A stretch of DNA of 64,000 bases from Spirochaetia bacterium (GTDB lineage: Bacteria; Spirochaetota; Spirochaetia; SZUA-6; Bin103), in assembly GCA_965198005.1 (NCBI GenBank), contig CBDAOI010000002.1, positions 384,001 through 448,000 of the forward strand. Direction: 5' to 3'. Positions 1 through 64,000 of the stretch are shown here, piece by piece; within the stretch, counting starts at the first letter, position 1; each line of letters begins with the position of its first letter. Below the pieces are notes generated by a model that ran no database searches, was not told the DNA's origin, and saw nothing but the letters and a program-made list of their open reading frames with translations. Made by a program: the position numbers and the translations under genes.

Positions 1-85
1 GCTGGCGGCGTTTGCCCAGTCCCCGAGTTGACGCTCGGTGCATCGGTTGCGATACTACCAGTACGCTTGCTGGGGAGGACTAGCC

Positions 86-595
86 ATGGTGTCAGACGTG
101 GTCCGTCGTCAGGTCTGGAATCAACTTCAGGAATCTGTCAGGCATTCTCGGTACTTCGCTCGTTTGATAAGCAACATGAACAGATACCATCGGGCTAGAC
201 TGATAGTGCTCGCTTTAGTCTCCGTATCAGGCGGCGCCAGTTTCATTGTTCAGGATCTTCCAGGGTACGTCGGTGCTGTCGCTGGTTTCGCCATTGCAGT
301 GTTCTCGGTATGGATCATTCTGGCGGATCACTCGCAAAAGCTCGCCACCGTAAAGTACGTTAGCAGGCGGTTTCAAGAGATAGAAGTCGATGTCCGTGAT
401 TGTTGGGTCCTCATAGAAGATGGACGAATCGACAACGAATCCGCTCACCGGAGATGGAACGATGCTGAGCGTGCGATCAACGACGCGGTCGAAGACTGGA
501 AAGCTTCAGGAATGTCGATTAACGACAGGCTGAACGAGAAAAGTGAGGAAGAGTCGGTTCGTTTGGTGAAGGAGGAGTTTTCTTATGCCATCTGA
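86..595 (+). CDS. Two-TM membrane protein, SLATT-like
   Basis: GGAGG RBS before ATG 86; helical N-term, two adjacent hydrophobic segments (LIVLALVSVSGGASF; VGAVAGFAIAVFSVWIIL), charged helical C-term; lower GC than flanks. Confidence 0.55.
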   Translation: MVSDVVRRQVWNQLQESVRHSRYFARLISNMNRYHRARLIVLALVSVSGGASFIVQDLPGYVGAVAGFAIAVFSVWIILADHSQKLATVKYVSRRFQEIEVDVRDCWVLIEDGRIDNESAHRRWNDAERAINDAVEDWKASGMSINDRLNEKSEEESVRLVKEEFSYAI

Positions 596-731
596 AAACT
601 CGAATCCGGAGCAGCGCGGCATGCCCAGGCCGGGAAAGACACCGCTGGCACCGCCGCCTCCACGGCCGTCACCACCGAAACCTGATCCTTCTGCGCCGCG
701 GAAACCACCGGCGGAGAAGCAGAAACGATGA
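585..731 (+). CDS. 48-aa proline-rich small protein
   Basis: GGAGGAG at 571-577, ATG 585 overlapping the upstream stop; MPSENSNPEQRGMPRPGKTPLAPPPPRPSPPKPDPSAPRKPPAEKQKR. Confidence 0.5.
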   Translation: MPSENSNPEQRGMPRPGKTPLAPPPPRPSPPKPDPSAPRKPPAEKQKR

Positions 732-839
732 CGTTCTTCCTCATGTGGTAAGCAAGCTGCGTCTTCGTACCAGCAAGTTCAAGACCCCCCATGTGAGCGG
801 TCTCATCATTCCCGCGCGTGACGACTGAGCAATCCGGTT

Positions 840-1871
840 ATGTATAACGAAGCGCAGGCGAGCAGGACAACGGTCGGTAGCGCGGCAGCCAACCGCGGTC
901 GTGACGGGTCTCCATCGAAGGGCCGGCTGGCGGTCAGCCTCGGGCCTTTGCGGTTGGCCAATCCGGTGCTGGTTGCATCCGGGACGTTCGGTTACGCCAA
1001 CGAGTTGGCGGGGCTGGTGGATCTGCAGCGATTGGGCGGGATCGTCACCAAGACTGTCACGGTGAAACCACGGCCGGGCAATCCGCCGCCGCGCATCGTG
1101 GAGACGCCGTCCGGGATGCTCAATGCCATCGGTCTGCAGAACGTCGGCATAGAGCGGTTCGTGACCGAAAAGCTGCCCTATCTCGCCGAGCTGGATCCGG
1201 TCGTGCTGGTGTCGATCATGGGCTACACAATCGGCGAGTTCGTGGCCCTGGCCGAGCGGCTGGATGGGCTGCCGGGGGTGGATGGGCTGGAGCTGAACCT
1301 CTCCTGTCCCAACGTCGCCTACGGCGGTGGCGGTGGCGCGAAGATGTTCGCCCACGATCCGAAACTGACCGCAGAGGTAGTCCGTGCGGTGCGTGCGGTG
1401 ACCGGCCTGCCGGTAATTGCGAAGTTGGGACCGGACGTGGCCGACGTCGCCGCCATCGGCCGTGCCGCCGTGGCCGCGGGAGCGGATGCGCTGGCGGTGA
1501 TGAACACCATTCCCGGCATGGTGATCGACACCAAGCGGCGGCGGCCGGTGCTGGCCAACGTCACCGGCGGGCTGTCCGGGCCCGCGGTCCGGCCGATCGC
1601 GGTGCGGCTCACTTACGAACTGGTGCGCGCGGTGTCGACCCCGGTGGTCGGCGTCGGCGGGATCATGGATCACCGCGATGCGCTGCAGTTCCTGCTGGCC
1701 GGGGCGTGCGCGGTGCAGGTCGGCACCGCCACCTTCACCAACCCACGCGCCGCGCTGGAGGTGCTGGACGGACTGGAGCGCTACCTCGACGAGGCCGGCG
1801 TGGAGCGGCTCAGCGATCTGATCGGGGCGGCGCAACCTTCCGCCATAATAAGGGAGCAACCTGATGAATAG
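840..1871 (+). CDS. pyrD: Dihydroorotate dehydrogenase (family 1B catalytic subunit)
   Basis: NPVLVASGTFG, GNPPPRIVET, NAIGLQN, ELNLSCPN, GGLSGPAVRP motifs. Confidence 0.95.
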   Translation: MYNEAQASRTTVGSAAANRGRDGSPSKGRLAVSLGPLRLANPVLVASGTFGYANELAGLVDLQRLGGIVTKTVTVKPRPGNPPPRIVETPSGMLNAIGLQNVGIERFVTEKLPYLAELDPVVLVSIMGYTIGEFVALAERLDGLPGVDGLELNLSCPNVAYGGGGGAKMFAHDPKLTAEVVRAVRAVTGLPVIAKLGPDVADVAAIGRAAVAAGADALAVMNTIPGMVIDTKRRRPVLANVTGGLSGPAVRPIAVRLTYELVRAVSTPVVGVGGIMDHRDALQFLLAGACAVQVGTATFTNPRAALEVLDGLERYLDEAGVERLSDLIGAAQPSAIIREQPDE

Positions 1872-2670
1872 AGGCATCGGCTCACCGTCCAGAGTGGCGC
1901 CCGCACCCGGGGCGGAGCCCGGCACCCCTTCGGTGTCACCGCCTCCCGAGTGGTTGATCGTCGGCCTCGACCTGCCGGACCTGGAACAGGCGCGGCCGCT
2001 CGTGCGGACCCTCGCCGGCCGCGTCGGCGCGCTCAAGATCGGACCGGTGCTGTTCACCCGTGCCGGGCCGGCAGCCATCGATCTGGTGCACGAGCACGGG
2101 CGGCCGGGTGTTCCTCGATCTGAAGTGGTACGACATTCCCAACACCGTGGCGGGCGCTTTCCGCGCGGCCGCGGCGCAAGGTGTGTGGATGGTCAACGTG
2201 CACGCGGCCGGCGGCGAGCGCATGCTGGCCGCCGCTCGGGAGGCCCTGGAGCAGGCCGGGCAACCCGGCACCGCGCGCCGCCCCCTGCTCATCGCCGTAA
2301 CCGTCCTGACCAGCCTGGACGCCGCCGACCTGCCCGCCACCGGCGTCACCGGCTCCGTCCGGGGCAGGTGGAACGCTTGGCCGCCCTGGCGGAGCGTGGC
2401 GGAGCCGACGGCTTGGTCACCTCCGGCCACGAGGCAGCCGGGCTCCGCGCCCGCTGGCCGCAATTCAACCTGGTGGTGCCCGGCGTGCGCCCGCGGTGGC
2501 TTACCGCCAGCGGCGCCACCCCGGCCGACGATCAACGCCGCATCGCCACACCCGCCGCCACGCTTGCGGCCGGTGCCAGCCACATCGCAATCGCCCGTCC
2601 CATCATCACCCACCCCGACCCGGCGCAGGCCGTCCACCTCACTGTGCAGGAAGTTGCCACCGGGAACTGA
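1864..2670 (+). pseudogene. pyrF: Orotidine-5'-phosphate decarboxylase with two compensating frameshifts
   Basis: LIVGLD..LKIG in one frame, [22 protein letters not shown] in another (about 2100-2365), [16 protein letters not shown] back in the first frame; both shifts at G runs, may be sequencing error. Confidence 0.85.
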
Positions 2671-2698
2671 AACCCACGGACGCGCAAGACGCGACAGG

Positions 2699-3667
2699 AT
2701 GGCACCGCTGTACGTAACAGAAGCCGGTGTTCTCGGGCGCGCGGCTCTCGACAGCTACTGTCTACGCTCGGTGCAGGCGGCCATCGCGCTGGACGTGCAG
2801 CTTGGCGAGCCCTCGAATCCGGCGGAGTGGCGGTACCGCCTCAGCGTCGTGCAGGACAATCAACGCCAGCCGCGGATCAAGGAGGAACGAGTCGAACGGC
2901 GGGGCCAGGCGGTGCTTCGTCGGCCTGACGCCGACGACGAGAAAGACTCGGAGCGCCTGCGGCAGACTCACCTGGAAGGAATCAGCACGAACAAGACCTT
3001 TCGCGAGATCTACCGGTTCTTCAACTCGATACGGTACCTCCACGTTCTTCCCCCACTGGTGCGGCAGCCGGAGCGGTTCACCGGCCGGGATTTTTCCGGG
3101 GAGACGTTCGGTAGCGACTTCCTGGAACAGGTCGCACGCAGCACTCCGAAAACTCGCCAGTCGCGGCTGCGGCGAATCGAGAGCGCGCTCCGCATCGCCG
3201 TGCCTCAACTGCGGGAACTGAAGCTGGAGAAGGACGAAATAGGGATTCCACATCTGGAAGGCCGCTATGAGCATTGGCGGCCGAATGCGGGCTGGCAGCG
3301 GGAGGATCAGTTCTCCGACGGCACCCTGCGGCTGATGGCCCTCTTGTGGTCTGTGATGGACGGCACCGGCCCTTTGATGATCGAGGAGCCGGAGCTGAAC
3401 CTGCATCCCGCGGTGGTGAAGTTCCTGCCGCAGATGCTCCACCGGGCCACGCGGCGGTCGAAGCGCCAAGTGATTGTCTCCACGCATTCGCCGGATTTCC
3501 TGCATGACGGAGGGATAGCGTCCGACGAGACGCTCTTGCTGCGCCCTGACAGCAACGGAACACGGGTTGAAGTCGCAGCCGCCGACCCGGAGATCGGACT
3601 TCTGCTGGAGGCCGGAGTATCGCATCTGCAGAGAGGTGGAACTCGAGATTGCGGCGGTTCACGGTGA
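2699..3667 (+). pseudogene. ABC/AAA_21-type ATPase, 5'-truncated
   Basis: FSDGTLR signature, [10 protein letters not shown] Walker B/D-loop, VSTHS H-loop; Walker A absent. Confidence 0.75.
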
Positions 3668-3869
3668 ACGAGGTAAGCACCGGCTGGATCAATCCTTGAC
3701 CGCCTGTCACGAGTTCGGTAAATCGAGGACCGCCACCGAGGAGGGCGCATGAGTGATTCCACACCGATTCACCTGCGAGCACACCTCGCCGAGATGAACT
3801 CGACGCAATAGATCCGCTGACGACTAGCGTAAGTTGCGCACTTTCAAGGACGATGCAGCGAGATTTGCC

Positions 3870-4350
3870 GGTCCGATCCGGCGCTGCGGCGGCAGGATGC
3901 TCGATCAGAAAAGCGGCGGCCGCCTGGGCCTCCCGGTCAAGCGCGAAGTGCCAGGCGAGCGACAGCAGATTGCGGACTGCCGCGGCGTCGAGCGGTTGCG
4001 GTGAGTTGCGGCGGGACGGACCCCGTTCGGCTTGGGTGCGCAGTTCCAGGGCGCCTGAGATGGTCTGCAGCAGGAGTTGCGTGGCAGCGCGTAGCGCACG
4101 GTGCCACGGGGCCTCCCGGTCTCCGGCTGGAACCCGGCTCAGGCGCCACAGGAGGTCGATTACGCCGTTCGTACGGCGCAGCAGATTCGCGCCGACGAAG
4201 TCCGGCAGCCAGTCGCGGATCGCGACCGGCGTGATGGCATCTCCCGCCTCCTCCCGTAAGACGCCCGTTCCGCCGCCGCGACCAGAGCCTCGGCCACCAA
4301 CCCTTCCAGGGCTGACGACCGGGATGGTATTCGATTTCGAAGTTCGCCAT
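3870..4350 (-). pseudogene. Internally deleted copy of the large 2OG-Fe(II) oxygenase gene
   Basis: Starts MANFEIEYHPG; 3880-4235 aligns with 4950-5300 of the adjacent full copy. Confidence 0.8.
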
Positions 4351-4435
4351 TGATCGTTACGTCCGGCGGGAAGTGTAGTCGGCCATCACCGTCGCTACCA
4401 GGCGCCGGTCCAGTATGCTCGAATCTCCAGCGGCG

Positions 4436-6802
4436 TCACTTCCCGTGCTGGTCGTGAACGGCAATCGCGGCGCGGAGTTGGGCGCGTTCGCCAGCGCCGT
4501 CGGCCACGCGGCCACGCTCGGCCGTCTCCAGCAGCAGACGCATGTGCGCAAGGTCGTCGGCGTACTGCGCGAGCCGCCGCTGGTGACTTGCACGGGTCTT
4601 GGTGCAGACCAACGTGAACGGACGGCCCTTGCGCTCGGTCTCGTGCAGCAGGTCCAGCCCTTCGCGCTTGATGCTTTGATGGACGTGCCGGCGCAACTCC
4701 TGGCGTAGCGGCAGTCGCAGTATCTGCGCCCGCGGGTCGGCGTAGAACTGTTGCAGCCGGCGGCAGTGCTGGCAGCCGCACGAGACCGTGGCCTCCAGCG
4801 CCCAGTCGCGCGGCGCCGCTGGGGGCTGCGCGCTACGAGCTAGCAGAGAGCCGGCGGCATGGCGCCACAGCTTCGCGAACGCCGGGACTGCCGCCGCGCG
4901 CTCGGTGAGCCCCGGAAGGTCCGCCAGCGCCGCCGGCAGCGTGCGGTCGGGCGGGGCCGCGGCGGGGTGCTCGATCAGCAGTTCGGCGGTCGCGTCGGCC
5001 TCCCGGTCAAGTGCGAAGTGCCCGGCGAGCGCCAGCAGGTTGCGGACCGCGGCGCTGTCGAGAGGTGGCGGCGGATTGCGCAGCGACCGATCGCGCCGGG
5101 CATTGGTACGCAGCTCCAGAGCACCGGAGATGTTCTGCAGCAGGAGTTGCACGGCGTCGCGCAACGCACCGTGCCAGGGGGCTTCCTCCTTCCTGTCCGG
5201 AACCCGGCTCAGGCGCCACACGAGATCGATTACGCCGTCGGTACGGCGCAGCAGATTCGCGCCGATGAACTCCGGCAGCCAGTCGCGGAGCGCAATCGGA
5301 GTGATCGCAGCCGCCAACTCCTCATTGACTCCGCCGGAGTACCTCGGCGTGACAATCTCGCGCAGGAAGCGGAGCGTGATGGAGCGGTCACCCAGCCGGC
5401 ACAGCAGCCGCAGTGCGGTGCGGATCTCGGTGCGGCGCCCGCGCGGCGGCTTCGGCCACGCGTCGATGAGCTGCTCGGCGAGGTCGCGCAAACGGCCGGG
5501 CTCGGCCTCGGACTGGTCGCTGCGTTCCAACTCGTCCGCAACGTAGACAACGAACGCACCGATTCCGGCGCCGGCCAGGGCGGTGACGGCCCGTGCCCGC
5601 GGCCACAGCACCAGCGCCGCCGAGCGGTATGCGCGCTCGATCTCCACGCCCGCGTTGCCGGTCGCCTCGCTCACCGACTCATCGTCCGGTTGGGCGTCGT
5701 CCAGAGCGCCGACGGGTAGCAGTTCGCCCGATCCCAGCGGCAGCTTGCCGTAGTCCGGCCTCATGTCGTCCGGCGCCACCCAGTCGTCGAGCCAGTGCTC
5801 GGAGTCGATCACCTCGCCGGCCTCCAGGTCACTGTCGCCAAGCTTGAACCCGTACGGCAGGTCCTGCGGGTACTCCGAGGCGTAGTACACCTTAACGTGG
5901 AGAATCGCGGCGTAGAGGGCGCAGTCCGCGCGCCGCGCCGCCTCCGCCAGAGTGCGGGCAACGGCCGCGTCGACGTTCTTCAAGGCCCCGAACGAGAGCC
6001 CCGCCTCGCTGTAGTCGTGCTCCAGCAGCCAGACGATTTTATTGCGGTCGTGCGTAGCATGATCCCACTGCTGCAGCAACGCGGCAATGCGCCCCGTCAC
6101 GGCGTCGTAGTCGGGTGCCCGCTCCAGCGCGCCGTGAGCGGCTCCGCGCAGCACGAGTTGGTAGACCAGGACGATGCGGTGGCCGGTGGCGACCGGCCGG
6201 GTCTCGTGCATGCAGTCGGCGTAAAACGCCGCGAAGGCAAGCTCCGACGGGTCCTCGGTGCGCAGGTCGATCACGGTCTCATGCTCCCGGTGGCGAATCA
6301 CCAGCTCGCCGCCCGTCCCGGCGACCGGCAGCGAGATCACCAGCGTGGCGACCATGCCGATCGCCTTCTCGCTGTCGCGGTGGGCGCTGAAGAACCCGCC
6401 CGGCTCGTAGACCAGCAGCTTGTAGAGGCGCGCCTCGGTGCGCTCGCGCGGGCAGCCGAGTCCCTCGGCGGCACGGCCGACGATCTGCGCCAGCGTGTCA
6501 CTCCATGCCCCGCCGCCCACGGCCACCTTGTCTGCGTCGATCTGCCAGCAATCGCGTACCGAACGGTCCAGCACCGTGTCCGGCCCCCGGCCGTACGGCG
6601 CCCGCGCCGCGGCCGCGATCAGATCCTGCACCTGCGCCGCGGGCACCGGAAAGGAAATCAGTCCCGCACCCGCCACCTCCAGGCGCGGCAGCGGCACTGC
6701 CAGCCGCCCGTGGGTGCAATACTCCCCCGGACGGTCGATCGACTGCAGCAATTCCCCCAAGGCGGATTGCCCGGGGTGGTACTCGATTCCGACGTTCGCC
6801 AT
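4436..6802 (-). CDS. Large 2OG-Fe(II) oxygenase family protein (788 aa) with C-terminal Cys/His motif
   Basis: LYKLLVYEPGGFFSAHRDSEK (HxD), DCMHE (distal H), GHRIVLVY (2OG-binding R); C-terminal CGCQHC..RRHVH. Confidence 0.85.
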   Translation of the reverse strand: MANVGIEYHPGQSALGELLQSIDRPGEYCTHGRLAVPLPRLEVAGAGLISFPVPAAQVQDLIAAAARAPYGRGPDTVLDRSVRDCWQIDADKVAVGGGAWSDTLAQIVGRAAEGLGCPRERTEARLYKLLVYEPGGFFSAHRDSEKAIGMVATLVISLPVAGTGGELVIRHREHETVIDLRTEDPSELAFAAFYADCMHETRPVATGHRIVLVYQLVLRGAAHGALERAPDYDAVTGRIAALLQQWDHATHDRNKIVWLLEHDYSEAGLSFGALKNVDAAVARTLAEAARRADCALYAAILHVKVYYASEYPQDLPYGFKLGDSDLEAGEVIDSEHWLDDWVAPDDMRPDYGKLPLGSGELLPVGALDDAQPDDESVSEATGNAGVEIERAYRSAALVLWPRARAVTALAGAGIGAFVVYVADELERSDQSEAEPGRLRDLAEQLIDAWPKPPRGRRTEIRTALRLLCRLGDRSITLRFLREIVTPRYSGGVNEELAAAITPIALRDWLPEFIGANLLRRTDGVIDLVWRLSRVPDRKEEAPWHGALRDAVQLLLQNISGALELRTNARRDRSLRNPPPPLDSAAVRNLLALAGHFALDREADATAELLIEHPAAAPPDRTLPAALADLPGLTERAAAVPAFAKLWRHAAGSLLARSAQPPAAPRDWALEATVSCGCQHCRRLQQFYADPRAQILRLPLRQELRRHVHQSIKREGLDLLHETERKGRPFTLVCTKTRASHQRRLAQYADDLAHMRLLLETAERGRVADGAGERAQLRAAIAVHDQHGK

Positions 6803-7082
6803 CGTTCGTTACGCTCGCACGGGAGTGTATCCTGGCTGGCCGTCGGCCAGCCACCGAGGCGAATGCACGCGCGAGCAGACTGGCCGCCCTCGGCGAGCTG
6901 ACCGCCGGCGTCGCGCAAGAGATCACGACCTCGCTGGTGCAGACGCTGCCGATGGCGGCGCGCGTCATCTCCCGGCCGAGCAGCGCGGTCTCCCTGGCGC
7001 GTTCAGCCTCGATACCAACGAGATGTTCGCGGAGTGATGCGGGGCGCGGCGGTCGGCATTGGCGCGCCGAGCGATACGGTTC

Positions 7083-7270
7083 GGGTGCGGCTCTTTTAGG
7101 ACGACCCCAGAGGGGGGTGAGGTGGCCTGAAGGGGAGCAGGCATTCGCTCAGTCAGACGGATGCGGCGCACTGCGATCGAGTGGTGAGATGCCCGCGGGA
7201 CTCTGCCGAGCCTTCAGCCGCCAACGCGTGACCCGCCTTCCACAGGTATTCCAGCACGTGAAAGATGTCG
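7083..7270 (-). mobile_element. ISKra4-like IS remnant (one end plus transposase fragment)
   Basis: Minus strand reads DIFHVLEYLWKAGHAL; terminal AAAAGAGCCGCACCC at 7083-7097. Confidence 0.6.
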
Positions 7271-8758
7271 GGCTGTCGCCATCGGCGGCCAGCTTCGGCT
7301 GCAGATCGCCGAGTCCTTCGCGGCCGAAACCGCGGCGTACTTCCTGCAGCAGTTCGACGCCCCGGCGCTGGAAGCAGAACACGTAGCTCTCGTCCAGCAG
7401 CGGTCGCCGGTCTTGCGCGCGTAGGGCTGGCGCAGGATACGGCCCACGAGCTGGGTCAGCGCGCGCTTCGAGCTGGGACGGGTCAGAATCGCCAACACGT
7501 AGGCGAACGCACAGTCCCACCCCTCCTGCAGCGCCTGCTTGGCGATGATGAAGCGGATCGGGCAGTCGCGCCCCAAGAGGCCCCCGGAGCCGGCGTCGTC
7601 CACCTGCTTCAGGTCGTCGCGCGCGCTGGTCTTGATGGCGATCTGTTCTGCGGCGATGTCCGGATGCTCCAGCAGGTACTCGCGGGCGTCCTCGGCGTGC
7701 ACGACCCCCGGTTGACGCTGGTCGCGGCCGGTGCGCTCCACCTGAATCAGGCAGATCGGTCGAATATCAATGCCGGTGGCGGCCTCGTGCCGCCGGGCGC
7801 GCTGCTCCAGCTTTGCCCGGTGCTCGATCGCGGCCAGCAGGGTGTCCTTCCAGCTTGCGCTCGACCGATTCTTGATGTTCAAGTCGAGCTTGATCATCTG
7901 TTCCGCGTTCAGGTCCCGGCCCAGAATCTCGATCAGCACGTTGGCCTCGGCGGTCGGGGTCGCCGAAAGCTCGACGATGAGGGAGGGATTGAACCCCTCC
8001 AGCGTCGCCTTGGCGTTGCGGCTGTACGCCTTGTGCCCCTCGTCGAGCACGATCATGGGACGCAGCAGGCGCAGCGTGTTGCCCAGCGAGGTCTTGACTT
8101 GCCGCCCCCAGAAGCCGCCCGCCGACCCGGCGGTTCCGAACGGGTCGAGGTTGGGTACCCGCTTCAGCAGAGCGGCATGCCCCTTGACGTCGTCGTCGCC
8201 GGGGAAGAAGCGATCGAAACCGCCGCTGTCGCGGAACATTCGCAGTTGTTCCTTGGTCTCGCGGTTGGCCGACGGCAGCATCAGCAGCAGGATGCACAGG
8301 TGGTCGGCCACGTCGGCCGGTGCGAAGCCGCTACGCTTCTCCGGAATCATGGTGCGCCCGGCGGAGGCCAGATCGAGTTGCTGGCGGTAGGGATGGTCGC
8401 GGTCCTTGAGCGCCATGAGGGTCTGGCGGTAGATCTGCGTGGTCGGCACGACCCACAGCACGAGCGGTCTGCCGATAGAGGAACTTGCTGTTGACCAGAT
8501 CGATAACGCGCGTCGCCAGCAGCGTCTTGCCGCCACCGGGGGAATCTTCAGGCAGAATGACGGCAGCGGCTCACCGGTACCGGTGGTGCGCCGGTGGTAG
8601 TCGCGTGCCGGCACCGCCGTCTCCCACGCTTCACGCACCCAATCGAGATTCGGGTGGGACGCGCGAGCTTGCGCCGCCAACGTGCGCTGGCGCGCAAGCT
8701 CACTCAGGAGACCGCGCACCGCGGCCAGTGTGCGCCGCTGAAACTCCTTGAGGATCAT
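7271..8758 (-). pseudogene. Type III restriction Res subunit (helicase), frameshifted and 3'-truncated
   Basis: LKEFQ start, GGGKT Walker A in shifted frame near 8535, VLDEGH, LQEGWDC, QLVGRILRQP. Confidence 0.85.
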
Positions 8759-9012
8759 GTGGCGCGCTGCACGCCGCCGCTCGCAAAGCTCTCGATCGCC
8801 TGGTAGATCTGGAACGGCAACTGGCAGAAGGAGATGCGGTACTCCTCCAGAAATTCCTCGTCCAGGTACTTGGTGGCTGCGAACACCAGCCGGTCGGAAC
8901 GCCTCGGCTTGGGCAGCGAACGGGCGAACTCCAGCGTGAGCGCCAAGTCCTTGATCTTTTCCCTATCCGGCTCGTAGATCAGGTACACCGGTCCGTCAGT
9001 CGACGGCAGCAT
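8755..9012 (-). pseudogene. C-terminal fragment of type III Mod methyltransferase
   Basis: VYLIYEPD..LALTL..LVFAATKYL..FCQLPFQIY tail; stop overlaps Res start (ATGA). Confidence 0.65.
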
Positions 9013-9047
9013 CCAGGGCCGTGCGGTTGGCCGTCAAGCGCGCGATT

Positions 9048-9497
9048 TCAGTACGGGCTGGCGGACTCGTCCCCTTCCGCCACGCCCCGCACCGCGAACC
9101 CGACAGCGCGGGCGGCCGTCCCCAACTGCCCGTCGTGGGTCAGAAACTCGTCGATCTGGCGGTTGCGTCGCTCATGGACGACGAGCGCACTTGTCAGGTG
9201 AATAGCATCCAACGTACCGACGACCGTCGGGAAGGACCGGCTTGCCCGGGTGAGGAGTGCGGCGGAAACGCGGACCCGGTAGACGGATTTCCAGAACGTG
9301 ACGAACCGCTCGTGCACAAAGACACGTTCGTGATCATTCAGGTCGCCGCCGAGGCGGAGCCGGTCGATAGTCCGGTGAAACTCGACCCGGCAGATCTCGC
9401 TGGTGTAGGCGGCCTGCCAGTGTCCCCACTCTTCGAGCGACGGATCCTGGTTGAGCAACCAGCTCAGCACCACCGACGTGTCGAGGTAGACCGTCAT
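9048..9497 (-). CDS. vapC: VapC/PIN-domain toxin
   Basis: VYLDTSVV, TLDAIHL, FLTHD PIN motifs. Confidence 0.9.
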   Translation of the reverse strand: MTVYLDTSVVLSWLLNQDPSLEEWGHWQAAYTSEICRVEFHRTIDRLRLGGDLNDHERVFVHERFVTFWKSVYRVRVSAALLTRASRSFPTVVGTLDAIHLTSALVVHERRNRQIDEFLTHDGQLGTAARAVGFAVRGVAEGDESASPY

Positions 9498-9745
9498 CGC
9501 CGCCTGCGGTCGGCCAGCAGCGCGGCTACCCCCGGAATGGATCTGCCGGACGGTAAGCGGTCGAGGCGGGCAAGCGCCTCGGGTGGTTCGGTCGGCTCTT
9601 CGATGAGCAACTCCTCTTCGACGGCCGGGACCAACCTGGCAACGCTCTGACGGTAGGAGGTGATGTCAATCGTGGCTCCCGTTCGCACCATCCCAAGGTA
9701 CGTTCCGAGCCGAGACTTCAACTCTGCGGTACTGACTTGGATCAT
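9494..9745 (-). CDS. Phd/YefM-family antitoxin
   Basis: VSTAELKSRLGTYL..GATIDIT..VARLVP; ATGA overlap with vapC. Confidence 0.85.
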   Translation of the reverse strand: MIQVSTAELKSRLGTYLGMVRTGATIDITSYRQSVARLVPAVEEELLIEEPTEPPEALARLDRLPSGRSIPGVAALLADRRRR

Positions 9746-9783
9746 GACCGCATCTTGGTCAAGCCATGGACAATGTTCAAGGG

Positions 9784-12183
9784 TCAAACATCGGGGGTTT
9801 GCCCATTCCTCGTAGACTGAACGGCAATCGCGGAGCGGAGTAGATCGAGCTTGCCGGAGTCCACGGTATTTCCCACGTGGGCACGCTCGGCGGTCTCTAC
9901 CAGCAGGCGCATGTGCGTAATGTCCTCCGCGTACTGCGCAAGCCGCCGCTGGTGACCGGCGCGCGTCTTGGTGCAGACCAGCGTGTAGGGACGGCCCTTG
10001 CGTTCGGTCTCGTGGAGCAGGTCGAGCCCGTTACCGTCGATGATCCCGTGGAGATGCCGGCGCAGTTCCTTGCGGAGCGGAAGCCGCAGCACTCTCTCCC
10101 GCGGGTCGGCGTAGAACCGTTGCAGTTCGCGGCAATGCGGGCACTGACACGAAATCGAGGCCCCCAGCGCCCAGTCGCTCGGTGCCGCGGGCGGCCGCGC
10201 GCTCCTTGCCAGCAGGTAGCCGGCGGCATGGTGCCACAGCGCCTTGAACGCCGGGGCTGCCGTTGGGCGCTGCGGCAGGACCGCAAGTTCCGCCAGCGCC
10301 GCCGGCAGCGTCCGATCGGGCGGCGCGGCTACCGGGTGTTCGATCAGCAGTGCCGCGGCTGCGTCCGCCTCTTGAGCCAGATCGAAATGCCACGCGAGGG
10401 CCAACAGGTTGCGGATCGTGGCGGCGTCCACGGGTGGCGGAGGTTTGCGCAGAGATCGATTCCCGTGGGCGTTGGTCCGCTGCTCCAGGGCGCCGGAGAT
10501 GGTCCGCAACAGGAGTTGCGTGGCGTTGCGCAGTGCGTCGTGCCAGCCCGCGTCCTGCCCCTCGGCCGGAACCAGGATGAGCCGCCATACGAGATCGATC
10601 ACACCATCCGTGCGCGACAGCAGATTGGCGTCGATGAATTCCGGCAGCCAGTCGCGGAGCGCTGCCGGGGTAACCACCGCGGCCAACTCGGCGTTCAGCC
10701 CACCGGAGTAGATCGCCGTGGTAACGTCATGCAGGAAGCGGAGCGTGATGGACTGGTCACCCAGCCGGCACAGCAGCCGGAGCGCGGCACGGCAGCTCCG
10801 TTCGACATCCGTCCGGCGCCCGGGCGGCGGCGCCGGCCACGCGTCGATGAGCTGCGTGGCAAGGTCGCGCAGGCGGCCATGCGCGGCCTCCGAATGGTCG
10901 TTGCGTTCCAACTCCTCGGCGACGTAGGCGACGCTGGAGCCGATACCGGCGCCGGCCAGCGTGGCGACGGTCCGTGCGCGCGGCCACAGCACCAGCGCCG
11001 CCGAGCGATACGCGCGCTCGATTTCGACCCCCGCGTTGCCCGTGGCCTCGTTCACCGACTCGTCATCCGGATCGGCGTCGTCCAGAGCGCCGACGGGCAG
11101 CAGTTCGCGCGCCCGCAACGGCAGCTTGCCGTACTCCGGCCTGACGTCGTCCGGCGCTACCCAATCATCGAGCCAGTGCTCGGAATCGAGCACCTCCCCG
11201 GCCTCAAGATCGCTGTCGTCCAGGTCGACACCGTAGGGCAGGTCCTGCGGGTACTCCGCGGCGCAGGACTCCTCGATATGCAGAATCGCGGCGTACAGGG
11301 CACAGTCCGCGCGCCGAGCCGCTTCGGCCAGGGTCCGAGCCACTGCGGCGTCGGTGTTCTTCAAGGCCGAGAACGAGAGCCCCTCCTCGCTGTACTCGTG
11401 CTCCAGCAGCCAGACGATCTTCTCCGCGCCCTGCGTGCTACGGTCCCACTGCGCCAGCAGGGCTGCGATGCGCTCCGTCAGCACGTCGTAGTCGGGTGCC
11501 CGCTCCAGCCCGCCGTGGTCGCCGCCGCGCAGCAGCAGTTGGTAGACCAGAACGATGCGGTGGCCGGTGGCGACCGGCCGGGTCTCGTGCACGCAGTCGG
11601 CGTAGAATGCCGCGAAGGCCAGCTCCGAGGGATCCTCGGTGCGCAGGTCGATCACCGCCTCATTCTGCTTGTGGCGGATCACCAGCTCGCCGCCCGTGCC
11701 GGCGACCGGCAGCGAGATCACCAGCGTTCCGACCATCCCGGTCGCCTTCTCGCTGTCGCGGTGGGCGCTGAAGAACCCTCCCGGCTCGTAGACCAGCAGC
11801 TTGTAGAGGCGCGCCTCGGTGCGCTCGCGGGGGCAGCCGAGTCCCTCCGCTGCGCGGCCGATGATCTGCGCCAACGTCTCGCTCCATGCCCCGCCGCCCA
11901 CGTCGACCTTGTCCGCGTCGATCTGCCAGCAGTCGCGGACCGATCGGTCCAGCACCGTCTCCGACCCCCTGCCGTACGGCGCCCGTTCCGCCGCCGCCAC
12001 CAGAGCCTCGGCCTGGGCGGGCGGAACCGGAAAAGGAATCAACCCGGCGCCCGCAACCTCCAGGCGCGGTAGCGGCGCGAACAGCCGGCCATGGGTGCAG
12101 TACTCGCCGGGGCGGTCAATTGATTCCAGCAACCCTTCCAGGGCTGATTGAGCGGGATGATATTCGACTTCGAAGTTGGACAT
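9784..12183 (-). CDS. Large 2OG-Fe(II) oxygenase family protein (799 aa), paralog of 4436-6802
   Basis: Same HRD/H/R motifs, CQCPHC..RRHLH; colinear with the other copy. Confidence 0.85.
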   Translation of the reverse strand: MSNFEVEYHPAQSALEGLLESIDRPGEYCTHGRLFAPLPRLEVAGAGLIPFPVPPAQAEALVAAAERAPYGRGSETVLDRSVRDCWQIDADKVDVGGGAWSETLAQIIGRAAEGLGCPRERTEARLYKLLVYEPGGFFSAHRDSEKATGMVGTLVISLPVAGTGGELVIRHKQNEAVIDLRTEDPSELAFAAFYADCVHETRPVATGHRIVLVYQLLLRGGDHGGLERAPDYDVLTERIAALLAQWDRSTQGAEKIVWLLEHEYSEEGLSFSALKNTDAAVARTLAEAARRADCALYAAILHIEESCAAEYPQDLPYGVDLDDSDLEAGEVLDSEHWLDDWVAPDDVRPEYGKLPLRARELLPVGALDDADPDDESVNEATGNAGVEIERAYRSAALVLWPRARTVATLAGAGIGSSVAYVAEELERNDHSEAAHGRLRDLATQLIDAWPAPPPGRRTDVERSCRAALRLLCRLGDQSITLRFLHDVTTAIYSGGLNAELAAVVTPAALRDWLPEFIDANLLSRTDGVIDLVWRLILVPAEGQDAGWHDALRNATQLLLRTISGALEQRTNAHGNRSLRKPPPPVDAATIRNLLALAWHFDLAQEADAAAALLIEHPVAAPPDRTLPAALAELAVLPQRPTAAPAFKALWHHAAGYLLARSARPPAAPSDWALGASISCQCPHCRELQRFYADPRERVLRLPLRKELRRHLHGIIDGNGLDLLHETERKGRPYTLVCTKTRAGHQRRLAQYAEDITHMRLLVETAERAHVGNTVDSGKLDLLRSAIAVQSTRNGQTPDV

Positions 12184-12189
12184 CGATCA

Positions 12190-12617
12190 CTACGCTTGGT
12201 GCGGGAGTGTAGCCCACGTGGTCGGCGCCTCGCCACCGGCCGTGAATGCATACACGATGGTCTGCACAGGTCGGCTCGGGTAGCGGGCGACTCGGCACGC
12301 GAGCGTGGCCTGCGCTACCAGTCTGTGGCCGACAGGGTCCACCGTTACGGCGAAGCCTTCCAGGGTTCGGACGCCCAGCAACACCTGATCGCCCCTCCGC
12401 CCGAACACTACCTCGTCGGTGGTCTCGTACCCTTCGGCGCGCACGATGGCGTACCCGATCTCGCGCTGCAGCCGTTCCCCGGAAGCCGTAACGAAGGTTC
12501 GCTTGCGCCGCGGCGATGCCGATTGCGGTCACCAGCCACGCTCGGATCCGGTAGATCGGTTCGGCGCGTCTCGTTCTTCGGATTCACCGCCACGACGCTT
12601 ACCCTGAATGCGCTCAT
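12190..12617 (-). pseudogene. Clan AA aspartic protease-like gene, disrupted
   Basis: MSAFRVSVVAVNP start; VVFG..LLGVRTLEGFAVTVDP tail in another frame; catalytic DTG not seen. Confidence 0.6.
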
Positions 12618-12798
12618 CGGCCCTGGCACGTATCATATCACTTTCGAGCTGGCGGCGCCCATGTCCGGTACGTATGGTGATGCCTGTGACGCCGGCGACG
12701 TTTGAGCAGGTACGACGGGACGGCGTAATCTGAGCGCAGGATTTAAGGAGAGGTCAGGTCATGAGTCCCACCCTTCTTCCGCCCGTCTTGGGAAGCCT

Positions 12799-12870
12799 GT
12801 GAAGTCGGGGTTGGTAGCCGCGAAGGCCCGTGGCAAGCGCCTTGGGCGCCCGCCTGGTCATCCAGTCTGA
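12799..12870 (+). pseudogene. Serine recombinase (resolvase) C-terminal fragment
   Basis: VKSGLVAAKARGKRLGRPP. Confidence 0.6.
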
Positions 12871-12877
12871 TCGCCGT

Positions 12878-13431
12878 ATGCCGCCGCCCACGTCGACCTT
12901 GTCCGCGTCGATCTGCCAGCAGTCGCGGACCTGATCGGTCGCCCCTGCCAGCAGCGGCACCAGGCGTCTCCGTAACGAACTCCTCGGTAGCCGTACTACC
13001 CAAGATATCCGATTCCGTTCACGCCGACTCGCGCCATCAGCCAACAGCAACGAAACCGCATCTTCACTGAACGCGTTCGTGCTAACGTCCGGAAGTTCAG
13101 GAATCACGAAGTGGAGTAACACGTTCCTGAACTTAGATCTCGGCTTGTTGCGACGAAACCTTAAGTGAAAAGGAATCAACCCGGCGCCCGCAACCTCCAG
13201 GCGCGGTAGCGGCGCGAACAGCCGGCCATGGGTGCAGTACTCGCCGGGGCGGTCAATTGATTGCCGGCCAGCAACCCTAATCCCAGACATGCCCATGTCG
13301 CGTTCAACGATTTCGGCGAGGTCGGAGCGTGCGGCGCAAAGGGGTTGAAGAGCCGGCAACGGGAGTACATGTTGCGCTATTCGATTTCGAAGTTCGCCAT
13401 TGATCGTTACGTCCGGCAGGAAGTGTAGTCG
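12878..13431 (-). pseudogene. Mosaic of 2OG-oxygenase 5' fragments and unrelated low-GC DNA
   Basis: VRDCWQIDADKVDVGGG (about 12880-12930), SIDRPGEYCTHGRLFAPLPRLEVAGAGLIPF (about 13168-13263), MANFEIE start plus leader (13380-13431, near identical to 4330-4381). Confidence 0.7.
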
Positions 13432-13489
13432 ACTGGCCGGCGACGCGCCATCGACGCGAATGTTCGGTGTGGAGCGGCACGACCCTAAT

Positions 13490-14235
13490 CGGTGCCGCCG
13501 GCGCCGCCGGCCCACCGCCCGCCAGCTCGGTGAGCCGGCGCTGCCATTCGGCTTCGTCGACTACCTCGAAACGCATCGACTTGCCCTGCATCGCCGAGAC
13601 GAACTCGGCCCAATCGCGCCGGGTGGCATGCTGCGAGCAGATGTCGAACACCGAGCGCTTGTATTCGGTGTCGGCGGCTTCCTTGAGGTGCAGGCCCTTG
13701 GTTTCGACCACGAACACCTGATGGAAGGCGTCGTCGGTGTCCGGATCGTCGGGCTTCAGGGTGAAGATGAAGTCGGCGTAGATCCGTCCGCGCTTCCAGC
13801 CCTGGACGTAGTAGTCCTGGCGCGCGCGGTTGCGGTACCAGAAGAACAGACGCTCCTGCTGGTCGTGAAAGGTGGCTACCCGATTCTCCAGCTCGTTCAG
13901 GTCCTCCTCGCTCGTACGGTCGAACAGATTGAGCAAGTACTGGCCGCCGTCGTCACGGTTGGCCTGCCGGCCGGCGCTGGTCTTGATCTGTCGGGGAAGA
14001 CGATTGAAGCCCAGGTCCTCGGCCGCCACGATGAACCGCATCGTGCCGTCTTCGAGCAGCTCGGTGAACACGCCACGCGTCAGCCGGTCGCGTTCGGCCT
14101 CCAGACGTTTGTGCAACTCCTCCAGGATGAAGCCGTAGTTGCCGCAGACTTCCTACAACAATTCGACGCCGCGGCGCTGGAAGCAGAACACGTAGCTTTC
14201 GTCCAGCCACCGGTCGCCGGTCTTGCGCGCATGGG
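13490..14235 (-). pseudogene. Type III Res subunit fragments including C-terminal nuclease domain
   Basis: IYADFIF..FVVETKG PD-(D/E)XK; 14150-14230 repeats 7340-7420 (DESYVFCFQRRGVELL). Confidence 0.8.
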
Positions 14236-14239
14236 GGCT

Positions 14240-14360
14240 GGCGCTGGTTGAGCGCCAGGACCGCGTGTGCCGTAGTCCCCGATCCGGCGAACGAGTCAAG
14301 AATGATGGAGTCTTCGTCGGCAGACAGCCTTATCACTTGCTTCAGTAGCTCAACCGGCTT
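14240..14360 (-). pseudogene. Type III Mod methyltransferase fragment (motif I)
   Basis: KPVELLKQVI..IILDSFAGSGTTAHAVLALN. Confidence 0.8.
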
Positions 14361-14544
14361 AGTGGTCGTGATGATGTCGGAAACGTCGACCGCAACCCGG
14401 CGCTGGAGCTGAGCCTCAGGGCGGACCCAGCGGAGTCCCAGGAGACCTTGACCCAGCTCGCGGTGGCGCGGCTGATCGAGTTCCTGGAAGACCAACAACA
14501 GGCCAGCCGCGAGGGGCTGCAGGCGACAGCCAGGTAGTGGTGGT

Positions 14545-14934
14545 TCATGCTCCCGCCCACGGGTCGATTACTTCTATCTCTGTTCCTGAGAAATCCTGAA
14601 CATTCCGCGTCGCCACGGCCATGCCTCGCGATCGCGCGATGGCCGCTATCTGACAATCCGCTTGCGAGATTGGACGCCCAACGGCACGACGGACGGCGGC
14701 AATATCCGCATAGGAGCGGGCCGCGGTGCTGTCGAACGGCAGAACCCGCCCGGCGAACAGACTGCCGAGTGTTCGTTCGGCAGCGTCAGCGAGATTCCGG
14801 CGGCGTGCACCCTCGGACAGAAAGGCTATACCAGTGCGGACCTCTGCCTCCGTCACCGCCGTCACGAAAAACTCCTGAGCTGGCCGACTGTCCATCCAGG
14901 CAAGAACCTCCGGATGTGGAGAATCGAGCATCAT
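14545..14934 (-). CDS. vapC: VapC/FitB-like PIN toxin, N-terminus apparently shortened
   Basis: TAVTEAE, GRPISQADCQIAAIA, VATRNVQDF; MMLD runs directly into SPHP (usual TNVxSE stretch missing). Confidence 0.8.
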   Translation of the reverse strand: MMLDSPHPEVLAWMDSRPAQEFFVTAVTEAEVRTGIAFLSEGARRRNLADAAERTLGSLFAGRVLPFDSTAARSYADIAAVRRAVGRPISQADCQIAAIARSRGMAVATRNVQDFSGTEIEVIDPWAGA

Positions 14935-15149
14935 TTCGGATGCGGTAACTCCAACTCAACCCCACCGAAGGGTTTGAACAGTTCGTGGATAGCCGTACCC
15001 AAGCCCTTCGCGGGCACGTCCTCCTGTCCGACGACCTCGCGCAGAATCAACCGCACTTCCTCTTCCATGGAACGGCCATTGTCCGCCGCCCGCACGCGCA
15101 GCCGCGTCTTTACCTGGTCGTCGAGATTGCGAATCGTGATACTCGCCAT
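14931..15149 (-). CDS. FitA-like ribbon-helix-helix antitoxin
   Basis: MASITIRNLDDQVKTRLRVRAADNGRSMEEEVRLIL. Confidence 0.9.
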   Translation of the reverse strand: MASITIRNLDDQVKTRLRVRAADNGRSMEEEVRLILREVVGQEDVPAKGLGTAIHELFKPFGGVELELPHPK

Positions 15150-15298
15150 GATCGATCATGCCCCCGTCAGTACAATCCACCCTACATGGATGCTTGCGAT
15201 GCAATCAAGCGCTGAGCGCCTCAACGAAAGCATCCTACCGGAGCATCTGGCGCCATGACAGGAGTATCACCGATGACGCGCGGCCTGGCAAGAACGCG

Positions 15299-15407
15299 TT
15301 ACCCCTCAATGCTGCCGATCATGACGCCCTTGACGAGGTAGCGCTGGATCAAGGGGTAGACGCACAGGATGGGGGTGACGGCAACCACGATCATCGCCGT
15401 ATTCAGG
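15299..15407 (-). pseudogene. Carbohydrate ABC permease C-terminal fragment
   Basis: AMIVVAVTPILCVYPLIQRYLVKGVMIGSIEG*. Confidence 0.7.
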
Positions 15408-15527
15408 CGTGGTCACCGGTGCGAACAGCCGGCCATGCGTGCAGTACTGCCGGCGCCGCCCGGCGGGGTTGTGGCCGTTGTCCCGGAGGGGCCGTGCCGA
15501 GTAGTATTGTGTACGGCGAGTACGGAG

Positions 15528-16271
15528 ATGGCCTTCACCGTAGCCGATGTTCGGGATTTGGTGCGATTGCTGGACGAACAGCCGGACTGGCGTGCCGAGG
15601 TCCGCCGGCAACTTCTCACCGACGAGTTGCTGGCCATGCCGGAGCAGATCGCCCAGCAGCGGCGAGACATCCAGCGGATCGAAGAGCAGATTGCCCGGCA
15701 GCGGCGAGACATCCACCGGATCGAAGGACAGCTCGTGGAGCAGCGGCGAGCAACAGATCGGCGTTTTCAGCAGGTCGAAGATCAGATCGCCGCTCTGACC
15801 CGTACCGTCGACACCCTCACGAACGACGTTGGCGAACTGAAAGGAGACAGTCTGGAGCGCCGCTACCGCGAGAAGGCCGGCGCCTACTTCGGCCGTCTGC
15901 TGCGGCGTACCCACGTCCTGAGCGACGACGAACTGAACAAGCTGCTCGACGACGCGGTCGCGCAGGGGGTGCTCACCGAGGACGAGTGCGATGAAGTGAT
16001 CTGGGCCGACGCCATCGTGCGCGGCCGGCGCCGTGGCGACCGCGCACAGGTGGTGGCCGTCGCCGAGGTCTCGTGGGGCGTAGGAATCAAAGACGTGGAA
16101 CGCGCGTCGCGCCGCGCGGACCTGCTGGCCCGGGTCGGCTTCACCACCCTGCCGGTCGTGGGCGGCAAGGCGGTGACCCGAGAGGCGGCGGAGCTGGCCC
16201 GGCAGAAAGGGGTGTGGCAACTGTTCGACGGCAGGCTGGTAGCCCCCGACGCGGCCGGCGAACCGGAATAG
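15528..16271 (+). CDS. Coiled-coil protein with C-terminal PD-(D/E)XK-like domain
   Basis: Heptad repeats, then ADAIVRG..VAEVS..DVERA; GGAG directly before ATG 15528. Confidence 0.7.
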   Translation: MAFTVADVRDLVRLLDEQPDWRAEVRRQLLTDELLAMPEQIAQQRRDIQRIEEQIARQRRDIHRIEGQLVEQRRATDRRFQQVEDQIAALTRTVDTLTNDVGELKGDSLERRYREKAGAYFGRLLRRTHVLSDDELNKLLDDAVAQGVLTEDECDEVIWADAIVRGRRRGDRAQVVAVAEVSWGVGIKDVERASRRADLLARVGFTTLPVVGGKAVTREAAELARQKGVWQLFDGRLVAPDAAGEPE

Positions 16272-16331
16272 ACTGCGCCCCGCCTTCCGGTAGCGCGCCG
16301 GTTGCCGCCCGACGTGCTCGTACTGGTCGCG

Positions 16332-18152
16332 CTACTCCCAGTAGCGACTCAGGCGGAAGAACGAGTGCAGGAGCGGGCCGGCCGTCATGCGGCAGCGGGC
16401 ATGGGACGGCTGCACGCGGTCGACCTCGCCTTCGATCTCCACGACGCCAAGGGGCTCCAGCACTCTCCGGCAGAACACGGCGTAGTTCTCGATGAAGCTC
16501 CGGACGTGAACCGAGGCCTTGCCCGGCAGCAGCACTTGCCAGAACAGCCGCAACACCTCGGCGGCGTAGTCGGAAACGCGCTGCGGCGTAGCGCCTGCGT
16601 GGTGCAACAGGCACAGCGTATAGGCAAGCACCGTGGCGTCCTTCGCCTGCCAATGCGCGAAGAACAGGTCGTCCAGGAGCCGCGGCAGCATCTCCAGCGC
16701 CACGCGTTCGGCACCGCCGCCGGCAGCGGTCTCTACCTCGAGGCCGGCCGCACGCCGCTCGGCCAGGAGCGCTTCCACCCGCGGCGCTCGCGCCGCGAGC
16801 TCGCGGCGTGCCGCAGGGCTGAAGTCCAGGGTGAACAGCGTGCTCTTGGACGGCACCGACGGCATATGCCGGCGCACCTCCGGTGGTGGCGGGGTGTAGT
16901 CCGCGATCCCTCCGGGGAGGGAGATCTCGTAGCGTTGGACCGTTCTCTTGAGGGTTGCTTCCAGCTCGCGCGCGGTCTCGGGTGCCACGCCGTAGCGCGT
17001 TGCCAACTCTTCCAAGCGGTATTCGACACCGAGATTGCGCCGCCGGGAAAGTTCACGCAGGAATGCGTTGATCGGCTCCAGTGCCGCCGCGGCACCATCA
17101 TCGGTTTTCCGCGCATCCTCCACCAGCCGCTGGTACTGCAGACTCTTGACAATCGGCGACACCACGCCGGGCAGATCCCTGGCGACGAGCGCCATGGTCC
17201 CGCCAGCGAACCATTCCGGATCATCCGGCAACTCCGCCTGCTCGCGCAGGAGCTGCGCAAGCTCCCGGTAGAGATCCGGCCCCATCGCGATCACGGTGAG
17301 CACTCCCTTGACCGCGTCGTAGTAGAACTGCGCGATCTCAGCGGGTGAGCTGCGATCGCGCAGCTTGCCTTCGACCACCTGTCGCCGCTCCGGCACCGCG
17401 GTGATCTCGAAGTCGGCGGCACACCGCTCCACGGAAAAGGAGCGCACCGCCACCTCATGCGCACAGAACCGGACCGGTTGCTCTCTGAACACCGCCTCCG
17501 GGATCTCCGCCCAGCGCGCCAGCAACAGAAAGTAGGCCGGCCGTGCGGCCACCGCGGCCTCCAGTCCCTGTATCCTGAGGGTATCGGGGTGCAGCGCCTT
17601 GGCCAGGTAGACGAAGTCGTAGGGCTGGAAGCCGCGGTGGTAGTGCACCACTCCGAAAGTCTGACAACACAGCCCGTTCGAATACGCCGCGGTGAAGAAC
17701 AGCCGCTCGCCCTGGCGCGTCAGGTCGGTAAGCGCCGGCGAATAGAACAGCCGCTCGCAGTCCGACAGGTGATCCACCACCCGGTAGAGGTCTCCCCGCA
17801 CCTGTGCGGTCACCGAGAACAGCGTCCAGAACCAGGGGCGGCGCATGACCTCACGGAGCAGCCCTCGCTGCTCCCGCGACAGGTCCTCGCGATGCTGAGC
17901 CAGGTACTTGCGTACCATGGCCGGCCGGCGCATGACCTCCATGCCGGCGACCTGCACCACGGCCAGTTGATGCCACTCTTCGGGCAATTCGGCGGCGACC
18001 TTGTGCAGGCGCCGCACATCTCTCGCGTACCCGGCCAGCAGCTTGCGTCCGGTGACGGCCCAGGATATGAAGTGGTCCTCGATGTGGGAGAGCGATTCCA
18101 CGATGTCACTCACCGCGACGCTGCGTTCGACCGTCGCGTCAATGTCCATCAT
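16332..18152 (-). CDS. Hypothetical protein (about 606 aa)
   Basis: Long ORF with protein-like composition; start MMDID preceded by TAGGCT-7nt. Confidence 0.7.
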   Translation of the reverse strand: MMDIDATVERSVAVSDIVESLSHIEDHFISWAVTGRKLLAGYARDVRRLHKVAAELPEEWHQLAVVQVAGMEVMRRPAMVRKYLAQHREDLSREQRGLLREVMRRPWFWTLFSVTAQVRGDLYRVVDHLSDCERLFYSPALTDLTRQGERLFFTAAYSNGLCCQTFGVVHYHRGFQPYDFVYLAKALHPDTLRIQGLEAAVAARPAYFLLLARWAEIPEAVFREQPVRFCAHEVAVRSFSVERCAADFEITAVPERRQVVEGKLRDRSSPAEIAQFYYDAVKGVLTVIAMGPDLYRELAQLLREQAELPDDPEWFAGGTMALVARDLPGVVSPIVKSLQYQRLVEDARKTDDGAAAALEPINAFLRELSRRRNLGVEYRLEELATRYGVAPETARELEATLKRTVQRYEISLPGGIADYTPPPPEVRRHMPSVPSKSTLFTLDFSPAARRELAARAPRVEALLAERRAAGLEVETAAGGGAERVALEMLPRLLDDLFFAHWQAKDATVLAYTLCLLHHAGATPQRVSDYAAEVLRLFWQVLLPGKASVHVRSFIENYAVFCRRVLEPLGVVEIEGEVDRVQPSHARCRMTAGPLLHSFFRLSRYWE

Positions 18153-18267
18153 GGCCGAAAGCCTACCACACACGCGCACGTCAGGGGCGACGGCTCGACA
18201 GGAGCGCACGTCCACCTTGACCGGGTTGGCATTCCTCTTGCGCTGTGCCGGCAGGAGGTTCCCCTCG

Positions 18268-18668
18268 ATGCAGAGATTACATCGCGCGGCGCTGGTGTTG
18301 GCCGCGTCCGTGTTCGCCTTGTTGGCTGCCGTCGCCGTGAGCGCCGAGTAGCTCGCCGTCAAGTATTCGCTCGACTGGAAGTTCGAAGGTCCGAGCGCGA
18401 TCGCCCGCGTCGCCAGCGGCGTCTACCAGTTCGGCTTCGCCGACATCAACTCCCTGATCAAGTTCCACGACAAGAATCCGGACGTGGGGATCAAGGGGAT
18501 TCTCATGGTGTACGACGCGCCGCCGTTCGCTATCGTCACGCTGGGCCGCTGGTGTTCGCCGGCCTCTGGGCGCTGGCCGCGGAGGGGATCGGCATGTATG
18601 CTGCCTTCGCTTGGCTCGAGCGGCGCCTTACCGGCTGGGCCTTTCGCCGCGACGCCGCCAACGCCTGA
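18268..18668 (+). pseudogene. Collapsed NMT1/THI5-type ABC operon (SBP and permease remnants)
   Basis: AGGAGG RBS, signal peptide, in-frame TAG, YSLDWKFEGP..FGFADINSL..VYDAPP, then permease tail LVFAGL..LERRLTGWA. Confidence 0.7.
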
Positions 18669-18721
18669 TTCGGACGCGGCAGAAGTCGCCCGCGAAATCA
18701 GGCGAAATCAGAGGGGGAGGG

Positions 18722-20278
18722 ATGAGCGAGCGACGCGACGGCGGCGGCGAGTACCTGCTGGAGGCGCGCGACATCGTCAAGCAGTTCGGCGACTTCACCG
18801 CCAACGACCGGGTGAGTTTGCGCCTGCGCCACGGTCAGATCCACGCCCTGCTGGGCGAGAACGGGGCCGGCAAGTCGACCCTGGTCAAGATCATGTTCGG
18901 CGCGCTCCAACCTACGGCCGGCAGCCTGCACTGGCGCGGGCAGGAGGTCGTCATCCCCAGTCCGGCGGCCGCGCGGCGGCTCGGCATCGCCATGGTGTTC
19001 CAGCACTTCTCACTGTTCGAGGAACTCACCGTGATCGAGAACATCGCCCTCGCGCTACGCGGCGCGTTCGATCCCACGGCCCTTACCGAGCGCCTCACGC
19101 GCGCGTCACACGCGTACGGCCTGCCGCCGAAGCCCTCGGCACTGGTCGCGGATCTGTCGGTCGGCGAACGCCAGCGGATCGAGATCATGCGCTGCCTGCT
19201 GCAGGAGCCCAGGCTCCTGATCATGGATGAGCCGACCGCGGTGCTCACCCCGCAGGAGGCGGACCAGCTGTTCGTCACCCTGCGCCGGCTGGCGCGCGAC
19301 GGCTGCGCGGTGCTCTACATCTCACACCGGCTGGAGGAGGTGAAGCGGCTCTGCCACGCCGCCACCATCCTGCGTCACGGCAAGGTGGTGGCCGAGGTAG
19401 ATCCGCAGACCGAGACCGCGGCCTCGCTGGCCCGGCTGATGGTGGGCGCCGACGTGCACGAGGTGGAGGCCGCCGGCCACGCCGCCGGCGGGACGCCGCT
19501 GCTGACCGTGACCGGCTTGTCGCTGCCGGCCGGCGGTCCGTTCGGCGTGGCGCTGCGTCACGTATCCCTGGAGGTGCGCGCGGGCGAGGTGGTGGCGATC
19601 GCCGGGGTGGCCGGCAATGGCCAGTCCGAGCTGTTCGAGGCGCTGTCCGGCGAGCGTCTCGCTCCGGCGCCCGAAACCATCACCATCGCGGGCCATCACT
19701 GCGGCAAGCGCGACGTAACTGCACGCCGCCAGCTCGGCGCCGCCTTCGTCCCCGAAGAACGGCTCGGCCACAGTGCCGTGCCCAACTTCGTACTTGCCGA
19801 CAACGTGCTGCTGACCCGCCACGCGTCCGATCCGGCCATGGTGCGCGCCGGCTTCGTCGACCGGCTCAAGACGCGCACCGCCGCGGCCCGCGTCACCGAG
19901 CGGTTCGACGTACGCGTCAGCCAGGAGAATTCGCCGGCGGCGTCCCTGTCCGGCGGCAACCTGCAGAAGTTCGTGGTCGGGCGTGAGCTGGACCGCGATC
20001 CGCGGGTGCTGGTGATCAACCAGCCGACCTGGGGAGTGGACGCGGGCGCCGCGGCGCTGATCCGCCAAGTGCTGTCCGACATGGCGCGCACCGGCGCCGC
20101 GGTGCTGGTGATCAGCCAGGATCTCGACGAGATCTTCGAGATCGCCGACCGGATCGCGGTGATCTCGCGCGGCGAGCTGTCCGAGAGCTTTACCGCGGGC
20201 GCGATCGACCGCGAGCGGATCGGCCTGCTGATGGCCGGCGCCCACGAGCACGCCGCCGCCGTGGAGGTCACCGGGTGA
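18722..20278 (+). CDS. Nucleoside/purine ABC transporter ATP-binding protein (double ATPase)
   Basis: GENGAGKST, LSVGERQ, MDEPT, GVAGNGQ, LSGGNLQK. Confidence 0.92.
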   Translation: MSERRDGGGEYLLEARDIVKQFGDFTANDRVSLRLRHGQIHALLGENGAGKSTLVKIMFGALQPTAGSLHWRGQEVVIPSPAAARRLGIAMVFQHFSLFEELTVIENIALALRGAFDPTALTERLTRASHAYGLPPKPSALVADLSVGERQRIEIMRCLLQEPRLLIMDEPTAVLTPQEADQLFVTLRRLARDGCAVLYISHRLEEVKRLCHAATILRHGKVVAEVDPQTETAASLARLMVGADVHEVEAAGHAAGGTPLLTVTGLSLPAGGPFGVALRHVSLEVRAGEVVAIAGVAGNGQSELFEALSGERLAPAPETITIAGHHCGKRDVTARRQLGAAFVPEERLGHSAVPNFVLADNVLLTRHASDPAMVRAGFVDRLKTRTAAARVTERFDVRVSQENSPAASLSGGNLQKFVVGRELDRDPRVLVINQPTWGVDAGAAALIRQVLSDMARTGAAVLVISQDLDEIFEIADRIAVISRGELSESFTAGAIDRERIGLLMAGAHEHAAAVEVTG

Positions 20279-21357
20279 AGCTCCTGTTCGAAAAGCGGGC
20301 GCAGCCGAGCCGGGCGATGAGCGTGCTCGCTCCGGTCCTGGCGATCCTGCTGATGGTGGTCGTGGGCGGCATCCTGTTCGCGGCGCGCGGCATCGAGCCG
20401 TTGCGCGGGCTCTACGTCTACTTCATCGAGCCGGTCACCACCCTGTGGTCGATCGAGGAGCTGATCGTCAAGGCCACGCCGCTGGTGCTGATCGGGGCCG
20501 GCCTCGCGGTCTGCTTCCGCGCCAACGTCTGGAACATCGGCGCCGAGGGCCAACTGACGCTGGGCGCCGTGGCCGGCGCCGCCATCCCGATCCTGGCCCA
20601 CCAGTGGCAGTCGCCGCTGGTGCTGCCGCTGATGATGCTGCTCGGGATGCTGGGCGGCATTGCCTGGGCGACGATCCCGGCGCTGCTGCGCAATCGTTTC
20701 GGCGCCAACGAGATCCTCACCAGCCTGATGCTCGTGTACGTGGCGCAACTCCTGCTCGACTGGCTGGTACGCGGTCCGTGGCGCGACCCGGACGGCTACA
20801 ACTTCCCCGAGTCGGTGGCGTTCGAGCAATGGCAGCTTCTGCCGACGCTCGGTTACAGCCGGGTCCACCTCGGCGGCGCCTTCGCGCTGCTCGCCGTGCT
20901 GGTGTTGTTCCTGTTTCTGGCGCGCACCATCAAGGGCTTCGAGATCGAGGTGAGCGGCGCCGCCCCGCGCGCCAGCGGCTTCGGTGGCTTCTCGCGGCCG
21001 CGCACCGTGTGGTTCTGTCTGGCGCTCTCCGGCGCCCTGGCCGGGCTGGCCGGCATCGGCGAGATAGCGGGACCGGTCGGACAGTTGCAACCGACAATCT
21101 CGCCGGGCTACGGCTTCACCGCCATCATCGTGGCGTTTCTCGGACGCCTGAACCCGATCGGCGTATTGCTCGCCGGAATCATCCTGGCGATCAGCTATCT
21201 CGGCGGCGAGGGCGCGCAGATCGAGCTCGGCCTGTCCGACAAGACCGCGCAGGTGTTCCAGGGCACCCTGCTATTCTTCATCCTCGCCAGCGACACCCTG
21301 ATCCGCTACCGCGTGCGGGTGCAGCGCGGCGCGGCGCCAACCGAGGTGGCGCGATGA
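20275..21357 (+). CDS. Nucleoside ABC transporter permease
   Basis: WNIGAEGQ, ANEILTSLM, GYGFTAIIVAFLG. Confidence 0.9.
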   Translation: MKLLFEKRAQPSRAMSVLAPVLAILLMVVVGGILFAARGIEPLRGLYVYFIEPVTTLWSIEELIVKATPLVLIGAGLAVCFRANVWNIGAEGQLTLGAVAGAAIPILAHQWQSPLVLPLMMLLGMLGGIAWATIPALLRNRFGANEILTSLMLVYVAQLLLDWLVRGPWRDPDGYNFPESVAFEQWQLLPTLGYSRVHLGGAFALLAVLVLFLFLARTIKGFEIEVSGAAPRASGFGGFSRPRTVWFCLALSGALAGLAGIGEIAGPVGQLQPTISPGYGFTAIIVAFLGRLNPIGVLLAGIILAISYLGGEGAQIELGLSDKTAQVFQGTLLFFILASDTLIRYRVRVQRGAAPTEVAR

Positions 21358-22274
21358 CCGGTCTCGAAGCGGTGTTGCTGACGATCATCACCGCGTCGAC
21401 GCCGTTGCTGCTGGCCGCCCTCGGGGAACTGGTGGTGGAGCGTTCGGGGGTGCTCAACCTCGGCGTCGAGGGGATGATGATCATCGGCGCGGTCAGCGGC
21501 TTCGTGGCCGCCTACACCTTCGGCTCGGCGGTGGTCGGCGTGGTGGCGGCGATTGTCATGGGAGTCGGGGTGGCCCTGCTGTTCGCCTACTTCACCCAGA
21601 CGCTGGTGACCAACCAGGTCGCGACCGGATTGGCCCTGACCCTGTTCGGGCTGGGCCTGGCCGGCCTGATCGGCGAGAACTTCACCGGCCTGCCCGGGGT
21701 AAAGCTGCAGCGCATTCACCTGCCGGTGCTGACCGACCTCCCGCTGGTCGGCCCCGTGCTGTTCGGCCAGGACCCGCTGGTCTACGCCTCGGTCGCCATC
21801 ACCGTGCTGGTGGCCTGGACCCTGGCGCGCACCCGCGTGGGGCTGGTGATCCGCGCCACCGGCGGCAACCACCACTCGGCGCACGCCCTGGGCTATCGCG
21901 TGATCGCGGTCCGCTACGGCTGCATCGCCTTCGGCGGTGGCTGCGCGGGACTGGCCGGCGGGTACCTTTCCCTGTTCTACACCCCGCAGTGGATCGAGAA
22001 CATGACCGCCGGACGCGGCTGGATCGCCCTGGCGCTGGTGGTGTTCTCCACCTGGGCGCCGTGGCGGGTGGCCGTCGGCGCCTACCTGTTCGGCACCGTG
22101 TGGATCATGGGGCTGTACGCGCAAGGCGTCGGGATCGGGATTCCGTCGCAACTGCTCTCGTCGCTGCCCTACCTGGCCACCATCGCCGCGCTGGTGCTGA
22201 TCTCCGGCAACCGCCAGCTGACCAGGAAGAACACGCCGGCCTGTCTCGGCCTGCCGTTCGTGCCCGATCGCTGA
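21354..22274 (+). CDS. Nucleoside ABC transporter permease 2
   Basis: ERSGVLNLGVEG, TAGRGWIALALV. Confidence 0.9.
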   Translation: MTGLEAVLLTIITASTPLLLAALGELVVERSGVLNLGVEGMMIIGAVSGFVAAYTFGSAVVGVVAAIVMGVGVALLFAYFTQTLVTNQVATGLALTLFGLGLAGLIGENFTGLPGVKLQRIHLPVLTDLPLVGPVLFGQDPLVYASVAITVLVAWTLARTRVGLVIRATGGNHHSAHALGYRVIAVRYGCIAFGGGCAGLAGGYLSLFYTPQWIENMTAGRGWIALALVVFSTWAPWRVAVGAYLFGTVWIMGLYAQGVGIGIPSQLLSSLPYLATIAALVLISGNRQLTRKNTPACLGLPFVPDR

Positions 22275-22473
22275 GGCGGGTCGTGGCCATGGTGGCGGTC
22301 GCGCATCCCGCCGCATCGTGCAATGGCGGCTTGACCAACGCGCGTTCCCGTGGTTGCATTGGACGGCGGCTCGTGCCGGGCCATACGGCCCGACCGTCCG
22401 AGGTTCGCCACCTATCAATCTTGATCCCACCGGGAGCACCAACCTGTCAGTGGGAACCACACAAGGAGTAGCT

Positions 22474-23541
22474 ATGAGGAACGTATTCGCACTTGCCACC
22501 GCCATTGTGCTGGCGTTGGCGACCGTCGCGTCCGTCCACGGCGACGAGGCGATCAAGGTCGGGTTCATCTACGTCGGCCCGATCGGCGACCACGGCTGGA
22601 CCTATCAGCACCATCAGGGCCTGCTGGCAGTGGAGGAGGAGTTCGGCGACCGCGTCGAAACGATCTACGTGGAAAACGTCGCCGAGGGTCCGGATGCCGA
22701 ACGCGCCATCACCCGCCTTGCGCGCCAGGGCGCCGGCCTGATCTTCACCACCTCGTTCGGCTTCATGGAGCCGACCGTCAAGGTGGCCAAACGCTTCCCG
22801 GACGTGATCTTCGAGCACGCCACCGGCTACCAGCGCGCCGATAACGTGGCGATCTACTCGGCCCGCTTCTACGAAGGCCGCTACATCATCGGTCAGATCG
22901 CCGCGCAGATGTCGGAGAGCGGCGTCGCCGGCTACATCGCGTCGTTCCCGATCCCGGAAGTGGTGCGCGGCATCAACTCGTTCCTGCTGGGCGCACAGAC
23001 CGTCAACCCCGACTTCAAGCTCAAGATCGTCTGGGTGAACACCTGGTTCGATCCGGGCAAGGAAGCGGACGCCGCCAAGGTGCTGATCGGCCAGGGCGCG
23101 GACATCATCACCCAGCACACCGACTCCACCGCGCCGCTGCAGATCGCCGAGGAACAGGGCGTGCTCGGTTTCGGCCAAGCATCCAACATGTTCGAGTTTG
23201 CGCCGAATGCCCAACTCACGGCCATCATCGACGACTGGGCGCCCTACTACGTCGTACGCACCCGCGCCGCGCTCGACGGCACCTGGGAGTCGACCGACAC
23301 CTGGGACGGCATCGGGCCGGGGATGGTCAAGATGGCGGCCTACACCAACATGCCGGAGGACGTGGCGGCGTTGGCCATGGAGACAGAAGCGATGATCGCG
23401 TCCGGCGAGCTGCACCCGTTCAAGGGCCCGATCTACCGCCAGGACGGCACCATGGTGATCGGCGAGGGCGAGGTGCTCGACGACGGCACGCTGCTGCGCA
23501 TGGACTGGTACGTGCAGGGCGTCGACGACAAGCTGCCCTGA
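22474..23541 (+). CDS. BMP-family ABC substrate-binding protein (purine nucleoside-type)
   Basis: AAGGAG RBS, signal peptide, VGFIYVGPIGDHGWT, TWFDPGKE, QHTDS. Confidence 0.92.
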   Translation: MRNVFALATAIVLALATVASVHGDEAIKVGFIYVGPIGDHGWTYQHHQGLLAVEEEFGDRVETIYVENVAEGPDAERAITRLARQGAGLIFTTSFGFMEPTVKVAKRFPDVIFEHATGYQRADNVAIYSARFYEGRYIIGQIAAQMSESGVAGYIASFPIPEVVRGINSFLLGAQTVNPDFKLKIVWVNTWFDPGKEADAAKVLIGQGADIITQHTDSTAPLQIAEEQGVLGFGQASNMFEFAPNAQLTAIIDDWAPYYVVRTRAALDGTWESTDTWDGIGPGMVKMAAYTNMPEDVAALAMETEAMIASGELHPFKGPIYRQDGTMVIGEGEVLDDGTLLRMDWYVQGVDDKLP

Positions 23542-23651
23542 TAGGGCCCACACCCGACCCGGCACGCGTCCGGTTGGCGCCGGCGGCGGCGAGCGACTGA
23601 CCGCCGCCAGCCCCCGGCCGTTCGACGCGCGCCATGAGCCATGTTTCGTTG

Positions 23652-24527
23652 CTATCCGCCGAGGAACAGGCGGCCTACGCGGGGGTCGCGCAGCAGTTCT
23701 TCGCCGCGCGCGGCGAGGGCCAGATTGCCGGCCACCAGGACGTAGCCCAGGTCCGCGAACTGCAACCCCTTGCGGGCGTTCTGCTCGACCATGATGATCG
23801 TCTTGCGCTCGCGGTCGCGCAGCTCGACCAGGAGCTCGAACACCAGGTCGATGTAGCGCGGCTCGAGGCCGATCGACGGCTCGTCCACCAGCAGCACATC
23901 CGGATTCATCACCAGGGCGCGCGAAATCTCCAGCAGGCGCCGCTCGCCGCCGGACAATACCCGCGCGGGCTGCGTGCGGCGCTCGGCGAGGCGCGGGTAG
24001 CGGTCGAGCACCGCGGCCACGGCGTTGCGCACGGCGGCCTGGTCGCGCATCAGGTAGGCGCCCATCTGCAGGTTCTCCTCGACCGTCATGTCGGGAAACA
24101 CGGAGTTGTCCTGCAGGATGTAGGCGATGCCGGCCTGCCTGAGCTTGTCAGCGGCGTGCATGCGGGTGAGGTCGCGGCCCTGCTTGCGGATGGTGCCGCC
24201 GGTGATGGTGTTGAGGCCGTAGATCGCGTGCAGCACGGTGGACTTGCCGGCGCCGTTGGGGCCGATCAGGCACAGCGACTGCCCGCGCCCCACCTGCAGG
24301 TCGATGCCGTGCAGGATTTCCATGCGGCCGTAACCGGCGACCAGGTGGTCGATGCGGATGAAGTCGTCGCCGCCGGCCAGCTCCGCCAGCCGTGCGCGCG
24401 CCACGCCCCGCTCCAGCAGCGACGCGCTCTCGCGCGCCACCTGCTCCACCGAGATCGCCGCACCGAGCTCGCCGACCCCGTACCCGGAAACGCCGCCGGC
24501 CGGCGTCCTGCGCTCCAGCGCCATCAA
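23652..24527 (-). CDS. Branched-chain amino acid-type ABC ATPase (LivF-like)
   Basis: GPNGAGKST, LSGGERRLLE, VDEPSIGL, VEQN. Confidence 0.9.
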   Translation of the reverse strand: MMALERRTPAGGVSGYGVGELGAAISVEQVARESASLLERGVARARLAELAGGDDFIRIDHLVAGYGRMEILHGIDLQVGRGQSLCLIGPNGAGKSTVLHAIYGLNTITGGTIRKQGRDLTRMHAADKLRQAGIAYILQDNSVFPDMTVEENLQMGAYLMRDQAAVRNAVAAVLDRYPRLAERRTQPARVLSGGERRLLEISRALVMNPDVLLVDEPSIGLEPRYIDLVFELLVELRDRERKTIIMVEQNARKGLQFADLGYVLVAGNLALAARGEELLRDPRVGRLFLGG

Positions 24528-25267
24528 TCCGCTCCGAGGTACGCTTCCACCACGCGCGGGTCGCGGCGCACCTCTTCCGGCGTGCCCGCGGCCAGCAGCC
24601 GGCCATGCGCCAGACAGTAGACGTGGGTGGCCAGGTTCATGATCACCCGCATGTTGTGCTCGATCACCAGCAGGGTCACGCCCAGCTCGGCGTTGGCCCG
24701 GACCAGCCGGTCGATCATCCCGTTGATCAGGGTTGGATTGATGCCCGCCGTGGGCTCGTCGAGCAGCAGCATCGTGGGCCGGAACATCAGTGCCATGGCG
24801 AATTCCAGCAGCTTCTGCTGCCCGAACGACAGGCTGCCGGCGGGCTGGTGGCGCAGAGCATGGAGACCGACGAATTCCAGCAGCGCTGCCGCGCGCTCGG
24901 TGACGGCTGGCGGCACCCGGCGCAGCAGCACGCCGCCGTGCGCGGTGCGGTGGGGCGCGCTGACCTGCATGTTCTCGAGGCAGCTCATGGCGCCGTACAC
25001 CCGGGTCTGCTGGAAGGTGCGCAGCAGGCCGAGGCGGGCGATGCGCGGCACGGTCATGCGCTCGATGCGGGTGCCGTCGAAGCTGACCGTGCCGGCGTCC
25101 ACCGGATGGTGGCCGACGATGCAGTTGAACAGCGTGGTCTTGCCGGAGCCGTTGGGACCGATCAGCCCGTGCACGGCGCCGGGCGCGACGCGCAGGCTGA
25201 TCTCGCGGTTGGCCGTCACCCCGCCGAACGACTTGCTGACCGCGTCGACCTGCAGCAGGGCGTTCAT
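24524..25267 (-). CDS. ABC ATPase (LivG-like)
   Basis: GPNGSGKTT, LSFGQQK, LDEPTAG, VVEAYLG. Confidence 0.9.
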   Translation of the reverse strand: MNALLQVDAVSKSFGGVTANREISLRVAPGAVHGLIGPNGSGKTTLFNCIVGHHPVDAGTVSFDGTRIERMTVPRIARLGLLRTFQQTRVYGAMSCLENMQVSAPHRTAHGGVLLRRVPPAVTERAAALLEFVGLHALRHQPAGSLSFGQQKLLEFAMALMFRPTMLLLDEPTAGINPTLINGMIDRLVRANAELGVTLLVIEHNMRVIMNLATHVYCLAHGRLLAAGTPEEVRRDPRVVEAYLGAD

Positions 25268-26337
25268 GCGCCCCGCCCCGCCGCCAGCGCCGTGGTGCCG
25301 CGCCGCTCCCGGATCCCGCCGAGAATGCCGTTCGGCAGGAAAGTCACGATCAGCACGATCAGCAGACCCATGGCGACCCGGTGCCAGCCGAGCAGGAAGG
25401 TCCAGAACAGCTCCTGGGCGACGTGGAACACCATCGCCCCGAGCACCGGTCCCCACAGCGTGCCGCGCCCGCCCATGATCGCCATCAGGATCATCCACAC
25501 CCCGAAGGTCGCTCCCGAGAACGCGATGTCCAGCGGATCGATGAAGCCGATGAAGTTGCCGTAGGCGCCGCCGGCCAGGGCCAGAAACAACGCGGCCACC
25601 GACCAGGCCAGCACCTTGCAGCGGGTGGTCGGCAGGCCCATCGCCTCGGCCTTGTCCTCGTCGTCGCGAATGGCGTTGATCAGCAGCCCGAAACGGCAGC
25701 GATACAGCAGCCGCAACCCGCCGAAGCAGACCCCGGCCAGCGCGAGAAAGTAGAAACAGAAGAAGCGGTTGCGATTGCCCAGGGCCTCCGGGAACAGTGG
25801 CGTGACCAGCCCCGAGCCGGCCCCGAGCCAGTCCCAGGCGCTGGCGATCTCGCCCGCGGCGACCCCGAGACCGAGCGTGCAGATAGCGAAGTAGTGGCCG
25901 CGCAGACGCAGGATGCCGGCGCCCAGCGGCAGCGCGATCAGCACCGCCACCAGCGCCGCGCAGGCCAGCCCCAGACCCAGTCCGCCGAAGTACTGCAGCG
26001 GCTCCAGGCGCGCCGCCGCGCCGCCGGCGATGCTGGCGTACTCCTGCACGTTGAAGAACAGGCCGCGCTGCACCACCGCGCTGGCGTACATCCCGGCGCC
26101 GAAGAAGACGATGTTGCCGAACGAGTTGTAGCCCATCTGGCCGCCCACCACGTCCCAGGTCAGCGCCAGCACCACCATCACCCACAGCACCGCCATCTGC
26201 GACTGGAGCTGCGGCACCAGAAACGGCCCGGCGATGCCCGCCGCGGCCAGCAGCAGCGGGGCCAGGCGCCGGGCGCCAACCCGAGACGGCGGGGCGCCGG
26301 GCGGCGCCGCCCGCGCCGTGCTCGCAGCAGAGCTCAT
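25264..26337 (-). CDS. ABC permease (LivM-like)
   Basis: LRLRGHYFAICTL, AIRDDEDKA, GGRGTLWGP. Confidence 0.88.
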   Translation of the reverse strand: MSSAASTARAAPPGAPPSRVGARRLAPLLLAAAGIAGPFLVPQLQSQMAVLWVMVVLALTWDVVGGQMGYNSFGNIVFFGAGMYASAVVQRGLFFNVQEYASIAGGAAARLEPLQYFGGLGLGLACAALVAVLIALPLGAGILRLRGHYFAICTLGLGVAAGEIASAWDWLGAGSGLVTPLFPEALGNRNRFFCFYFLALAGVCFGGLRLLYRCRFGLLINAIRDDEDKAEAMGLPTTRCKVLAWSVAALFLALAGGAYGNFIGFIDPLDIAFSGATFGVWMILMAIMGGRGTLWGPVLGAMVFHVAQELFWTFLLGWHRVAMGLLIVLIVTFLPNGILGGIRERRGTTALAAGRGA

Positions 26338-28532
26338 CGCAGGACGCGGCGGCGCCGCCCCAGCAGGTAGCTGCGCAGCAGCAGGATCACCACCAGCAGC
26401 ACGAACACCAACGCGGTCCGGAACTCGGCGCCGAGCAGGAAGCCGGTGAGGTTCTCGGCGTACCCCAGGGCGGCGCCGGCGACCACCACCGGAGCGATGT
26501 TGCCCAGCCCGGCGACCACCACGATCACGAACGAACGCACCGTGTAGGTGATGCCGATGAACGGGTGCACCACCCATACCATCGCCACCAGCGCGCCGGT
26601 GACTCCGCACACCGCGCCGTTGAGGGCGAAGGCGAGGGCGTAGACGCGGTCGGTGCGCACCCCCATCAGGCGCGCCGCGCGCGCGTTCTGGGAGGTGGCC
26701 CGGATGGCGCGCCCGGCGCGGCTGCGGCGCAGGAACAGCAGCAACCCCGCGGCTGCCGCCAGCGCCACCGCGAACGCCACCAGCTTGCTGTTGCCCAGCA
26801 CCACGCCGTCACCCAGCAGATAGGTGGCGCCGAGCTCCGCGTTGGCGGTGCGCAGGTCGGCGCCGAACACCTGGTTCATCAACTGCTGCAGCAGAATCGA
26901 GAGCCCGAAGGTGGCCAGCAGCGACCCGAACAGGTCGCGGTCCACGAGGCGGTACACCACCGCGCGGTAGAGCAGCCAGCCGAACACGAACAGCACGGCG
27001 CCGGAGACCGGTATCCCGAACAGCGGATGGATACCGAACGTGGTCAGCCACCAAGTGAGGAAGCCGCCCAGGATCACCAGCTCGCCCTGGGCCACGTTGA
27101 TGATGTTCATCACCCCCCACACCAGCGCCATGCCGTAGGCGGCGAGCGCGAAGATCGCCCCCACCAACAGCCCGTCCAGGAGCAGTTGCACGGACAGCGG
27201 CCCCAAGCGCAACGGGCGGGGACCGGTCTGTTCGGTGGCGGTGGAGGAGGCGTGGCCGGCCGTGGCGCCCGGACGGGGAAACCGCAGCTCGTGCGACGCC
27301 CAGGCGGTCGGCGCCACGACCCGGTACCGGCCGTCCTGAATCTGACTCAGCACCATCGGCTTGGCGATGTTCTTGCCGGTGGCGTCGAAGCGGATGTTGC
27401 CGTAGAAGGTCTGCACGTCGGTCGCCGCCAGCGCTGCACGCACCGCCTCGGTATCGAACGAACCGGCGCGCTGCAGCGCGTCCGCCCAGACCATGACCGC
27501 GGCCGACGACTCCGCGGCCTGGTAGGGAGGCGCATAGCCGTACTCCCGCTCGAACAGCGCGGCGTAGTCGGCGGCGCTGCCGAACAGGTGGTCGCGGTAG
27601 GTCAGGGTCGGTGCCCACTGCCCGGTGCACAGTATGCCCTCGGCGGCGTTCCCGAACCGTGCCGCGTCGGTCACCTCGGCCGACTCGCAGTGCGAGATGG
27701 CGACGATCGGGGCCGAGGCACGCAGCTCCGCGGCCTGCCGCACCAGCAGCGCCGCACCCTTCGAGTGGCCCGACACCAGCAGCAAGTCGGGGCGCCGCGC
27801 CTTGACCTTGAGCAGCGTCGCCGTCATGTCGTTGAGGTCGCGCGGCAGCTTGTCGTCGATCACCACCTCCATGCCGTGGCGCTCGGCGTCGTCCAGCACG
27901 CCGGCGCGGACGTCCTGGGAGAACGGGTCGTTCTCGGTAGCCACGGCGATCGTCAACGAGGCGGGGTCCCTCCCCTGCGCCCGCGCCTGCTCGGCGGCGA
28001 GGTTGATCGCCTCCTGCAGGTACTGCTCGGAGGTCGACAGCACCGCGAACAGGTAGCGGTAGCCCTTGTTGAACAGCTCGCGCGAGGCGCCGTTGCCCTC
28101 CACCATCGGCACGCGATGGCGCTCGGTGACCGGGGCGATCGCCTGGGTCAGACCCGAGCTGTAGGGGCCGAGCATGAACCGGACGCCGTCCTGCCGGATC
28201 AGGCGCTCGGCCAACTGGGCGCCGCGCGCCGGCGTCGACTCGTCGTCGTAATACAGGATCTCGAGCCGGTAGCTCCGGTCGCCGACGCGGACGCCGCCAC
28301 GCTGGTTGATCAGCTTGACCGCGAGGTCGTAACCGTTGCGCGTGTGGTTGCCGGCGGTGGTGTACTTGCCGGTCAGAGAAACCGCGGCGCCGAGCACGAT
28401 GGTATCGCCGGTGACTCTGGCGTACAGCGCTACCGGCACCAACAGCAGCCCCGCGGCCAGCAGCAACGCGTGCGCCCGGCCGGGAATGGTGGACACGGTG
28501 TCAGCCTGCGCGCACAGCGTGGTGCCGGTCAA
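26334..28532 (-). CDS. Fused amino-acid substrate-binding protein and LivH-like permease
   Basis: N-terminal LGAAVSLTG..GPYSS SBP, linker, C-terminal GVMNIINVAQGE..AIRATSQN permease, all in one 732-aa frame. Confidence 0.85.
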   Translation of the reverse strand: MTGTTLCAQADTVSTIPGRAHALLLAAGLLLVPVALYARVTGDTIVLGAAVSLTGKYTTAGNHTRNGYDLAVKLINQRGGVRVGDRSYRLEILYYDDESTPARGAQLAERLIRQDGVRFMLGPYSSGLTQAIAPVTERHRVPMVEGNGASRELFNKGYRYLFAVLSTSEQYLQEAINLAAEQARAQGRDPASLTIAVATENDPFSQDVRAGVLDDAERHGMEVVIDDKLPRDLNDMTATLLKVKARRPDLLLVSGHSKGAALLVRQAAELRASAPIVAISHCESAEVTDAARFGNAAEGILCTGQWAPTLTYRDHLFGSAADYAALFEREYGYAPPYQAAESSAAVMVWADALQRAGSFDTEAVRAALAATDVQTFYGNIRFDATGKNIAKPMVLSQIQDGRYRVVAPTAWASHELRFPRPGATAGHASSTATEQTGPRPLRLGPLSVQLLLDGLLVGAIFALAAYGMALVWGVMNIINVAQGELVILGGFLTWWLTTFGIHPLFGIPVSGAVLFVFGWLLYRAVVYRLVDRDLFGSLLATFGLSILLQQLMNQVFGADLRTANAELGATYLLGDGVVLGNSKLVAFAVALAAAAGLLLFLRRSRAGRAIRATSQNARAARLMGVRTDRVYALAFALNGAVCGVTGALVAMVWVVHPFIGITYTVRSFVIVVVAGLGNIAPVVVAGAALGYAENLTGFLLGAEFRTALVFVLLVVILLLRSYLLGRRRRVLR

Positions 28533-28626
28533 GGGCTAGCCAAGTCGCCCCGGTGCCCCGGTCAGGTCGGTTGACATTTTGCATCCATCCGGTCTATTGG
28601 TCAGGCTGGGGGTCAGGAGGTCGGAC

Positions 28627-28875
28627 GTGTCTGCAATCGCGGAGGACTATCGCGCGCCGGACTTGGTGCCGGATCAGTGCTGGGAGGATGCCCGGATCGA
28701 AGCCGCTGCTGGCCTCTACCGGCAGGGTCTGATGTCCACTGGAGCCGCAGCAGAGTGGGCGGGGGTGCCGAAGCCTATCTTCTTGACGAAGCTGTCCGAG
28801 TACGGAATTGACACCTTCAGCCACGGCACCGACGAGTTGCGGCAGGATCTAGCCGTTGCACGAGGTCATCTGTAA
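28627..28875 (+). CDS. UPF0175-family antitoxin
   Basis: AGGAGG before GTG; LYRQGLMSTGAAAEWAGV. Confidence 0.8.
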   Translation: MSAIAEDYRAPDLVPDQCWEDARIEAAAGLYRQGLMSTGAAAEWAGVPKPIFLTKLSEYGIDTFSHGTDELRQDLAVARGHL

Positions 28876-29341
28876 CACTTCGCCACTCCAGTATCTGTAT
28901 CAGGTCAACCTGCTGGACGTGCTGCGGGAGCGGTTTGATCAAGTGCTCGTACCGGAGGCGGTAGAAGCTGAACTGGCCGAGGGTAGACGACGCAACGTGG
29001 CGCTTCCGACGCTGAAGGACCTCGACTGGGTGACCATCAGGTCGACACACGACCCATTACCGAGTCCGGCCCGCGGGTTGGGAAAGGGCGAAAGGGCCGT
29101 GCTCGCCTTGGGGATGCAGATGCCGCAAGCGGTGCTCCTGCTGGACGACGAGCGCGCTCGGCGCTATGCAATCAGGCGCAGGATGAAGATTACCGGCACC
29201 TTGGGCATGGTACTTGTGGCGAAAGAACGGGCCATGATCCCGTCGGTCACGGCAATGTTGGACCGTCTGGAGCACTACGGTTTTCGGCTCAGCGACCGGA
29301 CCCGCCAAGCAACGCTTGAGCTGGCGGGGGAGGCAAGCTGA
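28856..29341 (+). CDS. DUF3368 PIN-like toxin
   Basis: ICNTSPL, LGKGE, LLDDERAR, TGTLG. Confidence 0.88.
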   Translation: MHEVICNTSPLQYLYQVNLLDVLRERFDQVLVPEAVEAELAEGRRRNVALPTLKDLDWVTIRSTHDPLPSPARGLGKGERAVLALGMQMPQAVLLLDDERARRYAIRRRMKITGTLGMVLVAKERAMIPSVTAMLDRLEHYGFRLSDRTRQATLELAGEAS

Positions 29342-29449
29342 ATGGTCACGCACTCTGCCGACGAGAGAACGAATCCGCGCAGACTGTGTGCCGTCGTCTG
29401 AGTTGCGAACGCTGGCAGGTGTTCACTATCTTCAAGGCAAATGTAGCAA

Positions 29450-30085
29450 ATGAGTAGTCAACAGACGCAAGGCCTCGAGATTGACCGCGAACGGATGCCG
29501 GACGAGTGGCCTACCCATATATTCCCTCCCGGATTCTGGGAAGAGCTGGGGAGAACAGTCGGCACGCTTGCCTTTCTTGAGGACTGCCTGAAACGAGCGA
29601 ACCTCGCGATCACGGCCACCCGTACGTATCGAACCGTGGCGGAAGCGGAAGATGCGTTCGCCACCTGGGAGGGTGACCTTGAGACTTCGCTGAACGAGAC
29701 CCTGGGAAGGCTGGCCAAGCGACTAGCGATGGCCATAACGGCCGATAAGCGGTACTCGGCGGACGCCGTTGACGCAATAGAGCAGGGATTGAAGAGTGTT
29801 GTGGAGTGGCGCAACGCGCTCTGTCACGGCGCGTGGGTCGGCTATGACCAGGGGAGCGGCGTCGCCACTCTGCGTTACTGGAAAAAGGACGAATGGCGCC
29901 GGCGCTCATCGCGGACTCTCTCCACGACTGACCTCGCGACAATTCGTCGCCAGGCGGTCGATCTCACCTTTGACGTTATCGACGCAGTAACTCGTCAGGG
30001 CATCCAGTTTCCCGGCTCGGGGTCCCCCGGGAAGGCGATACACAAGACATTCAAGACACCCAATTCGAGCCACACCGCCGAGTGA
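29450..30085 (+). CDS. Hypothetical protein with HEPN-like RxxxxH motif
   Basis: Helical; LG..LE N-term, TLGRL, WRNALCHG. Confidence 0.55.
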   Translation: MSSQQTQGLEIDRERMPDEWPTHIFPPGFWEELGRTVGTLAFLEDCLKRANLAITATRTYRTVAEAEDAFATWEGDLETSLNETLGRLAKRLAMAITADKRYSADAVDAIEQGLKSVVEWRNALCHGAWVGYDQGSGVATLRYWKKDEWRRRSSRTLSTTDLATIRRQAVDLTFDVIDAVTRQGIQFPGSGSPGKAIHKTFKTPNSSHTAE

Positions 30086-30280
30086 CGCCGCAAGCAACTA
30101 AGAAGGACCGCGTCGGCGTGTACGGCGAAACTCACACCGTCGTAGAGTGCGTACAATCTAGCACGCCGCGCATGATCACTACTTTGGTGCCAGAGGCGCT
30201 GAGCCGCAGCGCATGCGGATCGGACCCTGGTATAGTAGCCGCCATGAAGACCAGCGACATCATCCGCACCCGCTCGCGGT

Positions 30281-31192
30281 ATGCACGCTGACCGGAACCA
30301 GGCCGCTGAGCCGGGCGCCGGGGTCGCCGCGGCCGGCCTGGATCTGACCGGACGGGCGGCCATCGTTACCGGCGCCAACTCCGGGGTCGGCCGGTCGGCG
30401 ACGGAGCTGCTGCTGGCCGCGGGCGCGGAGGTCACCTTGGTGTGCCGCGACCGCACGCGGGGCGAACAGGCGCTGGCGGAGGTCGGCCGCGCCTATCCGG
30501 GCGCCGCGGCCACCCTGGAGCTGGCGGACTTGGCGTCCTGGGCCGCGGTGCGCCGGCTGGCTGACCGTCTGGGCCGGCGGCTGCACCGGATCGACGTCCT
30601 GGTGAACAACGCCGGCGGGCCGAACGACCGCATGACGACCACCGACGAGGGATTCGAACACACCTTCGCGGCCAATCACCTCGGCCACTTCCTGCTGACC
30701 AATCTCCTGCTGGAACGATTGCACAACGGCGGGCGGATCGTGAACGTCAGCTCCGAGGGGCACCGCATGGGCGACCTGCGGCGCGCGCCGCTGGAGCAGA
30801 TCGCCCGCGGCGGAGCGTGGCGGGGGGGGTTTCAGGCCTACGCCGACGCCAAGCTGGCCAACGTCCTGTTTACCCTGGAGTCGGCCCGGCGCTGGGAACT
30901 GCACGGACTGGCGGTCAACGCACTGCACCCGGGTGCGCTCGCCACGCGCATCTGGAACCGGTACCATGGCCCGGCCGGACTGATCCTGCGGCTGCTCAAG
31001 CCGTTCCTGCGCAATCCCGAGGTCGGGGGGAAGGCGGTGGTCGGGCTGGTCCGGCAATCGGGGCCCGGCGGAGTGTCCGGCCGCTACTTCCGGGTCGGCA
31101 GGGAAAGCACGCCGCAACCACAGGCCGGAGACCGTGATCTTGCAGGTTGCCTCTGGGAGTGCAGCGCCGCGTGGACCGGACTGTCGGACTGA
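30281..31192 (+). CDS. SDR family oxidoreductase (retinol dehydrogenase-like)
   Basis: TGANSGVG, NNAG, NHLGHF, YADAK. Confidence 0.92.
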   Translation: MHADRNQAAEPGAGVAAAGLDLTGRAAIVTGANSGVGRSATELLLAAGAEVTLVCRDRTRGEQALAEVGRAYPGAAATLELADLASWAAVRRLADRLGRRLHRIDVLVNNAGGPNDRMTTTDEGFEHTFAANHLGHFLLTNLLLERLHNGGRIVNVSSEGHRMGDLRRAPLEQIARGGAWRGGFQAYADAKLANVLFTLESARRWELHGLAVNALHPGALATRIWNRYHGPAGLILRLLKPFLRNPEVGGKAVVGLVRQSGPGGVSGRYFRVGRESTPQPQAGDRDLAGCLWECSAAWTGLSD

Positions 31193-31203
31193 ACGAGAAG
31201 ACG

Positions 31204-31770
31204 ATGCAGACACGCTTGTCCCTGGACGCGGTAAATGACCTGGATGAGGCGGCGTTCACGTCATGTTTCGGTGACGTCGCGGAGCATTCGCCCTGGGTGG
31301 CCGCAACGGCGGCTGCCGCCCGCCCGTTCCCGCATCGCGAGGCGCTGATCGCCGCGTTCGTGGGCGCGGTGCGCGCCGCGCCGCCGGACGCCCAGCTCGC
31401 ACTGCTGCGCGTGCACCCCGACTTGGCCCACCGGGCGGCGGTGGCCGGCGACGCCGCGGCCGGCACAGCCATTGCGGAGGAGTCGCGGCGCGAGCAGGCG
31501 GGGGCGGGCCTCGACCGCCTTACCGCCGCCGAGTTCACCCGCTTCGGCGACCTCAACACCCGCTATCGCCGGCGCTTCGGCTTCCCGTTCATCTTCGCGG
31601 TGAAGGGCGCCACCAAGGAGGCGCTCCTGGCCGCGTTCGAGGCGCGGATCGACAACCCCGCCGCGACCGAGCGCGCCCTGGCCCTGGCCAACGTCGAACG
31701 CATCCTCCGTTTCCGCCTCGAGGATCGGGTCGCGCCCCCCAATCACCGCCCAGGCGCCGCGAAGCCGTGA
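31204..31770 (+). CDS. uraD: OHCU decarboxylase
   Basis: EHSPWVA, HPDLA, ESRREQAGAGL, FGFPFI. Confidence 0.92.
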   Translation: MQTRLSLDAVNDLDEAAFTSCFGDVAEHSPWVAATAAAARPFPHREALIAAFVGAVRAAPPDAQLALLRVHPDLAHRAAVAGDAAAGTAIAEESRREQAGAGLDRLTAAEFTRFGDLNTRYRRRFGFPFIFAVKGATKEALLAAFEARIDNPAATERALALANVERILRFRLEDRVAPPNHRPGAAKP

Positions 31771-33101
31771 ACCCGACCGCCGCGGGGCGGGTGGTGCGCG
31801 GCGCGGTGTTGACCTATCGCGACGACCCCGCCCGCGTCGGGCCGCGCCGCGCCGTGCTGTTCCACCGCCGGGGCGCGGTCGCAGTGACCGCCGCCGGCCG
31901 CATCGCCTGGCGCGGGCCGGCGGCGCGGCTGCCGCAGCGCTTTCAATCGCTGCCGGTGGACGACCACGGCGCGGCGCTGGTGCTGCCGGGGCTGATCGAC
32001 GCGCACATCCACTTTCCCCAGTACCGCATGCTGGCCGCCCCCGGCCGTGACCTGCTCGACTGGCTGCAGCGCTTCACCTTCCCGGAGGAGAGCCGCTACG
32101 CGGCGCCGGCCCACGCCCGCGTCGCGGCGGAGGTGTTCCTCGACCTCCTGGTACGGCACGGCACCACGGCCGCGGTCGTGTTCTCCACCGTCCATCGCGG
32201 CGCTACCGAGGCTCTGTTGGCCGCGGCCGAACGGCGCGGGCAGGCCCTCGTCACCGGCAAGACCATGATGGACCGCAATGCGCCGGCGGCATTGTGCGAC
32301 GACCCGGAAAGCGGCGTGCGCGCCAGCGAGGCGCTGATCGAACGCTGGCACCGGCGCGGCCGGCTGCGCTACGCCATCACCGTGCGCTTCGCCGTTACCT
32401 CCAGCGCGGCCCAGCTCCGCGCCGCGGGCGCGCTGGCGGCGCGCTACCCCGACTGCTACGTGCACAGCCACCTCTCCGAAAGCGAGCGCGAGCTGGCCAC
32501 CGTGCGGCACGACTTTCCCTGGGCGCACGACTACACCGACGTCTACGACCGCTGCGGCCTGGTCGGCCCGCGCAGCCTGTTCGCCCACGGCATCCACCTG
32601 TCGGAGCGGGAGTGCGCGCGCCTGGCGGAGGCCGGCGCCACCGTCGTGCACTGCCCCACCTCCAACACCTTCCTCGGCTCCGGTCTGTTCGACCTCGGCC
32701 GCCTCCGCAACCCGGCGCACCCGGTGGGCATCGGCCTTGCCACCGACGTGGGCGGCGGCACCAGCTACTCGATGCTGCACACCATGGGGGAAGCCTACAA
32801 AGTGGCGATGCTGCGCGGGCAGACGCTGAGCGCGCACGACCTGTTCCACCTCGCCACCCGGGGCAACGCCGGGCGGCTCGGACTGGAGGAGGAGATCGGC
32901 GCCCTCGAACCGGGCCGCTGGGCGGATCTGGTGGTGCTCGACCCCGCCGCCACGCCGGTGCTCGAAGCGCGCGCGGGGCTGTCCCGCAGGCTGGAAGACA
33001 CCCTGTTCGCCCTGGCGATCCTGGGCGACGACCGGGCGGTGCGCGCCACCTACGTCGCCGGCCGGCAGGTGTGGAGCCGGCCCGGTTACAATGGGCAATG
33101 A
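31767..33101 (+). CDS. guaD: Guanine deaminase
   Basis: DAHIHFPQ, HSHLSE, HCPTSNTFLGSG, TDVGGGT, LGDDRAV. Confidence 0.93.
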   Translation: MNPTAAGRVVRGAVLTYRDDPARVGPRRAVLFHRRGAVAVTAAGRIAWRGPAARLPQRFQSLPVDDHGAALVLPGLIDAHIHFPQYRMLAAPGRDLLDWLQRFTFPEESRYAAPAHARVAAEVFLDLLVRHGTTAAVVFSTVHRGATEALLAAAERRGQALVTGKTMMDRNAPAALCDDPESGVRASEALIERWHRRGRLRYAITVRFAVTSSAAQLRAAGALAARYPDCYVHSHLSESERELATVRHDFPWAHDYTDVYDRCGLVGPRSLFAHGIHLSERECARLAEAGATVVHCPTSNTFLGSGLFDLGRLRNPAHPVGIGLATDVGGGTSYSMLHTMGEAYKVAMLRGQTLSAHDLFHLATRGNAGRLGLEEEIGALEPGRWADLVVLDPAATPVLEARAGLSRRLEDTLFALAILGDDRAVRATYVAGRQVWSRPGYNGQ

Positions 33102-33808
33102 CGCGGCAGCGCAGACCGTGGCACGAGGTGGCGACCCGGCTGGTGGACGTGGCCGCCGGGCGGGCGGCGGAGTTGGTAGTCCGCAACGGCCGCTGGGTCA
33201 ATCCCAGGATATTTACCATCGGCCACTCCAATCACTCGCTGAAACAGTTTGTGGCGCTGTTGTTGCAACATGGGATCACCGCCGTGGCCGACGTACGCTC
33301 CGCTCCGTACAGCCGTTTCTGTCCGCATTTCAACCGCGCCGCGCTCGTCGCCGGGCTCGAGGCCCACGACATTCGCTATTCATACCTCGGACGTGAGCTC
33401 GGCGGCCGGTCGGACGATCCCGCCTGCTACGAGGACGGGCAGATTCAGTATGACCTGGTAGCCCGCACGCACTTGTTTCGAGAAGGTCTCACGAGGGTCG
33501 TTGACGGTGCTGAACGCTATCGCATCGCGCTCATGTGCGCCGAGAAGGAGCCGCTGGACTGTCACCGAACGCTGCTGGTTGCCCGGGCGCTCGTGGCAAC
33601 GGGAGTAGCTGTCGTGCATGTCCTCGCCGATGGCGAACTTGAACCCCATGAGAAGACGATGGATCGACTTCTGGCGGAGCTGAGCCCGAACGGCGACCTG
33701 TTTCAACCACCCGAGGAGTTGCTCGCGCGCGCCATAACGCTTCGGGCGCAGCGCGTTGCGTTCGTCAGCGCCGGCACGGATACGAAATCGAAGAGGACAC
33801 TGCCGTGA
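33098..33808 (+). CDS. Chimera: adenine deaminase-like N-terminus fused to DUF488 protein
   Basis: LVDVAAGRAAELVVRNGRWVN then IFTIGHSNH..DVRSAPYSR..LMCAEKEPLDCHR. Confidence 0.7.
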   Translation: MTRQRRPWHEVATRLVDVAAGRAAELVVRNGRWVNPRIFTIGHSNHSLKQFVALLLQHGITAVADVRSAPYSRFCPHFNRAALVAGLEAHDIRYSYLGRELGGRSDDPACYEDGQIQYDLVARTHLFREGLTRVVDGAERYRIALMCAEKEPLDCHRTLLVARALVATGVAVVHVLADGELEPHEKTMDRLLAELSPNGDLFQPPEELLARAITLRAQRVAFVSAGTDTKSKRTLP

Positions 33809-33825
33809 GGGTATCCACCATCTGA

Positions 33826-34173
33826 CTAACGGATGAAGTAGCCGGAGACCCGCCAGGCATCACCGTCCCAAATGGCGGTGACGGTCTCTACCGCCTCGGA
33901 CTTGTTCGCGTAGGAGGACGCGAAACGGAACACCCAGTAACGGCCGTCCGGCGCACCGGGCAGCGTCTCGTGATGCTCGGCGGCGGTCCTGGAGCGCGCG
34001 AGCGGGGCGCCCATCGGCACCAGCGCGGCCCGCAACGCTTGCGCGAGCTGCTGTTCGCTCACGGCGCCGCGCATCAGCGCCGCCGCGCCGGTCCAACAGG
34101 CCCGGTAATCGCCGGCATCCAGAAGCTCCAGCCATTCCCCGGCCGCGGCCAACGCTGAGTCTCGCTCATCCAT
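33826..34173 (-). CDS. DUF4019-domain protein
   Basis: WLELLDAGDY, LPGAPDGRY, AVETVT, WRVSGYFIR (alternative start 34242). Confidence 0.8.
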   Translation of the reverse strand: MDERDSALAAAGEWLELLDAGDYRACWTGAAALMRGAVSEQQLAQALRAALVPMGAPLARSRTAAEHHETLPGAPDGRYWVFRFASSYANKSEAVETVTAIWDGDAWRVSGYFIR

Positions 34174-34695
34174 ACCCCACCTCACGCCCGAATTCACCAC
34201 ATACGGCGCGGGCCGGCTCGTCGCCTCTCCGGGTTTGCTCATGGCGCGTCCACATCTTCATGCCGTCGACAGTGTACTCGACGTCACCTTCGCCGGCAGC
34301 ATGGAGCAACTCGACACGGCGCGGCGGGCGTTTCGCCACCTCAACCGTGCCCTGCGCGCGGCGAGCTTCACGGTGGCGGTCGACTTCGCGGACGAGTAGC
34401 AGGGGAGCCAGCAAACCAAGCCCGGCAGCCAGGCAAACACCTCAGCGTCACAGCAAGCACAGCCCGACAGCGCAACAGCGTCATGACTCCGAGTCTCCTG
34501 CTCTTTTCTAGTGCAACTGGGAGCTGATGATCTTGTACGTTTCGCCCGCCGCCGATGAATTCGCGGTCCGGTGCGGCAGCGACGATCCGGACGAGTTTCG
34601 AAAAGCGTTCAATCGGCTGCTGCGAGACATGATGCGAAGCATGGACCAATGGATTCGCAGTCGAAGAACTGACTCGGTATCGGTAATCAGCAAAC

Positions 34696-35088
34696 TCAGA
34701 CCGGCGGCACGACCGCATCTACTTCGACCTCCACGAGGTGCTCGGGCAGCATCAGGGCGGCTACCTGGGCCATCGTCATGGCGGGGCGGACGGCGCCGAG
34801 CAACTCGGCGTGGGCGCGGCCGATGGAGTGGGCATGCTCAATGTCGGTTACCAGGTAACGGGTGCGCACCACGTCGGCAAGCGTGGCACCCACGTCGCGC
34901 AGCGCGGCCTCGATTCGGCGCAGGATGAGGAGGGTCTGCCCGTACGGGTCGCCGACGGCCACGGGCTTGCCGTCGTCACCCGTTGCGGTGGTACCGGCTA
35001 CGAATACCAGGTCTCCCGCGCGCACGGCGCGCGAATATCCGTAGCGTTCCTCCCATTGCGTGCCCGATGAGCTGTGTTTTCTGATCAT
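34696..35088 (-). CDS. RidA/YjgF family protein
   Basis: WEERYGYSRAV, VAGTT, VVRTR, LVEVEVDA. Confidence 0.92.
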   Translation of the reverse strand: MIRKHSSSGTQWEERYGYSRAVRAGDLVFVAGTTATGDDGKPVAVGDPYGQTLLILRRIEAALRDVGATLADVVRTRYLVTDIEHAHSIGRAHAELLGAVRPAMTMAQVAALMLPEHLVEVEVDAVVPPV

Positions 35089-35126
35089 GGCTCCGGGGCG
35101 ACTATAGCGAGTTTGGACGCGTCACG

Positions 35127-35531
35127 GTGACGCCTGCCGTCCGCGACGAAGTGCTGGCCGGTGGAAGCCTTCCCGGCGCACCGGAGCTGGCCGCAGCGGT
35201 TGCGAGCGGCTGGATCGAGGTAGCCGAGGCCCATGGCGACGTGGCTGCGCTCGCCGACCTGGACGCGGGTGAGGCGAGTACGCTGGCGCTCGCGGTCGAG
35301 AGTCCTGACGAGTGTCTGGTGCTGATCGACGAGCCGTTGGGCCGAGCCCATGCCCACGCCTCCGGGATTGCGGTAACCGGGCTCGTCGGAGTGCTACTCG
35401 CTGCCAAGCGAGCCGGCTGCATACCCCGCGTCCGGCCTTTCCTCAAGCGTCTGGAAACAAGCAACTTCAGGCTCGCGCGGGTAGTCATCCGCGCCGCGCT
35501 TGAACAAGCCGGCGAAGTGCAGCCGACATGA
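35127..35531 (+). pseudogene. 5'-truncated DUF3368 PIN-like gene
   Basis: LDAGEASTL, LIDEPLGR, TGLVGVL; N-terminal D/N motif absent. Confidence 0.7.
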
Positions 35532-35671
35532 CCGGGGATTCGTGCGTGCCGCCGTCAAGAGCCTCGCAGATCCTCGGCGAGTTGTCGCCGCCGGTCGTCG
35601 GCCAGCCAGGACGCGCTCACGGCATTCAGTATCAGGGTACGGACGCAGCCAGTCCGCGGTCGAGCCGGCGG

Positions 35672-36322
35672 TCAAAAATAGACCTCGGCGAAGAGAGCGG
35701 TGCTGGGGATGCCGCCGACTTTGAGGATGTCGAACGCTTCGAAGATCATCTCGCTGTTGCCGCAGAGGTAGCACAGCGTGCCGGGGGCCGCGGGGTGAGC
35801 GCGCAGGTAGGCGGTGACGCGGCCGGCGAAGCCGGCGTCCGTCGTTACCGGTTGGCGGCTGAGGCACGCCAGGTAGCGGTCGGGGCGGTAGCAGTGGCGG
35901 TCGTAGGTCTCGGACGCCGTGCGGACGCCGTGCAGCAGGCGGTAGTCGAGGCCGGGATAGCTGCGGGCGAAGCAGTGAAACGGGGCGATTCCGGTCCCGG
36001 AGGCCACGAACAGGAGCGGACACCCCCGAGCCGCCTCGGGGATGAGGAAATAGCCGAACGGACCGTCCACCTCCAGCGCCACGCCGGGGGCGAGCCGCGC
36101 GAGCTGGTGCGATACCGTGCCACTCTCTACGTGCTTGATCAGCACTTCCAGAAATGGGTCATCGCTCCCGGAGTAGATGGAGTACTCCCGCCGCGCGGTG
36201 CTGCCGGGCAGACCCAGCGTCACGTACTGCCCCGGCTCGAATGCCAGCTCACCGCGCTCCAGTCGGATCACGTACGCGGAGGGACTGAGCCGGCGAATGG
36301 AATGGACGCGGTGCTCAGGCAC
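35672..36322 (-). CDS. Ferredoxin-NADP reductase-like FAD/NAD oxidoreductase
   Basis: FEPGQY, REYS, GPFG, ASGTGIAP, YLCG. Confidence 0.9.
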   Translation of the reverse strand: MPEHRVHSIRRLSPSAYVIRLERGELAFEPGQYVTLGLPGSTARREYSIYSGSDDPFLEVLIKHVESGTVSHQLARLAPGVALEVDGPFGYFLIPEAARGCPLLFVASGTGIAPFHCFARSYPGLDYRLLHGVRTASETYDRHCYRPDRYLACLSRQPVTTDAGFAGRVTAYLRAHPAAPGTLCYLCGNSEMIFEAFDILKVGGIPSTALFAEVYF

Positions 36323-36326
36323 GCGC

Positions 36327-36357
36327 GCGTCCGCGACCGGCGGCGCGCAACTGCACG
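36327..36357. repeat. Imperfect copy of the mnmG 3' end (direct repeat with 36775-36804)
   Basis: GCGTCCGCGACC..GGCGCGCAACTGCACG at both sites. Confidence 0.8.
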
Positions 36358-36361
36358 TTCC

Positions 36362-36577
36362 CTACTTTGATGAACGCAGAGATGCGTGAGCGTGTTGCGG
36401 CACGTCCACCGGTACGAAGTAGGATTCAGGGTACAGATAGTCTCCGCCTGACTCGTCTACCACGCGCAGATACCCTTCGCGTTCTGCTTCTTCGTCGGGA
36501 ACAGTCTGATAGAGTTTTCGAGTCTCCAGATCGCTGCACTCTCTGTTCTCGATGCACACTACGAATCGTTCTATCAT
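36362..36577 (-). CDS. Small conserved hypothetical protein
   Basis: FVVCIEN..DLETRKLY..LRVVDESGGDYLYP. Confidence 0.75.
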   Translation of the reverse strand: MIERFVVCIENRECSDLETRKLYQTVPDEEAEREGYLRVVDESGGDYLYPESYFVPVDVPQHAHASLRSSK

Positions 36578-36578
36578 T

Positions 36579-36661
36579 TCAATCCAGAAACCGCTTGATC
36601 TTCATCCGCCTACTGCGATTGTTTCGATACTCTCAATGGTTCCAAGAACTTCAAAATACAC
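36579..36661 (-). pseudogene. Internally deleted partner gene of 36362-36577
   Basis: VYFEVLGTIESIETIAVG start joined out of frame to MKIKRFLD* end. Confidence 0.55.
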
Positions 36662-36761
36662 CGAAGACCATTCGCTTTCCTGACTCTTTGGGCAACGATA
36701 GTGTGGGAATTAGTGGGCGTCAAGGTGCTCCCGGCATATGCCGTGCGCTGAAACGGCCTGT

Positions 36762-38747
36762 TCACGTACGCATGCGTCCGCGACCACCGGCGCGCAACTG
36801 CACGAGCAGGATGCTGAGGTCGGCCGGGCTTACGCCGCTGATGCGGCTGGCTTGGCCGAGCGTGCGCGGCCGCACGAGCTGGAGCTTCTCACGGCCCTCG
36901 TGCGAGAGGGCATCGATGGCTCCGTAGTCGAGGGAATGGGGAATGCGCAGCGCCTCGAACCGCTGCAGCCGCTCGATGTTGTGGCGCTCGCGGGCGATAT
37001 AGCCTTCGTACTTCAACTCCACCTCGGCTGCGGCCAGCAACTCGGGGTCGGCGAGCAGCGCCGTGAGCGGGGGGCTGGCGTCGGTTCCGGCGGCGGGTGC
37101 CGCGGTTGCGGCGTCCGCCGGGGACAGTGTCTCGCCCAGCAGGGCGCCCAGCCGGACCTCGGGGCGCCGGCACAGGGCGGCGGCGCTCTCGGGGCGCTGC
37201 AGCTCGCTGGCGCCGCGCGCCCGCAGCCAGCCGTTGACCCTGGCCGGCGCCAGCGTCGTGCGCCGCAGTGCCGCCACGGCGGCGTTGAGCAGCTCGGACC
37301 GGCGGCGCAGCCGCGTCATCGCTTCGTCGCCGATCAGACCCAGCTCATGTCCGTACGCGCTCAGGCGACGGTCGGCATTGTCCTGGCGCAGCACCAGGCG
37401 GTGCTCCGCACGCGAGGTGAACATGCGGTACGGCTCGTACGACGGCTTGGTCACCAAGTCGTCGATCAGCACCCCGACGTAGGCCTCGTCGCGGCGCAGG
37501 ACCAGCTCGTCACGGGCGCCGTTCGCACCGCGGTGCAGGGACAGCGCCGCGTTGATCCCTGCCATCAGCCCCTGTGCCGCTGCCTCCTCGTAGCCGGAGG
37601 TGCCGTTCACCTGGCCGGCGAAGTAGAGCCCGCGCAGGTGCTTGCTCTCCAGCGTCGCGTCCACCTGGTAGGCGGGAAAGAAATCGTACTCCACGGCGTA
37701 GCCGTAGCGCGCCACCTCCACCTGCTCCAGGCCGCGCACGGTGCGTAGCGCCGCCAACTGCACCTCCGCCGGCAGCGAGCTGGAGAAGCCGTTGAGGTAG
37801 ATCAGGTCGCTGTCCAGCCCCTCCGGCTCCAGGAACAGTTGATGGCGGTCGCGGTCGGCGAAGCGCACCACCTTGTCCTCGATCGAAGGGCAGTAGCGCG
37901 GGCCTGCCCCCTGAATGCGGCCGGTGAACATGGGCGAGCGGTCGAAGCCGGTGGCGAGCAGCTCGTGGGTCGCGCGATTGGTGAAGGTGACGTGGCAGCT
38001 CACCTGCGGCAGGCGCGGGAAACGGGCCGGGTCGGTGCGTCGCGAAAACGGCACCGGGCGGTCGTCGCCCGGCTGCTCGTCCAGCACGCTGAAGTCGATG
38101 CTGGCATGCAGCAGCCGCGGCGGGGTGCCGGTCTTGAGGCGGCCGGTCTCGATGCCCAGGCGGCCGAACGCCTCCGACAGCCCGGTAGCCGGCTGCTCGC
38201 CGAATCGCCCGCCGGCGCTGCCGTTCAGGCCGGTGAACAGCACGCCATTGAGAAACGTGCCCGACGCGACCACCAGCGCGCGGCAGCCGATCTCCTCCCC
38301 GGTACCGGTCACCACGGCCGCCACCCGGCCGCCACGGGCCACCACGTCCACCACCATCTCCTCGATAACGGTGATGGCTCCTGCGGCCGCCACCAGCTCC
38401 TGCGCCGCGGCGGCGTACGCCTCGCGGTCGGACTGGCAGCGCGACGACCAGATCGCCGGCCCCTTGGAGCGGTTCAGCAGCCGGAACTGGATGCCGGTAG
38501 CGTCCGCCAGCTCCCCCATCACCCCACCGAGGGCGTCGATCTCGTGCACCAGGTGACCCTTGGCGGTGCCGCCGATAGCCGGGTTGCAGGACATGCGGCC
38601 GATGGCCGCGGCTTCGCTGGTGACCAAGCCAACGCTGCAGCCCATGCGCGCCGCCGCCACCGCCGCCTCGATGCCGGCGTGCCCGCCGCCGATCACGATC
38701 AGGTCGAACATCGTTTTGCTTCCGCTACTGCCATCTTGTGTCGCCAT
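36762..38747 (-). CDS. mnmG: tRNA uridine-5-carboxymethylaminomethyl synthesis enzyme
   Basis: GGGHAG, SCNPAIGG, RLKTGTPPR, GPRYCPSIEDK, AGQVNGTSGYEEAAAQG (start 38747 or 38711). Confidence 0.97.
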   Translation of the reverse strand: MATQDGSSGSKTMFDLIVIGGGHAGIEAAVAAARMGCSVGLVTSEAAAIGRMSCNPAIGGTAKGHLVHEIDALGGVMGELADATGIQFRLLNRSKGPAIWSSRCQSDREAYAAAAQELVAAAGAITVIEEMVVDVVARGGRVAAVVTGTGEEIGCRALVVASGTFLNGVLFTGLNGSAGGRFGEQPATGLSEAFGRLGIETGRLKTGTPPRLLHASIDFSVLDEQPGDDRPVPFSRRTDPARFPRLPQVSCHVTFTNRATHELLATGFDRSPMFTGRIQGAGPRYCPSIEDKVVRFADRDRHQLFLEPEGLDSDLIYLNGFSSSLPAEVQLAALRTVRGLEQVEVARYGYAVEYDFFPAYQVDATLESKHLRGLYFAGQVNGTSGYEEAAAQGLMAGINAALSLHRGANGARDELVLRRDEAYVGVLIDDLVTKPSYEPYRMFTSRAEHRLVLRQDNADRRLSAYGHELGLIGDEAMTRLRRRSELLNAAVAALRRTTLAPARVNGWLRARGASELQRPESAAALCRRPEVRLGALLGETLSPADAATAAPAAGTDASPPLTALLADPELLAAAEVELKYEGYIARERHNIERLQRFEALRIPHSLDYGAIDALSHEGREKLQLVRPRTLGQASRISGVSPADLSILLVQLRAGGRGRMRT

Positions 38748-38891
38748 CTTCGCATTCCTGCGCGTCCGCTGCATCCCGCGCACCGGACCCACAGGCATCT
38801 TCACCTCGGTCGCCCACGTATACGTCTCGTGACAGCAAACCTTGACCAGCTCGCGCACCGTGCTTTCCGCTCGATGCGTGGCCGCCGCGAT

Positions 38892-39222
38892 GTCGAGGGA
38901 GTTGCTCACTGGCGGCGGCTCCGGTGGGCACGCTGGCGGCGGTCACACGCGGCGGATCGTGATGGTACGGCCTCGCTTCAGACGGGCGATCGTCTCGCCG
39001 CTGCCGGTCGCCAAGCGTGAGACCGTCGACAGCCGGCGCCGGGTACGCTTGGCGAAGATCGTGCAGAGGCGGGACAGCCACTCTTCCGTGTCATCCATAG
39101 CGTACAACGTGTCAGACATAGCACGATCCGCCTACCCTGTCAAACGGATCTCGTGGTTTTTCTGAGATATTTGCGGTATCGTGTTACACGTGACACGTCG
39201 GGGGCTGGAACATCTCCGCTCG
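38892..39222. repeat. Second copy of the cro/promoter/cI-start block (direct repeat of 40392-40806, with an internal deletion)
   Basis: Near-identical sequence read directly. Confidence 0.95.
38943..39098 (-). pseudogene. Truncated Cro-like HTH copy (51 aa)
   Basis: First 50 codons encode the same peptide as 40406-40681; deletion creates an early stop. Confidence 0.75.
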
Positions 39223-39245
39223 AACGTGTGGCTGTCGTTGCTACG

Positions 39246-40148
39246 CTACCTGCATTGATTGTTCACTAGGCCTGTACCCTCCGGGCACACGGCACCGGCC
39301 TTCAGCAGCACCTCGACGGTTGGGTAGTCCACATCTTTACCTACAAGATCCTGACGGCTGACGACATACAGCGGGTTTGAGTTATCAGGAGCTGCGGCGT
39401 TCACGTCGGCGCCAGCCTTGATTAGCGCTTCCGCGGTCCACGGGTTGCTCACCCCGAATATGGGAGTAGTCCCAATACTATTTCGAGCGTTCGGGTCTGC
39501 TCCCGCCGCGACGAGAGCACTCACGACCGAGGGATCGGCCGAGTAATCGGCCGCCAAGTGTAACGGCGTCCCGCCCCATTCATCGCGCGCGTTCGGGTCT
39601 GCACCGGATTCGAGCAGTGCCATGACATTGACCGAATTGTTCTCATACAGAGCCAAGTCAAGCGGCGTAAAGCCGTCGGCGCGAGCGTCTGCGTCGGCTC
39701 CGTACCGGACCAGGAGGGCTATGTTATCACCGCTATTTGGGGTGGGAGCTGCAAAGTGCAGAGGAACCAAAGAGTCATTATCCTGCGCATTCGGATCGGC
39801 TCCCGCGTCCAGAAGCGCTTCGAGAACGACAGGTGGAACGTTATCCCTAACGGCCAAGTGCAGCGGCGTACGATTACTTTCAGAGTCGCGTTCGTTAACG
39901 TCAGCACCGTTCGCCAGTAACTCGACCACGTCCTCTACCGTGACGCTCGCCCACACGTCTATCGCGAGGAACGTCGCGGTGGTTACAGCGTCTCCTGATT
40001 GATCCGTCACGGAGGACTCTTTCGACGTCTCAATTCTTCCGGCGCTAACGCAGCCAACCAGGGCCAGCGCCAGCGCGACTCCAATCAGTTGCCGCACATG
40101 CCTCACATATACATATGTATGGTCGGTATGGGTTTTCCAAATGTCCAT
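39246..40148 (-). CDS. Ankyrin-repeat lipoprotein
   Basis: Lipobox LVGC after a hydrophobic stretch; repeated TPLHLA..LL.AGADPNA units; lower GC; exact start uncertain. Confidence 0.9.
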   Translation of the reverse strand: MDIWKTHTDHTYVYVRHVRQLIGVALALALVGCVSAGRIETSKESSVTDQSGDAVTTATFLAIDVWASVTVEDVVELLANGADVNERDSESNRTPLHLAVRDNVPPVVLEALLDAGADPNAQDNDSLVPLHFAAPTPNSGDNIALLVRYGADADARADGFTPLDLALYENNSVNVMALLESGADPNARDEWGGTPLHLAADYSADPSVVSALVAAGADPNARNSIGTTPIFGVSNPWTAEALIKAGADVNAAAPDNSNPLYVVSRQDLVGKDVDYPTVEVLLKAGAVCPEGTGLVNNQCR

Positions 40149-40253
40149 CGGGTGATTCCTCTTCTCTTGTTGTTGAATCTTGTTGAAGAACGGTAATTCC
40201 ACTGCCGAACTCTCGCCTGCCTTCAAACACAAGCGATGGGCAAGAACCTGTTC

Positions 40254-40333
40254 ATGATACGGCTTGGCGGGATGCGTCAACCGCCGATGTTTTATTTTCT
40301 GTGACTTTTGCGATATCGGGTCACATGTGACAC
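40254..40333 (-). promoter_or_regulatory. Third, diverged copy of the cro promoter/operator, upstream of the ankyrin gene
   Basis: 40295-40333 matches 40742-40780 at 32/39 nt; TTGAC at the same offset; contains palindrome GTCACATGTGAC. Confidence 0.6.
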
Positions 40334-40405
40334 CTCCGGTTAGTCGTGGCCCGGTCGTTGTGAGCTGCACGACCGGCGCGAGTTTGCTGTGGTCGACGGA
40401 GTTGC

Positions 40406-40681
40406 TCACTGGCGGCGGCTCCGGGTAAGCCGGCGGCGATCACGCGCGGCGTCCTTGGGCCGCGGGATCTCGGCAGGCCATTCCTGGTCGTCGGGCCAGT
40501 GGTCGGACAGGTACCTGAGCGCCCGAGCCGCGCGGCGGATCGTGATGGTACGGCCTCGCTTCAGACGGGCGATCGTCTCTCCGCTGCCGGTCGCCAAGCG
40601 TGAGACCGTCGACAGCCGGCGCCGGGTACGCTTGGCGAAGATCGTGCAGAGGCGGGACAGCCACTCTTCCGTGTCATCCAT
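40406..40681 (-). CDS. Phage Cro-like HTH protein
   Basis: Small basic HTH (LSTVSRLATGSGETIARL) with WPDDQEWPAEIPRP tail; divergent from an S24 repressor. Confidence 0.7.
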   Translation of the reverse strand: MDDTEEWLSRLCTIFAKRTRRRLSTVSRLATGSGETIARLKRGRTITIRRAARALRYLSDHWPDDQEWPAEIPRPKDAARDRRRLTRSRRQ

Positions 40682-40697
40682 AGCGTGCATCGTGCCA

Positions 40698-40780
40698 GAC
40701 ATAGCACGGCCTGTCCACCCCTGTCAAACGGGTCCGGTGGCTTTTCTGAGATATTTGCGGTATCGTGTTACACGTGACAC
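40698..40780 (-). promoter_or_regulatory. Divergent promoter/operator region between cro and cI
   Basis: Minus-strand TTGACA (40722-40727) .. TGcTATGTC; GTTACACGTGACAC motif. Confidence 0.6.
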
Positions 40781-41601
40781 GTCAGGGGCTGGAACATCTC
40801 CGCTCGGTGGTACGCGCTCAAGTCGAACGAGAGGGCCTGCGGCCGCTCTCTGCCCGCACCGGGATACCCGTCGGACAGCTTCGCAGCATCCTGCACGGGC
40901 GGGCGGCGTTGAGCACCACCCTGGAACTCGCTACCTCGGCCCTCGGTCTGGAGTTCTACGTCGGACCGCCGCGCGTAGCGGATACGACGCGGATCGCGAG
41001 CGGCTCCACCCCCTACACGGCTGGCACGGTCGACCGAGCCCCTGCTCCGCCCGCCGCTGAGCAGTCCCCCACGTGGGCGATGAAGCTGCGGCAGGAGTTG
41101 CGCGCCGGGCTGCGCGAAGATCTGGCTCTGCTGCTACGCGAGCTTACCGAGTCCAGGCGCAACGCCGCCCTGCCCGAGGCCGGAGACCGGCGCGATCCAG
41201 GCTACGTGGCGATGCGCACCCCTGACCCGGCGGCCGGGGGCGTCCCCGAGCTGGAGCACGCGCCCATCATCGGCTACCTCGCGTTTCAACGCAGTTGGCT
41301 CGAGCGCCACGCGATCGATCCCGACCGCTGCACGATCATGGAGGTGCGGGGAGACGCGATGCAGCCAACGCTGCCGGGCGGCTGCTCGATCCTGGTCGAT
41401 CACCAACGCCGCCGGCGCCGTCTCGGGCACATCTTCGTGCTGCGCATCGGCGACGAGTGGATCGTGCGGCGCGCGGGCAAGGATCAGACCGGGCGCTGGG
41501 TCCTGGTGAGCGACAATCAGCGTCGCCCACCGGAGCCGTGGCCCCATCGCGGGACCGCAGTTGCCGGTGAGGTGCGCTGGATGGCGACGACCTTCTCCTG
41601 A
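40765..41601 (+). CDS. cI/LexA-like repressor (HTH + S24 domain, catalytic Ser/Lys substituted)
   Basis: N-terminal HTH; C-terminal VRGDAMQP..ILVD..IVRR..LVSDN. Confidence 0.85.
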   Translation: MLHVTRQGLEHLRSVVRAQVEREGLRPLSARTGIPVGQLRSILHGRAALSTTLELATSALGLEFYVGPPRVADTTRIASGSTPYTAGTVDRAPAPPAAEQSPTWAMKLRQELRAGLREDLALLLRELTESRRNAALPEAGDRRDPGYVAMRTPDPAAGGVPELEHAPIIGYLAFQRSWLERHAIDPDRCTIMEVRGDAMQPTLPGGCSILVDHQRRRRRLGHIFVLRIGDEWIVRRAGKDQTGRWVLVSDNQRRPPEPWPHRGTAVAGEVRWMATTFS

Positions 41602-41712
41602 GCAACGAGGCGCGGCCGCGTGACCGGCGCCGGCCGGGCGTTTCCCGCCGGGCGGTAAGCTGTTGCGTACTACATTGCCTGCCATACTGTAGCTGGCTAG
41701 AAGATATAGCGC

Positions 41713-43173
41713 ATGGCGGACGAGAACACCCTGGAGACGCAGATTGCCCGGTGGCGGGCGCACCTGCTGCACGGCCGGGCAGTCGATCCCACCGACGTGG
41801 AGGAGATGGAAGTCCATCTGCGCGAGCAGGTGGCCGCGCTGCTGGCTACCGGTCTGGCGGCCGACGAGGCCTTGCTGGTCGCGGTCAGGCGGATGGGAAA
41901 CATCGACGCGGCGTGCCGCGAGTTCGCGCGCGTCCACTCCGAGCGGTGGTGGAAGCAACTCGTGGCCGAACCCGCCGGCGGCGGCCCGGCTGGCGGCGGG
42001 CGCACCGAGACCGCCGTGGTAGTGGGCATCGCGCTCGCCGCGGCGGCGGCGATCAAGGTTCCCGAGTTGTTCGGCCACCACTTCGGCAGCGCCGCCAGTG
42101 AGGGGTTCTACGCACGCAACGCCTCCCTGTTCGTGCTGCCGCTGCTGACCGGCTACTTGCTCCGGAAGCGCGGCTGGGACGCGCGCCGCGCGCGGTGGCT
42201 GGCCGCGCCGTTCGCTGCGGCTGCCGTGCTGGCCAACGCCTTCCCGTTTGCGCCGCACGGCGCCACCGGGCTTCTCACCGCGATCCATCTGCCGATCGCG
42301 CTGTGGCTGGCGGTGGGCGTCGCCTACGCCGGCGGGCGCTGGAGCTCGGTTGCCGGGCGCATGGACTTCGTGCGCTTCTCCGGGGAGCTGTTCATTTACT
42401 ACGTGCTGTTCGCGCTCGGCGGCGGCGTGCTCGCGTTCTTCACCGGGACCATGTTCGGCGCCATCGGCCTGGACGTCGGGCGGCTGCTGGAGACCTGGCT
42501 GCTGCCGTGCGGCGCGCTCGGAGCGGTGATCGTGGGCGGCTGGCTGGTAGAGCGGAAGCAGAGCGTGATCGAGAACCTGGCGCCGCTGCTTACGCGCGTG
42601 TTCACGCCGCTGTTCGCGGCGGTGTTGCTGGCGTTGCTGGTGACCATGGTGTGGACCGGCAACGGTATCGCCGTCGACCGGGAGGTGCTGATCGGCTTCG
42701 ACCTGCTGCTGGTGCTGGTCGTGGGCCTGCTGCTGTACGGAGTGTCGGCGCGCGACCCGCAAGCGCCGCGCGACGCGTTCGACGCCCTGCAGCAGCTCCT
42801 GGTGGTGGCCGCACTGGTGGTGGACGTGGTGGCGCTGGCGGCGATCGCGACGCGCATCTCGGAGTTCGGCTTGAGCGCCAACAAGGTGGCGGCACTGGCC
42901 GAGAACCTCATCCTGCTGGTCAACTTGGCCGGGTCGGCCTGGCTGTACGCCCGGTTTCTACGCGGCGCCGGCGCGTTCGCCGCCCTGGAGCGGTGGCAGA
43001 CCGCCTACCTGCCGGTCTACGCCGTGTGGGCGGCGATCGTGGTGGTCGTGTTTCCCCGCCGCTGTTCGCCATACCTCTACCCGTTGCCCGGTCCGCGTAG
43101 ACTGTGCCAAAGGGAACGTCGCCCAAGAACAGGCGTTCTCGTGGGCGATAGGGGGAGGCGCTATCGCTCATGA
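41713..43173 (+). CDS. Multi-pass membrane protein with permease-prefix N-terminal domain
   Basis: VEEMEVHL..EALLVAVRRMG prefix, many TM helices; last ~35 aa look like read-through into foreign DNA. Confidence 0.75.
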   Translation: MADENTLETQIARWRAHLLHGRAVDPTDVEEMEVHLREQVAALLATGLAADEALLVAVRRMGNIDAACREFARVHSERWWKQLVAEPAGGGPAGGGRTETAVVVGIALAAAAAIKVPELFGHHFGSAASEGFYARNASLFVLPLLTGYLLRKRGWDARRARWLAAPFAAAAVLANAFPFAPHGATGLLTAIHLPIALWLAVGVAYAGGRWSSVAGRMDFVRFSGELFIYYVLFALGGGVLAFFTGTMFGAIGLDVGRLLETWLLPCGALGAVIVGGWLVERKQSVIENLAPLLTRVFTPLFAAVLLALLVTMVWTGNGIAVDREVLIGFDLLLVLVVGLLLYGVSARDPQAPRDAFDALQQLLVVAALVVDVVALAAIATRISEFGLSANKVAALAENLILLVNLAGSAWLYARFLRGAGAFAALERWQTAYLPVYAVWAAIVVVVFPRRCSPYLYPLPGPRRLCQRERRPRTGVLVGDRGRRYRS

Positions 43174-44176
43174 AGTGGATTTGGCAACAAGCCGGGTGGC
43201 CCGGCTTCGCGTGGGACCGGTCCCGAATGGCGTCACTGGAGGCCCGGTTCCTGCACGAGTCCGGCCGGCGGGTTGGCGCTTGGCGCCATCTCTCGGACTG
43301 AGCGGCGACTCGCGCAGAGTCACGCCCGCCGAGGCCGGTGTGGCCGAGATGATGGTAGCGCTCTACCGCACGTTTCGCGCGCCGTTGGATCACGCAACGT
43401 TGTGGACGTGGCACCGAATGCTGATGCAAGAGCGCCGAGCATTGGCGGTGATCGGCGGATATCGGCGCCATCCCGAGCCAATGCAAGTGGTCTCCGGCCC
43501 CGATTACCGCCGGAGAATCCACTATGAGGCGCCGCCGTCCGCCGCGGTGCCGACCGAGATGGACCGGTTCATCGCCTGGTACGGGCGGCAGGACGCTACG
43601 CCGGCGTTGACCCGGGCCGGGATCGCGCACTGGTACTTCGTCCGTATCCACCCCTTCGAAGATGGGAACGGCCGGATCGGCCGGGCGCTGGCCGAAAAAG
43701 CGCTCGCCCAAGCGCTGGGTGAGCCGAGTCTGATCGCGCTCTCGCGGGCGATCGCCCGCCGCCGCAACGCTTATTACAACGCGCTTGCGGCCGCCAACCG
43801 CTCGCTGGACATCACCGGATGGCTGGAGTGGTTCGGCGGCATCGTGTTGGACGCCCAGGCCTGGAGCGAGCGGCGCCTGATCCGGCTGATCGAGCAGACC
43901 CGGATGTTCGACCGACTCCGAGGACGGCTGAATCCACGCCAGACGAAAACGCTGCTGCGACTGTTCCGGGAGGAGCCGGACGGATTCAAGGGCGGCCTCA
44001 GCGCTGCAAATTACCGCCGCATCACCGGCGCGCCAGCCTCTACGGCCACCCGTGACCTCGCCGATCTGGTCGCCAAGCGCGCCCTGCGCCGCACCGGCGA
44101 ACGCCGCCACACGCGCTACTGGCTTGATCTGCCCCCGTTCGAGCGATTGGACGCGCAGCGTAGATCGAGCGCATGA
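43170..44176 (+). pseudogene. Fic family protein, internally deleted
   Basis: MKWIWQQAGWPGF start stops at about 43300; downstream frame has HPFEDGNGRIGR and a C-terminal wHTH (ATRDLADLV). Confidence 0.8.
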
Positions 44177-44282
44177 CCTTCTTGCCGAGGCGCCCGCCCG
44201 CTCGCACGTAGAGAGCAGTACCGTACGCGGTCTTCGGACATGCGTGCCGCGCCATGAGTATCGCTGCCGGGAAGTGGGCCGG

Positions 44283-44724
44283 TCAGCGGTAGGTTATGAT
44301 CTCCAGACTGGTCACCCGGCCAAACTGGGCCGTATTCGCGGTAACCAGGGGCAACCCGTAGCGCACGCTGGTCGCCGCGATCCAGAGGTCGTTGGCCCCG
44401 ATCAGCCGACCGGCCTGCCGCAACGCGCGCGCAATCCGCCCGTAGGCGAGGGCGGTTCGGTCGTCGATCGGCAACAGCAGATGTTGTTCGCGAACGGTTT
44501 GCAGCAGCGGGTCTTCCGTCGGAGAACCCCTCCGCGAACTCGCCCAGCGCCGTAGGTGACAGGTAGAGCTCCAATCGGGTGCAGCCGCCAGGAAACGATG
44601 CGCCGGGCCGGCGATCTCGCAGTGACTGCGCTCCCGTTTCAAAGCACGGTGCTCCCGCCAAGGCACTACGCTCTCGCTGCAAGTCGATGAGAAACGTGGT
44701 GTCGAAAGCTACTTTCGTTGCCAC
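44283..44724 (-). pseudogene. vapC: VapC/PIN toxin, frameshifted
   Basis: FDTTFLID start, IGANDLWIAA..VTAN tail; 12-bp imperfect direct repeat 40 bp apart (44625/44665) breaks the frame. Confidence 0.75.
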
Positions 44725-44954
44725 CGATCCTCCGGTGCCGCGTCTGCGACCTGTGCAGCATCCAAGCCATCAAGCTCGGCTTCGGTCATGACCGGCATGC
44801 CGTCGAGCACAGCCAGCATGGACGCTACGGTTCCCGGGGCGGGCGGCCAGATCGCACGTTTGATCACCTTCGAGAAGGAGTCATCAGGCGACCGGCGCGC
44901 GCTCCGCAGCCTTTCGTAGGCCTCCAGATCGATGGAAATGGTCTTGGTTGCCAT
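44709..44954 (-). CDS. VapB-type antitoxin
   Basis: MATKTISIDLEAYERL..DSFSKVIKR. Confidence 0.85.
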   Translation of the reverse strand: MATKTISIDLEAYERLRSARRSPDDSFSKVIKRAIWPPAPGTVASMLAVLDGMPVMTEAELDGLDAAQVADAAPEDRWQRK

Positions 44955-44977
44955 ACGTGTATGTGTACACGTATGGC
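44950..44977. promoter_or_regulatory. Palindromic operator at the antitoxin start
   Basis: GCCATACGTGTA-tgtg-TACACGTATGGC perfect 12-bp inverted repeat. Confidence 0.65.
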
Positions 44978-45086
44978 TATGCTTCCGTCAACGAAGTCGG
45001 CGTCGGTGGGGGGCGTCGGTGCCGCTACCAAAAGGTTTCAGTTTCAGAGCAGCGTGTCCTTGGCCAAGCGGTATAGGCGGCCTTAC

Positions 45087-46588
45087 CTATTTGCCGATGC
45101 AGAAGTCGGCGAAGATCCGGTTGAGCACGTCATCGCCGGCGACGATGCCGATGATCTCCTCCAGGTGGGCGACGGCGGCACGCAGGTCGGCGGCCACCAG
45201 CTCGCCTCCGGCGCCGGCCGCCGCCGCGTCGTGGGCGCGGGCCAGCGCGGCGTCGGCGCGCTGCAGGTTGTCACGGTGGCGGGCGCTGGCCACCAGGGAG
45301 CTGCGTTCGGTGTAGTCTGGGCCTTCCTGCCCCACGGTGCGGGCCACCAGCAGGCGGCTCAGAGCATCGATCCCCGTCCCGGTCTTGGCCGATACCGTGA
45401 GGGCCGGCGGCGGCGCCGCAGTACCGTTCGCTGCCGGTGCCAGATCGCACTTGTTGGCGATCACCACCACCTCCGGTGCGCCGGAGGTCGGCGCCCTGGT
45501 CGTGGACCCGGCGTCGGCAACGGCCGCGCGCACCTGCTCCAGGGCGGTGTGGGGAAACGGCTCGTCGGCGGCGGTCACGAACAGCACCAGGTCGGCGTCG
45601 GCGACGGTGGCGATGCTGCGCTCCACGCCCAGCCGCTCCACGGTCTCGTCGGTGACCCGCAGCCCGGCGGTGTCGTGCAGCCGCACCGGCACGCCGTGGA
45701 GGTCGAGGTCTTCGCGGATCACGTCGCGGGTGGTGCCCGGTACGTCGGTGACCAGCGCCAGCGATTCCTGCGCCAGCCGGTTCAGCAGCGACGACTTGCC
45801 CACGTTGGGCGGCCCGGCCAGCACCACGTGCACGCCGTCGCGGAGCATGCGCCCGGTGCGGAAGGTCGCGAGCATCGCGGCGATCGCGGCGCGCACCTCT
45901 CCCACGCGCGCGGCGATCTCTCCCGCCGGCGCCAGCTCCACGTCATCTTCGGCGAAGTCCAGCTCCAGCTCGACGCGCGCCGCGCAATCCAGCAACTGCT
46001 GCCGCAAGCCCGCCACCTGCGCGCCGAGCGCGCCGCCCAGCCGGTTGCGGGCGCCGCGCAGGGCGGCCGCGGTGGCGGACCGTATCACCTCCGCCACCGC
46101 CTCGGCCTGGGTCAGGTCCAGCTTGCCGTTGAGGAAGGCGCGGCGGGTGAACTCGCCCGGCTCGGCGGCGCGCGCGCCGTGGCGCAGAAGGGCGGCGACC
46201 ACGGTCGCGGCCACCAGGTTGGAGCCGTGGCAGGTGATCTCGACGGTGTCCTCGCCGGTGTAACTGGCCGGCGCCCGGAACACGGTGGCGATCACGTCGT
46301 CCACCACCTCCAGGCCGTCGGCTGCGCTTGGCTCAGGCGCCGTTGCGACGGCCGCCGCCGCCGCGACCAGACCGGTGGCGGCGCTCACCCCCCGGGCGGC
46401 GGGCTGCACGATGCGGCCGTAGTGCGCGGTGTGGGTCGCGGCGGCGCGCAACGGCCGGCGGCCGCGGAAGGCGCCGTCGGCCACGGCCAGCGCGGCAGGT
46501 CCGCTGAGCCGCACGATCGCCAGCGCGCCGGTGCCGGGCGGGGTAGCGATGGCGACGATGGTGTCGCCGCTGGGGTCGGCGGACGCGG

Positions 46589-46592
<4 letters not shown>
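45087..46592 (-). CDS. mnmE: tRNA modification GTPase
   Basis: DTIVAIAT, SYTGED, GPPNVGKSS, GTTRD, DTAG, NKCD, FCIGK. Confidence 0.97.
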
Positions 46593-47728
<1,136 letters not shown>

Positions 47729-47731
47729 CGG

Positions 47732-47932
47732 TTACGAGGGGGCGTACTCGGGCCGCATCGGTGCGAACACCTCGACGAACTCGCTGTCCTCGAGGGCCTC
47801 CGCGGCGCGGTACTCGTTGGGGCCGAAGAAGTAGCTGGGGCTCGCCTCGGCGCCGTAGCTCAGCGTAGTGCGGAACACGCCATCCGGGCCCTCTTCCGGC
47901 TTGGCGCTGTTCAGGTCGGTAAGGTTCGTCAT
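47732..47932 (-). pseudogene. Cupin-domain gene with central deletion
   Basis: GVFRTTLSYG start and AEALEDSEFVEVFAPMRPEY end; HxH core missing. Confidence 0.55.
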
Positions 47933-47995
47933 CGCAGACCTCCGCGGCTGATTGTACTAGAGTTGCGCCCGCTACGGCGACCGGGCCGCCCGTGC

Positions 47996-48032
47996 TCGGT
48001 CGGTCGGGTCGGGTCGGGTCGGTCGGTCGGTC
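47996..48032. repeat. GGTC/GGGTC simple repeat
   Basis: tcggtcggtcgggtcgggtcgggtcggtcggtcggtc. Confidence 0.85.
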
Positions 48033-48041
48033 GACCGCCCG

Positions 48042-48071
48042 TTGACAACACGCCCCCCCCGGCAGTAGCTT
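48042..48071 (+). promoter_or_regulatory. Sigma70-like promoter with a C8 tract in the spacer
   Basis: TTGACA-18nt-TAGCTT. Confidence 0.55.
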
Positions 48072-48089
48072 GGGGCGAGGAGATCCGCC

Positions 48090-48434
48090 GTGCAGGACAC
48101 GATCACCCGCCAGCCGCTGATCAACGTCAGCGAGCGCGCCATTGCCGAGGTCGCCCGGCTCACCGGCGACAGCGACCAGTTCCTCCGCATCTGGGTCACC
48201 GAGGGCGGTTGCGCCGGAATGACCTACGAGGCCTCGGTCGACGCCACCGAGACCCCGTTCGACCGTCGGCTGTTCACCTCCGGCACCGTCCGGATCGTCG
48301 CCGACCGCAACAGCGCCGATCACGTCGACGGGCTGGAGATCGACTACTCCGACGACCTGATCAACCTCGGCTTCCGCTTTCGCAACCCCAACGCCAGCAA
48401 GGCGTGCGGCTGCGGCGCCAGCTTCGCGGTCTGA
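48090..48434 (+). CDS. A-type Fe-S carrier (IscA/ErpA/HesB family)
   Basis: GGCAG..Y, IDY, FRNPNA..CGCGASF; GAGGAG RBS. Confidence 0.92.
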   Translation: MQDTITRQPLINVSERAIAEVARLTGDSDQFLRIWVTEGGCAGMTYEASVDATETPFDRRLFTSGTVRIVADRNSADHVDGLEIDYSDDLINLGFRFRNPNASKACGCGASFAV

Positions 48435-48438
48435 CTCG

Positions 48439-48663
48439 GTGGCCGTTCAGTCGGTCGACATCACCGGCGGCGAGTCGGTCTACTGCATCAACCAGACCCA
48501 GCTCGCCGCCGCCTTCCGCCTCGCCCGGGAGGACCCCAAAGCCGCGCCCCGGATCGACGCGGCACTCAGCACCATCCAGCGCGACCTGACCCGCAACGAG
48601 CAGGCGGCCTTGGCCTTCGTCCTGATCGACAAGCTCCTCAAGAGCTCCGCGACCCCCGCCTGA
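48439..48663 (+). CDS. Small hypothetical protein
   Basis: Directly follows the Fe-S carrier gene with host-like codon usage. Confidence 0.6.
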   Translation: MAVQSVDITGGESVYCINQTQLAAAFRLAREDPKAAPRIDAALSTIQRDLTRNEQAALAFVLIDKLLKSSATPA

Positions 48664-48701
48664 CGGCTCGGCCGTGCAGTCCCCATCGCATTGCGCTCGT
48701 G

Positions 48702-50081
48702 TCATGACCCAGTTGACGATTCGGTTTCGCGACGCGGAGTCCGGTGCGCATCGATGCCGGCATAGGGTGCCAGCAACCATTCAGCGGCCGACTGTACCTC
48801 CACGGCCGCGGGCGGCTGCGACGGGAGGGTGTCACCGGTCAGCGTAATCACTCGCTTGCCGGCGCGTGGGAACAGGTTTCCGGCCGCCACCAGGGCGCGC
48901 AGTTCGCGGGTGGCGGTCGCTGTGTCGGAGGCGTCCGCACACACCTGGATCAGCTCCATGCCACCGGTGGCGTCGCGAGCCAGGAAGTCGACCTCATAGC
49001 CCTCCGGGGTGCGCACGTAGGTTACCTCCAACCGGCGGCGCTCCAGCTCGATCAGGACCGCGGTCTCCAGGGCGTGGCCGACGTTCGCCCGCCCGCTACG
49101 GTCGAATACCGGGATCAGGCCGGCATCGACCGGGTATGCCTTGCGCCTATTCACCATGCGCTGGCGCTCCGAGGCCGTCTCCATCCACACCAGGCGCACC
49201 AGATAGCAGTCCTCCAGGTGGGCGAGCAACTGGTGCAGCGTATCCCTGGCAACCGCCAGGCCCTGCGAGCGCAGCGCGGCATGAAACTTCTCCACGCTGA
49301 AAGTCGACCCGGCATTCCCCAGGAGGTGGCGCACCAGCCAGCGCAGCGCGGTCACGTTGCGCACCTGATGCCGCTCCACCACGTCGCGCAGCACGGCCAC
49401 GTCCACGTAGTCACGGTAGAGCTGATGCCGGGATTCGGGGTCCAGTCCCTGGGCTTCCGGAAAACCGCCGGCAGCGAGCCAGTCGAGCAGCGTCCGCTCC
49501 AGATGGGAACGGTCGCGGCGCGTCACGCGGTTTGCAGTCGGCGGGATCGACTGTCCCCGGTGGCGCAGCGCTTCCGCGAACGCGAACGGATGGATCAACA
49601 CCTGCCACGCCCGTCCGCGCAGCGCGGTGGCGATCTCACTCGACAGCAGCGCCGCTGACGATCCGGTTATGAGCACTTCGCAGCCGCCGCCGTCGAGGAG
49701 CCGGCGCACGAACCGCTCCCACCCCGGCACCTGTTGGATCTCGTCGAAGCACCAGGTCACCGTCGCATCGTGAGCCTGCGGAACACGCCGGTAGTACTCG
49801 TCTACGAGCACGCCGAGCTCGCCGGCTTCCAATCCCGCCAGGCGCTCGTCCTCGAAGGAAATGAACGGTAGCCGATCCAGGGCAATGCCCCGCTCGATGC
49901 GCTCGCGCCGAAGCTGATGCACAAACGTGGTCTTGCCGGCGCGCCGCATCCCGGTCACCGCCGTGGCCTTGCCGGGCAGGCCGGTACGCCCGAACACGCG
50001 ACGCGGGGTAAAGGAAGGCAGCGGCCGCCCAAGCGAGTCCGCAAGCTGCTCCACCAGAGCCTGACGCAACGAAATCGCCAT
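48702..50081 (-). CDS. AAA_14/DUF4143 ATP-binding protein
   Basis: GMRRAGKT, FDEIQ, TGSS, GGFPE, EVDF..IQV. Confidence 0.9.
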   Translation of the reverse strand: MAISLRQALVEQLADSLGRPLPSFTPRRVFGRTGLPGKATAVTGMRRAGKTTFVHQLRRERIERGIALDRLPFISFEDERLAGLEAGELGVLVDEYYRRVPQAHDATVTWCFDEIQQVPGWERFVRRLLDGGGCEVLITGSSAALLSSEIATALRGRAWQVLIHPFAFAEALRHRGQSIPPTANRVTRRDRSHLERTLLDWLAAGGFPEAQGLDPESRHQLYRDYVDVAVLRDVVERHQVRNVTALRWLVRHLLGNAGSTFSVEKFHAALRSQGLAVARDTLHQLLAHLEDCYLVRLVWMETASERQRMVNRRKAYPVDAGLIPVFDRSGRANVGHALETAVLIELERRRLEVTYVRTPEGYEVDFLARDATGGMELIQVCADASDTATATRELRALVAAGNLFPRAGKRVITLTGDTLPSQPPAAVEVQSAAEWLLAPYAGIDAHRTPRRETESSTGS

Positions 50082-50151
50082 CTCATTTCTCCTTATTGGA
50101 AGGAGAACATATCAGATAGTGCGCCGTATTAAAAGGCGAACTTCGCCGTCC

Positions 50152-51441
50152 CTATCGCGTTCGCGGCTCCGGCGGGCGGCGGCGCGGGTCGGGCGGCTCG
50201 GCGGGCGGCTGGGCGACGCTGGCGATGGCGCCCAGCGCCTGCAGGGTGAGGCGCGCCTTCTCCTGCTCCACCGGGTGCGGATGCACGCCCGAGATCGGAC
50301 CGCGCGTGCCGCCGGCGCCGGAGATCACCGTCGTGTGCTGCGCCGGGAACAGGGCCAGGGTCCGCGCGAACGGCTCGATGAACTTGTCGAAGTGCTCGAT
50401 GACGTATGCGGTGAGGGCGGACCTGCCGCCGACGCGCAGGATCTCGATGGTGCGCGTCAACTGGTCGATCTCCGCCTGCGCGCGGCCGCGGATCTCGGCC
50501 GCCGTGGTCTTGGCCTGCAACGCCATCCGCTCCTGTTCCGCCTCGGCGGGAACCAGGAGCTCGGCGCGGTACTTCTCATGCAGCATCTTGATGCGTTGCT
50601 CCTCCGCGCGGATCTGCGCCTTGGTCCCGGACACCTTGGCCTCCGCGTCACGCTCGGCGCGCTGCACGCCGATGGCGCTGCGCTGGCTCTGCTGGGCCAC
50701 GTCGACCCGGGTCTGCGCGCGCAGGCTCTCCTCGGCGTTGGCCGCCTCCCGCACCGCCACCTCGGCGCGGCGCGTCTCCGATTCCTCCTTGGCGGCGGCG
50801 CGCGCCTGCGCTTGCGCGGCCCGCGACTGCGCCTCGGCGTTGGCCGACTGGATCCGCTTCAGCAGCGCGATGTACAGCTCCGGCTCGCGCACCCCCTCCA
50901 GGCGGTGGTCATCCACGTCGGCGATGTTCATCGCCGTGATCTCCAGGCCGATGCCCGCCAGATCGGCCTTGCACACCCGGATCATGTTCTGCACCAGCCG
51001 GTCTTTGTCGGTCATCACCTCCTCCGGCGTCATGGTGGCGATCGAGTCGCGCAGGTGGCCCTCGATGATGCCGGTGGCGATACCGGTCAGCTCGTCCCAG
51101 TTGCGCGTCATCAGCAGGATGCGGCGGATCGCGTTGCGCAACCCCTCGCCCGAGGACGCAACGGCGAAGCTGACGGTGGCAACTACCGTGAGCGGCACGA
51201 TGCCGGCGGCAATGGCCGACTCCACCCGCACGCTGGTGGTGCGCGGGCGCATGTCCATGCGATAGAACCGGTGGATCAGCGGAAACACGAACACCCGCCC
51301 GCCGCGCACCGAGGAGAACGACTTGCCCTGGCCGGCAACGATCGCCAGCTCGTCGGCGCCGACGATCTTCATCTTGGTGATGAGCTGGATGAACAGCGTC
51401 ACCACCACGAGCAGCGAGAGTATGACCACGAACCCGATCAT
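50152..51441 (-). CDS. Flotillin/SPFH protein
   Basis: N-terminal TM, GGRVFVFP, EGHLR, AEA-rich coiled coil. Confidence 0.85.
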   Translation of the reverse strand: MIGFVVILSLLVVVTLFIQLITKMKIVGADELAIVAGQGKSFSSVRGGRVFVFPLIHRFYRMDMRPRTTSVRVESAIAAGIVPLTVVATVSFAVASSGEGLRNAIRRILLMTRNWDELTGIATGIIEGHLRDSIATMTPEEVMTDKDRLVQNMIRVCKADLAGIGLEITAMNIADVDDHRLEGVREPELYIALLKRIQSANAEAQSRAAQAQARAAAKEESETRRAEVAVREAANAEESLRAQTRVDVAQQSQRSAIGVQRAERDAEAKVSGTKAQIRAEEQRIKMLHEKYRAELLVPAEAEQERMALQAKTTAAEIRGRAQAEIDQLTRTIEILRVGGRSALTAYVIEHFDKFIEPFARTLALFPAQHTTVISGAGGTRGPISGVHPHPVEQEKARLTLQALGAIASVAQPPAEPPDPRRRPPEPRTR

Positions 51442-52802
51442 GATTGCGCCTCCTCCGCGCCGGCCGCGGCGCGCTGGCCGAGCAGGTCCTTCACGCTGAT
51501 GCCGAATCCCTCCTCGAACCGGTGCAGGAAATCGACGAACGCCTCCGGGCCGCGGTTCAGCAATCCGTTCATGCCGCGCTCGTCATCCATGACTACCACG
51601 TTGTCCACCTTCAGCTCGCGCGCATAGCGCTCGTAGGCAGCGAACAGCGTCGGGAGCTGCTGCTGCACGAACAGGGCGATCTTCCCCGCTTCGCCGACGC
51701 CGGCCACCAGCTTCGCCTTCTGATCGAGCAGGTCGTTGTGGATCGACTCGACGATCTGCACCGCCTGGTTCTGACCGTCCGCCAGGATCTCGGCGGCGCG
51801 CCGTTTGGCGTCCGCCTCCAGCGTCACGTCCGAGACGTTCTTCAACTTGCGCAGCTCGACGGCAATCTCCTGCACGGCGCGCTCGCCCTCGCTGTCGGCG
51901 CGGGCAATGGCGCTGTCCGTCTCCAGTCTGATCCGTTCCACCGCCGCCGCGCACGTGCGGCGCAGCACCTCGAGCTCCTGCTGGGCGGCGATGATCTGCT
52001 CGTCGGCGGTGTTCTCGGCCACCGCCGCGCGCCGGTTGGCGTCCGACTCGGCCCGCTCTGCCTGCGCCTTCAGGCGCGCCTCCTCGATCTCCACCTCCTG
52101 CCGCTTCCGCGACAGGGTCTTGTTGGCCAGATTGGCGATGTAGTTCGACGTGTCCCAGATCTTCTGCAGCGACACCGACACGACCCGCATGCCGAACGTG
52201 CTGAGGTCCTGATTGCTGTCCCGCAGCAGCTCGGCGCGGAATTGGGCACGCTCGCCTTCCATGTCGTCGTCGTCGGGCTGAGCGTCGCTCCGCACCATAC
52301 TGCCGCGCTCGCCGGCACGGTCGCTCTCATCGACGCTCTCCACCATGCCGATCGCCTGCAACGGCGTGGTCTTGTTGAGGGCGCCGCGAAAGTTGCCGAC
52401 CATGGTCTGCTGAATCTGCTCCTGAATCTCGGCCCGCGACTTGCCCATGAGGCGTTCGACCGCCGAGTACAGCAACGTGTCGTCCTCGTGGTCGACACAG
52501 ACGCAGGCGGTGGCATCGGCGCCGACGGTGATCCCGTTGGCCGAGTTGACCCCGTCCACGCGCACGTCGATGGGAATGGTGCTCAAGCCCAGTCCCCGCA
52601 CGCTCTGGAAGAAGGGAACGACGAAGGTCCAGCCGCCGCGCTGCAGGCGGAAGCCGTAGCTCTTGCCGCGAACGCGGGTCTTGGCGCCGGTGACGACCAG
52701 GACCTGGTCCGGCGGACAGACGCGGATCACCGAGCGCAGCATGGCCACCACGAACACGAACGCGGCCACCGCGCCGATACCGCTGGCGATATATTCTTCC
52801 AT
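51438..52802 (-). CDS. Flotillin/SPFH protein 2
   Basis: VCPPDQVLVVTG, GGWTFVVP, GNFRG, EA-rich coiled coil. Confidence 0.85.
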   Translation of the reverse strand: MEEYIASGIGAVAAFVFVVAMLRSVIRVCPPDQVLVVTGAKTRVRGKSYGFRLQRGGWTFVVPFFQSVRGLGLSTIPIDVRVDGVNSANGITVGADATACVCVDHEDDTLLYSAVERLMGKSRAEIQEQIQQTMVGNFRGALNKTTPLQAIGMVESVDESDRAGERGSMVRSDAQPDDDDMEGERAQFRAELLRDSNQDLSTFGMRVVSVSLQKIWDTSNYIANLANKTLSRKRQEVEIEEARLKAQAERAESDANRRAAVAENTADEQIIAAQQELEVLRRTCAAAVERIRLETDSAIARADSEGERAVQEIAVELRKLKNVSDVTLEADAKRRAAEILADGQNQAVQIVESIHNDLLDQKAKLVAGVGEAGKIALFVQQQLPTLFAAYERYARELKVDNVVVMDDERGMNGLLNRGPEAFVDFLHRFEEGFGISVKDLLGQRAAAGAEEAQS

Positions 52803-52816
52803 TATTAATCCTCCCA

Positions 52817-53341
52817 TTATTGATCCTCCTCCCTGCGTACGAATACGCACTGTTCCGTGACACGCGCAATGACCACGCGGTCACCTGCGGCGAAGTGCTC
52901 TGCCGCGTCGTCGCCGCGGGCGTACCGTTCGGCGACGCTCTGGCCGAAGTGCACGCGTACCTTGCCCATGCTGCCGGCGGCGATCGGAACCATCACCGTT
53001 CCCGGTTCCATGAGCAGCTCGTCATCCCGCAACGTCGAGTCGAGCCGGGTACGCTGAAAGCGAAAGAACAGCCGCGCCAGGATCGCCATCGATGCGCCGC
53101 CGGCGACCGACCACAGCAGGCTGCCGGCGCGGCCGGAGCCGAACGCCCCCGCCGCCAGCCCGAAGGGACCGAAGCCGAGGCAGAAGTAGACCAGGGTACG
53201 CGCCCAGCGCAGGACCGACAGCACCGGCGCCCCGCCGCCGTCACCGGCGGCATCGCCGGAGCCGCTGCCGATCAGGCCGAGCAGGTCGATCACCGTCACG
53301 CCGACGCCGAATATGGCCGCGAACCAGAACAGCCCCTGCAC
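52817..53341 (-). CDS. NfeD-like membrane protein
   Basis: Three TM segments plus OB-fold-like C-term (GTVMVPI..GKVRV..GDRVVI) upstream of SPFH genes. Confidence 0.8.
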   Translation of the reverse strand: MQGLFWFAAIFGVGVTVIDLLGLIGSGSGDAAGDGGGAPVLSVLRWARTLVYFCLGFGPFGLAAGAFGSGRAGSLLWSVAGGASMAILARLFFRFQRTRLDSTLRDDELLMEPGTVMVPIAAGSMGKVRVHFGQSVAERYARGDDAAEHFAAGDRVVIARVTEQCVFVRREEDQ

Positions 53342-53595
53342 CCAGCTCCCTCCTCGGCCGGCCGGCCGGTACGGAGAATCCCATCGACTCACCCGCCCCC
53401 CGGCGGGCAACCGCGACTCCGCGGCGACGATTGTACGCTATGATCGACCGGTGTGTTGAACACCACCCGCCGGCAGCGCCGGCCCCGCAGAAGTGACACG
53501 AGCAAGAGTATACTCTCGTCGCGACGACAACCATGCCGGTGGCGACACCGTCGCGGTGGCGGTGACGTTCAGCGGCCCCGTGGAGGTCTTGTGCT

Positions 53596-54492
53596 ATGAG
53601 TTCGCGTCCAGCAGCCGCGCAGCGCGTGAGCGATTCCAGCCAGCGCCTCAGCCAGCGGCCGGCGATCCGGTTGCAGCAGCGCCCGCCGAGCCTGACCGGG
53701 TTGGACATGACCCGGCTCGTGGCGCGCGGCGACTACGAGCCCCGGCTCAGCCGACTGCAGCACGATCTCAAGGAAGTTTCCCTGGCCTATCGGGCGCAAG
53801 GGCGGCGGGCGGTGGTGGTATTCGAGGGCTGGGACGCGGCGGGCAAGGGGGGCATCATCCGGCGCATGGGGTGGCCGCTCGATCCGCGCGGCTTCAAGGT
53901 GTGGGCCATTGCCGCGCCGACCCCCGAGGAGAAGGGGCAGCACTACCTCTACCGGTTCTGGCGGCGCATGCCCCATCCGGGGCAACTGGTGATCTTCGAC
54001 CGCTCCTGGTACGGCCGCGTGCTGGTGGAACGGATCGAGGGTTTCGCCACCGAGGCCGAATGGCGCCGCGCCTACGCGGAGATCAACGACTTCGAGCGGT
54101 TGCTGGCCGACGACGGCACGCGCATGGTCAAGATTTTCCTCCACGTCACGCCTGACGAGCAGCTCAAGCGGTTCCGCGCCCGTCTGAACGACCCGCTGAA
54201 GCGCTGGAAGCTGTCGGCCGAGGATCTGCGCAACCGGGCGCGCTGGTCCGACTACGAGACGGCCATCGAAGATATGTTCCTCAACACTTCGACCGTCGCC
54301 CACCCGTGGCACGTGGTCGCCGCCAACGACAAGAGGTACGCCCGCCTGGCGGCGATCGGGACCGTGGTACGGCGTCTGGCCAAGGGCGTGAACCTCACTC
54401 CCGCCAGCCTCGCCCCCGACTTCGCCCGCCATGCACGCGCCGCGCTCGGACTCCCGCCGGACGCCGCCGATGGCTCCTTCAAGCCCCTTTAA
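53596..54492 (+). CDS. ppk2: Polyphosphate kinase 2 family protein
   Basis: FEGWDAAGKGG, LDPRG, FDRSWYGRVLVE. Confidence 0.9.
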   Translation: MSSRPAAAQRVSDSSQRLSQRPAIRLQQRPPSLTGLDMTRLVARGDYEPRLSRLQHDLKEVSLAYRAQGRRAVVVFEGWDAAGKGGIIRRMGWPLDPRGFKVWAIAAPTPEEKGQHYLYRFWRRMPHPGQLVIFDRSWYGRVLVERIEGFATEAEWRRAYAEINDFERLLADDGTRMVKIFLHVTPDEQLKRFRARLNDPLKRWKLSAEDLRNRARWSDYETAIEDMFLNTSTVAHPWHVVAANDKRYARLAAIGTVVRRLAKGVNLTPASLAPDFARHARAALGLPPDAADGSFKPL

Positions 54493-54499
54493 GCCCCTT

Positions 54500-55170
54500 C
54501 AAGCCGGACTTGGCGCCGGCGGCACCGAGACGACCCACACCACCCCTGAGCCTGGGATCAAGCAGGTCTCTCACGGCATCGCCGAACATGTTGAGACTGT
54601 AGACCGTAATCGTCAGGCACAGACCAGGGGCCAGAGAGCCAGCCGTGGCGCCTGCTCCATGTACTGACGCCCTCCCCGGCTGAGCAGACTGCCCCAGCTT
54701 GGAACTTCCGGTGGCAGACCGAATCCGAGGAAGCTCAGAGAAGCCTCGGATCGGCAACTGCATGCCGATCAGCGTAACTACCGGGATGAGGGCATTCTTG
54801 ACGGCGTGCCTCAGGACCACTACCCGCTCCCTGAAACCCTTGGACCAGGCCGTCCGGATGTAGTCTTGCCGGAGCACTTCCAGCATCATGGTGCGGGTCA
54901 TCCGCATGGTGGCTGCAGACATGGTCGTCCCCACAACCAGGCTGGGAATGATGAACACCGCGAGGTTCCCCAGCGGGTCTTCCGAGAGAGGAACCAGCCG
55001 CATCGGCGGCGACCAAGCCCACCAGATGGCCGGGTAGATCATGACCATGATTCCCAGCCAGAAGTTGGGCGTTGCCAGGCCGATGATGGCGGCGGAGCGC
55101 CCCACGTAGTCGACGGCCGTATCCTGGCGCATCGCGGAGTAGATGCCGACCGGAAGGGCTATCATCAGCC
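54500..55170 (-). pseudogene. Fused remnants of peptide ABC permeases (DppB- and DppC-like)
   Basis: PNFWLG, EVLRQDYIRTA, RHAVKNALIPV; then LNMFGDAVRDLLDPRLR. Confidence 0.8.
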
Positions 55171-55529
55171 CCGGGGTACGTGCGGGCCGGGCATCGAGCC
55201 GCGAACGGCAATTGCTTCGGGGTGCCGACGCCGTAGGACTCCTGGCGAAGGGATGGGAGGGGCCAAAAGCGGCGCCTCGGGCGGCGGTATTGGGGCGCTC
55301 GGCGGATGCCGGCACCTGCCTCGTGCCTCGCACCGCCTCGCGGGGCCGTAGTCGGCGAAGCAGCGAGTCTGAATGGCCGGCTGGCCGGCAACGCCAGCCG
55401 TGGGTTTTGCCGGCAGTCCGTCGCGGGCGCGGAGCCGCGACGGTTGCGGTCGCCGGGAAGCGCTCGGGCGGTCTGCATACGGGTTCGGCGATGGACCGAG
55501 CCAGCGCCACCGGTAGCTAACGACCCCAC

Positions 55530-55826
55530 CTACTCGGCCGGTAGTTCCAGCGTATCCAACCCCGCCAGTAGTAACTCTCCGCTGGCGTTACCAGCGGCAC
55601 CCAACGCGGCAAGTCGGTCGAGGGCGTCCCAGAGCGTCACCCCCAGTAGACCGGCGGCTTGCCGTAGGGTGACCTCGCCCGCTCGGAACTGACCGGCGAC
55701 GTACGCTTCAAAACCCATCCGCGCCAGTTTACGCAACGACTGTGCCTGCTCGGCGTGTTCCCGCTCGGCGACATACCGGACGGCTGCGTCGATATCCTCG
55801 GTAATGCGTATGCTGCGAACACTCAT
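55530..55826 (-). CDS. UPF0175-like antitoxin
   Basis: RHH-like N-term, GEVTLRQAAGLLGV. Confidence 0.75.
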   Translation of the reverse strand: MSVRSIRITEDIDAAVRYVAEREHAEQAQSLRKLARMGFEAYVAGQFRAGEVTLRQAAGLLGVTLWDALDRLAALGAAGNASGELLLAGLDTLELPAE

Positions 55827-56287
55827 TGCTTAAGTCCCCTCAGTAGGTGGCGAACGATCTGGTACTCGTCACTGCTGATGGACGGCTGAAGACGCTGCAG
55901 CAATCGCTCGGCCTCTTGGTGCGAAAGCTGGCCGAGCTTGGCCAGCTCGTAGAGCAGAAGGCCAGGCACGACACAGGGGATGCCCAGTGTCGTCAGACGA
56001 CTGATCAGCCGTCGGTCGTCGGTTGCGACGCAGTCGAAGCGTCCGGCCCGAAAGGCAGGCGCGAGAGCGCTGTCCCCAGACTCCTCAGCGACCGCCCGTA
56101 CCTCTATTCGGCGTGCCCCGATATTCGTGGCAATCAGTTCCGACTCAGCGCGCCCGGAGCCTTGGACCACGACCTCCTTCACGACCGGCTCTGGCACGAC
56201 CACCTTGAAGGCCCGGAGGGCAGCCTCCTTGTATCCCGCCCGAGTGATCTTGATAAGGCAGTCTGAGTCCATGAGCACGCGAAGCAC
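55823..56287 (-). CDS. PIN-domain toxin
   Basis: VLMDSDCLIK, VVKEVV, VATDDRRL; TACAAT-7nt-GTG. Confidence 0.75.
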   Translation of the reverse strand: MLRVLMDSDCLIKITRAGYKEAALRAFKVVVPEPVVKEVVVQGSGRAESELIATNIGARRIEVRAVAEESGDSALAPAFRAGRFDCVATDDRRLISRLTTLGIPCVVPGLLLYELAKLGQLSHQEAERLLQRLQPSISSDEYQIVRHLLRGLKQ

Positions 56288-56339
56288 GTAGTGGATTGTA
56301 GCCCAAGAGTGACGACGCCGCAAGACTTCGTTCTGTACG

Positions 56340-56515
56340 TGCGGCGTGCGGGCGATATCCCGCGTGTGCTCACCCAGCACCGGAGCCTGGCCGGCGGCGA
56401 ATGGCAGCGACACGGGACTGCCGTCACGGCTCCGTCTGGTGCCGTCCAGGAAGGCGCTGTTCTCGATCTTTATGACATCCGCCCCTTGATCGGCAAGCAG
56501 GCGCGACTGCTGGAC
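56340..56515 (-). pseudogene. CaiB/BaiF CoA-transferase remnant
   Basis: RLLADQGADVIKIE joined to APVLGEHT. Confidence 0.7.
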
Positions 56516-56901
56516 CTGCGCAACCCGCCGGCACCCGCCTGGAAACGGTCGGCCGCGCACGCACGGGTCGGCCCGGCGGCGGCGAAAGCGAAGGATGCCG
56601 GCGCCGGGGGGATCGAACGCGAAGACATCTGGGCCCGACCCGTTGGCTCCGGTACCGAGCCGAGCCCCACCACCCCGCAGCCGCGGGTCGAGCAGGTCTT
56701 TCAACGCCGAGCACGCGCCACGCAGGGCGCCGGGTGTCGCTGTCCTGGTAGTTGACGGAGTGATGCCGCAGGCGAGGGCGTGCGCAGGAGTACACGCACG
56801 CGCGGCGCGCGCCGCTCGGTCGGCCGGAGCGGTTGGTTGTTTCTCGGGTGAATGAAAGTCGGGGGGGGGGGGCATAAGCGCTAACTTCAGACTTCCTGAC
56901 C

Positions 56902-59174
56902 TCAGGCGGAATCAGGTGACACTTCTGGCGGCGGATTACCGGCCAACTGGTAGACGAGCCTGAGTTCGGTGCCGGGATAGATCGTGTTGGTTCCGTTGAG
57001 TTCCTCGACCAGGGGAGCGAGCATGCGGTCGCAAGCGTCGCTGCCGAGGCCGAGAAGCTGGATCCGCAGAATCCCCTTGGCAGGCTCCGGGATGATGTTG
57101 GCGTCGGAGGTCAGCAACGCGCGCAGCAGCCTGCGGGCATTCGGTTTCTTGCCCTGGGCGCTGATCACGGGCGCCATCATGCGGGTCTCCGCGCGATAGG
57201 CGATCATCCGCACCACGTCCATGAACAGGCGCCCGCCAACCGGCAGGGCGTCCAGCCGGTCCTGCTCCGACAGGTCGCCGGCGCGGACATGGGTCGGGGT
57301 GTCGGCCCGCTCCTGCCTGAGTGCATCGAGTCGTTCGTCCAGCGCCTGGGCGTCAGCTTCAAGGCGGGTGGCGGTGTCCCGGTTGGGTTCCTTCAGTGCC
57401 ACGGCGAGGCGATTGCGGGCCGCTGACAAGCGGCTGCGTACCTGCCTGATGGTCTTTTCGAGGGCGCGGCGCACGGGGTTCACGACCTGTGCGTCGGGGT
57501 CAATCGGATCAAGGTCATGGGTGGGCAGGGAGTCGAGGTTGAACTGCTCGCGCAGGTACTTGAAGAAGTTCTCCTGCGACCAGCGCGAGAACATGGCGCC
57601 GGCGACCTGCTCCAAGGGCATCTGCGGATGGGTGGTGATCACTGGCACTTGGCGACCGGTGGCGAGCCGGCGCCGGATCTGGCGGACCGTGAGCCCGTTG
57701 CGCAGTACGATCGGTTTCTCGGCGAGGTCAACGGTGGTGGCACTGGTTCCAGCGGGCGCATGGATCGGTACCTCGAGCGGGTGGAAGTCCTCCTCCGGCC
57801 AGTCCTCGCCCGTGAAGTTCTTGTGCCAGGTGATGCAGGCGATGCCGCGCCGGGCCAGCCGCTTGAACAGGTCTGGGCTCCAGCCCTCGCGGTCGAACAC
57901 CAGGGTGAGCGCCGGCGCACCGGCTTCCGGCTGGGTCAGGTCGGGGGCCGCTTCCGGCACCACCCCCAGTTGCAGCAGGTGCGGCACCACGTCCTGTTCG
58001 AGCGCCTTGACCAACTTCGGGTCAAGCGCCTTGTGCAGGCACAGCAGGGGCGTGCCACCCAGGGCGTTGATCCAGTAGCTCACGGACGCCGGCAAACACA
58101 GCTTCTGGCGCGCGACGAAGTGTTTCGGCAGCCGACCGTTGCGCCCGGTGTATACCTTCACGTGGCCGTCGACGGCCAGCGTCGCCCAGTCGTCCTGGTG
58201 CTCGGTGGCCCAGGTACGAGCCAGTGCCGATTGCCAATCGCGCACGGTGTGCTCGGCGCTGGTGAGCAGCCTGAGCTTGCGGCGGAGGGTCTTGGTCTCG
58301 GGGCCGCGGTCGAGGCCGAGGATCGCGCCCCATGGGCGCGTGCAGGTCTCGCGGGTCGCCACTCGGGCCACGGCACGATCGGTGGGTCAGGAAGATGTGT
58401 CGTAGGCGGAACGTCCGACGCTGGGGGCGTGAGTCGGCGACGGACGCCGCTTGATGTGTCTGCGGAGCGTCCCGGCGCTGGGGGCGTGATCGGCGCCGCG
58501 GCAGGCTGGGGCGCGTGATCGGCGGCGGAGCTTGATGTGTCTGCGGAGCGTCCACGCTGGGGGCGTGATCGGCGGACCGGAGCTTGATGTGTCTGCGGAG
58601 CGTCCACGCTGGGGGCGTGATCGGCGGACGGAGCTTGATGTGTCTGCGGAGCGTCCACGCTGGGGGCGTGATCGGCGACCGGAGCTTGGTGCGTTTGCGG
58701 AGCGTCCACGCTCCCGGTGTGCGTCCGCGCGGGCTCGACGATGACGCCGGCGCGGCGGTTCGCTTTGAAAGTGGTCGCCGCGATGCCGAGGTGCCGTGCA
58801 CACGCGTTGCCGCTCATCCCGGAGGCGAGCAGTTTGGCGGCCTGGTCGGCCATCTGGGCGTCGACGACGGTGCGCCCGCGCCTCCGTAGCGGCCCGTAAA
58901 ACGCGTCTTCGCCGTGCTCCCGATAGCGTCTGACTGCGCGCGCCACGGTCGGTCGCGAGACCTGGAAGGCACGCATGAGGTCGCGTTGGCGGACCCCGGA
59001 GACGACCTGCAGCTTGGCGGCGCGCAGCAGCATGGCGCGGCGGTCGCCGGCCGGGTGGCAGTCGTAGGGTTCGAGGTTGTAGAAGTAGTAGGTGATGCCG
59101 GCACGGGTCTGCATGGCGTGCTGGTCGCCGATCGGGGTGGCGTCGGGAAGGGAGAACGGGAGGGAGAGGATCAT
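56902..59174 (-). pseudogene. DDE transposase, disrupted by a tandem repeat region
   Basis: N-terminal HTHs (59174-58740); VDGH, VFDREG, RWSQENFFK in 56902-58371; frames broken at 58340-58580. Confidence 0.8.
58385..58712. repeat. About 51-bp tandem repeat (3-4 clean plus degenerate units)
   Basis: GGAGCTTGATGTGTCTGCGGAGCGTCCACGCTGGGGGCGTGATCGGCG.. encoding SVDAPQTHQAPVADHAP. Confidence 0.9.
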
Positions 59175-59377
59175 GGGAGTGCCCCAAACATGTATCATCA
59201 TATATGGCCCTATTGAACCATGGTATGTCAAGCGAAAAGACTGTATGGGAGAGCAGAAATGCCCGAAAACCGGGTTATTGGAGCGTTCCAGCGACTAACG
59301 CGGGAGCCGGTCAGCGCACCATGTCAGGAAGTCTGAACTTGTTGTGGGGGCCTACAGGGGCCATGCATGACTTTACT

Positions 59378-59512
59378 GTGCGACCGTACCACGGACGTGC
59401 GACTCGGATCAACCAGCCGCGTCGAAAAATCGAAGAAATCTGACGGCTCATGGCCCTACGGTGCGACCGTACCACGGACCTGCGACTCGCGTCAACCACC
59501 TGCGTCGAAGAA
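59378..59512. repeat. Two ~52-bp direct repeats, period 83
   Basis: GTGCGACCGTACCACGGAC.TGCGACTCG..TCAACCA.C.GCGTCGAA.AA. Confidence 0.8.
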
Positions 59513-59574
59513 CAGCGATTCTCAAGGAACGGCTAGTAGAGGGGCAGAGATGCATCATAAACAGTACCGGCCGT

Positions 59575-59679
59575 GACCCCGGTGGCGAAGGCGCCCGGAT
59601 CCACCAGGAACCGTCCGGTCCAGCTCTTCGCCGGTGCGGCGGGATTGCGGATCGTCACGTCTACGTACGTCGCTCCCAT
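59575..59679 (-). pseudogene. Clan AA aspartic protease 5' remnant
   Basis: MGATYVDVTIRNP..FLVDPGA. Confidence 0.55.
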
Positions 59680-59836
59680 GGTTGTGCGATTACCATAGGA
59701 GCGTAGGCGTGACTGGTCAACTGGCCCCGCTCGACAGAGGCTGCTACTCCATCTGGTGCATTCTCATGGTACACTCCGCACCGTAGCGCGGGGCCCACCC
59801 GACCGTCGCCACGCGAGGATCGCAACCATCGAAACC

Positions 59837-61408
59837 ATGCGTTCGTTCAACACCGCCGGTCCCGTCAATCCGACCGATCATTACCTGATCGCGCCGTTGT
59901 CGAGGATCGATCTGGACGAAGTGCTCGGCTTGGTGCGTGACAAGAAGTACTTCGTGCTGCACGCGCCGCGGCAAACCGGCAAGACGTCGGCGCTGCTGGC
60001 GCTGGCCGAAGTGCTGAACGAGCGGGGCTACGGTTGCGTTTACGTTACGGTCGAAACCGCTCGCACGGCCCGCGACGACGTGCAACGGGCTATGCGCACG
60101 GTGCTCGTCAGGCTGGCGTCGCAGGCGCGGGCGACGCTGGATGACGGCTTTCTGGACGACATCTGGCCGGACCTTCTGGCGCGAGTCGGTGCGGACGAGG
60201 CACTGGGCGAAGCGCTGTCTCGCTGGGCGGAGGCGTCGCCGCGGCCGCTGGTGCTGCTGATCGACGAGATCGACACGCTGGTGGGCGATTCGCTGCTGTC
60301 GGTGCTCCAGCAGCTCCGCGCCGGCTATCCCGGCCGCCCGGCACGCTTCCCGCACAGCGTGGTCCTGTGCGGCATGCGCGACCTGCGCGACTACCGCATG
60401 GGCGCTGCCGGCAGCCCGTTCAACATCGCCGCCGCGTCGCTGCGGCTGGGCGACTTCTCGCGCGAGCAGACGCTGGCGCTGCTGGGCCAGCACACCGCAG
60501 AGACCGGCCAGACGTTCGCCCCGGCGGCGCTGGAGGCGGTGTGGACGCAGACCCGCGGCCAGCCGTGGCTGGTGAACGCACTGGCGTACGGGACGTGCTT
60601 CAAGAACAAGACGCTGCGCGACGACCGTTCCCGTACGGTGACCGACGACGACGTCGCCGCGGTGCGCGAGGACCTCATCGTAAACCGGGTGACGCACCTG
60701 GACTACCTGGCGGACAAGCTGCGCGAGGATCGCGTGCGGCGGGTAATCGAGCCGATGCTGAGCGGTACCCACCGGCACGCCTTCACGGACCGCGATGTCC
60801 AGTACGCGCGCGACCTGGGGCTGGTGGCCCGCGACGCGCCGTTGCGGGTGGCCAACCCGATCTACGCCGAAGTGCTGCCGCGCGAACTCGCGTGGGTGGC
60901 GCAGGAAACGCTGGAGCTGTCGCCGCCGCGGTACCTGAGGACGGACGGCAGCCTGGACGCGGAGTTGCTGATGGCGGAGTTCCAGAGCTTCTTCCGCCGC
61001 CACTCCGAGCACTGGAGGAACCGCTTCGCCTACGCGGAGGCGTGGCCGCAGTTGCTCCTGCAGGCGTACTTGCAGCGCGTCGTGAACGGCGGCGGCCGCA
61101 TCGAGCGGGAGTACGCGCTGGGCAGCGGCCGGGTGGACCTGCTGATCGTGTGGCCGCTGGCGGACCGGGTGCAGGAGTTCGTGGTGGAGTGCAAGGTAGT
61201 GCGCGAGCACGACGGGCTGGAGAGCGTCGTGGCCGAGGGCGTGGAGCAGACGGCGCGGTACGTGGACCGCAGCGGGGCAGAAGCGGGGCACCTGGTCGTG
61301 ATCGACCAGCGGGAAAACCGGACCTGGGAGGAGAAGGTATTTCACCTCCGGCGCCGCGGCGGCGCGGTGGCGGCCGGCACGGCGCCGGTCGACGTGTGGG
61401 GCATGTGA
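59837..61408 (+). CDS. AAA ATPase with C-terminal PD-(D/E)XK domain
   Basis: FNTAGP, APRQTGKT, LIDEID, GGRIEREY..RVDL..VVECK. Confidence 0.9.
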   Translation: MRSFNTAGPVNPTDHYLIAPLSRIDLDEVLGLVRDKKYFVLHAPRQTGKTSALLALAEVLNERGYGCVYVTVETARTARDDVQRAMRTVLVRLASQARATLDDGFLDDIWPDLLARVGADEALGEALSRWAEASPRPLVLLIDEIDTLVGDSLLSVLQQLRAGYPGRPARFPHSVVLCGMRDLRDYRMGAAGSPFNIAAASLRLGDFSREQTLALLGQHTAETGQTFAPAALEAVWTQTRGQPWLVNALAYGTCFKNKTLRDDRSRTVTDDDVAAVREDLIVNRVTHLDYLADKLREDRVRRVIEPMLSGTHRHAFTDRDVQYARDLGLVARDAPLRVANPIYAEVLPRELAWVAQETLELSPPRYLRTDGSLDAELLMAEFQSFFRRHSEHWRNRFAYAEAWPQLLLQAYLQRVVNGGGRIEREYALGSGRVDLLIVWPLADRVQEFVVECKVVREHDGLESVVAEGVEQTARYVDRSGAEAGHLVVIDQRENRTWEEKVFHLRRRGGAVAAGTAPVDVWGM

Positions 61409-61559
61409 CGGGCTTGTTCGCTGCCGGGCTTCACCGGCGACAGCCGAGTGATCACCCATGGGAGTGTAGCCGGGCGTGGCGGCCTACAACGGCGCCTCTG
61501 ATGTCTGATCTGACGGTGACAATTGACTCAGCGATGGTCCAGGGGGCAATCTTCTACCC

Positions 61560-62657
61560 ATGCCACCAATAACTGGACCCGCAGACGGTCCCGTCGCCGT
61601 GACCGGCGCCTCGGGCTACATCGGATCGCACGTCGTCAAGAACCTGGTCGAAGCGGGCTACGCAGTTCGCGCCAGCGTCCGCGACGCGAGTCGGAAAGAC
61701 AAGACGGAGTTCCTGCGCGCCATGAACGATCGCGGCTCGGGAAGCGTGGAGATTTTCGAGGCCGACCTGTTGCAGGCCACCAACGGCGCCTACGACGAGG
61801 TGTGTGCCGGTTGCTCGGCCGTGTTCCACGTCGCCGCTGATCTGCGTACTGATCCCGCGTACGGAGCGGGCAGTAGCCAACAGACCTATGACGCGATCAT
61901 GGACGGGACCAAGGGCGTCCTGGCCTCGTGCCGAGCGGCCGGCAGCGTAAAGCGGGTCATGTACACCTCGTCGTGCGCGGCTGTGTGGGGCACGTGGCAG
62001 GGTGGAAGCGACCCCAGCGGCCACGAGTTCACCGAGGACGACTGGGGTGGCCACGGTTCAGATGAGCGGCTGTGGAACGTCGCAAAGGCAGCCTACGCCA
62101 AGGGCAAGGTGGACGCCGAGAAGCATGGCTATGCCTGGGGCGAAGAGACCGGCATCGACGTGGTCTCGAACATGCCCAGCCACGTGCTGGGTCCCATCCT
62201 CAACAGGACGCAGAACAACGTGTGGCAGAAAAGAATCGGCCAGGCCCTGTCGGGGCAAAGCGAACCCCCAAATATCGGCCTCGCCTTCGGGCAGGCTATC
62301 GAGGGTGCCGCGCCGGGTTTCCTGTGGAACGTCATCGACGTGCGCGACATCGGCCAGGCGCAGCGCCTCATGGCAACCAGCAACGTCGCCAAGAATGGAT
62401 CCAGATACATACTGGGCGCCACCGACGAGTCCGGGGAGCTCACGGCGCAGCAGATGTACGACGCGCTCAGCGAGCTGTATCCCGACGTCGCCGTGTGCGG
62501 CGACTGGCAGCCGCCGGCCACGCCGGACTTCTGGCACAGCAAGTGCACCAAGGCCATTCGCGAACTGGGACTGAAGACCCATCCCGCGTTGGACACTCTC
62601 CAGGCTACGGGCGACTCGCTGATCGAGTTCGGCGCGATCGAGCCCGCCAGGAAGTAG
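61560..62657 (+). CDS. NAD-dependent epimerase/dehydratase (dihydroflavonol reductase-like)
   Basis: VTGASGYIG, FHVA, YTSS, YAKGK, DVRD. Confidence 0.9.
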   Translation: MPPITGPADGPVAVTGASGYIGSHVVKNLVEAGYAVRASVRDASRKDKTEFLRAMNDRGSGSVEIFEADLLQATNGAYDEVCAGCSAVFHVAADLRTDPAYGAGSSQQTYDAIMDGTKGVLASCRAAGSVKRVMYTSSCAAVWGTWQGGSDPSGHEFTEDDWGGHGSDERLWNVAKAAYAKGKVDAEKHGYAWGEETGIDVVSNMPSHVLGPILNRTQNNVWQKRIGQALSGQSEPPNIGLAFGQAIEGAAPGFLWNVIDVRDIGQAQRLMATSNVAKNGSRYILGATDESGELTAQQMYDALSELYPDVAVCGDWQPPATPDFWHSKCTKAIRELGLKTHPALDTLQATGDSLIEFGAIEPARK

Positions 62658-62766
62658 CCGCCCGGGGGCCGGCTCAGGAGCCCCTCGTCGAGATCAGCGC
62701 TCCGACGGTTGCCGTAGGTGATCGTGCCGGTCGGTGCCGGTCGACGGACGCTGCTGCTCCGCCTGT

Positions 62767-62898
62767 TGCATGCTCATGGTACACTCCGCACCGTAGCGCC
62801 GGAGCCCACCCGACCGTCGCCAAGCGAGGATCGAGACCATGCGTTCCTTCAACATCGCCGCCGAATCGCTGTGGCTGGGCGACTTCTCGCGCGAGTAG
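62767..62898 (+). pseudogene. Deleted duplicate of the 59837 AAA gene with its promoter
   Basis: Leader matches 59757-59836; MRSFN joined to IAAESLWLGDFSRE*. Confidence 0.85.
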
Positions 62899-62899
62899 C

Positions 62900-63038
62900 G
62901 GCGGGTGCCGAGGCAGCGAATCGGTCCGCGTTGATCGAGCGGGCAACCTGGGAATACCTGAAGTCGCGCCGCCGCGCGAATCGAGATGTTGCTGAGCTGG
63001 GGCGCATCAATGCCCAATCCGCATCCCTAAATAAATAG
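62900..63038 (+). pseudogene. Ribbon-helix-helix antitoxin C-terminal fragment
   Basis: NRSALIERATWEYL..RDVAELGRIN. Confidence 0.45.
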
Positions 63039-63155
63039 CGAGGCCCCTCCGGCCTGCGCACGCAGGTTGCTGTCGGCGCCGACGAGGGCTTGAAGCACGA
63101 GAGCGCGGTGCACTGCGACGGACTGGTGAGCCTACGAAAGGCGTTGCGGCGCACA

Positions 63156-64000
63156 TTACGCCGGAAACGTGTGCCATGGATGGAGCGCGCGCAGAAACCG
63201 CTCGCAGGGCAGGCACACGATCCCATCGACGTACAACTGTTCATCGCCCAGGTAGAGCAGCAGACGCCGTGCCTCCGGGTAGTCGGCGTGAAATGAACGG
63301 AGGGCGCGCAGATCGGAGCGGCGGACCGTCGCGCTGTGCTTTACTTCGATGGCGGTGAACTGGTTCGGACCATAAATGACCAAGTCCACCTCGGAGCCGG
63401 CGCGGGTGCGCCAATGGAACAGGCGGTCGCCAACGTTGCGATAGGCCAGCCAAGCCCGCAGATGTTGGGCCACCAGCCCGTCCAAGGCTGCTCCTGCGAT
63501 CTCTTCCGGTCGATCGAGCGGACCGGCGGGACGCAGCCCGCCAAACACCCCGCAGTCGAACAGGTAGAACTTGTCGTGTGCCACCGTTGCGCGCGCGGCG
63601 CGCTTGCGAAACACCGGCAGCCGGAAGCCGAGCAGCAGGTCCTCCAGTACGCCGAGGTAACCCTCCACCGCCTTGCGGCCTACTGCGCTGTCGCGGGCAA
63701 TGTTGCTGACATTCAACAATTGCGCGTGCGAGAAGGAGACCGTTTCCAGAAAGCGGGAGAACCCGTCGAGGTCCCGCACCAGTCCCTCGATCTGCACTTC
63801 CTCGCGCACGTAGACGGCCACGTAGCTCTGCAGCGTGTCGACGGGGTCCGCGGCGCCGAGCACCAGCGGCAGCATGCCGCGCTCCAGCGCCGCCGGGAGA
63901 TCGAACCCGTCGCCCAGCTCGGCGGCCATGAACGGGTGCATGGTGCGGACCACGGCCCGGCCGGCCAGCAGATCGACGCCGCTCCGCCTGAGCTTGCGGG
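63156..64000 (-). CDS. AAA_14/DUF4143 ATP-binding protein (5' end outside window)
   Basis: [38 protein letters not shown]. Confidence 0.88.

Follow-up and report, generated by a model that had tools for sequence, protein, structure and literature searches.

A repressor gene of phage type and a small gene divergent from it, standing next to a gene for an ankyrin-repeat lipoprotein, raise the question of whether a bacterium has kept the regulatory switch of a lost phage and now uses it for a surface protein. The locus is part of a 64,000-nt stretch of DNA from a sponge-associated spirochaete, the window analysed here. From the sequence alone, a first-pass annotation had described a domesticated cI/cro pair, a promoter-operator in three copies and a phage-derived regulon for a surface protein. 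All elements that it listed were found in place (Table 1).

Table 1 Features of the cro-cI locus and its surroundings (positions within the window)
Feature	Position	Strand	Evidence or remark
mnmG (tRNA uridine carboxymethylaminomethyl modification enzyme), downstream of P1	36762..38705	-	Pfam GIDA E 5.4e-150
55-nt fragment, 3' part of a LuxR/GerE-type regulator gene	38841..38895	-	100% identical to C2:367356-367410
Direct repeat A1: truncated cro', putative promoter P1 with O1/O2, first 14 cI codons	38892..39222	.	331 nt
cro', truncated to 51 residues	38943..39098	-	83-nt frameshifting deletion
O2 of A1, CGTG-N10-CACG	39108..39125	.	over P1 -10/+1 region
P1 -35, TTGACA	39138-39143	-	
O1 of A1, CGTGTTACACGTGACACG	39180..39197	.	
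Ankyrin-repeat lipoprotein, 300 aa	39246..40148	-	Ank_2 E 2.7e-41, five stretches; lipobox L-V-G-C
P3/O3, third promoter-operator copy	40275..40334	-	O2 absent
P3, TTGACG	40275-40280	-	
O1-like palindrome of P3, core GTCACATGTGAC	40317-40334	-	
Direct repeat A2: full cro, putative promoter P2 with O1/O2, cI start	40392..40806	.	415 nt
cro, 91-aa small protein at Ner/Cro position	40406..40681	-	phrog_7669 member, E 5.8e-23
O2 of A2	40691..40708	.	over P2 -10/+1 region
P2 -35, TTGACA	40722-40727	-	
O1 of A2	40764..40781	.	overlaps cI start codon
cI-like repressor: four-helix N-terminal domain and S24 domain	40765..41601	+	Peptidase_S24 E 2.7e-14; phrog_4; Ser -> Ala, Lys -> Arg
Membrane protein with 'permease prefix domain 1', downstream of cI	41713..43173	+	NF038403 E 9.5e-11

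The low-GC ankyrin lipoprotein gene is flanked by the two direct repeats A1 and A2, as had been claimed, and has a third, diverged copy of the promoter-operator of its own. Identity between the repeats amounts to 97% (38892-38924 vs 40392-40424), 95% (38948-39137 vs 40531-40720) and 94% (39135-39222 vs 40719-40806), with identical runs of up to 106 nt; aligned as a single unit, A1 and A2 are otherwise equal except for the 83-nt deletion in cro' and a 1-nt indel. The earlier observation that the cro copies are nearly the same while the promoter spacers have diverged held up: the 50 codons common to both copies differ at a single synonymous position (38997 C vs 40580 A, GGC/GGA), whereas the ~85 nt between operator and cro ATG contain 12 substitutions and one indel. 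A 39-nt block is identical in both repeats (39158-39196 and 40742-40780) and recurs upstream of the ankyrin gene (40295-40333) with 32/39 matches by manual count. This was borne out by local alignment of the region upstream of the ankyrin gene to A1 or A2, which gave 36/45 identities and a z of ~14 that was reached by 0/500 shuffles. In each copy the minus-strand TTGAC follows in register, 54 nt after the operator start. The promoter-operator is indeed triplicated.

Since repeats of 330-415 nt are prone to mis-assembly, the duplication could be thought an assembly artefact. This is scarcely credible: a second assembly (2.07-Mb contig) independently encodes the same cro (98 aa there), a 58-aa truncated cro of the same form (P0183, one residue different) and a 99%-identical ankyrin protein, and run X1 yielded a 1300-nt contig that matches 39170-40469 with 0 mismatches and bridges the cassette at its two junctions. 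The ankyrin gene and its junctions are also covered, with strain-specific differences, by X3 contigs, which come from another study. Besides the first assembly, the structure is thus found in another one and in contigs of two studies, which supports the duplication and refutes an artefact as far as contigs allow. The ankyrin gene itself is foreign: its GC3 is 0.62 compared to 0.8-0.9 in its neighbours, it was not found in 40 relatives, and the nearest non-self homologue among the matches listed is at most 48% identical. It had further been proposed that the gene could be excised. Recombination between the 331- and 415-nt direct repeats would remove it together with one repeat, and the long identical runs, the foreign composition and an ankyrin-less allele in a related population are in line with such a mobile cassette. 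The allele, which had been asked for in sequencing reads, was found in a 1884-nt contig of run X8 (third study) that joins mnmG (38712) via 124 nt to 40375-41900. However, with ~95% identity and another intergenic region it belongs to a separate lineage and did not arise by excision. Contigs of X1 and X3 contained no ankyrin-less allele, which carries no weight since contigs drop rare variants, and no well-supported deletion joint, the joints seen having sides of <30 nt, which were ignored. Moreover, recombination between the repeats would leave truncated cro only, and two strains that are 2 substitutions and a 6-nt indel apart both still carry the cassette. Altogether, we regard an excisable cassette as improbable.

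Comparison with relatives points to the history of the site. In G003 and G004 a PadR gene occupies the exact place of the cro-cI module, and the membrane-protein gene downstream of cI is native to the site and paired with PadR in relatives, as judged by synteny; the module replaced a PadR gene between mnmG and the membrane-protein gene. Upstream of mnmG, homology to G003 and G004 stops 7-11 nt short of the ATG (at 38712/38716), so that the native upstream region has been replaced. P1 was probably retained in A1 because mnmG has no other promoter left, and A1 most likely persists because of this promoter. A paralogous locus elsewhere in the genome, locus B, has a full LuxR/GerE-type gene after cro (ORF GerE E 6.3e-6) and is located 2 kb from a DnaE2-like polymerase gene.

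The repressor had been described as a phage-type cI, and the S24 fold of LexA, UmuD and lambda CI was indeed found in its C-terminal domain by Pfam, along with a match to the transcriptional repressors of phrog_4. Foldseek returned the C-terminal domain of lambda repressor as best match (2hnf, E 2.6e-8), LexA was matched as well, and the comparison of the model with 1f39 gave a TM of 0.73 and an rmsd of 1.9 over 93 columns. The N-terminus was modelled as four helices at residues 6-59 with a pLDDT of 73-86; neither this part nor cro matched an HTH family of Pfam even at E 10. Induction by self-cleavage is not possible, since the catalytic Ser-Lys dyad that it needs is absent: GDAMQP and IVRRAG align to the nucleophile Ser and the general-base Lys of LexA (GMSMKD and VKR in 8b0v). 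Among 15 full-length homologues aligned, both residues are kept in 7 and one or both are lost in 8, including the window and locus B, and in relatives of genus g2 the repressor is cut to ~130-160 aa, without S24. Full-length cI is found in both paralogous loci; the two copies differ at only 12 sites (dN/dS 0.52), which are too few to show constraint.

The small protein cro was modelled with four helices (pLDDT 77.9) and has only weak structural matches: the top Foldseek rows were XRE-type HTH proteins at E 1.4 or worse, and VIA gave mixed rows with a Z of ≤6.1. A search of PDB sequences returned chance-level rows and no relative, no Pfam family was matched, and membership in the Ner family was not detectable (hhalign probability 2.2% with Mu Ner). 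Homology to the N-terminal domain of cI was considered and rejected (hhalign probability 0.7%). Cro is under purifying selection, with a dN/dS of 0.10-0.21 in comparison to five relatives. A total of 59 homologues was found; in 42 of 79 genome loci they are paired divergently with a cI homologue, and in the window, too, cro is a small first gene divergent from the repressor.

Where does the pair come from? In prophages and viral contigs, members of phrog_7669 have MuA/MuB transposase genes as neighbours: at locus L013 MuA and MuB come after cro, locus L031 has Mu-like head genes, and 22/80 viral contigs with a cro homologue have a MuA-type gene after cro. An apparent cro-MuA fusion in L013 turned out to be a frame artefact of ORF calling, cro and MuA being separate genes. 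A tblastn search with cro against 50,697 records of isolated phage genomes gave no match at E ≤1e-3. The order in the related loci, with the repressor leftward, the small regulator rightward and then MuA/MuB, is that of the c/ner left end of Mu-like phages such as Shewanella MuM16-1, and the accessible text of PMC8541194 attributes an S24-type C protein to several Mu-like phages whose repressors combine HTH and S24 domains. Unlike these phages, the locus has no MuA, MuB or structural genes, and the window repressor is unrelated to the c repressor of Mu (BLASTP E 59). The earlier statement that the divergent pair is found without other phage genes was confirmed with Pfam for 46 (33 + 13) window proteins, among which no family for phage structure, replication or transposition turned up, with a single transposase at 56.9 kb as the sole exception. 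Phage descent was likewise upheld, but gene order points to the c/ner end of Mu-like transposable phages as the source and not to a lambdoid phage. With no such families in the window and PadR at the same place in G003 and G004, the locus is a remnant rather than a prophage. A regulator pair beside non-phage genes and without a functional phage, in which cro has the low dN/dS given above, qualifies as a domesticated switch.

Two conserved sites of the form CGTG-N10-CACG, O1 and O2, lie ~72 bp apart in the cro/cI intergenic region; O1 overlaps the start of cI, and O2 covers the -10/+1 region of the cro promoter. Their arms are fully intact in A1, A2 and locus B, and in relatives both are again at fixed offsets from TTGAC; the pattern gave 15 matches in 9/24 family genomes and the reversed control 0. 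Promoters were assigned from the conserved TTGAC(A/G) and from alignments, and a simple sigma-70 scan of 38700-41000 returned 0 promoters. The locus resembles lambda CI/Cro with OR in its divergent pair of repressor and small regulator and in its back-to-back promoters with repeated palindromic operators, and the repressor resembles lambda CI in combining an N-terminal helical domain with a C-terminal domain of S24 fold. In contrast to lambda, RecA-stimulated self-cleavage is not possible, there is no Pfam HTH_3 match and no phage behind the locus, and two operators ~72 bp apart are found where the lambda OR region has three adjacent ones.

Control of the ankyrin gene by these operators, as assumed in the first-pass annotation, is less certain. 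P1 faces the housekeeping gene mnmG and P3 faces the ankyrin lipoprotein gene. The operator is complete, as O1 plus O2, in the two main copies, and the ankyrin copy keeps a weakened O1 only. At ≤1 mismatch no CGTG-N10-CACG site was found in the ankyrin promoter copy, and its O1-like site is changed at two positions that are invariant in 14 other family operators. Since O2 is lost and O1 is altered at these positions, regulation by CI or Cro at the third copy is doubtful, and direct control of the ankyrin gene from there is unproven. The 4.89-Mb genome contains the motif GTYACAYGTGACAC in only 4 places, namely the three window copies and the paralogous locus at C2:365858, and the idea of a wider regulon has to be abandoned. 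A terminator stem read by eye between cro and the ankyrin promoter (40351-40376) was rejected, as its fold had a z of -0.67 and 45/200 shuffles folded as well; a terminator scan found one site, inside the ankyrin gene, fewer than shuffles gave. Because no significant hairpin separates cro from the ankyrin promoter, transcripts from P2 could read through into the ankyrin gene. Contigs of metatranscriptome X10 lie on cI (40803-41036, 41368-41562) and mnmG only and none on cro or the ankyrin gene, in a library that may contain DNA and whose coverage is uninformative.

A survey of the cargo beside cro homologues strengthened the general idea of a link to surface proteins. In relatives, 7/11 operator sites point towards genes for lipoproteins that contain Ig-like repeats (CARDB, He_PIG), and the CARDB domain matches are at the switch locus in 12/12 cases in G031 and 5/5 in G027. 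The phage switch and the lipoprotein cargo of the earlier interpretation are supported, the wider regulon is not. The explanation that we favour, and consider probable, is that a Mu-like transposable prophage left its immunity region behind when all its other genes were lost, and that the switch in this region was wired to surface lipoproteins. The parts kept would be the c/cI-type repressor, the small protein at the Ner/Cro position and the back-to-back promoters with two operators. CI and Cro may bind O1/O2 and set the activity of the cro-side promoters; the ankyrin gene would be transcribed by read-through from the switch-controlled P2 and also from its own P3, which lacks O2 and is at best weakly controlled, and cI may read through into the membrane-protein gene. 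As the repressor is unable to cleave itself, we propose that the switch is uncoupled from the SOS response. Its control of the surface lipoprotein, which probably comes into contact with the sponge host, could be either stable or stochastic. With mnmG dependent on a cro-type promoter, however, that promoter cannot be tightly off, which argues against a strictly bistable switch.

A sceptical reader may instead see a decaying module without any regulatory role, whose cro-type promoters were co-opted as constitutive ones for mnmG and the ankyrin gene, the ankyrin operator being a mere vestige in that view. In the ankyrin copy O2 is lost and O1 degraded, a housekeeping gene depends on a cro-type promoter, one cro copy is truncated and the repressor has lost its catalytic dyad, all of which would fit simple decay. 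Nevertheless we hold it to be unlikely, if not lightly dismissed, because of the purifying selection on cro, the perfectly kept operator arms in A1, A2 and locus B, the maintenance of full-length cI in two paralogous loci and the recurrence of the module beside lipoprotein genes in relatives. Another thought is that the S24-like protein and its small partner form a cellular, LexA-like damage regulator of translesion polymerases and not a phage-derived switch for surface proteins, since locus B is close to the DnaE2-like gene and a family-B DNA polymerase is encoded near the module in genus g2 relatives. We give it very little credence: exactly in these lineages the dyad is lost or the S24 domain absent, none of the four operators in the genome is at the polymerase gene, and the family is common in viral contigs beside MuA. 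In this family of sponge-associated spirochaetes, the retained Mu-like immunity switch might even be a heritable, SOS-independent two-state device that creates cell-to-cell variation of surface lipoproteins (ankyrin here, CARDB/He_PIG in relatives), into which new cargo would be plugged by capture of a cro promoter copy. If true, phage parts would here have been assembled into a phase-variation system for symbiosis factors, but this is a speculative extension that we rate as rather unlikely.

To our knowledge, little is known about how bacteria control the expression of the ankyrin proteins of sponge symbionts and their phages. The locus offers a concrete, testable circuit for this, comprising a phage-derived repressor without DNA-damage induction, its partner, two operators and three promoter copies. 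Such ankyrin proteins are thought to blunt host phagocytosis, and the accessible text of 10.1101/608950 reports that ANKp, a secreted ankyrin of sponge-symbiont phages, lowered phagocytosis and cytokine expression in mouse cells. Like ANKp as described there, the window protein combines ankyrin repeats with a putative export signal at its N-terminus (n-region with basic residues, hydrophobic stretch and lipobox, as read from the sequence) and is linked to phage-derived DNA in a sponge-associated bacterium. According to the same text, ANKp is plainly secreted and encoded in a phage genome, whereas the window protein is a putative lipoprotein and its gene is chromosomal, beside a phage regulatory remnant. 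Within 8 kb of cro, an ankyrin match was found in 0/80 viral contigs.

Reuse of phage regulators by bacteria is not unprecedented, and the locus is a well-documented case of it. The accessible part of PMC8987985 describes how a regulator at the Ner position of Mu was recruited into host regulation as SfsB/Nlp, SfsB being a lone gene 68% identical to Ner; here, in contrast, both partners and the operators are kept and no sequence similarity to Ner is found. The CI/Cro-like switches of cryptic E. coli prophages, i.e. DicA/DicC of Qin, the toxin-antitoxin switch of an O157:H7 cryptic prophage and RacR (10.1101/2023.04.14.536235, PMC8630535, PMC11879457), are alike in that the regulators outlasted the decay of the phage and control genes that are non-structural or belong to the host, and one was reported to be bistable. 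As far as these accounts describe them, they are inside recognisable prophage remnants, whereas ~1.3 kb of switch remains here; moreover, the present module differs from them in having replaced the host regulator PadR, in being duplicated and in being wired to lipoprotein genes across a bacterial family. Its position before Ig-like lipoproteins in relatives hints at a general way in which regulatory parts of phages come to control host-facing surface proteins. The strains record a stepwise history, from PadR in the closest relatives to cro-cI in its place and to cro-cI plus the ankyrin cassette with promoter duplication, and this series is useful for studying the domestication of regulatory DNA.

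A repeat search of the window revealed three collinear direct-repeat segments, which alignment joined into one unit with two copies (A1 and A2, see table), each holding cro, promoter-operator and cI start, on either side of an ankyrin lipoprotein gene. This bore out the divergent cro/cI pair with a triplicated promoter-operator described in the first-pass annotation. Two changes set A1 apart from A2: a 1-nt indel and the loss of 83 nt, which shortens cro to 51 residues. As described before, the 50 cro codons common to both copies contain a single, synonymous difference while the promoter spacers have diverged (12 substitutions in the ~85 nt from operator to cro ATG). A 39-nt block is identical in A1 and A2; its third copy, upstream of the ankyrin gene, indeed matches at 32/39 positions, and the local alignment of this region (36/45, z ~14) had a score reached by 0 of 500 shuffles. 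A minus-strand TTGAC was found 54 nt past the operator start in 3/3 copies. The genome-wide motif scan suggested at first pass found four occurrences of the 14-nt motif in 4.89 Mb, three of them the copies in the window and the fourth in a paralogous module (locus B). The duplication is real, since the same structure is carried by a second assembly (identical 98-aa cro, truncated 58-aa cro, ankyrin protein 99% identical), by a 1300-nt contig of sequencing run X1 matching exactly across 39170-40469, and by contigs from another study (X3), which cover the ankyrin cassette and differ from it by one substitution and by 6 nt deleted at 40105.

Coordinates of the features (window positions unless a contig or locus is named)
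Feature	Location	Strand	Remark
mnmG	36762-38705	-	
LuxR/GerE gene piece	38841-38895		55 nt of the locus B gene
A1	38892-39222		331 nt, aligned as one unit
39-nt block in A1	39158-39196		
Ankyrin lipoprotein gene	39246-40148	-	
39-nt block, third copy	40295-40333		
A2	40392-40806		415 nt, aligned as one unit
cro	40406-40681	-	
39-nt block in A2	40742-40780		
cI	40765-41601	+	
Membrane-protein gene	41713-43173	+	
Fic, VapB/VapC (PIN) genes	43175-44954		
mnmE	45087-46589		
2OG-Fe(II) oxygenase genes	4436-6802; 9784-12183		
Transposase_29 gene	56902-58368		E 1.8e-83
Locus B	C2:364343-367410		first 645 nt of membrane-protein gene (99% identical), cI, cro, LuxR/GerE gene
Inverted second module, larger region	C2:364343-371635		L003, L223
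Family-B polymerase genes	L005:8278-10635; L030:10236-12074; L137:5118-7475; L140:6899-9256		genus g2
RraA-like genes	L004:144-857; L007:4576-5292; L030:4641-5354; L140:817-1533		genus g2

Cro was assigned to no family by Pfam, matched phrog_7669 (E 5.8e-23) and had 59 homologues in a large protein collection. Its predicted structure is a four-helix bundle (pLDDT 77.9) with mostly XRE-type HTH proteins among its fold matches, which are weak: no Foldseek E was better than 1.4 and no VIA Z above 6.1. Cro would likely bind DNA. Its dN/dS was 0.10-0.21 against five relatives. Homologues were found at 79 genome loci, the nearest in MAGs labelled Spirochaetia, followed by Vicinamibacterales and alphaproteobacteria, and 42 of these loci also matched the window cI, usually directly upstream on the opposite strand. 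MuA or MuB matches lay within 6 kb of cro at 7/79 loci. At L013 Mu transposases A and B follow cro, and Mu-like head genes are present at L031. Among 80 cro loci on IMG/VR viral contigs, 22 had a MuA-type gene 2-4 kb downstream and 17 a cI match. Because MuA/MuB adjoin related loci and HTH plus S24 repressors are known from Mu-like phages (PMC8541194), the cI-cro pair is the c/ner-position region of such phages. No sequence relationship was detected of cro to Mu Ner (hhalign 2.2%) or of cI to the Mu c repressor. Phage structural, replication or transposition genes were absent from the 46 window proteins scanned, as had been claimed for genes other than cro and cI; a Transposase_29 family gene was the sole mobile-element gene found. 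At the Vicinamibacterales loci (L009, L018, L019, L022, L024, L025, L027), cro is preceded by a tandem pair of full-length S24 repressor paralogues. In the two loci scanned with Pfam (L019, L022) they sit amid the housekeeping genes alaS, recX and rpsT, which suggests that the module became fixed independently in the chromosome of Acidobacteriota.

The cI product matched Peptidase_S24 (Pfam, E 2.7e-14) as well as PHROG transcriptional-repressor and CI-like families. An N-terminal four-helix domain and a beta-rich C-terminal domain were predicted, and the best structural matches were LexA and the C-terminal domain of lambda repressor (2hnf, E 2.6e-8). HMMER alignment to GMSMKD and VKR of LexA placed Ala at the position of the nucleophilic Ser (GDAMQP) and Arg at that of the general-base Lys (IVRRAG). 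Both catalytic residues are kept in 7/15 aligned full-length homologues and one or both are missing in 8/15; seven more, all from the nearest related genus, are shortened to ~130-160 aa and have no S24 domain.

When the intergenic regions of A1, A2 and locus B were aligned with those of six relatives, a palindrome and GGTTGACA proved to be conserved; in locus B, the region lacks TTGAC and contains an insert of 34 nt. Scanning for CGTG-N10-CACG gave two predicted operators at fixed offsets from TTGAC: O1 starts 52-54 nt upstream, where it overlaps the start codon of cI, O2 starts 18-19 nt downstream, over the cro promoter's -10/+1 region, and their centres are ~72 bp, ~seven helical turns, apart. 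The O1 pattern had 15 matches in 9 of 24 family genomes, its reversed control 0. The ankyrin upstream region is homologous to the cro promoters from O1 via the -35 to the -10 region; CGTG-N10-CACG was not found there at 1 mismatch or fewer. Its O1 carries one change per half-site, at positions invariant in 14 other operators, and the inner 12 nt form a perfect palindrome. Since O2 is gone and O1 is altered at invariant positions, direct CI/Cro control of the ankyrin promoter (P3) appears doubtful; the first-pass interpretation is partly supported, holding for the cro/cI pair, the triplicated promoter and the duplication. A terminator blocking read-through from P2, the promoter of A2, toward the ankyrin gene was not detectable by terminator scan and fold test.

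The switch lies between mnmE and mnmG, which directly adjoin each other in relatives G009 and G010; in G003 and G004, the two closest relatives, they are separated by a PadR gene and the membrane-protein gene. Homology to G003 and G004 breaks off 7-11 nt upstream of the mnmG ATG (38712/38716) and sets in again where the membrane-protein gene starts (41730/41735); the 3-kb segment studied here has therefore replaced PadR and both native upstream regions. Fic and VapB/VapC genes, between the membrane-protein gene and mnmE, are missing from that position in G003 and G004, so the mnmE-mnmG gap gained several accessory genes. One ankyrin-less allele, proposed at first pass as worth seeking, was seen: in a contig of a third study with a different host label (X8), mnmG (38712) is followed by 124 unmatched nt and 40375-41900 at ~95% identity, which places cro directly upstream of mnmG. 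On this reading, PadR would have been displaced by cro-cI, and insertion of the ankyrin cassette with duplication of the cro promoter segment would have followed. Locus B, of which a piece of the LuxR/GerE gene remains beside A1, is a later copy; it is an inverted second module outside the window with truncated membrane-protein gene, 101-aa cro and LuxR/GerE regulator. A DnaE2-like polymerase (DNA_pol3_alpha, PHP) is encoded ~0.75 kb beyond that regulator gene. Closeness to polymerases recurs in genus g2 relatives: convergent with cro, and a few kb away from cI-cro, they carry a gene for a family-B DNA polymerase (~786 aa).

Because mnmG no longer has its native upstream DNA and is separated from mnmE by opposite-strand genes, P1, the promoter of A1, would be its sole recognisable promoter. 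This would explain why A1 keeps perfect O1/O2 arms and -35 while its cro decayed, and such reliance argues that the cro-type promoters may not be tightly shut. We consider it rather likely that a domesticated, SOS-independent module sets cro-side transcription including that of the ankyrin lipoprotein gene, direct operator control at P3 being weak or lost. Retained phage regulators that control non-phage genes are known in DicA/DicC, RacR and a cryptic-prophage toxin-antitoxin switch reported as bistable (10.1101/2023.04.14.536235, PMC8630535, PMC11879457) and in Ner -> SfsB (PMC8987985). Similarly, the exported, phage-linked ankyrin ANKp of sponge symbionts is known (10.1101/608950), and the window ankyrin is likewise tied to phage-derived DNA in a sponge-associated bacterium. 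The following combination was not found in the literature searched: a Mu-like c/ner remnant whose protease domain is dead or deleted, duplication of its promoter in the service of both a housekeeping gene and a foreign ankyrin lipoprotein, and a link to lipoprotein genes recurring across the bacterial family.

The ankyrin protein (300 aa) has five Ank_2 stretches (Pfam); inspection of its N-terminal sequence showed basic residues, a hydrophobic stretch and the lipobox L-V-G-C. GC3 of its gene is 0.62 vs 0.79-0.92 in neighbouring genes, the cassette DNA was not found in 40 relatives searched, the nearest non-self protein among the matches listed had 48% identity or less, and Ank_2 matches occur at three loci only in the whole genome. 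In the survey of cargo beside cro homologues, also proposed at first pass, ankyrin matches were found at 0/80 viral loci; 7 of 11 operator-pattern sites in eight related genomes, partly orthologous and perhaps four or five independent contexts, adjoin CARDB or He_PIG proteins. At four sites cro is followed by such a protein (G006, G031, G030, G027), at three the site is flanked by a truncated second repressor gene and, directly on the opposite side, by a He_PIG protein (G021, G030, G025), and four have cro without such a neighbour (G005, G029, G030, G025). A clear lipobox was present in 6/9 cargo N-termini inspected, and all CARDB matches of G031 (12/12) and G027 (5/5) lie at the switch locus. 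In the He_PIG promoters O2 is kept, together with a remnant of the cro start, which shows the same promoter capture as at the ankyrin gene. In genus g2, an RraA-like gene adjoins the truncated repressor gene at several loci, which are therefore partly orthologous and not independent counts.

Elsewhere in the window, a ResIII-like helicase gene and a PIN toxin-antitoxin pair lie between the genes of two paralogous ~790-aa proteins, which share a 2OG-Fe(II) oxygenase domain and have N-termini that are nearly identical; together these could form a defence island.
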